This document shows, piece after piece, positions 1 to 64,000 of a stretch of DNA of 64,000 nucleotides; the stretch's first letter is position 1, and each line of letters begins with the position of its first letter. The position numbers were made by a program, and so were the translations under genes. This stretch comes from Anthoceros angustus. Taxonomy: Eukaryota; Plantae; Anthocerotophyta. Under the pieces are notes generated by a model. The model was not told where the DNA came from and did no database searches. It saw only the letters and a program-made list of their open reading frames with translations. The stretch spans positions 1-64,000 of the forward strand of contig VJWM01000240.1 in NCBI GenBank assembly GCA_010909165.1. Reading direction: 5' to 3'.

Positions 1-39
1 CTACATTAATATGGCCTAGAATCAATGAGTTTAAGGGGA

Positions 40-400
40 ACTTGAAGGGTGAGCAAGAGAGACGGCATGTGGCTTGATGCCCGGAGGACGTATTGAGATA
101 GCTCGGAGGAGCAGCGATGTGTCGATTAAAGACAAGATAGGCTACTTGGTTATCAATGAATATATTAAGCGAGCAAACCCCAGAGTGTGGCTAAAAGAGT
201 AGGTAGGTACAAGATGCATGTTAACCACGCAGAAAGGAGTTACGCCTCAAAATCCATAGTAAGTCTCTAAACCAAAAGACAATTGATGCATATGATCCTG
301 TTGAAATAGAAAGCCGCCTCGATTTTACCATCCATGAGGGAACCATCGGTGCAAATTGCAAGAGTATTAGGAGCTAATGAATCTCCCGAATGTGAGGCAA
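40..400 (-). pseudogene. LINE RNase H domain remnant
   Basis: The reverse strand reads LAICTDGSLMDGKIEAAFY (TDGS at 339-350) and later NIFIDNQ, matching RNase H acidic motifs. Frameshifted. Confidence 0.7.
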
Positions 401-543
401 TGGCTAACTCGGAGATGGTAAAATCACAATGGTTGAGGGCGAGACATGAGGAGCCAAGGGGAACAAGGCGAGGAAAATGGTCTCAATGGCGGTGTGGGCA
501 ACCATATTACTTAGTGAGAGGAGCTTAGGAAAGGAGGGTGGAG

Positions 544-1997
544 TCACTCTAGCTTTGTAATACCGTTTTTGTGGTTAGAGTGCAGAAAGGCTTGGTGGAT
601 TGGGTGGGAAGGAGGGCAAGAGAGGTTGGAGAAGAGCGGAGAGAATGGCGTGAAGACGGATCTCGGTGGCGTAAGGAAAGCTTCCAAGGGCCTTAGTGGA
701 GTGGTTCGGATCGCGCTAGATGTTGCCTTACAAGCTAGACGTTGAACTACATTGAAGATGTTGAATATCACGTCGCCCGCCATTAAACCAAACACCCATG
801 ACCATAATCGAGTTTAGGCAAAGAAAACAACGGTAACATATGAATCACAGGAGGTTAGCTTTGAGTCCCCAAACAGGAGGTACCAAAGAGATAATAGGTG
901 ATAGAATCATATTAAGCCAAGCTGTTGTGCACATGGGTGTTCCAAGTTAACTTAGGTCTAAGTAAAAGCCCAAATTTGACACACTGAGGAGTAATAAAGG
1001 AGCCATCGGGCGAGAAAAGTATACTCCTTAATATTTTCCTTGCGGCAGAGAGAAAAATGAATGAGCTCGAACTTGTTGAGATCAAACTCCACAGGTGCTG
1101 AGGCCCACTCTGAAGCTACATGTAGCATAGCTTGAGCTTTTTGTGGATTTCTTGCACGAAGGCGTGAGGCGCATGCCCAGTGTCATCAATCAACCCAGTA
1201 CCACCGCCCTTAGATTAGTTGAGAGATAGGCCAAGGTGAAGAAAGAAAAAGAAGAGAAATAGCGGCGAACCAGGTAACCCCGCGGAACCGTACTGCAAGA
1301 GTGTCCACAAGCCATCCAAACATAGAAGTTGTCGTTGAGATAAAAAGTGAAAGACCAATGAATCGGTCGCTTGGAAGACCTTTTGCATAAGATAGGAGGA
1401 CACGATGATTAACTAAGTCAAATGCACCTTGATGTCCATAAGGAGAAGGGAAAGAACATGGCGTTGTCCCCAAGCCTGCGAATATCTTGTACCGGAAGAG
1501 TTGTTGCATCACTTGGTACTCCATCGGCCGACCCAATGAATCGGCATTGGAAGACCTTTTCTGCATAAAATAGATAGGAGGACCTGATGATTAACTAAGT
1601 CAAATGCACCCTTGATGTCCATAAGGAGAAGGGAAAGAACATGCCGTTGTCCCCAAGCCCTGCGAATATCTTATACCAGAAGAGTTGTTGCATCACTTGT
1701 ACTCCATCCTGGCCGACCCCCCAAGTGACCGTGGGGAAGAAGGCCAACATGAGTTTCAACCAAGAAAGAAAGTCGTGAGGCCATAAAACCCTCCAAAGCC
1801 TTGCCCAAGCAGTTAAGAAGTGCAATAGGCGATAAGAATGGCGGTGAATAGTTAGCCCTGGAGTTTAACTTACGGAGAATGATGGTAGCAGTGGCGCACG
1901 CTCTACAAGGAATGATAACCCAATATAGAGCACGCACGAAGATAGATAAATAAAAGCCTTTGAGAGATCACCTCTCTTCTCTCTGTCAAGCAAAGAT
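544..1997 (-). pseudogene. LINE reverse transcriptase, 3' part (frameshifted, with a ~177-bp internal tandem duplication at ~1357-1720)
   Basis: ORF 1671..1937 gives PIALLNCLGKALE...GGRPGWST, ORF 1210..1566 gives GAFDLVNH, ORF 1215..1403 gives GLPGSPLF. GLIDD and KFELIHF read near 1050-1200. Confidence 0.85.
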
Positions 1998-4900
1998 TGA
2001 GCTGCCAAGTCAAATGCAGGCTTGCGGTCAGTGAGCCCTGGCGAAGGCCATGGCCATCAAGTGGCCGAACCAGGCTTTCCCCTTAGGAAGGTAATGAGCT
2101 AGTTTCTGCTTTTTTTGTTAGTGTGTGAGTGGAAATAAAGGCGAAAGGAGAAATAAGGTGGAGAGGGAATGAACGCATCAAGAGCATATGTCGGAGTGGC
2201 TCCCAGATCGACGCCGGAGTAGAGGTCGGTGACTCTGATGACTGCATCTCGAGTAGGCAGAGTCGGTCCATATCGGAGTCGAGTCGCGATAAGTTCGCTG
2301 GGAAAAGTAACTTTGGAAGGGGGGGAGCGTGTTTTGGCAAGGGGCCAGTAGATGTGCCGAGAGGAGAGCGGACATGATGACCAAGACCGTAGGGGTTGCC
2401 GATTAGCTATTATGGCTTGCAAAATTACCGCCACCGGGTTCATGCACGCTGCAGGCTAGAGTAAGCGGCGATGGCGGCGGTGGCGGCGTATACAGAGTGC
2501 TGGCGATGTAGGACTACAGCGCCACGGCGTGTAGCGACGCCCGCCGCTTCACCATTACTTCGACGTTGCAGCGCTCGAGGAAGCTGGCCATTCTTATACC
2601 AACTTCGGTTTTTACATGGCCACTGCGCCAGTAATTCTACCGGGCGCTTATCTCTTTCGCGCCCAAAGCGCAATTACGAAATGTACCATCTTCCCAATTG
2701 AGCTGCTTCGTCGGCGTGAGCCCCGCGATAAGAGTATTATGCGCCCATCACGCCACACGCGGTACTCAGCCGGCGCGGCGAATGCTGGGGAGCCTGGCAA
2801 GGAGGAGTCCGGGAACTTCGCTGCCTAGTTGAGAAAAACATCGCTACCTGCGCCACCCGGACTTCGACCTCGGGCCGCAGGAGGCGGAGGTTAGTGCGTG
2901 TAGACTGCACCGGATGCCTGCGGTATGGACGCTGATGCCAGAAGCGCCTGGTCCGGGAGTACGCAAGATGTTGGCTGCTGACCAACAAAGCCGTCAAGGC
3001 CTCAAGAGTCCGAGGGAGAATCCCAAGGAGATGGACCGTGGAGGTCTGCGGGCGGACTACCATCGGCGGTGGAAGAGATTGGGGGCGGGTTCCGGAACTC
3101 TAAGGTAAAAGGGAGGGTGGAAGTGTACCAAGGTGGGCGCTTTTGAGGCCTGTGACCAGCGGCCCTCGAATGGTGGTCGGACCTATTGGACCGACGGTGA
3201 GAGCGGTGATGAAAGTCATCGTGCATTGGAATATGCTCACCAAGGTGGACCACCTTGGTGATAATTTGGTTGTGTTCCCTCACGCCCGCAGTTGGGGAAG
3301 AGAGCTGGATCGAAGGACCATCTTCACCGGATCAAATCCGGGGAGGCTGAATTGCCGGGCAATGAGAAGCCGCCCCGCCGGTGACGTAAACCGGGGTTGC
3401 CGCTTATTGTCCACGTCTGGGATAATTTCAACCACGAAGGAGGAAGAAGAAGAAGCGAAAGTGCCTCGTGGAAAGGGTTGGCCAACCTGCACCGAGGCTC
3501 TGAGCGAGAGGCGCGAGCCCAGAACCGTAAATACGACCACTCAAGCCCAAAGTGACCCTAGGAGGACGACGATCGAAGGCATTCTCGACGCATCACGGCC
3601 GTGGAGCGGACCCCTCAGCCACCTGTGAAGTATGGAAGAAATTTGCTTCCCTCCTTTAGTCCCTCCGCCCGAACACCTTTGCGCCGAGGCAACCACGACA
3701 GGAGGGAGTCGCGGTCGCTGTCATCGCCAGGACAATGAGACCTGGTCACGGCCCCAACTCAATGAGCCCCGCAGGTTAGGAGGGAGGCTAAGAAGAGGAA
3801 GACGCCCCACCACTCTGGCCTAAGGACCGCCTCGGCGGCTCGCCTTTGCCAACGGAGTGGCGGAGGCCGCGAAGCGGTGAGAAGGGGCGTAACGGATGCA
3901 GTCCGTGGGGCTGGAGACAACCGGGCAAAGAACTCCCACCTCCGAGCCCATCCTGATCGCCGACTGTGAGGGGAAAGCTAGCGCCTCCACGGCCCCTTCA
4001 CGCCTGACTCCTGCCAAGCGGCTCGAGGCGGAGAAGGAGCTACTGTGACCAATGCGGGCGTAAGGGGTAGAGTCTCCTCCGGACTAATAGTAGCCGACCC
4101 GGTCCCGATTGGGTCCGGAGTTCGCAATGGGGCCTCCCTCCGACCTGGGTCCGCGATCCTAACGGACCGAGAGATACCCGCACCCCGGACTTCACGATAT
4201 CTCCCCAGCAGCTGGGAAGAGACACAGCTGTTCCTCCATGAGTCATGGACCGGATGCTTTGGGGGCTCATGAGCAGAGAAGACTCAGAAGTGGAGGCTAC
4301 TGTAAATAGGAGCTTGGTGGCCAGCTTGAGGCGGTGAGCTCAAGCGCTGTGGAGAGAGAGAGAACCTCGCTTAGGGGTTGGAGGAGGAGAAGCTGACAGA
4401 CGGCTTGTGCCCAGAGGCTGTGTCATAGCAGGGGCCTTGGAATGGTGCTTGGCTATGAGCAGTGAAATCAAGCACACATGTGGGAGGCAAGCCTTGAAAC
4501 AGGCCGTGGCACCTTTGCTGGGTGAGGGAGAGGAGCCCGGAGGAGGCGGAGGGGGCAAATGCAGTAAAGCGGAGAGGGCCAAGGACTTGGCAGCCTGGGA
4601 TAAGAGCGTAACCAAGCCCTGAGGCTTAGGCATGCTGGAGGTGCGAGGGCCTCTGCCAAGGCATGATAGGGACTGCCTACATCATGGAATGAGCCGGGTG
4701 GAGAAGTAGGCGCAGAGCAACACGACCAAATTGAAGAGCAGAAAGGTAGCTACGAGAACAATCCGAGGAGGAGGAGATGGAGGCCTGCATCAAGAGTTAA
4801 GAGAGACCTCAGCAATCATAGGATCTCACGGAGGGCTGTGGAGTTGGAGGCCAAGGGACATCCAGAGCTACGACGGTGGAGGCCTTCAGTAACGAGAGCG

Positions 4901-7622
4901 GAACTGGGATCGAGAATGTCCGAGGGATGCAGCTAGAGATAGAGCGGCTCCATTTCTGCTGAGGGTGGAGGCAAGCTATCAAGCGGGCAAGGGAGGCAGG
5001 ATATCGCCGAGTTGGAGAAGGACTTGAAGAGAAGCTGTGAGCCGGCGAGACTCCCACCGCCTGGAAAGAGATATGGTGTCCCTCCGGGCAAGGATGGAGG
5101 GGGAGAGAGGGGCCAAGGGAAGAGCAAAAGGATTGGCCGGGTCCGGTTGCTATGGAAGGCAGGCGAACGCCCGGTCCATGGCCAAGAAAGTTGGCACGTA
5201 CGCAGAGGCAATGGAGGAGGCGCCGAGGCCAGTGACGGATGGCATCTCGGGAAGTGGCGGAGGCGGCATTGGGAGCCTCGAGAAACTCAGCCAGACTGGC
5301 CTGGGGATTCAAGACAGAATAACTGTGAAGGGCAACCTTATTGACGCCTAGCTGCTGCCGAGGTCCTCCTCGGAAAGTATTCAAGTATCAGTGCTTTCAA
5401 GGCCAATGTGGAGGAGGCCATCCGGTAATTAGCAGTCGACTCCGACCAGACATTATCATGTGGAGCTCCCTTGGCGATGGAGGTAGTGCCCCACACACGG
5501 CAAATTGAAGGAGCCACCCGTAAGATCTGGGATGGAGAGATTTAGGCTCCCGGGGATAGTGCCACAGGGAACCCCGGGGGCGCCTGCTTAGACAAAAGCA
5601 AGAAGGAAGGAGAGTGCTCTGGACAAGAGAGGGATTTATGGCGCATGGACACCACACGACAAGAGGTAAGTCCATTCAGACAATTCCACAAGGGAGGAAG
5701 GAGAGAGGGGCTCGAGCCGGGCCAAGGGGAGAAGAAGACCAAGGGGAGATGGGGATCGTGAAGGGGGTCCGAGGGTAGAATCCGGACCTCTTGGAGAAGA
5801 ACTACGGGTGAGGATGCCCGAGAATCAGCAAAGGCCGGACCTACGAGGTCCGGACCCGGAAAGGCGCAGGACCGGACTCCGAGGTCCGGACTCGGGCAGG
5901 CCGGACCCCACACCCTGCGGCCCAGGACTCGAGGCGCAGACTGACCGGCGGTCCGGACTCGGAGGCCGAGACTGACCCGAGGTCCGGACTGGTAGCGTAG
6001 ACTGACCTCGTGAGGTCCGGACTCGAGGCGCAGGACCGGACCCCGAGGTCTTACTCCGGAGGCGCAGAGCTGACCACTGAGGTCCGGACTTTGAGGGCCG
6101 AGACCGCTGACCTCGAGGTCCCAGGACTCGAGGCCAGGACCGGACCGAGGTCCGGACCGAGGCGCAGAGGCCGAGACCACGAGGTCCGGACTCCGAGGCG
6201 GACTGACCGGACCACGGGGTCCCAGGACTCGGAGGCAGACAGGACCGACCCCGAGGTCCTGACTCGAGGCGAGACCGGACTGAGGTCCGGGACTGGAGGC
6301 CGAGACCAGGACCCTGAGGTCCGGACTCCGGAGGCTAGGATCCTGACTCGAGGTCCGGACCCCGAGGCGAGACTGGACCACGAGGCCTTGACTCGAGGCA
6401 GACGGACCTGGACTCGAACCGGACTCCCGAGTATGTGACTGCAGTCCCGAAGTCAGGAACCCGTGAGGCGGGGGGTGAGTGGGGATCAATCTCAACCCAC
6501 CTCGGCAAAATGGGTTCGAGGGACCCGCAGTGGGACCCACCAGCCGCACCAAGGGACTGCCCGAGGAGGAGGACTGGTGGTCATCAAGGTTGTCGCCGCC
6601 ACGATGCGCCTTGACTGATAGAGTCTCGGGCGGAGGGAGGCCCCGCGCCAGCGGATCATCCGCCCGGTTGGGTGCGCCGGCACTGCAATTGCAGTCAGAT
6701 TGGACGCCAGCGCCCGGAAGGAAGGGTCTGGGCGATGTACCCGGCCTGCCCGAAGGCAGTAGATAGGAAAGTTAGGGGGATAGGGGTTGTGTGCTGGGGC
6801 ATGATGTGAGGCTTTGAAGACATCATTTCGAATAGGAGTGTAATCAAAGGCGCCCCTAGGGCGTGAGATATGGGCGGGGCAGACGATCCCGATCCAAAGA
6901 AATCATCTTCCTTTTGGGGTTGATACTGCTATCATTGCGTGCACTTTGTGTCCTTCGCTAACGCGAGTCCCGAGTCACCGAGCGGGCAAGACTACTCCGG
7001 AGAGACTGATCCAGGTCCTTGTGATGGACCCTAACGTGTGGTGGTGTGTGTAAAGCGCTGATGACCGGGGACCCTTGCTCCCTCCGGCATGGGGGGGATC
7101 GCCTATGGACCTGAGCGCGGTGAGACTAGCAACCCCGAGAGGGCGCGGCAGAGTCTTGGACGGAGAGGCCCGTTGAACGAGCACGAGGTTCGTGGCCACG
7201 CAGGCCACCCACGATTTCCAACTGGTGATATGTGTAGTGAGTGTGGTAGGAAGCGGACTAGTAAAGACGGGGATTTGACCGTAGGAAACCACTTAACGAG
7301 TCCTCAAACGCTTACGCCGCTTGTCCGGTGGATGCTTAGGAGTAATTAGGAAGTGAAACGATCGCGTTGGAGGTCTCTTGCCTGAGATCCCTTCCCGACG
7401 ACGGAGGATCGGACAAGACGTGCAAAACGAACAAACCATTCCTTGGAAACGGACCTCATCGCAACGATGACGGATTAGTGAGCGCCCGCGGCCGAAAGTC
7501 GCGCCACACTGCCGGGCTGGATTCCCTTCTCAAGATGCTTCTTCCTCATGTCGCCAACATCCGCATCCACCACGCCTGTGGATGCGGTGATACTCGGCCC
7601 CCGCCTCCTCGAGAAACCCGCA
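1998..7622 (+). mobile_element. 5.6-kb TG...CA-bounded insertion in the LINE RT, carrying a degraded W-rich and coiled-coil ORF; no LTR pair visible
   Basis: Starts TGAGC (1998) and ends CCCGCA (7622), flanked by AAGAT and AAGAA. Removing it restores an in-frame RT (KAAGRTPILCLTERREVISQRLLFIYLRAC). ORF 3143..3628 (ARSWGRELDRRTIF) resembles the GKLVDWASILYE domain of the 17267-23818 element. Coiled-coil-like reading at ~4300-5350. Confidence 0.8.
5820..6430. repeat. Degenerate short tandem array (GAGGTCCGGACT / GGACC core)
   Basis: Many copies of gaggtccggact and gaggccgagac variants are visible. Confidence 0.85.
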
Positions 7623-8985
7623 AAGAATAGGTGTCCTGCCTGCTGCCTTCCACGCCTTAGCACCAAAGATAGCCTTATGCACCTCGTGCAAAGTAGGGAT
7701 CGGCCACTCGAATTGAGAGTTTGCTGAAGGTGGTAGGGGAGGGGTACCGGATGAAGAGGGAAACAAAGCAGATCGGAGGACTGCACATTTGTCAGCATGA
7801 GAGTGAACAAGTGACCCATCCCCAGAAAGTAAAGGGGGGTGAAAGAAGGGGAAGCAAGTTTAGTAGAACGATAAATCCTCCAAATATCTGAGTCGCTAGC
7901 CTCTGCAAGAAATGTCTTCCAATGGTCCTACTTAGCCATTTTAACCATGCAAAAGTACTCATTCCTGGCTGTCCGAAAAATCGCAATATTCGATGACTTG
8001 TTAGTGGTGCGCATAATCCGGCATGCCCGAGCTAGTCCCTTACGCAAAGAGGATAGGGTAGGAGACCACCAAGGTTTAGCAGGTGAGGGCTATTAACCGG
8101 GGTAGAGACGGTGCCCTTTGAGAGAGAGGGTGACACATGCAACTAGGTGATCAATCGAGAGGGGTCCTGAGGAGACCAAACCACCAAGTTAGTGGAAATT
8201 TCAGCCAAAGTGGGGGAAAATTTGACCCCGTCAATAGCTCTAACGTCAAGGCGGGGTGGAGACGGAGGGGGGAGAGGTTGTGAGGAGGGAGGAATAGTGA
8301 GGATTAAACCAATAACTTGGTGGTCAGACCCTGCCTCAAGATCAGGAAGAATGTCACAAAAGTCTACCAAGTGACGAACATCATCAAAAGAAAGAGTTAG
8401 ATCCAAAGTGAAAGGGTTATTGGAGGAAGACACATAAGTAGGGCAATCTGGCGGAGTTAGGAGGAAGAGAGGAGTGGTGTTAATGAAGAGGACAAACTCA
8501 TCAGCCACTGAGGAAATAACTTCATTAGATGAAGAAGATTCCCACAACGGATGATGGAGATTGAAATCCCCGAGAGTAAAACAATGGTGGGAGAGGAAGG
8601 AGGCATGGGGTGTGAGAATGCGAATGGTACTATCAGAGTCAGGGGGATTGTAGAGATTAACAATGTGAACGACCTGACCTAGGAAGAGACCTGGACACAT
8701 TGGATATCAGGGTGATTAAAATGGTCCTGCGGGGAGAAATACTACTAGAACAAAGACTTTTATTAACATAAGTGAAGACCCTAGGGCGAGTGGGGAGACT
8801 GGGAGAGGGGAGGATGGGAGTCCATTGCAGGTGCGAAATCGCAGTGGAAGGGTTGATGACATATGGTTCTTGTAAGAAAAGAATGTCAAATGAAGAGAAT
8901 AACATATTGCGAATAGTGGAGATGACGATACTGGATCGGTGGCAATTGAGTTGGATGATCTTGAGAGAGTTCATGAGGGGACTGG
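7623..8985 (-). pseudogene. LINE ORF2 N-terminal part: APE endonuclease, linker and start of RT
   Basis: ORFs 8657..9052, 8143..8700 and 7530..7766 give LKIIQLNCHRS, LFLQEPY, IVNLYNPP, GDFNLHHPLW, GSDHQVI and EVHKAIFGAKAWKAAG. Confidence 0.85.
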
Positions 8986-8989
8986 GCGA

Positions 8990-10170
8990 GAAAAACCTTG
9001 GAGTTGGTTGCAAGCCGAGTGGGGCATGAAGGGTCAGAGGCCCGATGAGCACCTTGACAGTTGCAACATAGTGGGGTCATCACCCTACGATTGAAAACCA
9101 AAATGAGGCCCAGCTCAAACACCGCACTCCGACAAAAGGTCTGAGTGTGACCAAAGCGTTGACATCTGAAGCATTGAGTAGGGCGTGCATTGGGGACAAA
9201 TGGAGTCACCCGCAACATGCGACCTTGTAAAGCAAGCCCGTGACGAAGGATCGCCGAAGCGGAACTTCGTCGGGGAGGGATACCAGAACGGTCGTGGGTG
9301 ATATTTGGAAGAAAAGGACACTGAGGTCTAAAGCAGCAAAGTGGGCTCTTGCCACAAGTGGACTTTCACTCCCTTCCAACCTGATTCCTTGCCTTGGTTC
9401 CTTGATGGCAGTGGGGTCGGATCGATTTCCCTTCTTTGTGCTTAGGATGCCTCTACCGGTTCTTGAACGGGCCCACTAGAAGCGCGGACATCGCTGATCG
9501 TGCCGGGTTACGATATCACAGACTTCTTGAGCCAAGCGGTGTGATGCTTTGTCAAGTAATACTCTCTTGAATTGGCAGCCGCTGGGATTTTGTACCACCT
9601 GATGAGGCTGCGGATCCGCCGGCCTGTAGCTCTTGTGCATCCGATTCACACATTCTTTTGTCAATGATCTGTGGCTAGATGAATGACGCTTGGTGAAGAG
9701 ATCCTTGAGGAGCCACCGAGGTTCATCTTCAAAGGAAATATCGTTGTCTACAAGTAAATCTGCCTTGAATTCTTCCAATGCTAAAGTCACAGGGACATCA
9801 TGGACCAAGATCTGATGGCAGATGTGCGGAGTTGAAAACGCTGAGAAAGATGGAAAAGCCATTGGACCCCAGTCCGAAGCTGATTCGATGACTTTGGCAC
9901 GCACAGCCCCAGACTCAACAATAACACCAAGAGACGTGCGGAATTTTTACGCAGCTTGAATCGTAACTGGACCGACCCCAGCCGCAATGAGAGCCCCGTT
10001 AATGTTGGTCTTCAATTCTGCATGAGTCAGATCCTGGGGATAGTCTCCATCTGTGAACCTGCCAAATAGAAGTTCCTCGAGGCGGTCTTGATGGAGGAGT
10101 GCTACCGCCGCTAGAATGGACGGCTGTGGCATAAGATAAAGGATGAGCTACCTTGACCTCAGACTTCACT
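8990..10170 (-). pseudogene. LINE ORF1 (gag-like, CCHC zinc knuckles), fragmented
   Basis: ORF 8886..9218 gives RPTQCFRCQRFGHTQTFC...CCNCQGAHRASDPSCP. Upstream fragments 9476..9904 and 9947..10132 are collinear. Confidence 0.8.
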
Positions 10171-10399
10171 TCGTTGGAAGCAGAACGAATAACCTATTTC
10201 AAGTCTTCATTGCGTGTGAGTACTTGTCGTTGGATTGCTTCCAAAAGAAGCAATCCAACACCAAGTACTACCGTAATACTAAGTAAATACCATTTCAAAT
10301 CACTTTAAGCAACTTTCCTTACTTCACTATGCTGGCCGCTTCTGATTGTTTGACCAAAAACGAGCACGAAACAAAAAAGCGTCGTGCAGAGCATGGGAA

Positions 10400-10530
10400 A
10401 GAGGATGACACAAAACCTTAGGCTCGATGGCGACCAGTCCCAGCTCAGCTCGCTGACCTCTGATCCTTTCCCGATGATGACACAAAACCTTAGGCTCGTA
10501 GGCGACCAGGCCCAGCTCAGCTCGCTGATC
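10400..10530. repeat. Two ~55-bp direct repeats in the LINE 5' UTR
   Basis: gatgacacaaaaccttaggctcg...ggcgaccag.cccagctcagctcgctga occurs at ~10405 and ~10475. Confidence 0.8.
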
Positions 10531-10779
10531 CCTGATCCCGCCTAAATTCTGAATAGGAGCCCTAACTAGACATCTTCCCTCTTTCCCACCCTTAACCCCG
10601 GAGAGAGTTCCTGTTGGGAACTGGGGAAAGCCAAGAGCTTGTGGTACCGAGCCTAACGTCATGCCCCACCGTTCCATTCACATATCATTATCTGATGGAT
10701 ACCTCGTGTTCTCGCAAGTTAGCTCTAAATGCTCTGCTCATACTACTGTAGACTGACACTCTTCCGTCTTTCGATGCAC

Positions 10780-13700
10780 TCGCGAAAATGCCCTCTGACC
10801 AGTCTGCCGCCACTGAAGTTATGCGAGAACCTGTGAATCAATGACACATTGTCAGTGTCTGGGGTGGAAGAGGAAGGAGCAGAAGGAAGACCCTAAAAAA
10901 CTAAGCCACACCTTTGAGCTCTAGGAACTGTAAGAGTTTTCGTCCACTCAGGACATCAACAGCATAGGCTTCACCATCATCTGTTCCAATGATCGCGCAA
11001 GGACCTGATGTGCTTGCTGCAGAAGCTCTACAAGCACAGGATTCGCAAGGTGCATGTTTCTCCCATAAAGAGAACACAAGCTCGCGCTTCAAGAGTGACA
11101 AGATGTTGTGAGGGCACAAAAGGGTGTAGCCACATACCTGTCATCCAATGGCAGGCCCAGGAAGACTTCATCTCCCTTGGCTGCCGCATAGCGGTAGCTT
11201 AGCCTCTTTAGTTCACTGTTTTGAAATCGTGGGCTGTGATCTCCATTATCGATTTGTGAGCTAGTGCAGACCAGAAAGCAGAAATCGGCGTTGAGGGCTG
11301 GCCAGCGCTTTGCACTGTCTTCGTTGGCAGATGGAGACGGTACGAAGTCAAGTAAGTGAGCCCTCAAAAGAATGAAGTCTGGTTGAGGGCTGCCAAACGA
11401 TTTCAGAAGGACCCGTTCTCGATAATCCCTGCAAAGTGCGACCAGTATGCGAGGGTCAAGTTTCATCGTCGGTAGGTGGTGGCTGGCATGAAGACATGCA
11501 AGAGGATTGAAACCCACCACATAGCAAACGTCCCCCCAGAAGTACATCCTACAATATGATGCACAGACCCAGGCACGACAAGGAGCTCGGTAACAGTTGA
11601 TGTGCCTGATCCTTTGCTTGGCAGCTCAAATGCCTCCTGGCAGAATCTGAAGGTTTCGCAGAAGTGCGCAATTAGCAGCAGACACGTGTCACAACGAAGA
11701 CGTAAACTTCCTACAATTCTCGTCTTGATCATCATGGTAGAGGACATCCAAGAGCTACAAGTTCCTAGCATTATGTCGAGGATACGTTGAAAAAGGTAGG
11801 CAGATCAGGGGTACTCACTTCCAGGTAGGGTCCATAATCCAGCAGTTGACGTGGCCATAAGTTCCAGCAGCAATGACGACCAGAGGCTCTGGTGCTATCA
11901 TGCAGCGCATTGCAGTGGAGCACCTCAGCATTGCTTGAAGCCAAACTTCTTTATTGTTGAAGGCCACAATCTGCAGTCCATGGCCGTACGTAGCACAGTG
12001 CCTGTCATCCAGCCCAGTCAAGATCGAAGGTGCTTATTAGAAAGGCGTGGTCCGGAACTAAACTCGGCCACACAAGTCGACCCCAAAAGCCACACCACTG
12101 TCATTCGAACACAATATTGCCTCGTATTGGGTAGGCTGAAGTAGTCGAGCATCAAGATCCCCTTGCCATCTGGCGTAAAAAGCAGACCTTGTTCCTGAGC
12201 AGTAGGTCGGAAGGGATAAGCCCGTAAGACAGAAAATCTCTCAAGTCCAGGAACAACAACTGTTCAACATCAATACAGGTCACTCACCTCCTCTACAACA
12301 CTGCTCTGCTTGATACCAAGAGTGAAAGACGTAACAAGGTCAAACTCTATGTCCCCAGATGCCGAATCCTCACTTCTGAAAATGAAAAGTCTGCGGCTTC
12401 CTTCTTCAGCATTAGCGCAACACACACACAGTTGGATGGTATCCTGACCAACACGAAGGGTCATGAACACCACAGGTGCTGGACACACGAAATGCCCAAT
12501 GCATTGAGGTGCAGTTGATCGAACCAAAACCTTCGAAGCAGGAAGTGGAGAAACACAAACACTTTCCAGCTCCTGTGGAACATACGGCTCCTGCTCATGT
12601 GGCTTCTCAGATCCCTGATTTGAGTGTCTGTCCTTACCAACGCATCCAGCAACAACTTCTAGCAGCTCCTGTGAGCTGTAGAGATCCTCAGGGTTAAGAT
12701 CTGTCGTCCACCATTCAACAGTCTGTACTTGAGAATCATCTCCGGTGTGCATACTTGTGCTCTGAGCTCTTAAACCTTCGGCTTTTCTGCTAATACAGTC
12801 ATCCATAGAGATTTCTCCCATACCCCGTAAGTAACTGGAGAATTGCAAATTTCCATTATTGCACGCTGGCTGACCTTGCTCTCTGCCAGGTTCGTCAGTC
12901 TGCTTCAAAGGAAGCGCCTCCATCTCTGATTGCAATGATCCAGTGGTTGAAAATGCAGGATGAAGTCCCTTCGCAACAGCAAAAGCTTGCTGGTCATGCT
13001 GTTGTCCTAATTGGCCACTGTTGTCTTTCGGCAGATCCTTCTGACGACTGGTGGGTACTAATGTAGGAGTTCGCATCTCTGCAGAATCAACTTTGTCCAC
13101 CCCAACCACATTTCCATACAGAGTGCTCCTGTTGATGCAGTTTCCGTTGAGTACTGGACAGGGACTGCTACTCAGATGCTGCAGGCTAGCAATTGCAGAA
13201 GGATAATTTTGAGGTGGACCATATATTGGAGATCCCTCAATCTTGTCCAATAGTCCACACGCGCTGCTTTCCTCGTTCCTTGCTGGACCCACATCGCCTT
13301 GCGTGCTTGCGCGGTGAAAATTTGATGCATTACTGATGGAGACTGTCTCTAGATTCACTGGTCTATTCCTCCGTAGTGGTAATGTTGGTAGAAAAATTGC
13401 CATCATGTCATGTGCTGCCTGCTGCCCGGCTGACATCTCAAACTGGCTACGGCTCTCGATCAGATCCCCCAAATGTTCACCACCCGCATCTGGTTCGGGA
13501 TCAGTGTCCATGTCAAGGTCAAGGTCAACATCAACATCAGAAGGCAAAGTAGTAGCCACACCAAGGTGGTTCGTTCTGCACGGGGCCACATCAAACTTGA
13601 ACCTTTTAGCGAGAACAGGCCTACTCCTACTTCTGATGAAGACATTCCCCTGTGAAGAACGATACTCGAGATTCGAGCCGTCTATACAACAATCTGCTCC

Positions 13701-15062
13701 CTGCCTCCTCTTATTGCAAAGAACGTTGCTCGATGGTTCCTGCGTTTCTGAGGTGGATGCCGAGTTACAATGCCTCCCGTCCTTCCCCAGAGCAGGCAGA
13801 ACGTTTTCCCTGTTGATCAAGCCTGTCTCATCCTCCTTCTTACCAGGAACTGCTGCCTGCACAGTGCCAGATCCACTACAAACCAGACTCTGCTTTCGCC
13901 GCTTCCTGGATGGCAACTGCAGCTTCCCTGGTCTGTTGTTTTCAGGTGTGCTTGCGCAGACCGAAGCGGCCATCCCGCCACTCTCTTCTTGCCTGCCATG
14001 AAAAGATCCTCTCCTGGAAGCACCACTGTTTGCATTGACTAGCGAGCTCTCAAGAGCATCATGCCGGTCGATCACCTTCATTATACCCTGTGCTGGAAAA
14101 TTATAACATCCTTTCCCGTTATCTGCATCCGGAGTAGTCAGATCCAGAGCTTCCTGAGCATGTGCATAGCTCTGTGTTGCACTATTAGAGGGCGCTGCAC
14201 GTAGATCCTGAAGTAGCTCATGCACTGACCGATGATCGAAACCAAATAGGTGCAGAGCATGGGACAAATGTCTTTAAACACCAGGGGACACCTTTCTACG
14301 TTGCTGGCCAGAGTGAACAGAGGACGGAGTCTCAAGGTCTACCTCCAGGCCATCTTCAGCGGACTCTGCCTCCCTCCATCCTTGTCTGCCACTCAGCGCC
14401 TTCTTCCAGGCTGCGGTTGCTGTCTCTCCTGACCTTACACCCGGTTTCGGAAGTAACCTAAACGAGAGGAAGAATTTGAGCAGAGTTGCCCTGACATCTA
14501 TGCATCAAAATCCTTCTTGCTCACCAATTATACTTCGAAGAGAGGCCCGCGTGGCCCCTCGCAGGCCTCCATTGTAAACCAGAGTCCATGTCACTGTCGC
14601 TTAGCCTTGTAGCCTCCTGGAAAAGGATACTTGTTCCCGCCATGCGCAATTAATCAAAACAGTTTCTTCGAAGGTCTTAAGAAGCACCAGCTTCCCAAAT
14701 GAACAACCAGCGCTTGCCATAGCCACCAGCAATCTTCCCTAGGACCTGGGCAGAGCATACAGACCGGAGCATTGCTCCAGCGGTACAATTCTCCAATGCA
14801 GAGAAGCACAATTTCACCATCGGATGGCTCCATTTCTGAGCTGCAACATCTACAACTGTACAACTCGATGCCGGAAGGCGCGCGCTGTCAGCTTACATCC
14901 ATTTGCCTCCGCCAAAACTGGCGGCTGTGGCTCCGCTTCCACACACCGAGACCTGTTTGAACGAGCCCGCTCCCGCGCGAGGAGTCTCATCCCGTTCCGT
15001 GCTGTTCTCAGGACGTAAGACCCGTTCCGTTGGACTGTGGTGATCACGCAGTTGTCGAACAT
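10780..15062 (-). CDS. Host gene: N-terminal FYR (FYRN/FYRC-like) domain, long low-complexity middle exon (ORF 12270..14267) and C-terminal WD40-like region. Resembles the plant At1g26330-type family. Multi-exon, with apparent frameshifts
   Basis: FTMEACEGPRGPLFEV at 14531-14578 (FYR signature). Uninterrupted 665-aa ORF. C-terminal fragments include MLRCSTAMRCMIAPEPLVVIAAGTYGHVNCWIMDPTW, LGLPLDDR and AIIGTDDGEAYAVDVLSGRKL. A short GTGAGT...TAG intron lies at ~11765-11818. Family recalled from memory. Confidence 0.65.
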
Positions 15063-17559
15063 CTAAAAACACACCTCGAAAAAAGAAGGTTTTATTAACG
15101 AAACAGGAGATGGGTGAACACTAGGTATGGTAGGTTTACGTAGGTACTAGGTAGAAATGATGTACCAATATAATAACTTCACCACACGAATTACTGGAGA
15201 GTACAATTAACCGAGAATTGCTATCGTTTGAGAGCATTGCAGGTACATAGTAGTATTGTTGATTATCAAAGTGGATGTCACACGATGAGGTGACTTGTGT
15301 AATTTGTAAGGATTTAATTATGTTCGGCAAAGAGATTACTAAAATAAATATACAAGTAATCATAACACAATCTTAATCTTTAGGACGATACCGGGGTCAC
15401 ATAGATACTACTTAATACTTAATTAGGATAATATAAATTAGAGACGAGCGGATAATAGGATTTGGATGATGATGGGGTTTGATAGGGTTCTGGATAATGG
15501 CGGATTAGATCGCGTTCGTGATGCAACGCCGTCGCAATGGCCGTGTCTGTGCCATAGATGCAACTTAAGTTTCACACTAAGAGTTAAGTTACAGTTTATT
15601 ATGTCTTGGAAAGTGGGGAGACTAGGGAGTTAAGAAGGCCAATCTACTATTGTAATGAAACATTTTTCAAAGCAACAGGGTTGTCGCCCTTGCGCTCCAA
15701 CCATGTTTCCGTTCGTGTCCGGCAACATTTGACAAGGCTGCAGTCTTTCTAACACCTGTGTCTGACACTAAGCGTGTGAACCGAGTAGTGGGCCGTCGTC
15801 AAGGGTACTTATTTCCTCATATTGAATAGTTATTCAATAATACATAGTAATACTTGAATTTTAAAGATTTGTGTGTATATTTTTAATATGATTTAATTAG
15901 TATTATATTAATTAATTAATTAATTGAAGTTTTTATAAAAGAGACCATTGATCATTTGGATTTTATCGTAGAGGCTACTATGGTTCGGAACTACCGAGCC
16001 CTTGGAACCCTTTAGTTCGGCCGCTCTTTTGAAACAGGAACTGGTGATTAGGAACTGAAGTGATTTGGTCGAAACTGCACATACATAGAACACACTCCAT
16101 TCGTAAATTGAATGTGACCTTCTCAAACGGCTAGACAACAACCACAAACATTGTAACAAGAAGTTAACGCACGTGTCAGTGTACCAAGTACTGAGCAGTG
16201 GGGGAGCAGCTACTTACAATAAGCAGAATTCAAATAAGAAGATAGATGATCTCGGGTCGGGATCCAACTCGAAGCCAGGAACTACAGTACTTAGCAAGCA
16301 AACCTGCAGGAGATAAATGCTCAATTGCCTTTAATAGACAAGAGTGCATTTGTAGCGCGGCCTAGCTGTTGGAAGATGGGTCATCGATTGAGTTGACGAC
16401 TGTGACGTAGCTAAGCGCAAGAGCGTGAAATCTCAGAGTCGAAGTCGGAGTAGTTAGGCCCTTCCTGATTCCAAGTTCTAACTACCTTGCGTACACTTGT
16501 TATTATCATCCGAAAAATAGCTTATTCACCTAGACTACCTACCTATTATTTATTTTCTCTCAAGGCTTCTTGAATTGCTACTGAGATCGGCATACAGATG
16601 TGTTACGCATGCAGCTGAAGCGAAGCACGGTGAATGTGACTTCACGTCACTTCCCACATCCTTGTGCACTGCATACTTGAATGAAAAGATATCAATGGAT
16701 TGTTTTATTGCAAGCTCATTAACTACCTATATAGCCATATGCTAAATCAGAAGGTAACAATTTATCAAGAGGACCACGAATATACCAATTAAAACTTTAA
16801 AAACATTTTCCATGGCAATGACGGAAAGTATTGTTCCACATATTCTTGGAGTTTGTGCTTCTCCTTAACTACTTTGGGGACAATCGAATGCCATGGTCGT
16901 GCACAAACTTGTCTTTGGGGACGATGGTTCTATGTTTGCAGATCGAAGCATGGGTCTTCATCGACCTGCTTTCTTTTGGTAACTCCGCTTGCAACCCACG
17001 ACTACCCAGTGGGTTCATATGGGAGTCTTTTACCTTCCCCATTTAGGTAGACAATTGGACACTCATGTCTACGGGGACCATGGAGCCAAGAAACTATAGT
17101 ACATAGCAAGCAAACTTGTAAGAGGCAAATGCTTGAATTTGACGTGGTCGATTGCCTTTAGGAGGCTTGAATTGTTTGAATTCAAAGTAGCGGGGTGCGT
17201 TCGTGTCACGGCCTAGACATTGGAAGATGCATCACCAATCGACTCGACGAGCTTGACATAGCTGAGTGTGGTAGGTTTACCCTGGTCACTTAGAGCTAGC
17301 TTCGATGGCCACACTTATCCCACGGTCGTCGAATCTGTAGGTTCGATCCCAAGGGACTTGTTTGGACAGTCTCGCCTAGGGTGTTATTTTCCCTCACTTT
17401 CACACTTCGCCTCTCTCACATTCCTCTCACGATTCACTTCTGAAAGGTGGGTTTTGGGATTGTCCGGCCCACAGCTCCACTGCGCCCTCCCGTCTCCTCT
17501 AATTCCTACGTCTAGAAACACTACAACGACAATATGACAATAACTCAAACTTCGCAATT

Positions 17560-18150
17560 CTCTTCCTCAATCAGCTACCTCTATCCTCAATTTCATGAAC
17601 TCGCGAGCCTCTCTTACGGCACATCTGGCTGGAGTGACCGCCTGATGGATATTTCGCTTGGGCCGGTAGCCCCGCGATTGCTCCTAACGAGAGCTCCCTA
17701 GAGTTCGTTGGTTCCCAAAGGCCATCTCTCGATGAACCTCCAGCGTTAGTTGCCCTACAAGATGCCACCAAGCAAAGGCACACAGTAGCCACAAGATGAA
17801 GCCTTCCACAAGGAAAAGGTCTTGCCAAGGGTCGGGCCGTGCACCGCCCTCCTGGCCCAGAGCCTCCGATCAACCTTGTTCCCCCGTGCTCGAGTCGCTT
17901 GGCAAACGGTGGACAATCGCGCACACAATCACAACGAAAAGGTACACGACTACGACGAAGAATCGTGAGGATTGATATCGAACTGTTTACACTGCTCCCC
18001 TCTTATAGGTGGAGCAGACCTCTCGAAATGTGTGTGTCTTGAATGCAAGATGACCCTTCGGATTCCATGAAGGAATTCGTGGCTGGCAGTCCGGCCTCTT
18101 GACCCCACAGGATAAGGTCCAGCTTACTACTGCCATATTTTCCCGGGTCA
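17560..18150 (-). pseudogene. Orphan ORF (~200 aa, frameshifted) near the downstream end of the TGTGG element
   Basis: Stitched frames read SCGVKRPDCQPRIPSWNPKGHLAFKTHTFREVCSTYK...PFRCDCVRDCPPFAKRLEHGGTR...HGPTLGKTFSLWKA...EAREFMKL. No family recognised. Confidence 0.4.
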
Positions 18151-18539
18151 TCTAAGTCGCCCCTTCCTCCAAATAGTATTACTGACTTAAATACGGGCCC
18201 CACTCAAGTGTCAGCACTCTGCCACAAAACATTCCTACCAGTCGTCCTACGAGTCATCCTACTAGTCAAGAGGTTGTCCGCCTTCGTTTGCTCCTCCGGA
18301 CTCCCGTGACATCCTCTTCGTCTGTGTCTTCAACGGATCGTTTCGCTCCCCCTATCAAGAGGTTGTCCGCCTTCGTTTGCTCCTCCGAACTCCCATGACG
18401 TCGTCTTCTTCTGTGTCTTCAACGGATCGTTTCGCTCCCCCTGTCTCAGAGCATTCCTCTTCGGAACTTATTCTGCTTGCACCTCCTACCTCAGTTCTCC
18501 TCTCAGTTTATCCACTACCTTGGTAGGAGATGCAATCTC

Positions 18540-21500
18540 CCTTACCTCCCTCCTATCAGGAGGGAGGTAAGGGAGATTAAGAGGTAGGGGATCCCTATCA
18601 TTTCGTTTGTAGAAGGTTTTCCTTCTACCACCTCATTGGTAAGAGGTAGACCTCCTACCGCTGCCACTTTCGTAGGTGATGTCCCTACGACGTTCATCGT
18701 GAGGGTAGAAGATCGTCCTCCTCCCTCAGCACACTCGTCTGTGGGCTCAATCCTCTCTACAGTTCCTCCACTGCCTACGGGGGCTTGTTCCCCCACCTCT
18801 TGATCTCTTGCCAAGGGAGATGAGCTCTCCTTGGTCTCTCCTATACCTACCCTTTTAGGAACACTGGTAGGACTAGGCCTACCTCCCTCTTCCTTGCTTG
18901 ATACCTCTACTAAGGAAGGTTCCACCGGGGTGGTCCCGTGTACATCTTGGCTCCCCTAGTTGGCTATATCCAGCACAGCCCTTCTCTCTTTCTACCATCC
19001 TGCTACCTCGCCTTCCAAGGCCGCTACTCCTTCAAGTGTCGGAATGGTCAGATCCGTCTCCTCCTCCTCCTCATTGTATCGTTCCTCGATCGTTTTTAGG
19101 AGGTTGTTGTAATACGTGGCCACCCTGCCACTCTCTCGCTTCTACGCGTCCATGATCCTGGCTCTTAATGGGTTTACGCGCTCGCCCCACTCAGCTACAT
19201 CTGTCAACTTCATTAAAGCTACCTCCCTTTTGATCCCCGCCCTTTCTAGTTCCAAGATGAGTCTCCCAATTTCCTCTTCCTTTCGCTTGGCATCTGTCAC
19301 CAAGCGTTTCACTGTGGCTGCTGTGGCCCTAACTTGTTCGTCCCTGAGGGCCTGTATAGCCTCGAGAGTGTGACGGACCATCAACACTTCCTTCCTACAG
19401 TTCTTTGCCTCTGCTCCGTAGGCACTTGAATTGCAAGATCGTTCGATTGTTGTCATTGTTGATCCAGGAGCTCTCTGGTGATGCGAAGCTCCTCCCTAAG
19501 GCCCTTGGCAACGTTTTCCCACTTTTATTTCTTGTTCGCTAGCCCATCATATTTCCCTATGTAATACTCCTTCCACTTGTCCATCGCTAGCAATCTCTTT
19601 TGTAGGAGGTCCTTTTCATCTTCAAGGTCCAAACATGCTACTGCATCTCCTATTACCCTTGAGGTGCAAGATCCATCATTCAGGAGCCTCACAGGCTTCG
19701 AGGAAACCTGTTCTATCGCCTCCTTCCCACGGAAACTATTCCGGGCCTTACTGGCTGTCGTAGATATTGGCTCCTTTTCCCGATTCACTTCCCCTACCTT
19801 GTTTTTCAGGGTAGGGGAACGATCCTTGGTCTGATTCTTGACAGCTTCCATCTCCTCGGCCTTCTTGGCTGAACTTGCTTCCCTCTCCAAGACCTAATCT
19901 ATCATTTGCCACACATTCACCAACTTTGTGGTGATCTTGCTCTTTGACTAGGTCAAGGACAGAGTGTTGCTTCTCGGAGGTTGTCTTCAAAGCTCCCTCG
20001 AGTTTCTTCTCCACATCCTCGGTTCTCCTCTCGGTTTATCCACTACCTTGGTAGGAGATGCAATCTCTCCTCCCTCCCTATCGGGGAGGTAAGAAGATAA
20101 GATGAGGATCCCTATCATTTCGTTTGTGAAGGTTTTCCTTCTACCACCTCGTGGTAAGAGGTAGACCTCCTACCGCGCCACTTTAGGTGATGTCCCTCGG
20201 CGTTCATCGTGAGGGTAGAAGATCGTCCTCCTCCTCGGCACCTGCATGGGCTCAATCCTCTCTGATTCCTCCACGCCTCACGGGGCTTGTTCCCCCACCT
20301 CTTGATCTCTTGCCAAGGGAGATGAGCTCTCCTTGGTCTCTCCTCCTACCCTTTTAGGAACACTGGTAGGACTAGGCCTACCTCCCTCTTCCTTGCTTGA
20401 TACCTCTACTAAGGAAGGTTCCACCGGGGTGGTCCCGTGTACATCTTGGCTCCCCTAGTTGGCTATATCCAGCACAGCCCTTCTCTCTTTCTACCATCCT
20501 GCTACCTCGCCTTCCAAGGCCGCTACTCCTTCAAGTGTCGAATGGTCGGATCCGTCTCCTCCTCCTCCTCATTGTATCGTTCCTCGATCGTTTTAGGAGG
20601 TTGTTGTAATCTGTAGCCACCACCACTCTCTCGCTTCTCTGCGTCCATGATCCACAGCTCTTAATGGGTTTACGCGCTCGCCCCACTCAGCTACATCTAT
20701 CAACTTCATTAAAGCTACCTCCCTTTTGATCCCCGCCCTTTCTAGTTCCAAGATGAGTCTCCCAATTTCCTCTTCCTTTAAGCAGCATCAGCTGCGTTTT
20801 CCTTTGTAGCTGTGGCTAACTTGTCCACGAGGGCTGTATAGCCTCGAGAGTGTGACGGACCATCAACACTTCCTTCCTACAGTTCTTTGCCTCTGCTCCG
20901 TAGGCACTTGAATTGCAAGATCGTTCGATTGTTGTCATTGTTGATCCAGGAGCTCTCTGGTGATGCGAAGCTCCTCCCTAAGGCCCTTGGCGTTTTCCAC
21001 TTTTATTTCTTGTTCGCTAGCCCATCATATTTCCCTATGTAATACTCCTTCCACTTGTCCATCGCTAGCAATCTCTTTTGTAGGAGGTCCTTTTCATCTT
21101 CAAGGTCCAAACATGCTACTGCATCTCCTATTACCCTTGAGGTGCAAGATCCATCATTCAGGAGCCTCACAGGCTTCGAGGAAACCTGTTCTATCGCCTC
21201 CTTCCCACGGAAACTATTCCGGGCCTTCTTGGTATCGTAGATATTGGCTCCTTTTCTGATTCACTTCCCCTACCTTGTTTTCGGGGTGAGGCGATCCTGG
21301 TCCGATTCTTGTGACTTCCATCTCCTCGGCCTTCTTGGCTGAACTTGCTTCCCTCTCCAAGACCTAATCTATCATTTGCCACACATTCACCAACTTTGTG
21401 GTGATCTTGCTCTTTGACTAGGTCAAGGACAGAGTGTTGCTTCTCGGAGGTTGTCTTCAAAGCTCCCTCGAGTTTCTTCTCCACATCCTCCGGTTCTCAA

Positions 21501-22650
21501 CGCGAACTTCAACAGCTTCTCTCATATTCTCCACTAAGACGTCTACCGGCCCCATTCCCATTTCTCGCAACTTGGTAGCCATTCTCTGGAAGATTCCAGT
21601 TGCTCTCAAAACTCCTCCTACTGCCCCTCCTGCTGGTGCGCAGTCACCAACATTCCTCGGCGGTCTTCCTTGTCACCTTCTACTTCCATTCTACTTCTAG
21701 GTCCATCTTGCTCTGTTTCGGTAGGAGCTATGTCTCCTACAGAAGGCCCTCCTTCCTTCGCTGTTCCTCCCGTAGGAGCTCCTTCCTCTATAGGTACTCC
21801 AGCTCCTACCGGACTTTCCCCGGCTGATGGTATCTGTCTACCAATGTGAATTCCTTTGGTAGGTGACCAGTCGGGCATCCTTCCCTACCCGTTGGCTTCT
21901 TCCAGCTCTTCTTCCTTCAAAACCTCCTTCCGGTGGTGTAGGTGTATTAGAAAGGTAGAGGCAAAGCTAATCTTGGCCTCCTCACTCATCAAATGATTTA
22001 TGTGAGCAACTGTCTGCTCATAAAGAATGCTCGCCCAATCTACCAGTTTCCCTTGGGACATCTTGTAGATCATCATAAAATGTGAGTTGCTTATGTAGGT
22101 CTTCTTGGCTGCACTAATTAGTCCCAACCAAATGTTTGCGAAGAGGTTCCACTTACGTTCCTTAAACATTAACACTCGCCAGCCATTCCTATGGGACCAA
22201 ACTTCTTCCTTAGGCCGTAGGAACATGTCCATGGCTACTTCCGGATCTGATTCTTAGAAAACTGTGCCGATGGGATGATTCGCCCCTTGTGCGCCTCTGG
22301 AATCAGGTAGGTCTGCTAGAAATGGCGCACCTTCCATGTTCCAGGGTGACTCCTTACCGTCACATCTTCAGGCATCCTTATCTCCCCTCTAGTGGCTCTC
22401 AATCGCCGTGCGCATTCCTGTACCGGGGCTGGACTTGGGTAGAGTCGCTCGGGCACTAGGTACAACCACTCCATCTTCAATTCTTCTGCATAATGCTCGA
22501 AGGCGTCCAAGTCTCGCGGTGAGATTTGAACGGGTCGGAAGTCAAACTCGGGCATCGGATGTTTCTTGCCTTTGCCTCGACTAGGAGGAGTGAGTAGCAT
22601 TGCCTTCCATCCATCCCCCTGAATCGGCGTACTACCGCCCGTTCTCACTT
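18540..22650 (-). pseudogene. Orphan ORF: Trp-rich domain followed by a long coiled coil; fragmented and partly duplicated
   Basis: ORF 21885..22232 (FLRPKEEVWSHRNGWRVLMFKERKWNLFANIWLGL...GKLVDWASILYE), ORF 22316..22648 and E/K/R-rich fragments 19142..20014. Homologous fragments occur on the plus strand at 58555-62260. Confidence 0.65.
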
Positions 22651-25169
22651 CTCACCATTTACACAAAGGGAGCACACACAAGGATAGGAATTTGAGGGAA
22701 AGAGGAGCAATCTATCAGGCTAGAGAGGGAAGTAAGTAGAAGAAGGGTGCTAGGGCCGACAGACGAGAGGATTCTGCCCCCTCCCCTTTCTGTCAAAGAA
22801 AACTTGGACCTGTCCCCTCAAACTCCTCCTCAGCAACCGCTCTTGTCGTCCGTCGAGGGAATCCTTCGGCTGCGGCAAGTTCTCCACTGCCTGCTTTCCC
22901 TTGCGATTGCTTCCCTCCTAGCTTCTCACTAGCTCACTGAGCTAATCTCCTCTCGAGCATTTCTTCTTAGGTGCGTCACAACCTCGCGTATTCGTCTTCT
23001 CCCTCCAGAAGCACAAATTCACTTCCCCTCTCCTCGTTCGCGAAATTCCAGCTCACCCTTCCTCCGCGCTTGCAGCCCCTCAATCTCCGAGTTCCGATGG
23101 TGGCCGGTGCTCGCAGTCCGCACTCTCCTTGCGCTCGCAGCTATCAGTGCAGCCAACTTACTTCCAAGGTGCTTCGAACCCTGGCTAACTAAGGGTTTGA
23201 CAGGTATATGCAAATCTTACCCTGGATCTCTTCAGTGCGCCCCACCGCAATGCTCGCTACGTGGCCTCATCAACGATGCCATTGTTCAAACTTGATTTGC
23301 CATATCCGGACCCCCTATGATGCATATATAGCCTTTCTGCATGAGTGCTAATTTCGAGTTCCAAGGAAGTTGCCTTCCTTATTTCTCAAAATGCCTTTTC
23401 CACCTTTTTATAGTTATTTTCTCCCGACCGAAGCCCAAGGAACACCTAACCGGACTCTCGAAGTTCAAGATTTTATATCCTACTTAATTATGACTCCCTA
23501 CCAAAGACCAAGGACTTCCTACCTATATAAATGATGTTTCCCATGACTTGGTACATTTGTTAGTCTATTGTCACTGCCCCTTTTCCCTCTACCTAGGCTA
23601 AGTGTCAGACATCCTACTGAGTCTTCCCTTCTCTAAGTCTTAGCCCTACTACGGAGCTTCCTACTGACTGCCTACGACGACTCAAATCGTGATCCTGCTA
23701 GGCCGGACGACCACTGTCTACAATTGCCTATCTGTAGAATACCCTTGTCCACACAACTGTCCCTACATCCTATCACTACCCTGCTAGACCCTCAGTGACC
23801 AAACTTTTTCGTTCCACACTGAGTGAGCACAGAAGCATGAATTCTCGGAGTTGGAGCAGGAGTACGTCCTTCCCAATTCGAGGTCTTGGAAGGACCTAGA
23901 GTATGTTGCGTACGCTTGTTTTTGTCATTCAGAAAATCGTTCCTTCACCTAGACTACCTACCTATTATTTTTTTTCTCTTAATTTGCAAACTTTCTTCAA
24001 ATGCTATTAAGGTCGCCATACAAATCCGCTACACTTGAAGCCAAACATTGTGAATGTGACTTAAGTGGCTGTATATTTATATTTTATAACTATAGCTTAA
24101 CTCTTAGTCTGAAACGTAAGTCATTCATGCACTCATGGCACTAATACAACCATCGGGTGCAAGCATGCTTTGGTGCTCACATTAGTGAGAAACGGACGAA
24201 ACATTGTTATTTTGTCCTCATGTAACGTTAATTATTTCAACTAATTTATTTCTTCTCTAAAAGCATACGATTTTTTTACAAGATATACAAATATATCACT
24301 TCTACATGAGATTAAAATTTAAAATTAAAATACTCATGAAAATATTCAAAATGAAAGTCTAAATTTAGAGACTACTTGGGATGGGCATTGTCTCACTCGT
24401 GGGCACTTGTCACACTATGTTTCTGAAGTGGGCCGAGAACGAGGCGGTGGCGGGCACTCAGGCCCTTACCTAAATCATTTTGTAGCATGATTACGAGATG
24501 AGCAAACGGATCGTCGGCATTTAACTCAACAAATTTTGAGTTCTTGCGCGCACCCCGCGCCGATTTAGGGTTCTGTCAGAAGAGGTCACGCCACCACCAC
24601 GCTGCGGCGGATCTCGGCACACGAGGCGGTAGGCTTATCTTGAGGTCTGGGGGAGGTATGTAGCATGAGCTGGAACTGTGTGGGCGCGAGTTAGGCCCTA
24701 GATCTGCGGCATGTTTGATAAACTTTTTCTTTTGAATTTGAGCTTCATGGTGGGTATATGTGGCGGTGGTGGGTTGAGGCGGGGACTGTTGGAGTGCAGG
24801 TGGCAAGGGTGGCAAGGGAGTGGTGGATTGAGGTGGCGAGGAAGTGGTAGGCGAGGTGGCGGTGTACTTGGGTTTAGGTGGTCCTTGGTTCATTGTATTT
24901 CTAACTGTTGGTTCTTGATGGGCTTTCATGGAACCTGCTGAGGGGAACTGCGGATATGCACGGTGGTGGCTGATATCAGTATCACCTTGTTGGATCACAC
25001 GACTGTTGCAGCAGCCGTCTACACCCCTACAACCGGATCCGTGGAGGCGCGAGCTTGCTTACTGAGGTGATCAGTGCTTTTAGGGTTGTGCCTGGCTTGT
25101 TCTTTGCCTGTTGCAGGGTACAAAGTTGGAGTCTAACAGCTAGCAGCTGTGCTTTTGTTTAGGGTGGTG

Positions 25170-25867
25170 CATGTAGCAGGCATGGCTCGGTCACCATCAA
25201 GCGCCGGAGCCGATGGGGGTAAACGCCGTCGGCGGCAAACGCAGCCCAGCCCAGCCCGGTAGCCTGGTGAAGCATCTTCTAGTGAAGCTGGTGTTCAAGA
25301 GTTGCCGGGAAGGAGACTAACAAGGAATCTTGGTATTCCTCAGTCTGAGGAGGTCAAGCAGGGGACCCATGCGGCAAGAGAGGAAGGTGGAGCAGAAGAG
25401 GATGCCACTACTACCAGGCAAGAAACTCAGGGTGCCCAAACTTCAATCAGTGTCTGAGTTTAGAGCGGAGCTATGGCGCTTTACGGTGTTAAGGAATGCT
25501 CGTCGTCATGGCGGGATGTGGCTCGCAAATTAGGTCATCAGTTTCTAGAGCTTACAAGTGGATACACGGCAGAATGTCCTCAAGACATTCTGGAGAAGTT
25601 TAGTAACCTACCATTGCTGAAGATGTTTCGACCAAGAGCTCGACAGGATGCCAAAGATAGCCAATTGGGAGCATTGTTGTTGAAGAATGTGCGTGAGGCT
25701 TGCACAAGTTTAAAGGATGTTCAAGTTGGTGACAAATTGCGGGCAAGGAACACCTTGTTCAACATTATCTTATCAGAGGATATCCAAGGAAAGGGTTTGG
25801 TTTCGAGCCTTTCTCGGCACATAGGAGTGAGCGAGCAGATCCATCGAGCTTTGAGCACCGGGGGAGG
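25170..25867 (+). pseudogene. N-terminal part of the Sola2-like transposase gene, cut by the CACTA insertion
   Basis: ORF 25473..25925 reads LLLKNVREACTSLK...ARNTLFNIILS...LSRHIGVSEQIHRALSTGG. Joined across the AGG duplication to 52776 it continues GYVSGQRTWCGAGRKARS. Confidence 0.7.
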
Positions 25868-25889
25868 CACTGAGAAAATGAGGGTTTTA

Positions 25890-27180
25890 GCGGTTTTACA
25901 GCGGGTGTTACTGGTGGCGTTGTAAGCAGGCGCAACAACGCCGTTGTAAACGAGCTTCATGGCGTTGTAAAATTGCGACATGGCGGTTCGATGCCATGTC
26001 ATTAAAGTGGTGATGTGGCGCCACATCGCCGCCACATCACCAAGTGATGACATGGCATGTTGTTGCCACATGGCCTTCATTGCCACATCATCGGTGATGA
26101 CATGGCATAATTTGATGACATGGCCCTCATTGCCACATCACCATGTGATGACGTGGTGCCATTTACAAAACCATTTACAACATCCCAATTGCAAAAGGAA
26201 TTACAACATCTAAGTTTGAGGCGTCTGTGTGGGTACAACGCGCTTTACAACGACTGTTTACAAAACCATTTACAACATCCCAATTGCAAAAGGAATTACA
26301 ACATCTAAGTTTGAGACGTCTCGGTGTGGGTACAACGCGCTTTACAACGACACAAAACCATCTACAACATCCCAATTGCAAAGCAATTACAACATCTAAG
26401 TTTGAGGCGTCTCTGTGGGTACAACGCGCTTTACAACTGTTTACAAAACCATCTACAACATCCCAATTGCAAAAGCAATTACAACATCTAAGTTTGAGAC
26501 GTCTCGGTGTGGGTACAAGCGCTTTACAACGACTTTTACAAAACCATCTACAACATCCCAATTGCAAGCAATTACAACATCTAAGTTTGAGACGTCTCGG
26601 TGCGGGTACAACGCTTTACAACGACTGTTTACAAAACCATCTACAACATCCCAATTGCAAAGCAATTACAACATCTAAGTTTGAGGCGTCTCGGTGTGGG
26701 TACAACGCTTTACGACTGTTTACAAAACCATCTACAACATCCCAATTGCAAAGCAATTACAACATCTAAGTTTGAGACGTCTCGGTGTGGGTACAACGCT
26801 TTACAAGCGCTTTACAAAACCATCTACAACATCCCAATTGCAAAAGCAATTACAACATCTAAGTTTGACGTCTCGGTGGGTACAACGCTTTACAACGACT
26901 GTTTACAAAACCATCTACAACATCCCAATTGCAAAGCAATTACAACATCTAAGTTTGAGACGTCTCGTGGGTACAACGCTTTACAACGACTGTTTACAAA
27001 ACCATCTACAACATCCCAATTGCAAAGCAATTACAACATTTAAATTACAACGCCTTTTAAGTATTATATATATATAAAGACTTTAAACAAAAATACATAT
27101 TATTAATAACACAAATATCTATTTTCAGCTTCTTTAAATGGGGCATATTTACAACAAGTGTTTTACAACGTCCTTTGTTG
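25890..27180. repeat. Left CACTA subterminal repeats, including ~10 tandem ~90-97-bp units (26160-27050)
   Basis: Unit tttacaaaaccatctacaacatcccaattgcaaagcaattacaacatctaagtttgagacgtctcggtgtgggtacaacgc. Inverted gttgtaa motifs at 25915-25975. Confidence 0.9.
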
Positions 27181-27339
27181 TAAATTTTGTATCTTGCACC
27201 TTGTTGTGCATTAGTGGGACACACGAGAAATGGAATGCTACTACCAAATGCAAGCGATTCTAAACCCCAAAATGAACAGATCCTCACACAAATCCACACA
27301 TTCAACTCACACAAACTCACAACGGCCCACACTAAACCC

Positions 27340-27706
27340 ACCAGGCTCTCACATAATCAGCTCACAGGCTCTCACGCTCATAGGCTCGCTCACGCTCACA
27401 AGCTCTCGCTCCCCTCACAAGCTCTCGCGCTCACAGCCTCACAGCTCTCACAAGCTCTCACAGCCTCACAGCTCGCTCTCACAAGCTCACAAGCTATCGC
27501 TCTCGCTCTCACAAGCTCAGGCTCCACAGGCTCACAGCTCAGTTCACAGCTCACGACTCTCCCTCTCACGGTTCACAGGCTCACGACTCTCCCTCTCACA
27601 GGCTCAATTTTCAAGGCTCAGCTCCGGCTCACAAGCTCTCACAGTGCTCATAGGCTCTCCTGCCACAAGGCTCGCACTCTTGCAGGCTCACAAACTCACA
27701 CACACA

Positions 27707-27742
<36 letters not shown>

Positions 27743-27880
27743 TAAACACACAAACATAGAAGCCATTCCCGGACACACAGACTCCCACAAACAAACATGG
27801 GGCCATTCCCCAGACACACACACACTCACAAACATTGGGGCCATTCCCCAGACACACACAAAGGGACATTCCCACAAAAG
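27340..27880. repeat. CTCACA low-complexity tract, (CA)n microsatellite (~27695-27740) and short ggggccattccc repeats
   Basis: Directly visible in the sequence. Confidence 0.9.
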
Positions 27881-27949
27881 CGATGTATCAATTTCTAAGA
27901 GTTTCTAAGGAGCAACTAAAAGAAAGCACCAAACTAGAATTCCTCGCTC

Positions 27950-29200
27950 CTTGATCTCTTCAAATTGGACTTGTTGAAGCCTCATTTCCCTTCCTCTTCA
28001 TGCTCTTCACCCTTGATGACTTGAGCTCTTTGGCGTAGTCGAGACCTAGCTTCACAAGGCGTTGAGCTTCAAGTTCTCGTCGATTCGATGAGAGGCCATG
28101 AGATTGAAAAACTTTTCCCACGCATTTAGAGAGGGATACCTCAACCTCTTCAAATTCTTCCACCTCTTCCATGAGATGGAGTGGTTCAACTTCAACAAGT
28201 ACTTCATCGTGGCTTCGTTCCACAAGTCGACCACACTTGGGAGGTTAAGGCTTCCCACCCGAGGCGGAGGCCACACCCGATTCTGCAAGAATCGAATATG
28301 TTACCAAGAAGCCGGTGTTACAACAAGCAGACTTGAAAGATCTTCTATAAGAACTACGAGGAGAAAGATCCTCACTTAACCCGGGCTTCAATCTAGGCAC
28401 CAAATTGTCCAAAACCAGCCGTCATCATCCACTTGCTTGCGCTCCAATGCGGTATTCGGCTCCTATGGCAAATCCAAAAAGCGAGTTAAAATAGGACAAT
28501 CAAAACTTGCAAAGACATCAAATCAAAATCTTACCATCCAAATCATCATCTTTGTAACCAGCATCCTTGAGGTCCGCCACAATTGTTTGGCACCTATTCT
28601 CGGGGTTGGAGCCAAACGCTCCGGATGAGGAAGATTGGCAGTCAATATGTTTCAAGTTTTATTATCCAATTTCCGCCTTCTTGCCACCTCTCTCTTGCTC
28701 CGTGGGGCGTCTACCAAAGAGTTGGTAAAACCGATTTGTAAACTTCACAAACCCACCATTACCAAAGTGGGCATACGGTGGGCATCCGAGTTCAACTTCC
28801 TCAACATTGCTATGCGTTTTGTGCGACATCTCCATCCGGCCTTGGCTTTTCATTCTCCACAATGCGATCCCAGTCGGTCCGAGATATCACGAGGCTTATA
28901 CTTAGGTGGATGATTACCCTCAAGAAATTGTCTTGCGCATCTTGCAAGATTGTTCTTCCAATTGCGCAACATGGTGTTGAACATTTGGTCACACACATGA
29001 GCCATGCTCCAAATCCCACCAACATCTCTTGAATGGCTGCCTCCACAATTGCTTGTGTCTCTAGTTTCTCTCCCGGTTGCCAATCAATGGATCCATGAAG
29101 TGCCGCATTACCCACCTCAGCGAAATTGGAGCACTTCATAAGCGTATGAATCTTCTTTAATCCAACGACACATGAGAAGGAAAACATCGAATATGCTTGT
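27950..29200 (-). pseudogene. Fragmented accessory ORF of the CACTA (possible TnpA/ORF2-like)
   Basis: Collinear minus-strand fragments: SRTDWDRIVENEKPR, GCPPYAHFGNGGFVKFTNRFYQLFGRRPT, WPPPRVG...VVDLWNE and an E-rich C-terminus. The TnpA-like label is inferred from context only. Confidence 0.45.
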
Positions 29201-29299
29201 ACATGCTGCGGGCATGTGGCTGTAAGTGGCATGTATAGGCCACATGCTTGTCTGAGCACATGCCTGCATGTGGCATGTACATCCTTGTAGAGTTAGCAG

Positions 29300-29830
29300 C
29301 CACACACACTGCATGTTTAGCTTGATGACCAAGAGAAACACACACTGTTTAGGCTTGAGAGACCAAAGGAGAAACATGGGCGATCAAGGCCACACAGCCA
29401 GCTTTAGGCTTGCGAGACCAAAAAGACAAACATGGGCGATCAAGGCCACACACTGCATGTTTAGGCTTGAGACCAAAAAGAAACATGGGCGATCAGGCCA
29501 CACACCGCATGTTTAGGCTTGAGAGACCAAAAAGACAGGCGATCAAGGCCACACACACTGCTTAGGCTTGAGAGACCAAAAAACACAGGCGATCAAGGCC
29601 ACACACTGCATGTTTAGCTTGAGACCAAAAAGAAACAGGCGATCGTGATCAAGGCCACACACATGTTTAGGCAGCAGACCAATAGAAAAATCTGGCGATC
29701 AAGGCCACACACTTGTGGCTTTAGGCCAGCGGACCAAAAAGAAACATCAGCATCAAGGCCACACACTTGCCTGTTCGAGCTTGAGAGACCAAAAAGAAAC
29801 ATTGGGCGGTCAAGGCCACACACACACTGG
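29300..29830. repeat. ~50-60-bp tandem repeat, ~9 copies
   Basis: Unit gcgatcaaggccacacac(tg)catgtttaggcttgagagaccaaaaagaaacatgg. Confidence 0.9.
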
Positions 29831-29859
29831 ACAAGCTTATGAAAGTAAAAGCAAGTCGT

Positions 29860-31490
29860 TCAACTAAAACCAAGAAACACGATTCTAGATGAATGTCCAT
29901 TGTGGAATGACGTCGTGCATTTGGGCGATCTCCCTTTAATTCGATTTCTCCTTGGCAATTGCGGCGGATCTCCGTCCTGCCATCTCCCCTCCTCCACAGC
30001 TGGATTTTCCACTTCTTCCGGCTGCTCCATCACTGGCTGCACTTCTTCAAACTGCTGAGAACCAACATTGACGGAAGGGTTAGGAGTAGGAGTGGCTGGA
30101 GGTGGCATGGGAGTACGGACAGCTTCTGGATTGAAGGTCTGGGTAAGTTTTGAGCCAGCAGTGTCACGGACAAGGGAGGAAGCAGGCTTGGCTGCCTTCT
30201 TCGCAGCTATCATCTTTCTCAAAAGGTCCTGCGTGTGCACATAAGCCACTGCTGGTGGCCCTTGTTCTCTCATCCGCGAAGACCTAAGAGGAGGTGGTGG
30301 TGACTTGAGGCAGTCGGTTCGCTTCTCCACGGCGGCGGCGAGCTCTTCCACAGCGCTGCCATGGGATTAGCGGCGCGCGGTACTCCTCCACGGCATCGAG
30401 GCGGCGCTCCTCCTCCAGCATTAGAGGAGGCTGCTCCTCCTCCACGCATCGGGAGGCTGCTCCTCCTCCACGGCATCGGAGGAGGCGCTTGTTCTCCACC
30501 GCCAGGCGGTGGCGCCGCTTTCCTACCACACACAAGTGAGAAAAGAAAAGCCATCGTTTAGAGCTCATTATCATCACCGACCCTAGAGCTCGCAGTAACT
30601 AGTTGAAGGCGGCGATTCAAACACAGTGCGATCATTGCGCTTGGACAAAGCCGTTGATGCACAACTCACATTTCGAGGTGACGGCGCCAGCTTGACTTCG
30701 CTCCTTTGAGACGCCCTCCCGCTTCTTTGCCTTCACGGTGGCCCATTTTTTCACGCTAGGCTTGTCGACAAGCGGAAGCGCTCCTTGGCTTGCGCTGTCT
30801 ACTAAACCCAACCACCGAGCCGTTAGAGGCGGATCCTTCCACCACGGCATCCATGCTGCGTCCCCACCACTAATCTTTGTGGCCAAAGTCTTGTTTCCTT
30901 ATCGCGTTACGCATGACAATGCAAACCCAACCGCTTGCACGCGTGTGCGCACCATCTACATTGCAAGGTGGTTGGGGTTAGTAGAAAGGCGCTTAGCAAC
31001 CTTTGCCCATGAAAGTGCGTGCCTAAAAAGCACCAAGCATAAGAGATTGGGGATGCACACAAACCTTCTTGATCCAAGGAATTCAATTTCGTAAGCCCTA
31101 ATTGTGTTGTAGGTCGAATTTGCGGTCACTAACTAAACACGAGCTTGTGTGTCACTAACTAAACACCATGTGCCGTTGTTAGAGCTTGTGTGCGAGCAAT
31201 ACACAACGTGTCTGATGCCGCGACCAAGATCTCGGCGTGAGAGAGGCGGCCGACTCAACATGTGTGCTGCCACCTTCAAAGTCGAGCAATCTCTCTCAAG
31301 CAATCCTTGGAAGCTGCCCCCAAAGCCAAGTCGACAATCTTAAGCAAACAAGGTGCAGGGCCTTGTGTCTGGATGGACGTCAAATTCCTCGTGCTTCTTC
31401 TTCCGCTTTACAAAGCCTTCCGCACTTCTCATGGCCTTCCGCTTCTAAAATGTGCGAGGCATGGTTGGCTTCCGCTTCTCTCAACACATA
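29860..31490 (-). pseudogene. Fragmented orphan ORF(s) in the CACTA: Cys-containing domain (30580-31490) followed by a Pro/Glu-rich low-complexity region
   Basis: Fragments LQCRWCAHACKRLGLHC, WMPWWKDPPLTARWLGLVDSASQGALPLVD, KCELCINGFVQ and ORF 29860..30351. No family recognised. Confidence 0.4.
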
Positions 31491-31519
31491 GACTCTCAAT
31501 TATAATACACACTCTCATC

Positions 31520-31810
31520 ACACACCCCGATGGCGGTGCATGGCCTCAATTACACTACATCAGCTCCCCACGTCACACATCCCGATGGCAAGCCCGGCTC
31601 TCACACACCCGCTGGCCCCATGGCCCTCAATTACACTAGCTACACAAGCTCCCCACCTCACATACCCCGATGGCGGGGCCGCATGGCCTCAATTACACTA
31701 GCTACACAAGCTCCCCACCTCACATACCCCGATGGCAAGCCGCATGGCCCTCAAGTACACTAGCACAAGCTCCCCACGTCACACCCCGATGGCAAGCTTC
31801 TCACACACCC
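31520..31810. repeat. ~60-bp tandem repeat, ~4-5 copies
   Basis: Unit cccgatggc...catggcctcaattacactagctacacaagctccccacctcacata. Confidence 0.85.
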
Positions 31811-32399
31811 AGGGCAATCGACATACAGGCTCTCAACACATACGTGCAGTATGTAAACATCTACTTACTGAGACATGAACCCGCCTTTATATCGATTTGT
31901 GTGCAAGCATGTTCCTTGGACAAGATCTTGCATGCATTGCACCCTCACACCATGTGCACTGCGTCACCTACCTCGTGCACTGCAGTGCTGGTGAGTTTGT
32001 AAACGACTTTGAAACTACTATTTGCAACGCGCTCCGTTGTTAAGTCGGAAACGATTACCATTTACAACACACTCCGTTGTAAAATTAGAAACTATTACTA
32101 TTTACAACGTTCAGTTCACTTTTACGTTCTAAAATCTCTAGTAGGTAAAAGTGGTACACATATGGAACTGCACAAAAGGAAACTAAGAGACCCCTCTCTT
32201 CTACCGTGCGGCTCGGCTCTTCTGTTTCTCGAAGAAAGGTCGGCCACGGGGCGCTTAGGATCCAGTGTCATGCGCACAAACTGATCCCCTACATTCTTGT
32301 GTACATACGTATCTGATTCACCTTAGTTCATGGTAGGCAAAGAAAGATGCTCACCTCACTGGTGCCCAAGGTGGATCGAAATGGCTATGGAAATTTGTG

Positions 32400-34600
32400 C
32401 ATGTTCACCGAGGGGTGGTGCTTTTTGAACATATGGTTGGAAAGAGGAGGTCATCACGGTAATTGTGGTGTTGAGAACATTGCGTCGATTTTCTTGTAAT
32501 TAGAAATTCATAATAACAAAAACGCCAAAATGGGGCAAAAGGCGGCCTTACAGGGTTAAGCATGCTCGGCTCCACTGCAGCCTGCTTGCAAAAGTTCTCG
32601 GCTTCTTCCGTGGCGAACACTTCGAGGCTTAGTTGAGAAAACTAGATTGCAAACTAGCCGGTGGAGTGGAGCCGATTGGCCGTAACGCAGAATCACGCCT
32701 CGAGAACCAAGTAATAAACTTGGGTGAGGTTTAGCGCTGGGCACTGCAGTACACATACTCCGTGATGCTCGCACGTATTCACATCCCATCGTAACAATCC
32801 CTTCATAATCACCGCAATGCGACTTTATGTACTTGTTCCAACTCGGACAACTCAATTTGGAGCGGGTAGACATTTCTACCATGGGACAATGCACATCAGC
32901 CATGTCATTGACCACCTTGCAAACTCAAACACTTTTATCCTCCTTGATACTCCAAAGAAGTGGCAAATAGCTCGTCATCCCGATCAAACTCAATCGGACA
33001 CAATATTGGAGGAGTGGAAGAGGTCCCCATGCCGCAACTCTGCAATTACCCGGCGGCGTAACGGGTGAAAGCATATGAGTGATGAGGTTTTGATGGTGAC
33101 CCATGCAAGCCTACAAATAAAGCTTTAATGCTTCTTTCCTTTTGAGGGAAACCATTGGCATGAAAATGGCAAGATATGACAACGGAGTGCTTGAGCACAG
33201 GGCTGCTTAGCGTAGTGTGCTCCTCGGAGATATTTTGATGGCGGATAGAGGGATTGTATGGAGCGTAGCTATGTTGTCCCTTAGGTGCTTTCAAGGCTAT
33301 TGCTTGGGACTCGTGCCCCTTTAATGTGTAAAAGATCCGGTGGGAATGAATAGAATAAGGGCTAATGGGGCAATGCTTCCTCGGCCATCCACTTGAGCCC
33401 GAGTCTTAAAACCTCGATTCGCCCCTCCTTAAACGGTCTTGCTAAAATTTAAGTCTTCTTGGCACTCATCATCATGCCGATTGTTGATGTTGCCGATGCG
33501 AAGAGCTAGGCGGTACCTAATGAGAGTTCAATCCTCGATCGCACACCGACGCATTTCGAGGTTCCATTACACCGCCCACACCACTCTCTCGCGCCGAGAC
33601 AGTTGAAAGACCCACATATGGTTTCTTTGACGCCATGGAGTTTGAGAGTAAGGGGCTCCTTGGGGCTGTCACTTTGTTCCTGTTTCCAGTAACTCGGTCA
33701 CTATACTATAGTTCTATAGCTGATCCGTTCCCAAGTGCGCGGTTATGCGGCTCAAAGTGAGCGCACACACTTGAGCTGATTGTGTTTGTCCGACCCGATT
33801 GTGAACTCGGTTGTGAACTCCGATTGTGTTAAGCGACCCGGCCGTCAAGTGCGTTTTGAGCGATGAGAGCAACTGGCGAGCCGTCGAGAACCATCCGGAG
33901 GTGATGGCGGTAAACACCGGCGCCGGCCGAGGACCTTCCGAGGTGGATCCCTGTCGGGAGGAGATGCGTGATGAAGAGGAGGTGATGCACATGGTGTGCA
34001 AACTTTGACCCTTGTGACAAGGGTTGTGTAACATTGCGTCCGCTTCCTAGCCTTCCTCGGAGAAAGAGAAGGGTCCCACCCTTCCGGATGGAACTCGTCC
34101 TTGTTTTTGGTCACATGCTTCCACGCTGCGCCTTGATCAGGCTATCATCACTTGGTACTACTCTCGATCCGGGGTCTCCAAGGGCTTACTTTTGTGAAGA
34201 AACTACTGGATGACTCGACTTGAGAAATCTGGATCTTGTGCCCAACCTAATCATCTCCTTCTATCGTAAGTGTAAAAGTCTGAGTGATCTTTCTTTGCAT
34301 GATAAATGCTAATAAGGTAGATTTTTGTTGAGGGCTCAAGGTTTTAATCGGCATCACGAATGGAGCACGACGGAGCCACCTTCCGCTTTTGTGAAGACTA
34401 TGCTCCCGATACGGACCGGGGCGGATCCGAGTGATAATGAACTCATCACAAATGTGGTTTCGTAGTCTACCCAAGTCACGCGAGGTTGGCAAAGACGATC
34501 GCCTATCGATGATGTAAAGGCATCGAGCTTTTGATATAAAGTTGCTCACACATTTCACAATCTTGAGTCCCACGCAAATAAGGAAAGGCTTGCGCCTTAA
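32400..34600 (-). pseudogene. Large fragmented orphan ORF (~700 codons span) in the CACTA, His/Cys/aromatic-rich
   Basis: Collinear fragments: DRLCQPRVTWVDYETTF, KNKDEFHPEGWDPSL, KFAHHVHHLLFITH, VVISCHFHA...FVGLHGSP...HSYAF, GDLFHSSNIV, FFGVSR.IKVFE, VVNDMADVHCPMVEMST, YEGIVTMGCEYVRASRSMC, GVILRYG, WRFCYYEFLITRKSTQCS. Confidence 0.55.
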
Positions 34601-34619
34601 GTAAGCTAAGGCTATATCA

Positions 34620-35600
34620 ATAGCACACTACGGTGCTTTACAGAATGCTTTGCAAATTGCCCAAATCAAGCAACGCTAGCTAGCGCTTTGGACCGCACTG
34701 TAAGAGGCTGCTTTGGTTTCAGCGGCATCGGTAAGAGGCCAAGCCGCCTTCCATTGTGCGAGCGAGGGCCTTCTCATAGCAAGGGTCAGCACCATCCGCG
34801 ATGCTAGATAGCTACAAGTCCGTTCTGTGGTCGGTGCTCTTTGCAAAGCGTTTCAGTATTGTCGAGTTGCATGCAATTGCTCATGATTAGAATTGGTACT
34901 GCGAGTGCGTTGCAAATGTTGCTGCGAGTGCGTTGATAAGAGAGGCGTTGCAAATTTCCCAAACCGATTTGCAACGCCTCGTGTTGTAAAGCGCTTTGGA
35001 TTGACCGCCTAACAAGCACCAGTAGAGGCCAAGCCGCCTTCCATTGTGCGTAGCGAGGGCCTTCTCATAGCAAGGGTCAGCACCATCCGCGCGATGCTAG
35101 ATAGCTACAAGTCCGTTGCAGCAGGTCGGTGCTCTTTGCAAAGCGTTTTCAGAGTATTGTCGAAGTTGCATGCAATTGCTCATGATTAGAATTGGCTGCT
35201 GAGTGCGTTGCAAATGTTGCTGCGAGTGCGTTGATAAGAGAGCGTTGCAAATTTCCCAAACCGATTTGCAACGCCTCGTGTGTAAAGCGCTTTGGATTGA
35301 CCGCCTAACAAGCACCATTGTAAGAGGCCTTTCTCTTGTCCCACTAACCATCCACTACATAGCTAGAAGGGCCTTCCATCGTGCGTGGCGAGGGCCTTCT
35401 AGTAGCAAGGGTCAATAAAAACGGTGCACACCTAAATCGACCATCCTGGATGCTAGATAGCTACAAGTCCGCGGTCTATGCTCTTTGTAAAGCGTTTTGA
35501 GTATCGCGTTATCGGTTGCATGGAATTGCTCTAGATTAGAATTGGCTCGATTTATGCGGATTTACGCTCGGTCGGAGGTTGGGCGAGGGGCCGGAGCACT
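34620..35600. repeat. Three degenerate ~300-350-bp tandem units between the divergent orphan and SET genes
   Basis: gatgctagatagctacaagtccg recurs at ~34800, ~35093 and ~35450. Also gagggccttct(c)(a)tagcaagggtca and many ttgcaa motifs. Confidence 0.85.
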
Positions 35601-36249
35601 TCATGAAGGTAGCCTCGCACTTTCCAACGTGCTCGGTGAAGGCAGGCAAGTGTTGTCGAGCTTAAGCTAACCCACGATCATTGTTGAGGGTAGGTCCTTA
35701 TGGATCGCTCGTAGATTTAAGCGCCCAAATATCCAATATATTTTCCAAAATGTTGGTGCAAAGAGTGCAAGGCGAGTTCGTGAGCTAACCAAGTCACGTA
35801 AACATTTGCGCAAGAATGGACCTTACCTCCCACGAATGAAGTCCCGTGGAGAACCGCAAGGAGATGAAGAACGAGGAGGAGAAGGAGGGCGAGGAGGAGA
35901 AGAACAACGAGGAGGAGAAGGAGGACGAGGAGAAGGAGGAGGAGAGAAGGAGGAGAAGAAATAGCGAACAAGGAGAACCACCGTAGCCACAACCGTGAGT
36001 TGCAATCCTTTTCTTCTATGCTAGGAAATAAACTAATGAAGTAATTATGGAGCCCTTTTCTTCTATGCTAGAAAATACAATAATAAAGCAATTATATAAT
36101 ATTATCTATAGAATAATTACGATGTGGCATACTAATTGTGGTAAGTATGTTTCTCTTGTTATATTAAAGGTAGTTTAATTATTCATATGTGTAATTATGG
36201 TTGTTTTTTTATAGTTGGAAGGAGTTTATTTTGTTTGCATGTTATAACA

Positions 36250-36933
36250 AGTACGAGCGTAGGAGTGGACACATGGCTTTGCGGTGTAGGAAAACCTTTG
36301 GATGGAAAGACAGGACCGGACCCTTTATTGCACCTCCTTATCATCCAAAAGAGGGGAAGATCCAAAGTCTCATGATGCTATTGTTTTATACAAGCATCTT
36401 TTGAAAGGCGTGTACCCTAGAGAATGGGGAATGTGGGAGAAGGGACCTATTCCTATTAACAAGTCATTTCTATATTGGGGCGAAGGTGGATAGTGAAGGA
36501 GGCAACAAACCCGCCATGGGGTTGGGTTTATTTTCCATGGAGAAAATCGTAGTGAGAAAAGATAATGTGAATGGAGTTCCTTTGTTTGTGTTTGGGGTCC
36601 AAAGTATACAGGAGAATATAACAAGATAGTGAACTACAACAGTTACCGATTTCCAAGTATGCATTGACTTTCAATAGACTCCGTAAAGATGTTAATGATG
36701 GCCCAATTGAGTACCTCGATGGGCATGTTGCATATGGGAATGTGGCGGGATATATGAATAGTAGTAGTGGAAATATCGCAATCAAGCAAAATTGCATTTG
36801 GGAAGAAAGGTCGGATGGGCATGAGCTACTAAGTGGCGACCATCTTGATTGGATTTGCACTTGGGCGGTGAGGACCATTAATCTTTGGGAAGAGTTGTTT
36901 GTTGATTACAATTGGTATAACCGAACCATTTGA
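36250..36933 (+). CDS. SET-domain (lysine methyltransferase-like) protein, ~220 aa when frameshifts are corrected
   Basis: WIVKEATNP(A)MGLGLFS (motif I GxG, 36516-36533), then PLFVF.G..Y, then YLDGHVAYGNVAGYMNSS (motif III), then ICTWAVRTINLWEELFVDYNW (motif IV EELxxDY) in ORF 36664..36933. Confidence 0.8.
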
Positions 36934-37280
36934 AGCCAAAAGGAAGGCCGTGCGAAGAGTACATAGACACATTAAATTACGCGGATGGAGTGGAAGAAAT
37001 TGAAGGCAAAGTTGATGCACGAGGATGTGGAATAGTTTTTGTTGTAGGATGTAGAAGAGTTGATGTTGAGGGTCTTGTACCTTGTGTATATTGACTATAT
37101 CGCAACAAAACAATTAGTATATCTTGTCGACTTGACTTCTTAACCTTTTAGTTTTGCATGTTGTTCAATATTTCCTTAATAATAGTGGTTATACTAAAGT
37201 TATTAAATTAGAATATAATTTATTCTATATAGTACTACAATATTTTATATACTTATTTGATATTTATTTTGTGCGTGTGA

Positions 37281-40200
37281 TTGAATAATCAAATTGAAGA
37301 GGAACAAGATTTTATTGAGGTTGATGATCATTTTGAGGTTGATGAAGAACATGTCAACATTCATCCCGACGAACAAGTGACCATAGAGTTGGTGGAGGCA
37401 CTTGGTGGGGTTTCTGGCATCGCAGAAATGACTAAAGAACAGGTCGATTCCTTGCCCGAGGAATTAAAGACGATGCACACCGCAGCAACTACGCCTCTAT
37501 GGGTTGGAGCCGAGATAAGTTTATTGGCATTCATTTTATTGTTATTGAACATCCAAAGGAGGCATGGCTGGTCGGATGCATCTTTGAATTCAATTTTATC
37601 ATTACTAGGCAAATTAGGCCTCGATTGGCAACAAGTTGCCAAAAGTAGGGCTGAAATTAAAAAGATGCTTAAGGGTTTGGCCTAACATATACATCCATAC
37701 ATGCTTGTCAAGATGATTGTATGTTGTTCACAGCGAGTTTTCAATTGCTATTGCAAGATGTGTGGAAACATAGGTATCGAATTGACACGAAGAGCAGTGT
37801 GTACCGTTAAGCTACTTGATATTTTCCATTGATTCCTAGATTGAAACAAATGTTTAGATGTCCGAGCTAGCAAGTATGATGTCATGGCACGCCACAAATA
37901 AGTCTAATGATGGGATTATGCGGGTCCCATCGGATAGCTATGCATGGGAACATGTGGACAACACTTATCCGAGTTTGCTAAGGAGACGCAACATTCGATT
38001 AGGACTTGCTACGGATGGGATTAATCCCTTTGGGCACCAAAGTTCTAGGTATTCTATATGGCCTGTGCTTCTTGTCAATTATAACCTGCCTCCTTGGTTA
38101 TCTATCAAGAATGGGCATATATTGTTGTCAATGATTATTCCTGGTCCGAAGCAAGTAAAAGATGCAGATATATATTTTCAACCACTCATCGAAGAGTTGA
38201 AGGTACTGTGGGAGGAAGGTGTGGTCGTACAAGATGCTTCTATGGCTATTGGAAATGCTCAAAGACAATTTAAATTGAAGGCCTTATTGTTGTGGACGAT
38301 GCATGATTATCCAGGATATTCTTTCACTTCTAAAATGCAAACAAAAGGGAAGCGGGCATGTCCGATATGTTGGGACAAATTAGAAGCAAGAAAGTCAATG
38401 TTCACAAACAAAATGACGTATGATAAGAATTTTAGAAAATTTTACCAGAGGAACACAAGTTTAGAGTGGAAGAGCGGGATTCATTCAATGGAAAGGTGAG
38501 ATGGAAATTATTCATCCGGACTATGCACCAACTCCGGAGGATATTATGATCGAAAGCTTTAACCGAAATATGCAAAAGACAATGGTGAAGACCACAGGGT
38601 GTTACTAGCGAGCCTTCAATTTTCGGGAGCTTCCATCTGGGAGGTATGTATGCATGCATATGGGGTCTTGCAAGTATTACCCTTTTCAAGAATATTTTAA
38701 TTATATTATTGGTAGCATCGGTGGGTAGACTAATAGCTATTCATGAAGGTTAACTTTTAGTCATGCTATTTGGTGGTTGCGAGATATTGTTGATCGGACA
38801 CTTATTTGATATCATGCACATTGGAAAGAATGTAAGTCAGATTTTGGCACACATATGTGGGAATCAAGATTCCCTTGGTAGTCGTGAGATCTTGAGTATT
38901 CAAATACCAAACAAGATTGGTGGCCCCATGCGAGGCCATCGCTGGAAGGAGACAAAGAGGCCAAAACATTGTAAATGGGGTGCAAGGTAGCAAAAACTGG
39001 CGAACCAGGGGACATTTATAACGACACCACAGGTTCTTGGACATGGCAGCAAAAGAGGCGAATGTATGCTAATGCAGAGGAAAAATTGAGAACAAGGATT
39101 TGCAGTACATTACTCCTACTATGGGTCAAATTTGAGCGTTGTTTTCTAAAGGAGAGAAGAGGGAATTTGAGGTTAAAGTCTCATGATCATCACCATCATT
39201 ACGGATTTGTGGCCAATTGTCTTGAAAGGATTAATACATCATGATGTTCACAAGGCTATATGTGATCTTGCCGAGCTATTCGTGGCTTTGTTCAAAAGAA
39301 ATTGCGAAGGATGAAATTCCAGCTATGAAGGTGAAAAGTGTGGAGATCATGTGTGTGTTGGAGGGAATTTCCAACGACTTTTCGACAAGTCAAGTACATG
39401 TTGTTGTTCATCTTGTGCGGGAGGTTGAATTATGTGGACCAACTCGATATCGATGGATGTATTTCTTAGAAAGGCACATGAAAGTGTTAAAGGGACTTGT
39501 TCTGAGACCCGACGAAGGTAGCATGGCTTTAGGATACTTAGCACAAGAGATAATGTTTTATAGCTCGAGTTCTTTGGAAATACACATGAAGAGGCACCAA
39601 GAGTGTGGAAATCAAGATGATGTCACCCAATGTGGGGTGTTATTGCAAGGAATGGCAAAATTATGACCGAATGATGTGGAAATGCAACAGATGAGGAAAG
39701 TGTTAGTGGAAAACTCAGCTGTACTCAAAAATGGCGAAAAGTGTATGGGTATAGACGGCGAGCAACGTCCTTTTGCGAATGGTTGATAGATGAAGTTAAA
39801 GTAGCGGAAGAAAGGGAAATGCGGTACAAACCTATGGGTTGGATGTGGACGCAATTGTCGAGGACCTCCTCGTGTGCGATCATATAAAATGATGTGGGCA
39901 TATGGAAATCATATAAGGACTATAGATGCGAGATAGGGAAAGAATACATGTGATAGCATTATAAAACATCTATATAGCCAAGCATGTGTTTCACATCGCG
40001 GGGACACCGAACCTATTATAGCAGATTTTCCCTATCTTTGGAAAGGTGGAAAAGATTTTGGAGGTGGACTTAGGGCCGTCTAAAAAGTAAATGTGTTGAA
40101 GGTGAGATGGTTCAAGGCTCAATGGAACAAAGAGCACACGACCATCAAAACAGATACATCTCGTATGTTCATGGTTAACGATGTCATGTTATCCAATGAT

Positions 40201-40320
40201 AAGTTGGAGGATGAGCCATTTGTACTAGTATCGGAGAAAGTGGAGCAAGTCTTTTGTATGAGAATTCTAAAATGCATGGAAAATTGTGGTGGGTACAAGC
40301 GCACGTGGAAGGCATAGTAC
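37281..40320 (+). pseudogene. CACTA/EnSpm Tnp2-family transposase (Transposase_21, DUF4218-like and DUF4216-like regions), frameshifted
   Basis: IHACQDDCMLF; RNIRLGLATDGINPF...WPVLLVNYNLPPW...IIPGPKQ...DIYFQPLIEELKVLW; LLWTMHDYPG; ACPIC; VHVVVHLVREVELCGP.RYRWMYFLERHMKVLKG; LKVRWF...DEPFVL. Confidence 0.93.
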
Positions 40321-40950
40321 AAGGTGAGGCTCAAGGCAGGATAACATGAGTCAAGATGATGAGGATGCGGATATCATAGGTGAGGATGATGAAGACAATG
40401 ATAGCGTGAGCGATAATGACCAATGAGTTACATAGTAGAGTTGGAGTAATAGACTTGTTATGTGGAAAGGAGAAGGCAGGGAAGGGGAGATGATAGAGGG
40501 ATAAGGAGTGGGGAGACGATAGAGGGATAAGGAGTGGAGAGGGTGGGAGGATAGATAGGTAATTGATAGGTTGAAAAAATATTTTAAAGCTTTTCTTATA
40601 AGTATAAAAAGTATCCCAAGTCTTAAATATTTCACTTATTTAATTATAATTATGGTGAGTACAAGCGTCGTGGAAGGCGCATAGTACAAGCGTGAGGCTT
40701 CTAGTGGAAGGCGCATAGTACAACGTGAGGCTTCTAGTGGGGATAGCATGAGTGAGGATGATGAAGATGGCGATAGTATGAGCGGATGATGACCAATGAG
40801 TTACATAGTAGAGTTGGAGTAATAGACATGTTATGCGGGGCAAGGAAGGGTACAATGCGAAAGAGGTAAAGAGGGAGAGACGATGGGAGGATAGATAGAT
40901 AGTTGATATAGGTTGGTGTTCAAAAATATTTTTAGTTTTTCTTAAAACAT
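40300..40950. repeat. Two ~330-bp direct repeats downstream of Tnp2
   Basis: gtggaagg(c)gcatagtacaa...gatgaccaatgagtt(t)acatagtagagttggagtaatagac...aaaaatatttt occurs twice. Confidence 0.85.
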
Positions 40951-41850
40951 GCTAGGTCACTGTTGGGGTTGGGGTTCTACTCGATGCGGGATCCTTGCAT
41001 GTCCGGTGAAATCATCAATGTTGCAAAGCGTGATACCATGGTCCATTTCCACGTTGTTGATCGCCCGCTCACTCGCCCCGACCTCAAAGCTCCTCCTGTG
41101 GTTGCATCGACTTTCATCGAATGCATCCAAGGCAACCGGACTTGAACTCGGATGCATATTAATGCGACATGGGTACGACATCGAGATAGTTAGTGCGTAG
41201 GCTCTTGCCCGCGTCCTTCTTCAAATTGCACATCCACATCGTTGGACTTCCGTTGGGGTTCCGTTGGGAGGCGGGGTTCGAGTTTAAGGGTTTACGGTTA
41301 GCGCCGACCGATTGTTGCGATGGCGTAGTTCTTCGCCAATTTCGATGATCGACCTCTTGGCTTCTTGGTAGCGGTGATGGAGCACTAGAATTGGGCCACA
41401 AATCAATCTCTTTTTCTTTGAGTGTGGTATCGATCTTGGCCGTTTGCCTCGGCGATAGTCCCGGAAAGAGTAAAGAAGACGACACGTTGATGATTTCTCT
41501 GCGGATACCCGCCTTTGTTCGATGGCCGCACTCAAGCGGGAGCCGTTTTTGTATCTTGGGGTTCCACCTTTCACGGCTTCTTGTGGCGAGCACGGCGGTG
41601 TACTCGGGCCGCCTTTGGCTTGTCCACATGGAAAACCGGCTGCGAGCCTTCGACCATTGTTGAGGACACATAGTAAACAAGGTGAGGACATAGCCCTCGC
41701 TTGCTTCACAAGATGGTTGTGATACAAGTCTCCCGTTTCGTCGCCATGCGAACAAGTGGCGCCATCTGGCGGCTTGGGGTTCCCTGGATGTAGGGAAGTT
41801 GTCCCGCCTACTCAAATTGGCGCTAAGTACCTCGAGGAGGTGGTGAATCC
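40930..41850 (-). pseudogene. Fragmented orphan ORF convergent with Tnp2
   Basis: Fragments GATCSHGDETGDLYH, MCPQQWSK...PEYTAVL...WNPKIQKRLPLECG, LFPGLSP...IDLW, NYLDVVP, RINMHP...RCNHRRSFEVGASERAINNVEMDHGITLCNIDDFTGHARIPHR. Confidence 0.5.
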
Positions 41851-41859
41851 TCCTTCCAG

Positions 41860-42330
41860 TTTTGGAGAATAAGGTGACAAATTTTGGACACTCTGGAGGC
41901 TGTAGCAGCCGCCCTCGTCTTGGATCATCTTATGGAGGAGGAATGGGAGCACCATGGATGTGGTCTTGGCGAGTGGGGATAAGCTGTTTCTTGATTCAAG
42001 AATCTAATGTCTCTCGGTTACATCCATCATATGCTATGATGGACAGCTATTGAAACAACGACCCCTCGTTACATGGATCGTCTTAATTGGCAAGTGGGGA
42101 TAGGCTCTTGATTTCAAAGAACCTCTTGGTTTAGTCTTCACTATGATGGACAACTAGTGGTGATTCCTAACCTTTCTTGTAGTCTTGCTTGCTTTGTCGG
42201 GGATATGGTGACATGGAATGCCCTTATGATGCTGACAAGGGCTCGGCTGGAGAATGTAGTGGTGGCACCTACACGGTGGACATGTATGCAAAATTTTGGT
42301 GACGGAAAATGCCTGCGATTTTGGCAGTTG
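41860..42330 (+). pseudogene. PPR gene fragment
   Basis: GDMVTWNALMM and degraded PPR-like helices. Confidence 0.55.
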
Positions 42331-43199
42331 AGCGACCCATGAAGAGACGATGCAAAATATGGTTTAGCGGCATAGCAACAAAAGAGCGAGAGAAGGTCCC
42401 GATGCGACAACCAAAAGGCGAGGAGGGGTGGCTGATGGAAGCGAGATCATCCAAGGCTTAATGGCTCAGTACTCCTTAGTGTATTCATGGATGCTAGTTC
42501 ATATGGCTTCTCGCATCAAGAAATCACGTTACGAGTTACAATGTCCAATTTTTGGTGGAAGTTGTTTGATTAAATGACACATGAGAGGAGCGCATGTCTC
42601 TTGCGAAGGTGGTGCATGTCTCTTGCTTGAAGGTGGTGCATCTCTCTTGCGAGGGTGTTGTGGAGTCTTTGGTTGCGGCTCCGCTCATGCTTCTAACTCT
42701 TGCTATGATTTATGTGAGGCACAGCAAGTTGTGGGGAACGTGGCTTGTGTCTCTCTCTGTTTGCCCGCGGTGGCTCACGTGAATTTGTCAATGGCACTAC
42801 GCATGTGAATTTGTCAATGGCAGGCCGTGGTATGCGTGCAAGATCGCTTTGCAATGGACCTTGTATATGAGACTACGTTGTGAATTTGGTGTAAAAGCGT
42901 GCGAGGCCGATCCGGCCTTGTCATACATTTTACAACATACAAGTGCGCTTTACAGCGCTGTTGTAATTAGACTATGTTGTAAAATTCGTGGGAGGCCTAT
43001 CTTGGCCTCTCTTAAACGCTTTACAATGTAGTGAGGTTTGCAATGGATCGTGTTGTAAATTAGATTAGGTTATGCGTATGTTGTAAAACATGAGAGAGGC
43101 ACGATCGGCCGTCTCAAACATTTTACAGCGTACAATTGGGCTTTGCGGACCGTGTTGTAAAACACGGTCCGTTACAAAACAATTAATGCTTTGTCTTGG

Positions 43200-45927
43200 G
43201 AGGAGGTGGCCGTCGGAGAGAAGGCGGGAGGAGGTGATCGGACAGAGGTGTGTTTGGGTATACCTCTTCACTCCCACTTGTTGATCATTTTGGAAAGTGA
43301 TGCTCCAACAATAGGATCATCTCCGGTCCTTGTAGGATGGAGTCGGGTGAAAACTGCAGATGCATTGCGTTGTTGCGTTCGCCCCAGCTCCTCGCGGTAT
43401 ATATTCGAGCGTGCTGAGAAACCATCCTCACCGGTCGTTATATTCCTCTTCTTCATCTTCACGCTCTGCAATTGGAGAAGGGGTTGTGGAGCGTAACGAT
43501 CGAGATGTCCTCCTCTAAGGATGCGAACCCCGCCACCGAGACTCCCTAGGCCGCTGCGGCAAGCAAGGCGGCTAGGACAACGCCTCCTCTGCTGCTGCAG
43601 GGACCCGACACTGCTGCTGCGGGAAGCTGAGCCGACCAAGCGGAGCGCCCTCACAGCTGTGGCGGTCGAGGACTAGGCGAGGCCATGTCGCGGAGGACAT
43701 GGGAGGTCCTCCATTGCGGCGCTTAGCTTCCACAATTTCTCCCACGCGTGCCCCTCGCCCTGCGCAAGAGGGAGCTGGGGCCTCTGACCGTGGGCTGAGG
43801 CTATGTCTGACGGAGGAGGTGAGGCCCTCACGGCCTCGAATTTCCCTCGAGGTAACCACGATAAGGATGTGAAGATTGTGAGCCTAGGCACGTGCGCCAG
43901 CTCTCCTATCTGTGTCGATGCAAGCATCGTCGGTCATGAAGCGGATCAGTGCGTGTTACTGACTTCTTGTTCCTGGTCATGTTGTAAGTCGCCTGATGTG
44001 ACACGGGTTTTGCTTCATCTCTGCTCCTACTCCACTCGCTCTAAAGCTATCTAATTGCTTTGTGTCTTGATCAGGATCTGTCTTGAGGATTGAGGAGGAT
44101 CTTGTTCCTCCGAAGATTACATGTGCGTGAGGACTCGATGCTACGAAGGCCTCCAGTGATCCCTCCGACTCGGAGAATCCAAAGGAAGAGTCCTCAGGGG
44201 TCGGAATGATGGGATTAGGTAGCAGGCATGTAGGCTAGTTGGGGTTAGATAGGAAAGTTCGGACTCTCCTAACCCCGGACCTCGAACATGCTTCTCGCTC
44301 TTTTGAAAGAGCTTTCGTTAATATCTGCAGGGTTTTCTTGTGTAGGCACATACTCCGGTTGCTTGACTAACCTTCCGCTTGCGTTTGGGATCGTGTTTGA
44401 GCTCGGAAGTGAGATCAAGATTACATGTGCGGTGAGGACTCCGATGCTCTGAAGGCCTCCGTCCCTCCGACTCGGAGAATCCAAAGGAAGAGTCCTCCGA
44501 GACGGCCCGAGTCTGGTGGGATTAGGTAGCAGGCAGGCTAGTTGGGGTTAGATAGGAAAGTTCCACTCTCCTAACCCCGGACCTCGAACATGCTTCTCGT
44601 GCGGCTCTTTTGAAAGAGCTTTCGTTAATATATCTGCAGGGTTTTCTTGTGTAGGCACATACTCCGGTTGCTTGACTAACCTTCTGCGTTTGGGATCTGT
44701 TTGAGCTCGGAAGTGAGATCAAGATTCGAAGTGAGATGAGGAGTCAAAGTGTGAGCTCCTCTTCACTCGAGAAGGTCACGGAGGATCCTTCAACCTTAGC
44801 GACTAAGGATCTAAATACTCCTATGTGTTTTCGGTGGAATCACCTCAATGCGCCATTACACTAATGACATTTTCCGCATACAGTCCTTCAACCTCTTCCG
44901 GATCATGCGGTGACATTTCAACATTTCAACATGCCTCTACATTTCGGATGTTACGACTAACCATGCTTCGAAATCCCTCTAGATTGGTTTTTCAGCAATT
45001 CGCATACTATGTAGATTATCGGCAAGTGAAGGCCTATCGAAACTCTATACCTATTCGTCTATTAGAAATTAGCTCGTGCGGCCCTTCTGGCGCTGGATTG
45101 GCCATTTCATTAGGCCGACTTTGTCTTTGCAATGCAAGAACTCGCATATCATTGTATTACAAATCTTTATATGTAGCACACCCAATCAGGCTTGTCCTAG
45201 TGTATCTCCATTGGAATTGCGAATGCAATCCAAAAGGAAGTACACTAGGATTCCTAGATTCGCAGTTGCTATAAAATTTTTCATGTATACTCACGGCCTA
45301 GGTTGAACTCACTACTCCAGCCATGGAGTAGCGAGATTGTATACATGTCTGACGAGGCCCTTGATGAGTCGGCCAATTTTACCCCTGGTCTACCTAACAT
45401 GCATATATAGCCCTACATGCAATATCTAGAAAACGGAATTCCCATGGTTCAAGGAAGTTGCCTTCCTCGGCCCTCGAAATAGGTTTCTATCTACATGCTA
45501 CTTTTCCCAAGGACCAAGGAACATCCTTCCGAAACCCCAAGACCAAGGACTAGGTTTCTATCTACATACCATTTTCCCAAGGACCAAGGAACATCCTTGA
45601 ACCCAAGACCAAGGACTCGAAATAGGCTTCTATCTACCAAGGACCAAGGAACATCATTCGAAACCCCAAGACCAAGGACTTGAGTCTGTTCTTCCCAAAC
45701 CCCAAAGACCAAGGACTTGAGTCCTACCTATTTGAATAGATAGGACTACCGACTCAGTAGCGGACTTGAGCGGCCACCGCTTCTCGGTGACCACACCAAG
45801 TAACGTCCTCCCATCACCACTTCCTAGGACTCCCCTCTTGTGCGTGGGAAACTAGGCGAGGTAAGAGGAGCTCTCGCTCACGACATTCGGTGCAAGGAGT
45901 CCGGTGAGGTCCTCGGGTTAAACAACA
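43200..45927 (-). mobile_element. Degenerate retro-like module sharing the TATA/repeat block of the TGTGG family; second copy at ~47890-50296
   Basis: atgcatatatagcc and caaggaagttgccttcct at 45400-45470 also occur at 23320-23380. Tandem ccaaggaccaaggaac units at 45500-45720. Ends in ...ggttaaacaaca. The left end and TSD were not resolved. Confidence 0.5.
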
Positions 45928-46885
45928 TGTTCAAGCCACTTGTTGGATGAGAAGCTTGTTTCTTTGAATATGCAGTGGGTCATTGTGCTTCTCCTTCCAA
46001 GTCGAGCTCTCCAAAGCCCGAGCACAGGAGGTGTGCGGATTGGATATGGGAGTCGTGACACTGTAACCATCGGACGTTATGTGAGTAGGGAAAGCTTCGA
46101 GGCCGTTGGAGCTCAAAATCTAGCGTAGATAGACTATTCTATTCCTCACCCTTATATGTCGTGCTAAAACTTTGTGCGATAAGAAGGACATGGTTGTGGG
46201 ATGACGCGTTCATGATCTCACATCAAACTTGGGTGCAGTCAATCACATACTTGGGGAACCATATCTTGCGGATGTATGTATCCGGAGGTAGGCTACGAGG
46301 GTGGGCAAACCAAATCCCTTCATGTGGTTTTCAATAATCTCCGCACATGCTACACATGGGGAGCCTAATGAGGCGATACAACTTTACTATGCGATGTGTC
46401 GCTCGGTGTGAAGGCGGATGCCCACATCTTTGTAGCACCCTTCAAGCTTGTGCATTTTCTTTGTGGACACGGAATCTAGCGAGAAAAGTGCGGCATGATA
46501 TGTTGCATGACATTCCACCGAACTTGTTTATTGCCAATATGTGGACATCATAGCTTAATGTGGAAGAGGCAAACACGGTTTTCGATAGGTTAGCGAGAAA
46601 GGATGTCGTGACATGGGCCACGATAGTTGGGTATGCAAATCATGGGCTTGGAAGAGGCGCTTGTTCGTATGGACAAATGGAGAAGGAGGGCCTGATTGTG
46701 GGCAACCATGTTACCTTTGCTTGCCTTCCAAAGGCCTGTGCAAACGCAAGTGCCTTACAGAAGGGCAGGCAGCTGCACTCACAGATTGTGGAGAGAGGAC
46801 AGCTAGATAACACACTTGTGGGCACTTGCCTGGTGGACATGTAGGCAAAGTGTGGCAAAGTAGAAGATGCGCATCAAGTTTTTCA
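45928..46885 (+). pseudogene. PLS-class PPR gene, copy 1 (frameshifted, truncated)
   Basis: NHILRMYV, ADAHIFVA.LQACA, EEANTVFDRLARKDVVTWATIVGYANHGLG, HVTFACL, LHSQIVERG, NTLVGTCLVDM.AKCGKVEDA. Confidence 0.85.
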
Positions 46886-49800
46886 ATGCTTGAGCATTCT
46901 CGTCTTGCAAACGTGCAGTATCAGTTGCAACTTTGTTGTCCACTCGCATTTTCTCATGGCTTCAACATCCAGTCCTGCATAATTGCCACACTACATCTCT
47001 TTCACATTTCACATGGATGCAACATGCGGAAAGCCGTAGAACATCAACCTGGGCGTCCCGGATAGCGACAACCAAAGAGCGAGGAGAAGAGGGCTGGCGA
47101 TGGAAGCGAGATCGGTAGAATACCCAAGCATTTAATGGCTCCGTACTCCTTAGTGTATTCATGGATGCTAGTTCATATGGCTTCTCGCATCAAGAAATCA
47201 CGTTAAGTTACTGATGTCCAATTTTGGTGGAAGTTGTTTGACTAAATGACACATGAAGAGGCGCATGTCTCTTGCACGAAGGTGGTGCATGTCTCTTGCT
47301 TGAAGGTGGTGCATCTCTCTTGCCCGAGGGTGTTGTGGAGTCTTGGTTGCGGCCGCTCGCTTCTGCCGTTCCTAACTCTTGCTATGATTTATGTGAGAGC
47401 ACGAAAGCAAGTGGTACGACAGGGAACCGTGGCTTGTGTCTCTCTCATGCCGGTGGCTCGTGAATTTGTCAATGGCACTACGCTTACAATGTGAATTTGT
47501 CAATGGCACTGGAAGCCCGGTAGGCGTATACAACGTGCAAGATCGCTTTGCAATGGACCTTGTATATGAGACTACGTTGTGAATTTGGTGTAAACGTGCG
47601 AGGCTGATCCGGCCTTGTCATACATTTTACAACATACAAGTGCGCTTTACAGCAGCTGTTGTAAATTAGACTATGTTGTAAAATTGTGGGAGGCCTATCT
47701 TGGCCTCTCTTAAGCGTTTACAATGTACAGTGAGGTTTGCAATGGATCGTGTTGTAAATTAGATTAGGTTATGCGTATGTTGTAAAACATGAGAGAGGCG
47801 ATCCGCCGTCTCAAACATTTTACAACGTACAATTGGGCTTTACAGCGGACCGTGTTGTAAAACACGGTCCGTTGTAATTGAATGCTTTGTCTTGGGAGGA
47901 GGTGGCCGTCGGAGAGAAGCTGGGAGGAGGTGATCGGACGGAGGTGTGTTTGGGTATACCTCTTCACTCCCACTTGTTGATCATTTTGGAAAGTGATGCT
48001 CCAACAACGGATCATCTCCGGTCCTTGTAGGATGGAGTCGGGTGAAAGCTGCAGATGCATTGCGTGGTGCATTCGCCGACTCCTCGCCGGTATATATTCG
48101 AGCGTGCGGTGAGAAACCAGTCCTCACCAGTGCGTTATATTCCTCTTCTTCATCTTCACGCCTGCAATTGGAGAAGGGTTGTGGAATAACACGTCGAGAT
48201 GTCGTCCTCCTCTAAGGATGCGAACCCCGCCACCAAGAGACTCCTAGGCGCTGCGGCAAGCAAGGCGGCTAGGACAACCTCCTCTGCTGCAAGGGACCGG
48301 ACCGCTGCTGCGGGAAGCTCGAGCCGACCAAGAAAGCGGGGCGCCCTCCCGCTGCAGTCTTGAGGACTAGGCGCGAGGCCATAATCGCGGAGGACATGGG
48401 AGGTCCTCCATTGCGGCGCTTAGCTTCCACAATTTCTCCCACGCGTGCCCCTCGCCACCGCAAAGAGGGAGCTCGGGGCCTCACCGTGGGCGAGGCTATG
48501 TCTGACGGAGGAGGTGAGGCCCTCACGGCCTCGAATTTCCCTCGAGGTAACCCCGATAAGGATGTGAAGATTGTGAGCCTAGGCACGTGCACCAGCTCTC
48601 CTATCTGATCGATGCAAGCATCTTGTGCGGTCATGAAGCGGATCGAGTGCGTAGTTACTGCTTCCTGGTCATGTTGTAAGTCGCTCATGGTGACGGGTTT
48701 TGCTTCATCTCTGCTCCTACTCCCACTCGCTCTAAAGCTATCTAATTGCTTTGTGTCTTGATGGATCTCTTGAGGATTGAGGAGGATCTGTTCCTCCGAA
48801 GATTACATGTGCGGTGAGGACTCCGATGCTGAGGCCTCCAGTCCTCCGACTCGGAGAATCCAAAAGGAAGAGTCCTCCAGACCCGGCGTAACTGGGATTA
48901 GGTAGCAGGCATGTAGGCTAGTTGGGGTTAGATAGGAAAGTTCCGGACTCTCCTAACCCCGGACCTCGAACATGCTTCTCGTGCGGCTCTTTTGAAAGAG
49001 CTTTCGTTAATATATCTGCAGGGTTTTCTTGTGTAGGCACATACTCCGCTTGCTTGACTAACCTTGCTTCGTTTGGGATCTGTTTGAGCTCGAAGTGAGA
49101 TCAAGATTCGGAAGTGAGGTGAGGAGTCAAAGTGTGAGCTCCTCTTCACTCGAAGGTCACCAGAGGATCCTTCAACCTTAGCTAAGGATCTAAATACTCC
49201 TATGTGTTTTCTGGAATCACCTCAATGCGCCATTACACTAATGACATTTCGTCACGCATACGTGTCCTTCAACCTCTTCCAGATCTGCGGTGACATTTCA
49301 ACATTTCAACATGCCTCTACATTTCGGATGTTACGACTAACCATGCTTCGTGAAATCCCTCAGATTGGTTTTTCAGCAATTCGCATACTATGTAGATTAT
49401 CGGCAAGTGAAGGCCTATCGAAACTCTATACCTATTGCGTCTATTAGAAATTAGCTCGGCAGCTCAGGCGCCTGGATTGGCCATTTCATTAGGCGACTTT
49501 GTCTGCTAATATGCAAGAACTCGCATATCATTGTATTACAAATCTTTATATGTAGCACTAATCGGTAGTTGTCCTAGTGTATCTCCATTGGAATTGCGTA
49601 ACGCAATCCAAAAGGAAGTACACTAGGATTCCTAGATTCGCAGTTGCTATAAAATTTTCAACCGTATACTCCACGGCCTAGGTTGAACTCACTACTCCAC
49701 CATGGAGTAGCGAGATTATACATGTCACGGCCCTTGATGAGTCGGCCAATTTTACCCCTAGTCTACCTAACATGCATATATAGCCCTACATGCAATATCT

Positions 49801-50296
49801 AGAAAACGGAATTCCCATGGTTCAAGGAAGTTGCCTTCCTCGGCCCTCGAAATAGGTTTCTATCTACATGCTACTTTTCCCAAGGACCAAGGAACATCCT
49901 TCCGAAACCCCAAGACCAAGGACTAGGTTTCTATCTACATACCATTTTCCCAAGGACCAAGGAACATCCTTCCAACCCAAGACCAAGGACTCGAAATAGG
50001 CTACTTTTCCCAAGGACCAAGGAACATCATTCAAACCCCAAGACCAAGGACTTGAGTCTGCTTCTTCCCAAACCCCAAAGACCAAGGACTTGAGTCCTAC
50101 CTATTTGAATAGATAGGACTACGGACTCGGTGTGACTTGAGGCCACCGCTTCTCGGTGTGACCACACCAAGTGCAATCCTCCCATCACCACTTCCTAGGA
50201 CTCCCCTCTTGTGCGTGGGAAACTAGGCGAGGTAAGAGGAGCTCTCGCTCACGACATTCGTGCAAGGAGTCCGTGAGGTCCTCGGGTTAAACAACA

Positions 50297-51540
50297 TGTT
50301 CAAGCCGACTTGTTGGATGAGAAGCTTGTTTCTTTGAATATGCAGGTGGGTCATTATGCTTCTCCTTCCAAGTCGAGCTCTCCGGCAAAGCCTGAGCCTG
50401 GGAGGTGTGCCGGATTGGATATGGGAGTCGTGACACCTGTAACCATCAGCACGTTATGTGAGTAGGGAAAGCTTACTGAGGCCGTTAGAGCTCTGTAAAA
50501 TCTGGCATAGATAGACTATTCTATTCCTCAGTCCATCTTATATGTCATGCTAAAACTTTGTGCAGATAAGAAGGACATGGTTGTGGGATGACGCGTTCAT
50601 GATCTCACTATCAAACTTGGGTACGAGTCAATCACATACTTGGGGAACCATATCTTGCGGATGTATGTATCCGGAGGTAGGCTACGGAGGGTGGGCAAAC
50701 CAAATCCCTTCATGTGGTTTTCAATAATCTCCGCACATGCTACACATGGGGAGCCTAATGAGGCGATACAACTTTACTATGCGATGTGTCGCTCGTGTGA
50801 AGGCGGATGCCCACATCTTTGTAGCAGCCCTTCAAGCTTGTGCATTTCTTTGTGGACTGGAATCTAGCGAAAAGTGCGGCATGATATGTTGCATGCTGAC
50901 ATTCCACCGAACTTGTTTATTGCCAACTCGGTGGACATGTACGCAAACTGTGGTTGGAAGAGGCAAACACGGTTTTCGATAGGTTAGGCGTAAAGGATGT
51001 CGTGACATGGGCCCCGATAGTTGGGTATGCAAATCATGGGCTTGGCCAAGAGGCGCTTGTTCTATGGACAAATGGAGAAGGAGGGCACGATTGTGGGCAA
51101 CCATGTTACCTTTGCTTGCCTTCCAAGGCTGTGCAACGCAAGTGCCTTACGGAAGGCGGTGCACTCACAGTTGTGGAGAGAGGCTGACTAGATAACACAC
51201 TTGTGGGCACTTGCCCGTGGACATGTAGGCAAAGTGTGGCGAAGTAGAAGATGCGCATCAAGTTTTTCAATGCTTGAGCCCAAAGGATGTGGTGACTTGG
51301 AATGCCCGATTCGGGTATGGATGAAGGGCTTGGTCAAGAGGCGCTATTTTTGTATGGACGAATGCAGAGGGCCGCTTGTGGCGATGAGGTTACTTTTGCT
51401 TGCCTTTTGAAGGCATGTGCAAGCATTGGTGCCTTCTGGAAGTGTAGCACTCACACTTGTGCAAAGAGGACATTTGGATAACGTGCTTGTGGGCGCTTCG
51501 GTGGACTGTATGCCAAGATGCATGCCTCGTTTTGACTTGG
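50297..51540 (+). pseudogene. PLS-class PPR gene, copy 2 (longer, frameshifted)
   Basis: Same motifs as copy 1, plus KDVVTWNA...GLGQEA...VTFACLLKACASIGAL...NVLVGA. Confidence 0.85.
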
Positions 51541-51549
51541 CTAGGAAAA

Positions 51550-52772
51550 TTCTTACACCGACATTTTACAATGCGGCACTATTTATAAATCGATAAATTT
51601 GTATAACATTTTACAATGTATTTGCAATGAACATGCCACATCGCAATTTCACTAATATATAGCCTCATAAATGACATAAATCGGAAAAGGTCTCTTCCAC
51701 ATATTTACAACGGCATTTGCGACAAGCATGCCACATCGAATCTTACTAATATATAACCTCATAAATTACATAAATAAGGAAAAGGCATGCCACATCAATC
51801 TTACTAATATATAACCTCATAAATTACATAAATAAGGAAAAGGTCATCTCTTACTAATATATAACCTCATAAATTACATAAATAAGGAAAAGGTCTCTTC
51901 CAAAATTTACAACGGCATTTGCGACAAACATGCCACATCAAAATAATATATTTATTCATGGATATTGGCTGGCTTTGCATTTTACAACCATAGTTACGAC
52001 GCATGTGCCACGTCAAGAATATACAATAAAATGAATAATCCAATAATATAACATAAATTGGAGAAACCATTTTACAATGATATTTGCAATGAGCTTGCCA
52101 TGTCAGCAAATAATAAATTTATTTATAGATATTTATATAAAATGGTTTTCATGCGTTTTACAACCATAGCTACAATGCATGTGACACGTCAAGAATACAA
52201 AAAAAAAGATAATCCCATAACTAACATAAATCCAGAGAAACATATTTACAACATCATTTGCAACGAACTTGCCACATCAGCAAATAATAAATCTATTCAT
52301 ATATATTCCAATAAATGGTATTATTCCAAAAATCAAGTCTTGCACAATTTACAACCACATCTACAACAAACATGGTTTACAACGTCTTTTACAAGTACCG
52401 TTTACAACATCCTTTATGCCACGTCATTATAAATTCAACAAAATGTAGTTTTATTAACAAATAACCCCCATAGTTTTCTAAATCAAAAGAGTTTATGCAC
52501 AATTAACAACGTCATGTACAACGAGCAAGCCATGTCAACAAACCCCGTTGTAAAATTTGTGTCAACATGCCATGTCAACAAATCCCGTTGTAAAATTTGT
52601 GTCAACATGCCATGTCAACAAACCCCTGTAAAATCCATGCCACATCATATTAGTTAGGAACCCTTGTTGTAAATGTTCAAAAACTTACAGGCTTTGAGTC
52701 AGTAGTAAGAGTGTTGTAGTTTCCTCTAACTAAACTTAGACCCATTTGTAAAGGTAGCCCCTCCTTGTAGTG
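51550..52772. repeat. Right CACTA subterminal region: AT-rich repeats with TTTACAAC, GTTGTAAA and CATGCCACATC motifs
   Basis: atcttactaatatataacctcataaattacataaataaggaaaagg x3-4 and catgccatgtcaacaaa.cccgttgtaaaa x3. Ends in TAGTG. Confidence 0.85.
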
Positions 52773-55310
52773 AGGATATGTTTCAGGGCAGAGAACATGG
52801 TGTGGGGCTGGAAGGAAAGCAAGGTCGACATCCTTCCTACTATGTGAAAGCAAGCATCGCCCGCTTTGGGAATTTCCGTCCTTCGTCAAACACAAAAGAT
52901 ACCAAGCGGCTGCGGACAACAGCTAAAACCTTTATCAACCACATCACGCACTTTCTTGACATGTCACAAGTACGCTTTGGGTCATGGTCTTGTGCCTTTG
53001 TGTGATGCACAAATCCATGTTATTGGTTGCCTTTTACATCTTTGTTTGGGCATCTCCTTGTCGAGTGTGTGTGAATGCCTAGTGTACATGTTGATTGTAA
53101 CCTTAGTTGGCCATCCGCTTGGGGACATGATGAGAAAAATTTGCCGCATCTGGTTCATTTGAGGTGTTGCATGTACCAAGTCGTAATGAGGCTCGCTGCA
53201 AAGCTGTGGGTTCGTAAGCTTTCTGACTCATTTGACTGTGTGTAAATGCTTAGTGTAGATGTTGATTCTGAACTTCAATTAGGCATCTGCTTGGGGACTT
53301 GTGGGCAAATTGTGGCACTGGTGTTCAAGTTCATCTGAGGTGTGGCAGATCGCATGTGTGGGCTGTGCAGACTGAATTCTACCTGCGCTTTTGTGAGGAA
53401 CACCCGGACATTCAAGTAGGGCAGCGGAGCTTTGAGAAGTTGAAGCCATTTTTTGTGAAGAGCCTGCAGGAGCGTAATCTTTGTTGTTGCCGGTATCATG
53501 TGGAGATGGCCTTTTTGAAGGATGCGTTGAATGGCCTCCGTGGGACTCTCTCTCGTGTCCATCCCCGTGGTCTTTGCCATTGTTCTTGTGAGGTCTGTGC
53601 TTTGCCAGCAGGTACATCTCCCATTGTTTGTAATGCTCCCTCCACATGTGTGGCGTCAGTGAGACTGCTTTGTCAAAGTGCTCTTTGTGCGAAGGCAGCT
53701 GATGCAGATTGGCATGCTCTGGCATGTCTGCAAGGCACTTGTGTCCTATGTGGGGTGAATAAGCTTAAGTTCTGTCCGCTGGAGACTTCTATAAATGTTC
53801 AGCCTAATGCTCTTCTAAAATGGAGATGCTTCCAATACCAAGTTGTGGGCAAGGATGTGGATGGGCAGGATAAGAAACGGATCAAACTTGTCTTCATGGA
53901 GACACATCCAGAATTTGTTGAGTTCTTCAAGGGCAAGTTGAAGGATTTCATTCTCCATGACTTTGTTCAGCGATGGCAGGGGCTGGAGTTCCGGCATTGC
54001 CTAGAGTGGTTTCCATCTGATGTGGTTGTCTCGGTTATGGATTTTTCTCAGAATTACGCATTTGGAGTCCAAGATGAAATCCAGTCCATGCATTGGCAGA
54101 ATGACCAGGTTTCCATCCTCGTTCTGGTTTTCTACAGGCGCAATGGCCCCCTAGATGCTGACAACCCTGCTGCAAACATTCAGAAATACTACCACTTCTA
54201 CATCAGTGACGACCTTGTGCATGACACGCTCTTCGCTCAACACTGTTTGATGAAGCACTGGCAGTGGATGTTGGATTCAGGGTTCCCAAGACCTCGGGAG
54301 CATTGGTGCTGGTCAGATGGAGCAGCAAGTCAATTCAAGGCATGTCGACCTTCATACTTCATCTCCAGGTACCCTAGCTTGACAGGTGGCTGCAACATGC
54401 TGTGGTCATACTTTGGGAGTGGCCATGGCAAGGGAGAGCATGATGGTGCAGGTGCTATTTTGAAGAGAGCCCTTAGAGCTGCAGAGTCCTCTCCCACGGC
54501 AGGGAGGTTGCAAAATGCAGCTGATGTTGTCCAGTACCTGCAAGAACACATTTCTGCTGCAAGCTCTTATGCATCTGGGCAGCATGGAGTGCATAGAAGT
54601 TTCTGGCTTATTGGCAAGGATGAGGTGAATCGGAGGGTGAAATATGCTTGTGACTCCATACCCGGGTCCAAGAAGATGCATAGCCTGTATGGGGCTAGTG
54701 TGGCAGATCCCAGGCAACTGAAAATGCGCAGCCTGTCTTGTTTTTGTGCAGAGTGTATGGAAAGCAACCATGATGCTTGTGAGAGAGTTCCTCACGCCAG
54801 CTTTTGGAATTTGGTTACGATTAGACCACATGCTGATGGTCCTGCTCCTCGGATTACCCGCACCCCACCGCAATTCCTTTACTCCTGACGCTCTCCTTGC
54901 CGACGCCCCGATGATGAAGTGGATCTCTCGACGGCGACCTCTTGGAAGTCGGTGACAACTTCATGGTTTTTGCCAATAAAGAAGATGAGGGCCAAGAATT
55001 CTACCTTCGCAGCGTAATCGAGGTGAAGCACACGCTTAAGCCGACATCGCCTTGGAGCCGGTCACACATCAAGCCGGGTGTGGTGGTTGGTCAAGACATG
55101 TTGCGTAAGAATATTCTCGGTCCGTTCTATACCTTGCCTCTAGAGAACGCATGTTCAACTGAGTTAGTCAAACTATGCAAGTTTGACATGGTCCACCATG
55201 AGCAGGATGGTGACGAGTTGTTATACGTCCTATCATCGATGCTCGAAGTAGTGGACTCCTTGTGGAGGAGAGTAATCGTGATGATGCTGTTAGGGATCCT
55301 TAGGTTGTTT
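52773..55310 (+). CDS. Sola2-like DDD transposase, C-terminal and catalytic part. Intron 52970-53370, 529-aa ORF 53299..54888, frameshifted C-terminal extension
   Basis: HFLDMSQ joins TEFYLRFCEEHP in phase 0 across a GT-AG intron. Motifs: FEKLKPFFVK...CCCRYH, MDFSQNY...EIQSMHW, ISDDLVHD, WSDGAASQFK, YFGSGHGKGEHDGAGAILKR, SCFCAEC. The Sola2 label is recalled from motif memory. Confidence 0.8.
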
Positions 55311-55699
55311 TGATGTGGAGTGGTAAGTAAAGCTGTTGTTTTGGTGTGGAGTGTGCATCGCTGTTGACTGGACGGAGATTGTTGGCATGTCATTCCGCTT
55401 ATCGTTGTTTCCTTGATCCATGAAGATAGCTTGTTTGTATCCAATGATGATCCAATAATGCATGGTGCGATGTATAAATTGAGATGCATCGTGGGCACAC
55501 GGTCATTTTCCAGTAGATATTGACTTTATAGAGCAGAGCTGGTAAGTTGTGTCCTTGAACCATGTAGATAATTTCCAACAATGAAATGCATCCGCAAGAT
55601 GTGCTGGTTTTTGTGCTCTTCCTCAGAGGTGCTCGCCATTTGGCACACAGGGAGTGACAGGGCAAAAGTTTGGAGGGAGATCAGCCTTGAAACATAGGA

Positions 55700-56440
55700 A
55701 GGTTCATCTTGAATTCAACTTCCTTGACCATACACGTGTGGTGGGGATGGAGGCATGTCGCCGCAAGGGTTGAACAAGAAGCAACAAGCAGTATGGACGT
55801 GGCTTTATATAGCAGAGCTGGTATGTTCCCTTCAAGTTGGTTACATGTGCACTTGTACAGTTGTTCACTTTTCTTGCCATGTGATCCTCGCATGTTCCCG
55901 TGGTTACATGGGCACTTGTGCATGGCTCACTCTTCTTGCCTTGTGGTCCTGGCATGTTCCCGTGGTTACATGGGCACTTGTATATGGCTCACTCTTGTTG
56001 CCTTGTGGTCCTGGCATGTTCCCATGGTTACATGGGCACTTGTACAGTGGTTCACTTTTCCTGCCATGTGGTCGTGATATGTTCCCGTGGTTATATGGGC
56101 ACTTATACAGTGGTGTGGCATGGTGTACTTCTCTTGCTATGTGGTCGTGGCATGGTGTACTTGTCTTGCCATGTGGTTACGGTCCCGTGGTTACATGGGC
56201 ACTTGTGCATTGGTGTACTTGTCATGTGGTTACGGTCCCGTGGTTACATGGGCACTTGTATATTGGTGTACTTGTCTTGCCATGTGGTTACGGTCCCGTG
56301 GTTACATGGGCACTTGTATATTGGTGTACTTGTCTTGCCATGTGGTTACGGTCCCGTGGTTACATGGGCACTTGTATACTGCTGTACTTGTCTTGCCATG
56401 TGATCCGAGCTTGTTTTTCTGGTTGCACGGTTACATGGCT
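55700..56440. repeat. ~50-65-bp tandem array (GGTTACATGGGCACTTGT core, ~10 copies) downstream of the Sola-like transposase
   Basis: cccgtggttacatgggcacttgta...ttgtcttgccatgtggttacggt is repeated. Confidence 0.9.
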
Positions 56441-56662
56441 ACTTCAACACTTGTTCGCATCATGTGTTTTGTGCCGGTTGGGCACTTCACCACTGCAGGT
56501 GTGTGGTAGCTTTCGTGTTTAGGGCTTTGCTTAAAGTCCATGCTTTGGCGTCCGGTGACTATACCTTTTGTTTTGTAGGACGGTCACGGCGCGCGACAGG
56601 CAGCTCATCCGGTCACGGCGACATCCGGCCACGGCTCTCATCGCTGACAGCTTTTAGTTACA

Positions 56663-57535
56663 TTGGGCGCCCACATGGCTTCGACAGCGGCTGTTGGCCC
56701 GGAACCCATCCTGGACGGTCCTGCTGGTTCTTCAGGGTTTGGGAGTGCTTCACCTCCACTGGTTAACTCTATAGAGACCACTTCTCCCCACACAATCCCT
56801 TCATCGTCTGAAGGGATTGAGACTGAGCATGATGCTTTCCGCTTTTCACTATCTTTGTTTGAATTGGAAGGGGATATGGCTGTGGGATCTGTCAAGGTTT
56901 CAACAGGCGAGGTTGTAGGTGTGGTGATTCCACTCCCTGTTGGGATGTCTCGAGTATATCCTTTGGACCTGACACACCCCCGTCCAGCCTATTGGGAGTT
57001 GGGCTTTCTTGTTGACTGTCGGAATTGTAATGAAGAAGCGTTATCCTTTGCTGCGGGGAACTGGTCGGCGGTGATGCAGGATCCGGTTCTGGCAAGGATG
57101 CCGGTGGAAGTGGGTGCCTCCAGAAGTCAGCTGCTCCAGGCTGCAATGAGGAAATTTCAGTTCGAGCACGAGATCCAATGCATACTGAGGTCGGACGAGT
57201 TCAAGGGACAGAAGGAGTTTGAGGCAAGAATTCGGCCATTGGTGCGCTTTTGCATTTACCGAGCATCGACATTGTTGTCGGCGACCCGGGAGGCCCGGGT
57301 GACATGGTCTCGAGTCCCTCACGAGTAAGAGATTGGTTGTCCACATGCTAAGGGCATTGTGGTGTGACTAATCGGTTGAGAAATTGAAGCGGAGGCCCAG
57401 TGGTGGCAAAGTTTACTACAAGATGTGGTTCCAGTGCAAGTGATTTCGTTGAAGACAAAGAACTTTGGCGGGAAGTTGGATTGAGAGGTGGCCAAGTCAG
57501 CGCTTCATGTCTAGATGTGAGCATCGAGGCGGTGG
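56663..57535 (+). CDS. Orphan ORF (221 aa open, probably continuing to 57535, where it is cut by the TGTGG insertion)
   Basis: Non-repetitive, protein-like composition (GEVVGVVIPLP...YWELGFLVDC...FKGQKEFEARIRPLVRFCIYR...VTWSRVP). A downstream frame reads EIEAEAQWWQSLLQ. Confidence 0.45.
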
Positions 57536-60500
57536 TGTGGAGCAAGCATTTTGGTCACCCGCAATTGGCAGGGGAGACCGACGGTAGATTGGGTAGTAGT
57601 TGTTCAGTGTAGGTAGTAGGTAGGTCGATAGAAGCAGTAGGAAGATGGTAGGACGTCCGAGGGAGTTCGGACTTAATCGTGCTGCACTGAGGAGGTCTGA
57701 TCCTAGAAGTATGGGTAGATAGAAGCATATATAGGCATGATAGGTTCCAGAAAGTTCCTTGGACCATGGGAAGTATGGGTAGATAGAAGCATATATAGGC
57801 ATGATAGGTTCCGAAGTTCCTTGGACCATGGGAGTAGGAATATTCGGGATAGAAGTTCCTTGGCCTTCAATTATTTAGGTTCCGCATGGCTATATATGCC
57901 AAAAGGGCTAGTTAAGTTGTAGATGGAAAATAGCTACAGGAGTTTTGAACCGACACGTGGCGACCATCGAGGAGGAGCACCATTAAGGCGATTTGCATGT
58001 ACCGCAAACTCGTTAGCTGTGGTTTTGAACGGGCGCCAGCGTGAGAGGGCGGGCGCCGAGGGAGTAAGTGGAGTTGCGCTCGAAGGAGGAAGGAGGAAGG
58101 AGAGCCATCGGCCCCGGAGGAGGAGGTTCGATCCGGTGGGAAGTATGGTCGCAAGGCAATGGCTGGAGGGAGCAAGAATCGATCCCGAGGAGGTTCGATC
58201 CGGAGGAGGAGCAAGAATCGGATCCGGAGGAGGAGGTTCGATCCGGTGGGAAGTATGGTCGCAAGGCAATGGCTGGAGGAGTGGAGGGGTCCGCAAGGCG
58301 AGTGAAGGTGCTCGAGCGAGGAGCATTGTTGGAGAGGCGCCGAGGGAAGAGCGCCAGCGTGAGACAAGGGTAGCCTGGAGGGAGATTGAAGGGAGCCAAG
58401 GCCACCTCTTGGCGGTTGTGTGGAGGCCAGACTGTTGAAGAGCACGGGAAGTCTTCCCCCTTGCTGTTGTCTCACCCAAACCACCACTTCTTTGCTCACT
58501 ACTCTCTTAGCCTGATAGATTACTCTCCAATCTCTCCAATTTTGCTATCCTTGTGTGTGCTCCCTGCAGATGGTGAAGATAGTGAGGATAGGAAACGGGG
58601 GTACTCCCACGGGAAGGAAACCTCCGCCACACCCACAAAGGGAAAAGGTAAGAAACACCCAATCCCCGAGTTCGAGTGTAGGCCGCCCAAATTTCACCTC
58701 GAGATTTGAGGCGTTACTGGCCGAGATGAAGATGGAATGGTCAGACTTGGTACCGGGTGGCACTTTGCAGCCCCGCCTTGGTTCGTGGAGTGTGCGCGAT
58801 TTAATGAGAGTGACCAAGGCGGACGGCCAATGAGGATGCGACAAATCAAGTCATCCCGGGATGTGGAAGGTACGGCATTTCCGGGATACGTGTTGATACC
58901 GGAAGCCCACAAGGGAGGGATCATTCCGTGATTCGATTCTCCAAGAATCGATCCCGAGGAGGTTATGAGCATGTTCCTACGACCAAAGGAGGAAGTATGG
59001 TCGCAAGGCAATGGCTGGAGGATCTCTTTGTTCAAGGAGCGGAAGTGGAATTTATTCGCCAAGATATGGCTGGGACTAACGTCTTGTGCAAGGAAGGCGT
59101 GCACAGGAAATTCCCATTTAATGATGATGTATGAGATGTCTCGGGAAGTTGGATTGAGAGGTATGTGGTGACGCTTCATGTCTAGATGTGAGCATCGCAA
59201 AGGTGGAACGGCATTTTGGTCACCCTGCACTGGGGAGACCAGCGTAGATTGGGTAGTAGTTGTTCAGTGTAGGTAGTAGGTAGGTCGATAGAATGTAGGA
59301 AGATGGTAGGACGTCCGAGGGAGTTCGGACTTAATCAGTCATCTGTAGGAGGTTCGATCGTAGAAGTATGGGTAGATAGAAGCATATATAGGCATGATAG
59401 GTTCCGAAGTTCCTTGGACCATGGGAGTAGGAATATTCGGGATAGAAGTTCCTTGGCCTTGAATTATTTAGGTTCCGCTATATATGCCAAAAGGGCTAGT
59501 TAAGTTGTAGATGGAAAATAGCTACAGGAGTTTTGAACCGGACACGTGGCGACCATCGAGGAGGAGCACCATTAAGGCGATTTGCATGTACCGCAAACTC
59601 GTTAGCTGTGGTTTTGAACGGGCGTTCAGCGCAGTCGGGGCGAGGGAGTGGAGTTGCGCTCGAAGGAGGAAGGCGGCGGTGGCGGGCGTCTTGATCGATT
59701 ACAGCGGTGGAGCTGGAGGGAGCAAGAATCGGATCCGGAGGAGGAGGCGAGCGAGGCGAGCGAGGAGCAAGAATCGGATCCGGAGGAGGTTCGATCCGGT
59801 GGGAAGATGGTAGGACGTCCGAGGAGGTTCGATCCGGAGGAGGAGGTTCGATCCGGTGGGAAGTATGGGTAGATAGAAGCACCTCCTACGGAGGAAGGCG
59901 TGCAGTGAAGGTGCTCGAGCGAGGAGCATTGTTGGAGAGGCGCCGAGGGAAGAGCGCCAGCGTGAGAGGGCGGGTAGCGAAGCTGGAGGGAGATTGAAGG
60001 GGCCAAGGCCACCTCTTGGCGGTGGTGTGAGGCCGACTGCTGAGGAGCACGGAAGTCTCCCTGTTATCTCACCCAAACCACCACTCTTTGCTCACTACTC
60101 TCTTAGCCCGATAGATTACTCTCCAATCTCTCCAATTTTGCTATCCTTGTGTGTGCTCCCTGCGGATGGTGAAAGATAGTGAGGACGGAACGGGGTACTC
60201 CCACGGGAGGAAACCTCCGCCACACCCACAAAGGGAAAAGGTAAGAAACACCCACCCCGAGTTCGAGTGTAGGCCGCTCCAAATTTCACCTCGAGATTTG
60301 AGGCGCCTCGCCACGCCCGAGATGAAGATGGAATGGCTGTACTTGGTACCGGGTGGCACTTTGCAGCCCCGCCTTGGTTCGTGGAGTGTGCGCGATTTAA
60401 TGAGAGTGACCAAGGCGACGCCACCGGGGAGGATGCGACAAATCAAGTCATCCCGGGATGTGGAAGGTACGCATTTCCGTGGATACGATTTGATACCGGA

Positions 60501-60720
60501 AGCCCACAAGGGAGGGATCATTCCGGCGATTCGATTCTCCAAGAATCGATCCCGAGGAGGTTATGAGCATGTTCCTACGACCAAAGGAGGAAGTATGGTC
60601 GCAAGGCAATGGCTGGAGGATCTCTTTGTTCAAGGAGCGGAAGTGGAATTTATTCGCCAAGATATGGCTGGGACTAACGCGCGAGGAAGACGACTGGAAA
60701 TTCCCATTTAATGATGATGT
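57470..60720. repeat. ~1.7-kb tandem duplication spanning the TGTGG insertion junction (~57470-59140 and ~59140-60720)
   Basis: The flank gggaagttggattgagagg...gcttcatgtctagatgtgagcatcg and the element start are both repeated. Confidence 0.85.
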
Positions 60721-63700
60721 ATGAGATGTCCTGTGGAAGTTGGTGGATTGGGCCACCATTACATGAGCAGGCGGTTGCGGAACCATTTGGTGATGGAGGA
60801 GCAAGAATCGGTTTGTCTCTACCTTCCTCGTACACCTATATCGGAGGAGGAGGTTCTTCTGTGACGAGTGGAAGAAGCCAAGATAGAAGCTACTCGGTGA
60901 GGGTAGCGGAAGGAGAGCCATCGGCCCCGGAGGATGAAGAGGCAGGAGGCCCCGGGCAAGAGACCGCCACGCCCCGAACCAACATGAGGCCTCGGGATCG
61001 GGGAACCCAACAAGAGAAAGGGAAAAGGCCATAGAAGCACCTCCTACGGAGGAAGGAGGAAAGGATACGAGACCACCTACGGAGGGTTGAGGATTGGTAG
61101 GCCGACAACACCGGTGGTAGGAGTGAACCCCTACGGTGGGACCCGGAAGGAGGAGGCGGAGGACCTACGGTGAGCTTTACCTCCTACCAAAGTAGTAACA
61201 AGACTTGTTGAGGCGGTGGCGGAGAAGAGCGAGGCGTTGGTGACCTACGGAGGAAGGAGGCGGAAGGAGAGTGGTAGGAGTGAACCCCTACGGTGAGGGT
61301 AGTTCTTGGTGAAGGAAGTGGGCGCAGGATCTATGGACGCCCTAGTGGACCGTGTCGGAGGTGGCCGAGTTCGTCTTGAACTTGAGACCTCTGAGGAGGG
61401 AGGATGCCGAGAAGAAATTGAGAGGAGCTCAAAACCACCTCAGAAGCAACACTCCGTGCTAGATCGGCCAAAGAGCGACGGGATGACCACCAAGTTGGTG
61501 AATGTGTGGGAAATGATTGACTGTGTCTTAGGACAGAGGCAAAATCAGCCAAGAGGGCCGAGGAGTTGGAAACCGCCAGAAGGAGGCGAAGGAAGTTGGA
61601 AGCTACCCTAGCAAGGGTAGGACACATCGAGCAGCAAGGAGGAGGCATCTCACTAGCAAGGCCCCGGGACCTTGAAGGCAGAAGGACCTCCTCGAAGAAG
61701 TTAGTTGCCATGGAGCAACGGAAGGAGCATTACAAGGGAAAGTACGACAGCTTGGTGAAAGAGCGACAAGGATGGGACAATGTGACCAAGGGTCACAAAG
61801 AGGAGCTTCGTATTACGAGAGAACTTTTGGAGCAGCAACGAAAGAAGGCCGACGACCTTACCCACGCCTATGAGACAGAGGCAAGGAACTGCCGGAAGGA
61901 AGTTTTGATGGCCCAACGATCTTTGGAGGGTCTTCAGGTCATTCGAGGAGCAAAGTAGGGCGATCACGCTTATAGTGAAACGCATGGCGATGGAAGCCAT
62001 GGAGAAAGATAAGGAGATTGGGAGGCTTGCCTGGAGTTGGAGAGCGGTAGTGGAGAAAGAGGCCGCATTGGTAGGAGTGACAAATCAGCCGGTGGGACGA
62101 AAAGGCCATCCCACTAAGGGTCCGCATCATGGACGACAAAAGAAGGAGAGTGGTAGGGTGGCGACCTACTACAACAACCTCCTCGAAGCGATTGAGGAAC
62201 GCCATGGAGGAAGACGAAGAAACAGACTCACCGCTCGACGCCAAGTGGAATGGCAACCGAGGTCAAACTTTGAGTTGGTACAAGGAAAGTGTGTGGACAT
62301 AGCCGAACGAGCGAGTCAAGAAGCACCCACGGCGACGCCAGAGAACCTCCCGAGACGGTGGAGCTATCAAGCGGGAGGAAGAGACCGATGGTAGGATGGT
62401 ACCTACCAAAGTTCCTACTGTAGGAACTGCTGAAGAGGAGGAGGTGACCCGGAAGGAAGGTACCTCCGGTCTCTGAAACCAGTGTGAGGAAGGTACCCCA
62501 TAGCAAGATCCAAACAGAGGTAGGAGACGAACCGCCTACCAAGAAGACGAGAACAGAGGGGAGGAACCCATCGAGGATGAACGAGTAGGAGGAATGGAAC
62601 CTCCTACCACAGGAAGACCTACCACCGAGGGCCGACGAGGCGTGCTACCGGCATAGTCCCGAGAAGACTCGAGGTGGGCAAGGCTAAACGACCCATCAAG
62701 GGAAGACATTGAAGCTGCGAGGCGAACAAAAGCGTGACGTGGGATGTCGGTGGGACCTTTTCGGTGGGGCGTTTTGTCCCAAGTGGTGCACACCTTGGGA
62801 AGTGTGAGTATTTAAGAGTGGCGGCGGTATGAGCGGATAGGATATTCGGTCAAGGTGAGCCGGATCGAGCCGAGAGGACGTGAGGGTGGCGGAAGGAGCC
62901 ATCGGCCCCGGAGGATGAAGAGCAGGACGAGGCCCCGGGCAAGAGACCGCCACGCCCGCGAACCAACATGAGGCCTCGGGATCGGGGAACCCAACAAGAG
63001 AAAGGGAAAAGGCCATAGAAGCACCTCCTACGGAGGAAGGAGGAAAGGATACGAGACCACCTAGGGTTGAGGATTGGTAGGCCGACAACACCGGTGGTAG
63101 GAGTGAACCCCTACGGTGGGACCCGGAAGGAGGCGATGGAACCTCCTACGGAGCTTTACCTCCTACCAAGAAGTAGTAACAAGACTTGAGGCGGAAGGAG
63201 GCGGAGGATGCCGAGAAGAACGCCGAGGCGTTGGTGACCTACGGAGGAAGGCGATGGGAAGTGTTGAGGCGGCATCCCTGAGGGTAGTTCTTGAGGCGGA
63301 AGTGGGCGCGGGATCTATGGACGCCCTAGTGGACCGTGTCGGAGGTGGCCGAGTTCGTCGAACTTGAGACCTCTGAGGCGGAAGGAGGCGGAGGATGCCG
63401 AGAAAGAGGAGCTCAAAACCACCTCAGAAGCAACACTCCGTGCTAGATCCGCCAAAGAGCGACGGGATGACCACCAAGTTGGTGAATGTGTGGGAAATGA
63501 TTGACCGGTCTTAGGACGAGGCAAAATCAGCCAAGAGGGCGAGGAGTTGGAAGCTGCCGGGAAGGAGGAAGGAAGTTGGAAGCTACCCTAGCAAGGGTAG
63601 GACACATCGAGCAGCAAGGAGGAGGCATCTCACTAGCAAGGCCGTGGGACCTTGAAGGCAGAAGGACCTCCTCGAAGAAGTTAGTTGCCATGGAGCGGAA

Positions 63701-64000
63701 GGAGCATTACAAGGGAAAATACGGCTTGGTGAAGGAGCGACAAGGATGGGACAATGTGACTAAGGGTCACAAAGAGGAGCTTCGTATTACGAGAGAACTT
63801 TTGGAGCAACGGAAGGAGGCGAGAAGGCGACCTTACCCACGCCTATGAGGCGGAGGCAAGGCTGCGGAAGGAGGTTTTGATGGCCCAACGATCTTTGGAG
63901 GGTCTTGGTCATTCGAGGGAGCGGAAGGAGGCGGCGCGCCATAGTGAAACATGGCGATGGAAGCCATGGAGAAAGATAAGGAGATTGGGAGGCTTGCCAC
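57536..64000 (+). mobile_element. Second member of the TGTGG family, in opposite orientation to 17267-23818; internally duplicated and running off the window
   Basis: Starts TGTGGagcaagcattttGGTCAC, matching the 23818 terminus. Contains gttccttgg repeats and ggctatatatgc. Protein-level matches include MFLRPKEEVWSQGNGWR.SLFKERKWNLFAKIWLGL and KEHYKGKYD...RNCRKEVLM. Confidence 0.85.
60890..64000. repeat. ~2-kb tandem duplication (~60890-62870 and ~62870 to the window end)
   Basis: gagccatcggccccggaggatgaaga...gaaccaacatgaggcctcgggatcgggg and the downstream coiled-coil coding sequence are repeated. Confidence 0.85.

Follow-up and report, generated by a model that had tools for sequence, protein, structure and literature searches.

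A zinc-finger-SET gene linked to the Tnp2 transposase in CACTA/EnSpm-type elements of Anthoceros angustus and related loci

A zinc finger of the transposase-associated type, a SET domain and the Tnp2 transposase follow one another in this order on one strand at seven independent loci besides the window (the whole 64,000-nucleotide stretch of Anthoceros angustus DNA analyzed here), which gives eight loci in all. The window copy is probably a Tnp2-type CACTA/EnSpm element of liverwort-type land plants, in which the first gene encodes a zinc-finger-plus-SET protein with a presumed accessory role and the second gene encodes the transposase. Plants silence transposons mainly by DNA and histone methylation. 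Few transposons are known to possess chromatin tools of their own; the cases in print are VANDAL VANC, Spm TnpA, the TET/JBP genes of fungal elements, and the SET genes of HarbingerS, MuDR, and Plavaka.

Organization of the window copy

All features of the window copy lie on the plus strand. The most upstream one is a candidate transposase-associated-type zinc finger (35751..35840), a weak assignment made by eye across a frame shift, with CWCKECK in one frame and RVRELTKSRKHLRKNGPYLP in the next. It is the sole CxCxxC motif 5′ of SET on this strand and resembles, by eye, the fingers of loci L008, L001, and L013; a Pfam search with the frame-1 piece around it gave no match. A Glu/Gly-rich low-complexity tract of GAG-type repeats (35850..35960) lies 3′ of the finger, and such tracts adjoin the finger in the relatives as well. 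The AT-rich stretch at 36000..36212 probably is an intron that separates the exons of finger and SET, as suggested by a gtaagt near 36142 and a ttttatag at about 36206-36213. L013 has a clean GT-AG intron of 130 nt at the matching position.

The SET-gene exon (36261..37094) starts with a conserved N-terminal region, continues with the SET domain and roughly 57 tail residues, and closes with the stop; as assembled, six one-base shifts interrupt it. The core of the divergent SET domain (36478..36918) is made up of WIVKE, GLGLF, LFVFG-GPKY, YLDG, GNVAGYMNSS, NCIWEE, and RTI..EELFVDY. The initial annotation had listed the hallmark motifs in order, and this order holds across 36,264-37,091, with MGLGLF at 36516-36533, YLDG at 36712-36723, GNVAGYMNSS at 36736-36765, and AVRTINLWEELFVDY at 36865-36909. 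Its view of the gene as a minimal stand-alone SET has to be abandoned, as the relatives carry a linker of about 150 more residues on the 5′ side and, ahead of it, a zinc finger of the form CxCxxC...H, for which Pfam Transpos_assoc is a match with a score below threshold.

Tnp2 is co-oriented with the SET gene and begins about 350 bp downstream of it, as described earlier: the assembled SET stop (36931-36933) and the start of the Tnp2 open reading frame (37281) are separated by 348 bp. When the frame of the tail is restored, the SET stop moves to 37092-37094, and an AT-rich spacer is left between the stop and the Tnp2 reading frame (37095..37280). In this spacer the depth of short-read contigs falls to 41-93, versus 150-520, so the spacer is more variable among copies than its surroundings.

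The transposase gene (37281..40317) contains several frame breaks as assembled and was delimited by Pfam and by its colinearity with the exons of L013. It starts with an acidic N-terminus and a PLWVG region (37281-37685), followed by Transposase_21 (PF02992, 37858-38496, E 1.8e-59), DUF4218 (PF13960, 39241-39663, E 5.6e-20), and a DUF4216-like end (40093-40314). The PF02992 and PF13960 matches place the gene, by domain content, with the CACTA/EnSpm transposases. The C-terminal piece is homologous to those of L009 and L011, and the corresponding stretch is DUF4216 in L013. Along the intact exons of L013, the window gene steps through frames 3, 2, and 1 at about 37680 and 37861.

The ends of the element were searched for in several ways. 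No CACTA termini were found in the window by a CACTA-seeded pair search, by inspection of a possible terminus at 52,772, by BLAST of one flank against the other with short words, or by matching of 9-mers. The placement of the SET gene inside subterminal-repeat boundaries, given in the initial annotation, found no confirmation in the window. Termini and target-site duplications were likewise not found in the window or around L005 and L006, which means that the ends were not located and does not imply that they are absent. Pfam on the other large open reading frames of the window returned nothing that marks the limits of the element. Clusters of TTTGCAAC/GTTGTAAA motifs are present at 34.9-35.3 kb and 42.8-43.2 kb. 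In L013, the same short TCCGATA-type motif occurs at both contig ends and flanks both genes.

Frame shifts in the window copy

As assembled, the SET gene of the window is not a single open reading frame. Its homology to relatives passes through three reading frames (position mod 3) in the series 0, 2, 1, 0, 2, 1, 0. The frame changes near 36350, 36478, 36512, 36596, 36655, and 36921. All six shifts go in the same direction, each corresponds to one missing base, and each is located at a short homopolymer. At 36920, the sole covering short-read contig has one extra C that restores the frame of the tail. Because the one-base shifts share a direction and fall at homopolymers, and because the shift at 36920 is absent from the short-read contig, the frame shifts of the window are most likely errors of the long-read assembly, which is likelier than decay.

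The opposite reading, in which the shifts in SET and Tnp2 are genuine mutations and the window copy is a dead relic, appears somewhat unlikely. It can draw on the six SET shifts and several Tnp2 shifts of the assembled sequence, on a TAG where the MDRSW motif would carry TGG, and on surroundings that are rich in nested repeats and duplications. However, every shift runs the same way with one base missing at a homopolymer site, and the homologous SET segments are free of in-frame nonsense codons. Short-read contigs also carry an extra base at the two shift sites shown in the read table, the C at 36920 and a G after 37863 in Tnp2, although these contigs may derive from other copies and are not decisive. 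With assembly error as the preferred reading, the assembly has many one-base gaps at homopolymers, and gene calls made on it therefore need care.

Identity of the SET domain

Judged from borderline Pfam scores and from top structural neighbors that are all SET enzymes, the domain in the window is a divergent SET domain. The HMM check that had been proposed for it (PF00856) came out on both sides of the curated cut-off of 22.4 bits: the intact relative P0002 reaches 25.4 bits, whereas the C-terminal piece of the window stays at 19.8 bits (E 1.1e-3). L012 (22.1 bits) and L009 (21.9 bits) fall just under the cut-off. All seven members of alignment A3 match Pfam SET (E up to 0.1), and 91 of the 100 nearest Atlas clusters to the SET piece are SET. 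Profile searches of PDB sequences gave no match with alignment A3 and marginal SET matches only with alignment A5 (E 0.4-0.8). A search for short homologs of the 89-aa SET piece found none.

An earlier model of whole P0002, built from a shallow alignment, was unusable (pLDDT 38.9). The AlphaFold model of P0002 residues 70-229 has a pLDDT of 62.8 and a pTM of 0.63. When this model was compared with the PDB by Foldseek, the best 50 matches were all SET lysine methyltransferases, at weak similarity (best E 7.8e-3, TM 0.39). VIA-align gave Z scores of 5.0-5.9, thus below 6, to Set7, vSET, SET8, and EZH2.

The most conspicuous deviation from canonical SET domains concerns the histidine of the NHS motif. 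Its replacement by serine, already pointed out for the window, is shared by all ten members of the family alignment A5 and occurs additionally in P0001 and P0004. In well-studied SET enzymes this histidine is essential, and its replacement abolishes activity. The motifs expected for cofactor binding and catalysis are GxG, NH(S/C)xxPN, and the Tyr of ELxF/YDY. Across the family there is little or no variation in GLGLF (the GxG motif), in the Asn, in the N(A/V)xW stretch, or in the final Tyr. In active SET enzymes, the cofactor pocket and catalytic positions correspond to GxG, the Asn, the PN/NA..W stretch, and this Tyr.

These features bear on whether the domain methylates at all. A SET-like domain might have been retained for binding or scaffolding, with a histone tail, the transposase, or a host silencing factor as examples of partners. 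The serine in every member, kept across sequence identities of about 30%, and the weak scores against SET models would fit such a loss of methylation, and purifying selection indicates function rather than catalysis. The conservation of GxG, Asn, the PN/NA..W stretch, and the Tyr of ..DY speaks against it, and we regard a nonmethylating domain as rather unlikely. The family-wide exchange of His for Ser offers a natural experiment on the capabilities of SET domains without that His.

Linkage of SET and Tnp2

The seven loci outside the window come from at least five other data sets and consist of two Calypogeia fissa copies and five contigs of other samples. They were reached by starting from SET as well as from Tnp2, and L013 and L014 were counted once as they represent one near-identical element (99.8%). 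The expectation that SET would be tied to Tnp2 in other copies is borne out by the SET-then-Tnp2 order at all seven. In C. fissa, both L005 and L006 have SET followed by Tnp2 on the same strand. L009, L012, and L013/L014, which were reached via the closest Tnp2 relatives, display the same order. The metagenome contig L008 contains SET and ends within the acidic N-terminus of Tnp2; a metagenome scan with alignment A3 led to a single locus.

The finger is located 5′ of SET in L001, L003, L006, L008, L012, and L013. For all of these fingers except that of L013, which was recognized by eye only, the best match is Pfam Transpos_assoc (E 2e-4 to 0.09). In L013, the finger, a 324-aa SET, and Tnp2 pieces of 368, 334, and 321 aa are intact (reported as four intact open reading frames).

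The SET-Tnp2 link is not universal. In L010, a close relative by its Tnp2, the finger directly precedes Tnp2 with no SET between them. L006 additionally harbors a lone SET and one Tnp2 for which no SET was detected in the ~700 bp between the end of the neighboring element and its start. In both genes, the window and L009 group most closely with each other, and so do L005 and L006 (Mantel r 0.74, p 0.014); outside these two pairs, the distances in SET show no correlation with those in Tnp2 (Spearman 0.26). Taken together, the observations support the SET gene being part of the transposon lineage and not a chance neighbor.

Relation of the SET gene to the transposase gene

A stop codon follows SET in the loci of all ten relatives. 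It is mostly a TGA in contexts unlike splice donors, and no conserved donor is present. The stop occupies the same site straight after the domain in five sequences whose identity is only 54-66%. Since the stop is found in ten of ten loci, a separate zinc-finger-SET protein is favored over a fusion with the transposase. No RNA run was found to contain the stretch, and the one RNA run of the organism had no match to it.

A fusion would make SET an exon of the transposase gene, with splicing that leads to a single finger-SET-Tnp2 protein as an element-borne counterpart of SETMAR. Several features would suit it: the two genes share a strand and are separated by a short AT-rich spacer, the Tnp2 frame of the window opens without an early ATG, and the finger, which normally heads the transposase, sits 5′ of SET. 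In L013, moreover, a GAG|GTAG donor that overlaps the stop could be spliced in frame to either of two weak acceptors ahead of Tnp2. In-frame joins are, however, expected by chance among many GT/AG pairs (13 were found), and the Tnp2 open reading frame of L013 has its own ATG. At sequence level, SET and Tnp2 do not share one reading frame in the manner of a SETMAR-like fusion, and splicing from an upstream donor could still connect them. With the recurrent stop, its nondonor contexts, and its constant location weighed against it, the fusion is quite improbable, and two separate proteins are the preferred reading.

Copy number, selection, and origin

In the organism, 575 short-read contigs align over SET and Tnp2 on 4.7 kb with 80-100% likeness. 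The depth of these contigs is 250-475 for SET versus 150-520 for Tnp2, values that give no copy number, and the SET segment equals the Tnp2 segment in abundance. SET is thus multi-copy, and the element is repeated in the genome as is characteristic of CACTA/EnSpm.

The copies do not evolve neutrally, in agreement with what the proposal of a functional SET gene had required. Between L005 and L006, dN/dS is 0.22 for the SET domain (bootstrap 0.11-0.43) and 0.44 for the Tnp2 core (bootstrap 0.25-0.73); between L009 and L004 it is 0.26 for SET. Overall, SET values range from 0.1 to 0.34 with bootstrap limits below 1, which indicates purifying selection. The constraint on SET is at least as strong as that on the transposase.

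A phmmer search of the SET piece against 1.84 billion representative proteins found no close host SET and only three relatives, all of them contig open reading frames. By this comparison, SET is not a recent copy of a host gene. That a single element captured it as a functionless host-gene fragment (transduplication, Pack-type) is very improbable and largely refuted: plant DNA transposons often capture pieces of host genes, and L001, L004, and L008 are decayed with stops and shifts, but the low dN/dS, the position and orientation kept between lineages with SETs only ~32% identical, the lack of a nearby host protein among those searched, and the intact open reading frames of L013, L009, P0002, and P0009 all oppose it.

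Proposed role

The zinc-finger-SET protein may serve as an accessory factor encoded by the element, at the place occupied by TnpA in maize En/Spm. In ordinary CACTA elements the finger forms the transposase N-terminus; here it would bring a lysine-methyltransferase-like module to the DNA of the element, to its chromatin, or to the transposase. The recruited SET module could then tune silencing or transposition. Alternative splicing may attach one and the same finger exon to either the SET exon or the Tnp2 exons. In L013, removal of the intron at 546-675 puts finger and SET in one frame, and with the acceptor at 1875 the Tnp2 frame is entered in that same phase.

A role as a chromatin writer that modulates silencing, which the initial annotation had raised, stays a proposal drawn from sequence. 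In its full form, a zinc-finger-SET enzyme would replace the usual DNA-binding accessory protein, be guided to the subterminal repeats by the splicing-shared finger, and write or block a histone lysine mark, by which the element would set its own chromatin state. This full chain of events is conjectural and on balance unlikely; if true, it would be the first self-targeting histone writer of this kind in a land-plant transposon. According to bioRxiv 10.1101/2022.10.24.513474, bryophyte transposons are marked partly by H3K27me3 rather than H3K9me2. With this marking, an element-encoded lysine methyltransferase becomes a testable player in the conflict between host and transposon.

Comparison with known systems

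Maize En/Spm TnpA and Arabidopsis VANDAL VANC are element-encoded factors that counter silencing. The zinc-finger-SET protein resembles them as a second element-encoded protein of a plant DNA transposon and as a candidate actor on the chromatin of its own element. It differs in that there is no sequence or domain relation to TnpA or VANC, which are not SET-type enzymes, and its function can only be surmised.

SETMAR is a primate fusion of a SET gene and a mariner transposase, a single-copy host gene with a captured dead transposase. SET and transposase are adjacent and on the same strand in both cases. Here, in contrast, the pair sits within a multi-copy element, and a stop separates SET from transposase in all relatives examined.

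Chlorovirus vSET and Schizosaccharomyces pombe Set7 likewise have a short SET core without pre-SET and post-SET cysteine clusters and are among the best structural neighbors of the P0002 model (Z 5.8-5.9). Sequence identity to them is only about 20-24%, and the family described here has a long N-terminal extension with the zinc finger. vSET and Set7 retain the NHS histidine.

Other transposons with SET genes have been published. PMC12730594 cites Kojima and Jurka 2014 (Repbase Reports) for SET histone-methyltransferase genes in HarbingerS and in MuDR of oomycetes (Phytophthora). SET genes have also been published for Helitrons. The EnSpm-related Plavaka of the red alga Bostrychia moritziana carries the SET accessory gene PAG2 (bioRxiv 10.1101/2025.02.11.637652). 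The earlier statement that no CACTA family with its own SET gene had been described therefore needs to be narrowed: it stands for land plants, as no description of a SET gene in a Tnp2-type CACTA of land plants was found in the literature searched, whereas HarbingerS, MuDR, Helitrons, and Plavaka provide published SET genes elsewhere.

HarbingerS and MuDR are cut-and-paste DNA transposons in which, as here, a SET gene beside the transposase is a family trait. They differ in their hosts and in their transposase, which is of the PIF/Harbinger or MuDR type instead of the Tnp2 type. In the elements described here, SET is coupled with a zinc finger of the transposase-associated type and does not contain the NHS histidine. 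PAG2 is likewise an accessory gene with a SET domain (PF00856) in the EnSpm/CACTA superfamily in the broad sense. It combines SET with the DNA methylase domain PF01555; it resides in a giant Plavaka of 17-19 kb with two further accessory genes. The present gene has no DNA methylase, its partner domain is the zinc finger, and its element is of the plant Tnp2 type with DUF4218 and DUF4216. As in HarbingerS, MuDR, and PAG2, the SET gene is conserved at the level of the element family, with dN/dS below 1 and eight loci including the window. If ordinary Tnp2-type CACTA elements of bryophytes carry a zinc-finger-SET gene that is conserved and under selection, this would add a land-plant case to these systems.

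The SET and Tnp2 genes and their reading frames

The window contains one SET-like gene and one CACTA Tnp2 transposase gene, both on the forward strand. The stretch 36,264-37,091 is homologous to SET-like proteins that form a small family, and it is closed by a stop codon at 37,092-37,094. The Tnp2 gene follows at 37,281-40,317 with a Transposase_21 domain (37,858-38,496, E 1.8e-59) and a DUF4218 domain (39,241-39,663, E 5.6e-20). The SET motifs listed in the initial annotation are all found at this locus, in the order claimed. The C-terminal 89-residue piece of the SET gene matches Pfam SET with an E value of 1.1e-3 and 19.8 bits, which falls under the cut-off of 22.4 bits, and of the 100 protein-atlas clusters nearest to it, 91 are SET families. 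The Tnp2 gene ends in an acidic C-terminal part that, together with its 3′ flank, is duplicated locally at a distance of about 420 bp (40,345-40,460 and 40,770-40,870).

The observation of a SET gene at this site is real, but three points of the initial annotation needed correcting: the reading frames, the label “minimal,” and the element boundaries. As assembled, the gene is not one open frame. Its homology to the relatives passes through the position-modulo-3 frames 0, 2, 1, 0, 2, 1, 0, with changes near 36,350, 36,478, 36,512, 36,596, 36,655, and 36,921, each of which corresponds to one missing base at a short single-base run. No nonsense codons were found within the homologous segments. 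Short-read contigs from the same organism were mapped onto the SET-Tnp2 stretch. The sole contig covering 36,920 carries one more C, which brings the following 57 codons into frame, and one more G is present in a contig at 37,863, exactly at the Tnp2 frame step. Of the frame-shift sites, this check covers the two that are among the indels listed, beyond which there are 77 more, and the contigs may stem from sister copies. The frame shifts in the SET gene are probably errors of the long-read assembly rather than signs of decay. Across 36,350-40,340, both genes step frame by one missing base at homopolymers, and among the differences listed, the short-read contigs depart from the assembly by a single base at several places, with 77 more beyond these. 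One-base gaps are probably systematic in this assembly and would then break gene calls elsewhere.

A divergent SET domain family

A phmmer search of 1.84 billion representative proteins with the 89-residue piece as query yielded three true relatives, all of them ORFs on short Logan contigs, and no annotated host SET protein at E 1e-3. The intact relative P0002 (229 aa) scores 25.4 bits against Pfam SET, above the cut-off, and led to six more proteins with 57-70% identity to it, two of which, from the leafy liverwort Calypogeia fissa, are annotated as “unnamed protein product.” PF00856 is matched by all seven. The best 50 PDB matches of the AlphaFold model of the P0002 domain (pLDDT 62.8, pTM 0.63) are all SET lysine methyltransferases, headed by LegAS4 (E 7.8e-3) and followed by G9a/GLP, MLL, SETD2, and ASH1L. 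A second structural comparison gave Z 5.0-5.9 to Set7 from S. pombe, vSET, SET8, and EZH2. Sequence profiles of the family reached a best E value of only 0.4 against the PDB. Based on the Pfam matches, the relatives, the structural matches of the model, and these weak profile scores, the domain is judged to be a genuine, though highly divergent, member of the SET family.

An alignment of ten family sequences shows strict or almost strict conservation of WxxxW(I/V)V, GLGLF, L(F)P(F)xGxxY, DG, GNxxGYINS, N(A)xW, and TxAxRTIxxGxE...Y. The histidine of the NHS motif is a serine in all members, and the NSS noted in the initial annotation is therefore a family trait.

Linkage of SET and Tnp2 across loci

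The SET-Tnp2 arrangement was found in seven independent loci besides the window, which come from five or more other data sets. Three loci were reached from the SET side. The two C. fissa copies, L005 and L006, are 80-89% identical across about 6-7 kb and carry their genes on one strand: SET (10,001-10,885), Tnp2 (12,142-12,810), and DUF4218 (13,865-14,161) in L005, and a zinc finger (9,153-9,305), SET (9,629-10,507), Tnp2 (11,987-12,478), and DUF4218 (13,758-14,051) in L006. The metagenome contig L008 runs from a finger through SET into an acidic Tnp2 N-terminus, with a PLYE-type motif at the contig end. L009-L014, the contigs of the closest Tnp2 relatives, were reached from the Tnp2 side. L009 begins with SET (22-894), an ORF of 299 aa that is intact except for its truncation where the contig starts, followed by Tnp2; L012 holds finger, SET, and Tnp2; and in L013 a finger ORF comes first, then a SET ORF that is intact at 324 aa and has a precomputed SET hit, and then Tnp2 as three intact ORFs. 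L014, which stems from a different sample, is 99.8% identical to L013, and both were counted as one element. L011 begins inside Tnp2 and is hence silent on the linkage. The arrangement thus recurs, and the claim that the SET gene is transposon-encoded is supported.

The linkage is not universal. In L010 (73-1,152), a finger stands straight before the Tnp2 N-terminus without SET, and this contig represents either a sister family that lacks SET, a derivative that lost it by deletion, or a spliced form. Its Tnp2 is 63% identical to that of the window, and it comes from the same sample as L009 and a further SET locus, L001. L006 additionally harbors a lone third-lineage SET (4,675-5,232; 37% identical to the relative P0009) and a separate Tnp2 (17,296-19,439; 46% identical to the window's and 62% to that of L013) with no SET detected upstream. 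The two flank the complete SET-Tnp2 copy and may be parts of a single element that the insertion of a second one has divided. Where L006 has its zinc-finger exon, L005 has an ORF of 395 aa whose C-terminal part is kinase-like (8,523-9,710, minus strand, opposite to the SET gene), and the L005 copy seems to be cut on its 5′ side. In the window organism, the SET-Tnp2 stretch is covered by 575 short-read contigs, whose summed depth is comparable over SET (250-475) and Tnp2 (150-520) and dips in the spacer (37,056-37,369).

Selection and co-divergence

Constraint on SET is at least as strong as that on the transposase. Between L005 and L006, dN/dS is 0.22 for the SET domain (bootstrap 0.11-0.43) and 0.34 for the whole SET gene (0.23-0.52), compared to 0.44 for the Tnp2 core (0.25-0.73) and, without bootstrap, 0.52 for the DUF4218 region and 0.34 for the Tnp2 C-terminal region. 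SET of L009 against the decayed copy L004 gives 0.26 (0.17-0.36), and deeper pairs give 0.10-0.23 with saturated dS. The L004 copy (1-900) shares 79% protein identity with intact L009 and shows many in-frame stops in a T-rich, C-to-T-type decay pattern. Pairwise identities of SET and Tnp2 correlate over the six loci holding both genes (Mantel r 0.74, p 0.014), a correlation that rests on two close pairs (the window with L009, L005 with L006); the rank correlation is weak.

A finger upstream of SET

The label “minimal” does not hold, as the relatives bear a CxCxxC...H finger upstream of SET. The best Pfam hit of this finger, below threshold, is the Transposase-associated domain PF13963 (E 2e-4 in L003, another relative's locus, 5e-4 in L008, 1e-2 in L006, 5e-2 in L012, and 9e-2 in L001), which usually forms the head of plant Tnp2 transposases. 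A clean 130-nt GT-AG intron (546-675) connects finger and SET in frame in L013. In L012, both share a frame across an intron-like stretch, and in L001 the finger runs on into SET with one shift. Read by eye, the window has CWCKECK at 35,751-35,771, followed in the next frame by residues that resemble the fingers of L008 and L013; between these and the SET exon lie a tract rich in Glu and an intron-like stretch rich in AT.

SET could alternatively be translated as a fusion with Tnp2. Against this, a stop codon closes SET at every one of the ten relatives' loci, in most of them a TGA whose surroundings do not form a splice donor, and its position straight after the domain is identical in five sequences that are only 54-66% identical. 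Because the stop recurs in the same place and is also present in the window, a separate finger-SET protein is favored. A strong acceptor (TTATAG/AAC, 1,875) marks the exact point where the Tnp2 frame of L013 opens, and its phase equals that of the donor of the finger exon, which suggests the idea that the finger exon might be spliced either to the SET exon or to Tnp2. The SET-Tnp2 stretch was looked for in RNA runs and found in none.

Element limits and neighboring repeats

The initial annotation had placed the SET gene inside the subterminal-repeat boundaries of the element. Such boundaries were not confirmed by a search for CACTA termini and target duplications, which found none for the window copy. 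Clusters of the TTTGCAAC/GTTGTAAA motif lie at 34.9-35.3 kb and 42.8-43.2 kb. In L013, a TCCGATA/TATCGGA motif is the same at both contig ends around the two genes, which is consistent with a SET gene inside the element.

A canonical CACTA end is located at 51,500-52,772, where about 1.2 kb of TTTACAAC/GTTGTAAA subterminal repeats lead up to TTGTAGTG at 52,765-52,772. A 5′ end to match it was not found in the window, and this terminus may belong to another or larger CACTA element. The window also contains a tandem duplication of about 4.4-4.7 kb (42,835-47,530 and 47,534-about 50,000), and many repeat families (D1, D2, D4, D8, D9, and D11) have copies spaced 4,373-4,699 apart with 92-100% identity. 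Of two tandem arrays, the one at 26,162-27,043 has 9.6 units of 91 bp and is rich in TTTACAAC, and the one at 29,338-29,825 has 9 units of 55 bp with a GGCCACACAC motif. An ORF at 8,143-8,697 (minus strand) matches the endonuclease/reverse-transcriptase domain PF14529 (E 1.8e-18) and is thus a LINE-type retroelement fragment.

Comparison with known SET-bearing transposons

A role as a putative chromatin writer that modulates silencing, as suggested in the initial annotation, is plausible for the SET protein. Published DNA transposons with SET genes include HarbingerS and MuDR of Phytophthora, both cited in PMC12730594. SET genes of Helitrons have been published as well, and PAG2 of Plavaka, an EnSpm-related element of a red alga, joins SET to a DNA methylase (bioRxiv 10.1101/2025.02.11.637652). 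Searches of full-text literature, which did not extend to Repbase, turned up no SET gene described in land-plant CACTA elements of the Tnp2 type. Compared to these systems, the window family is marked by another superfamily and host group, a SET domain joined to a zinc finger instead of the DNA methylase of PAG2, and the family-wide loss of the NHS histidine.
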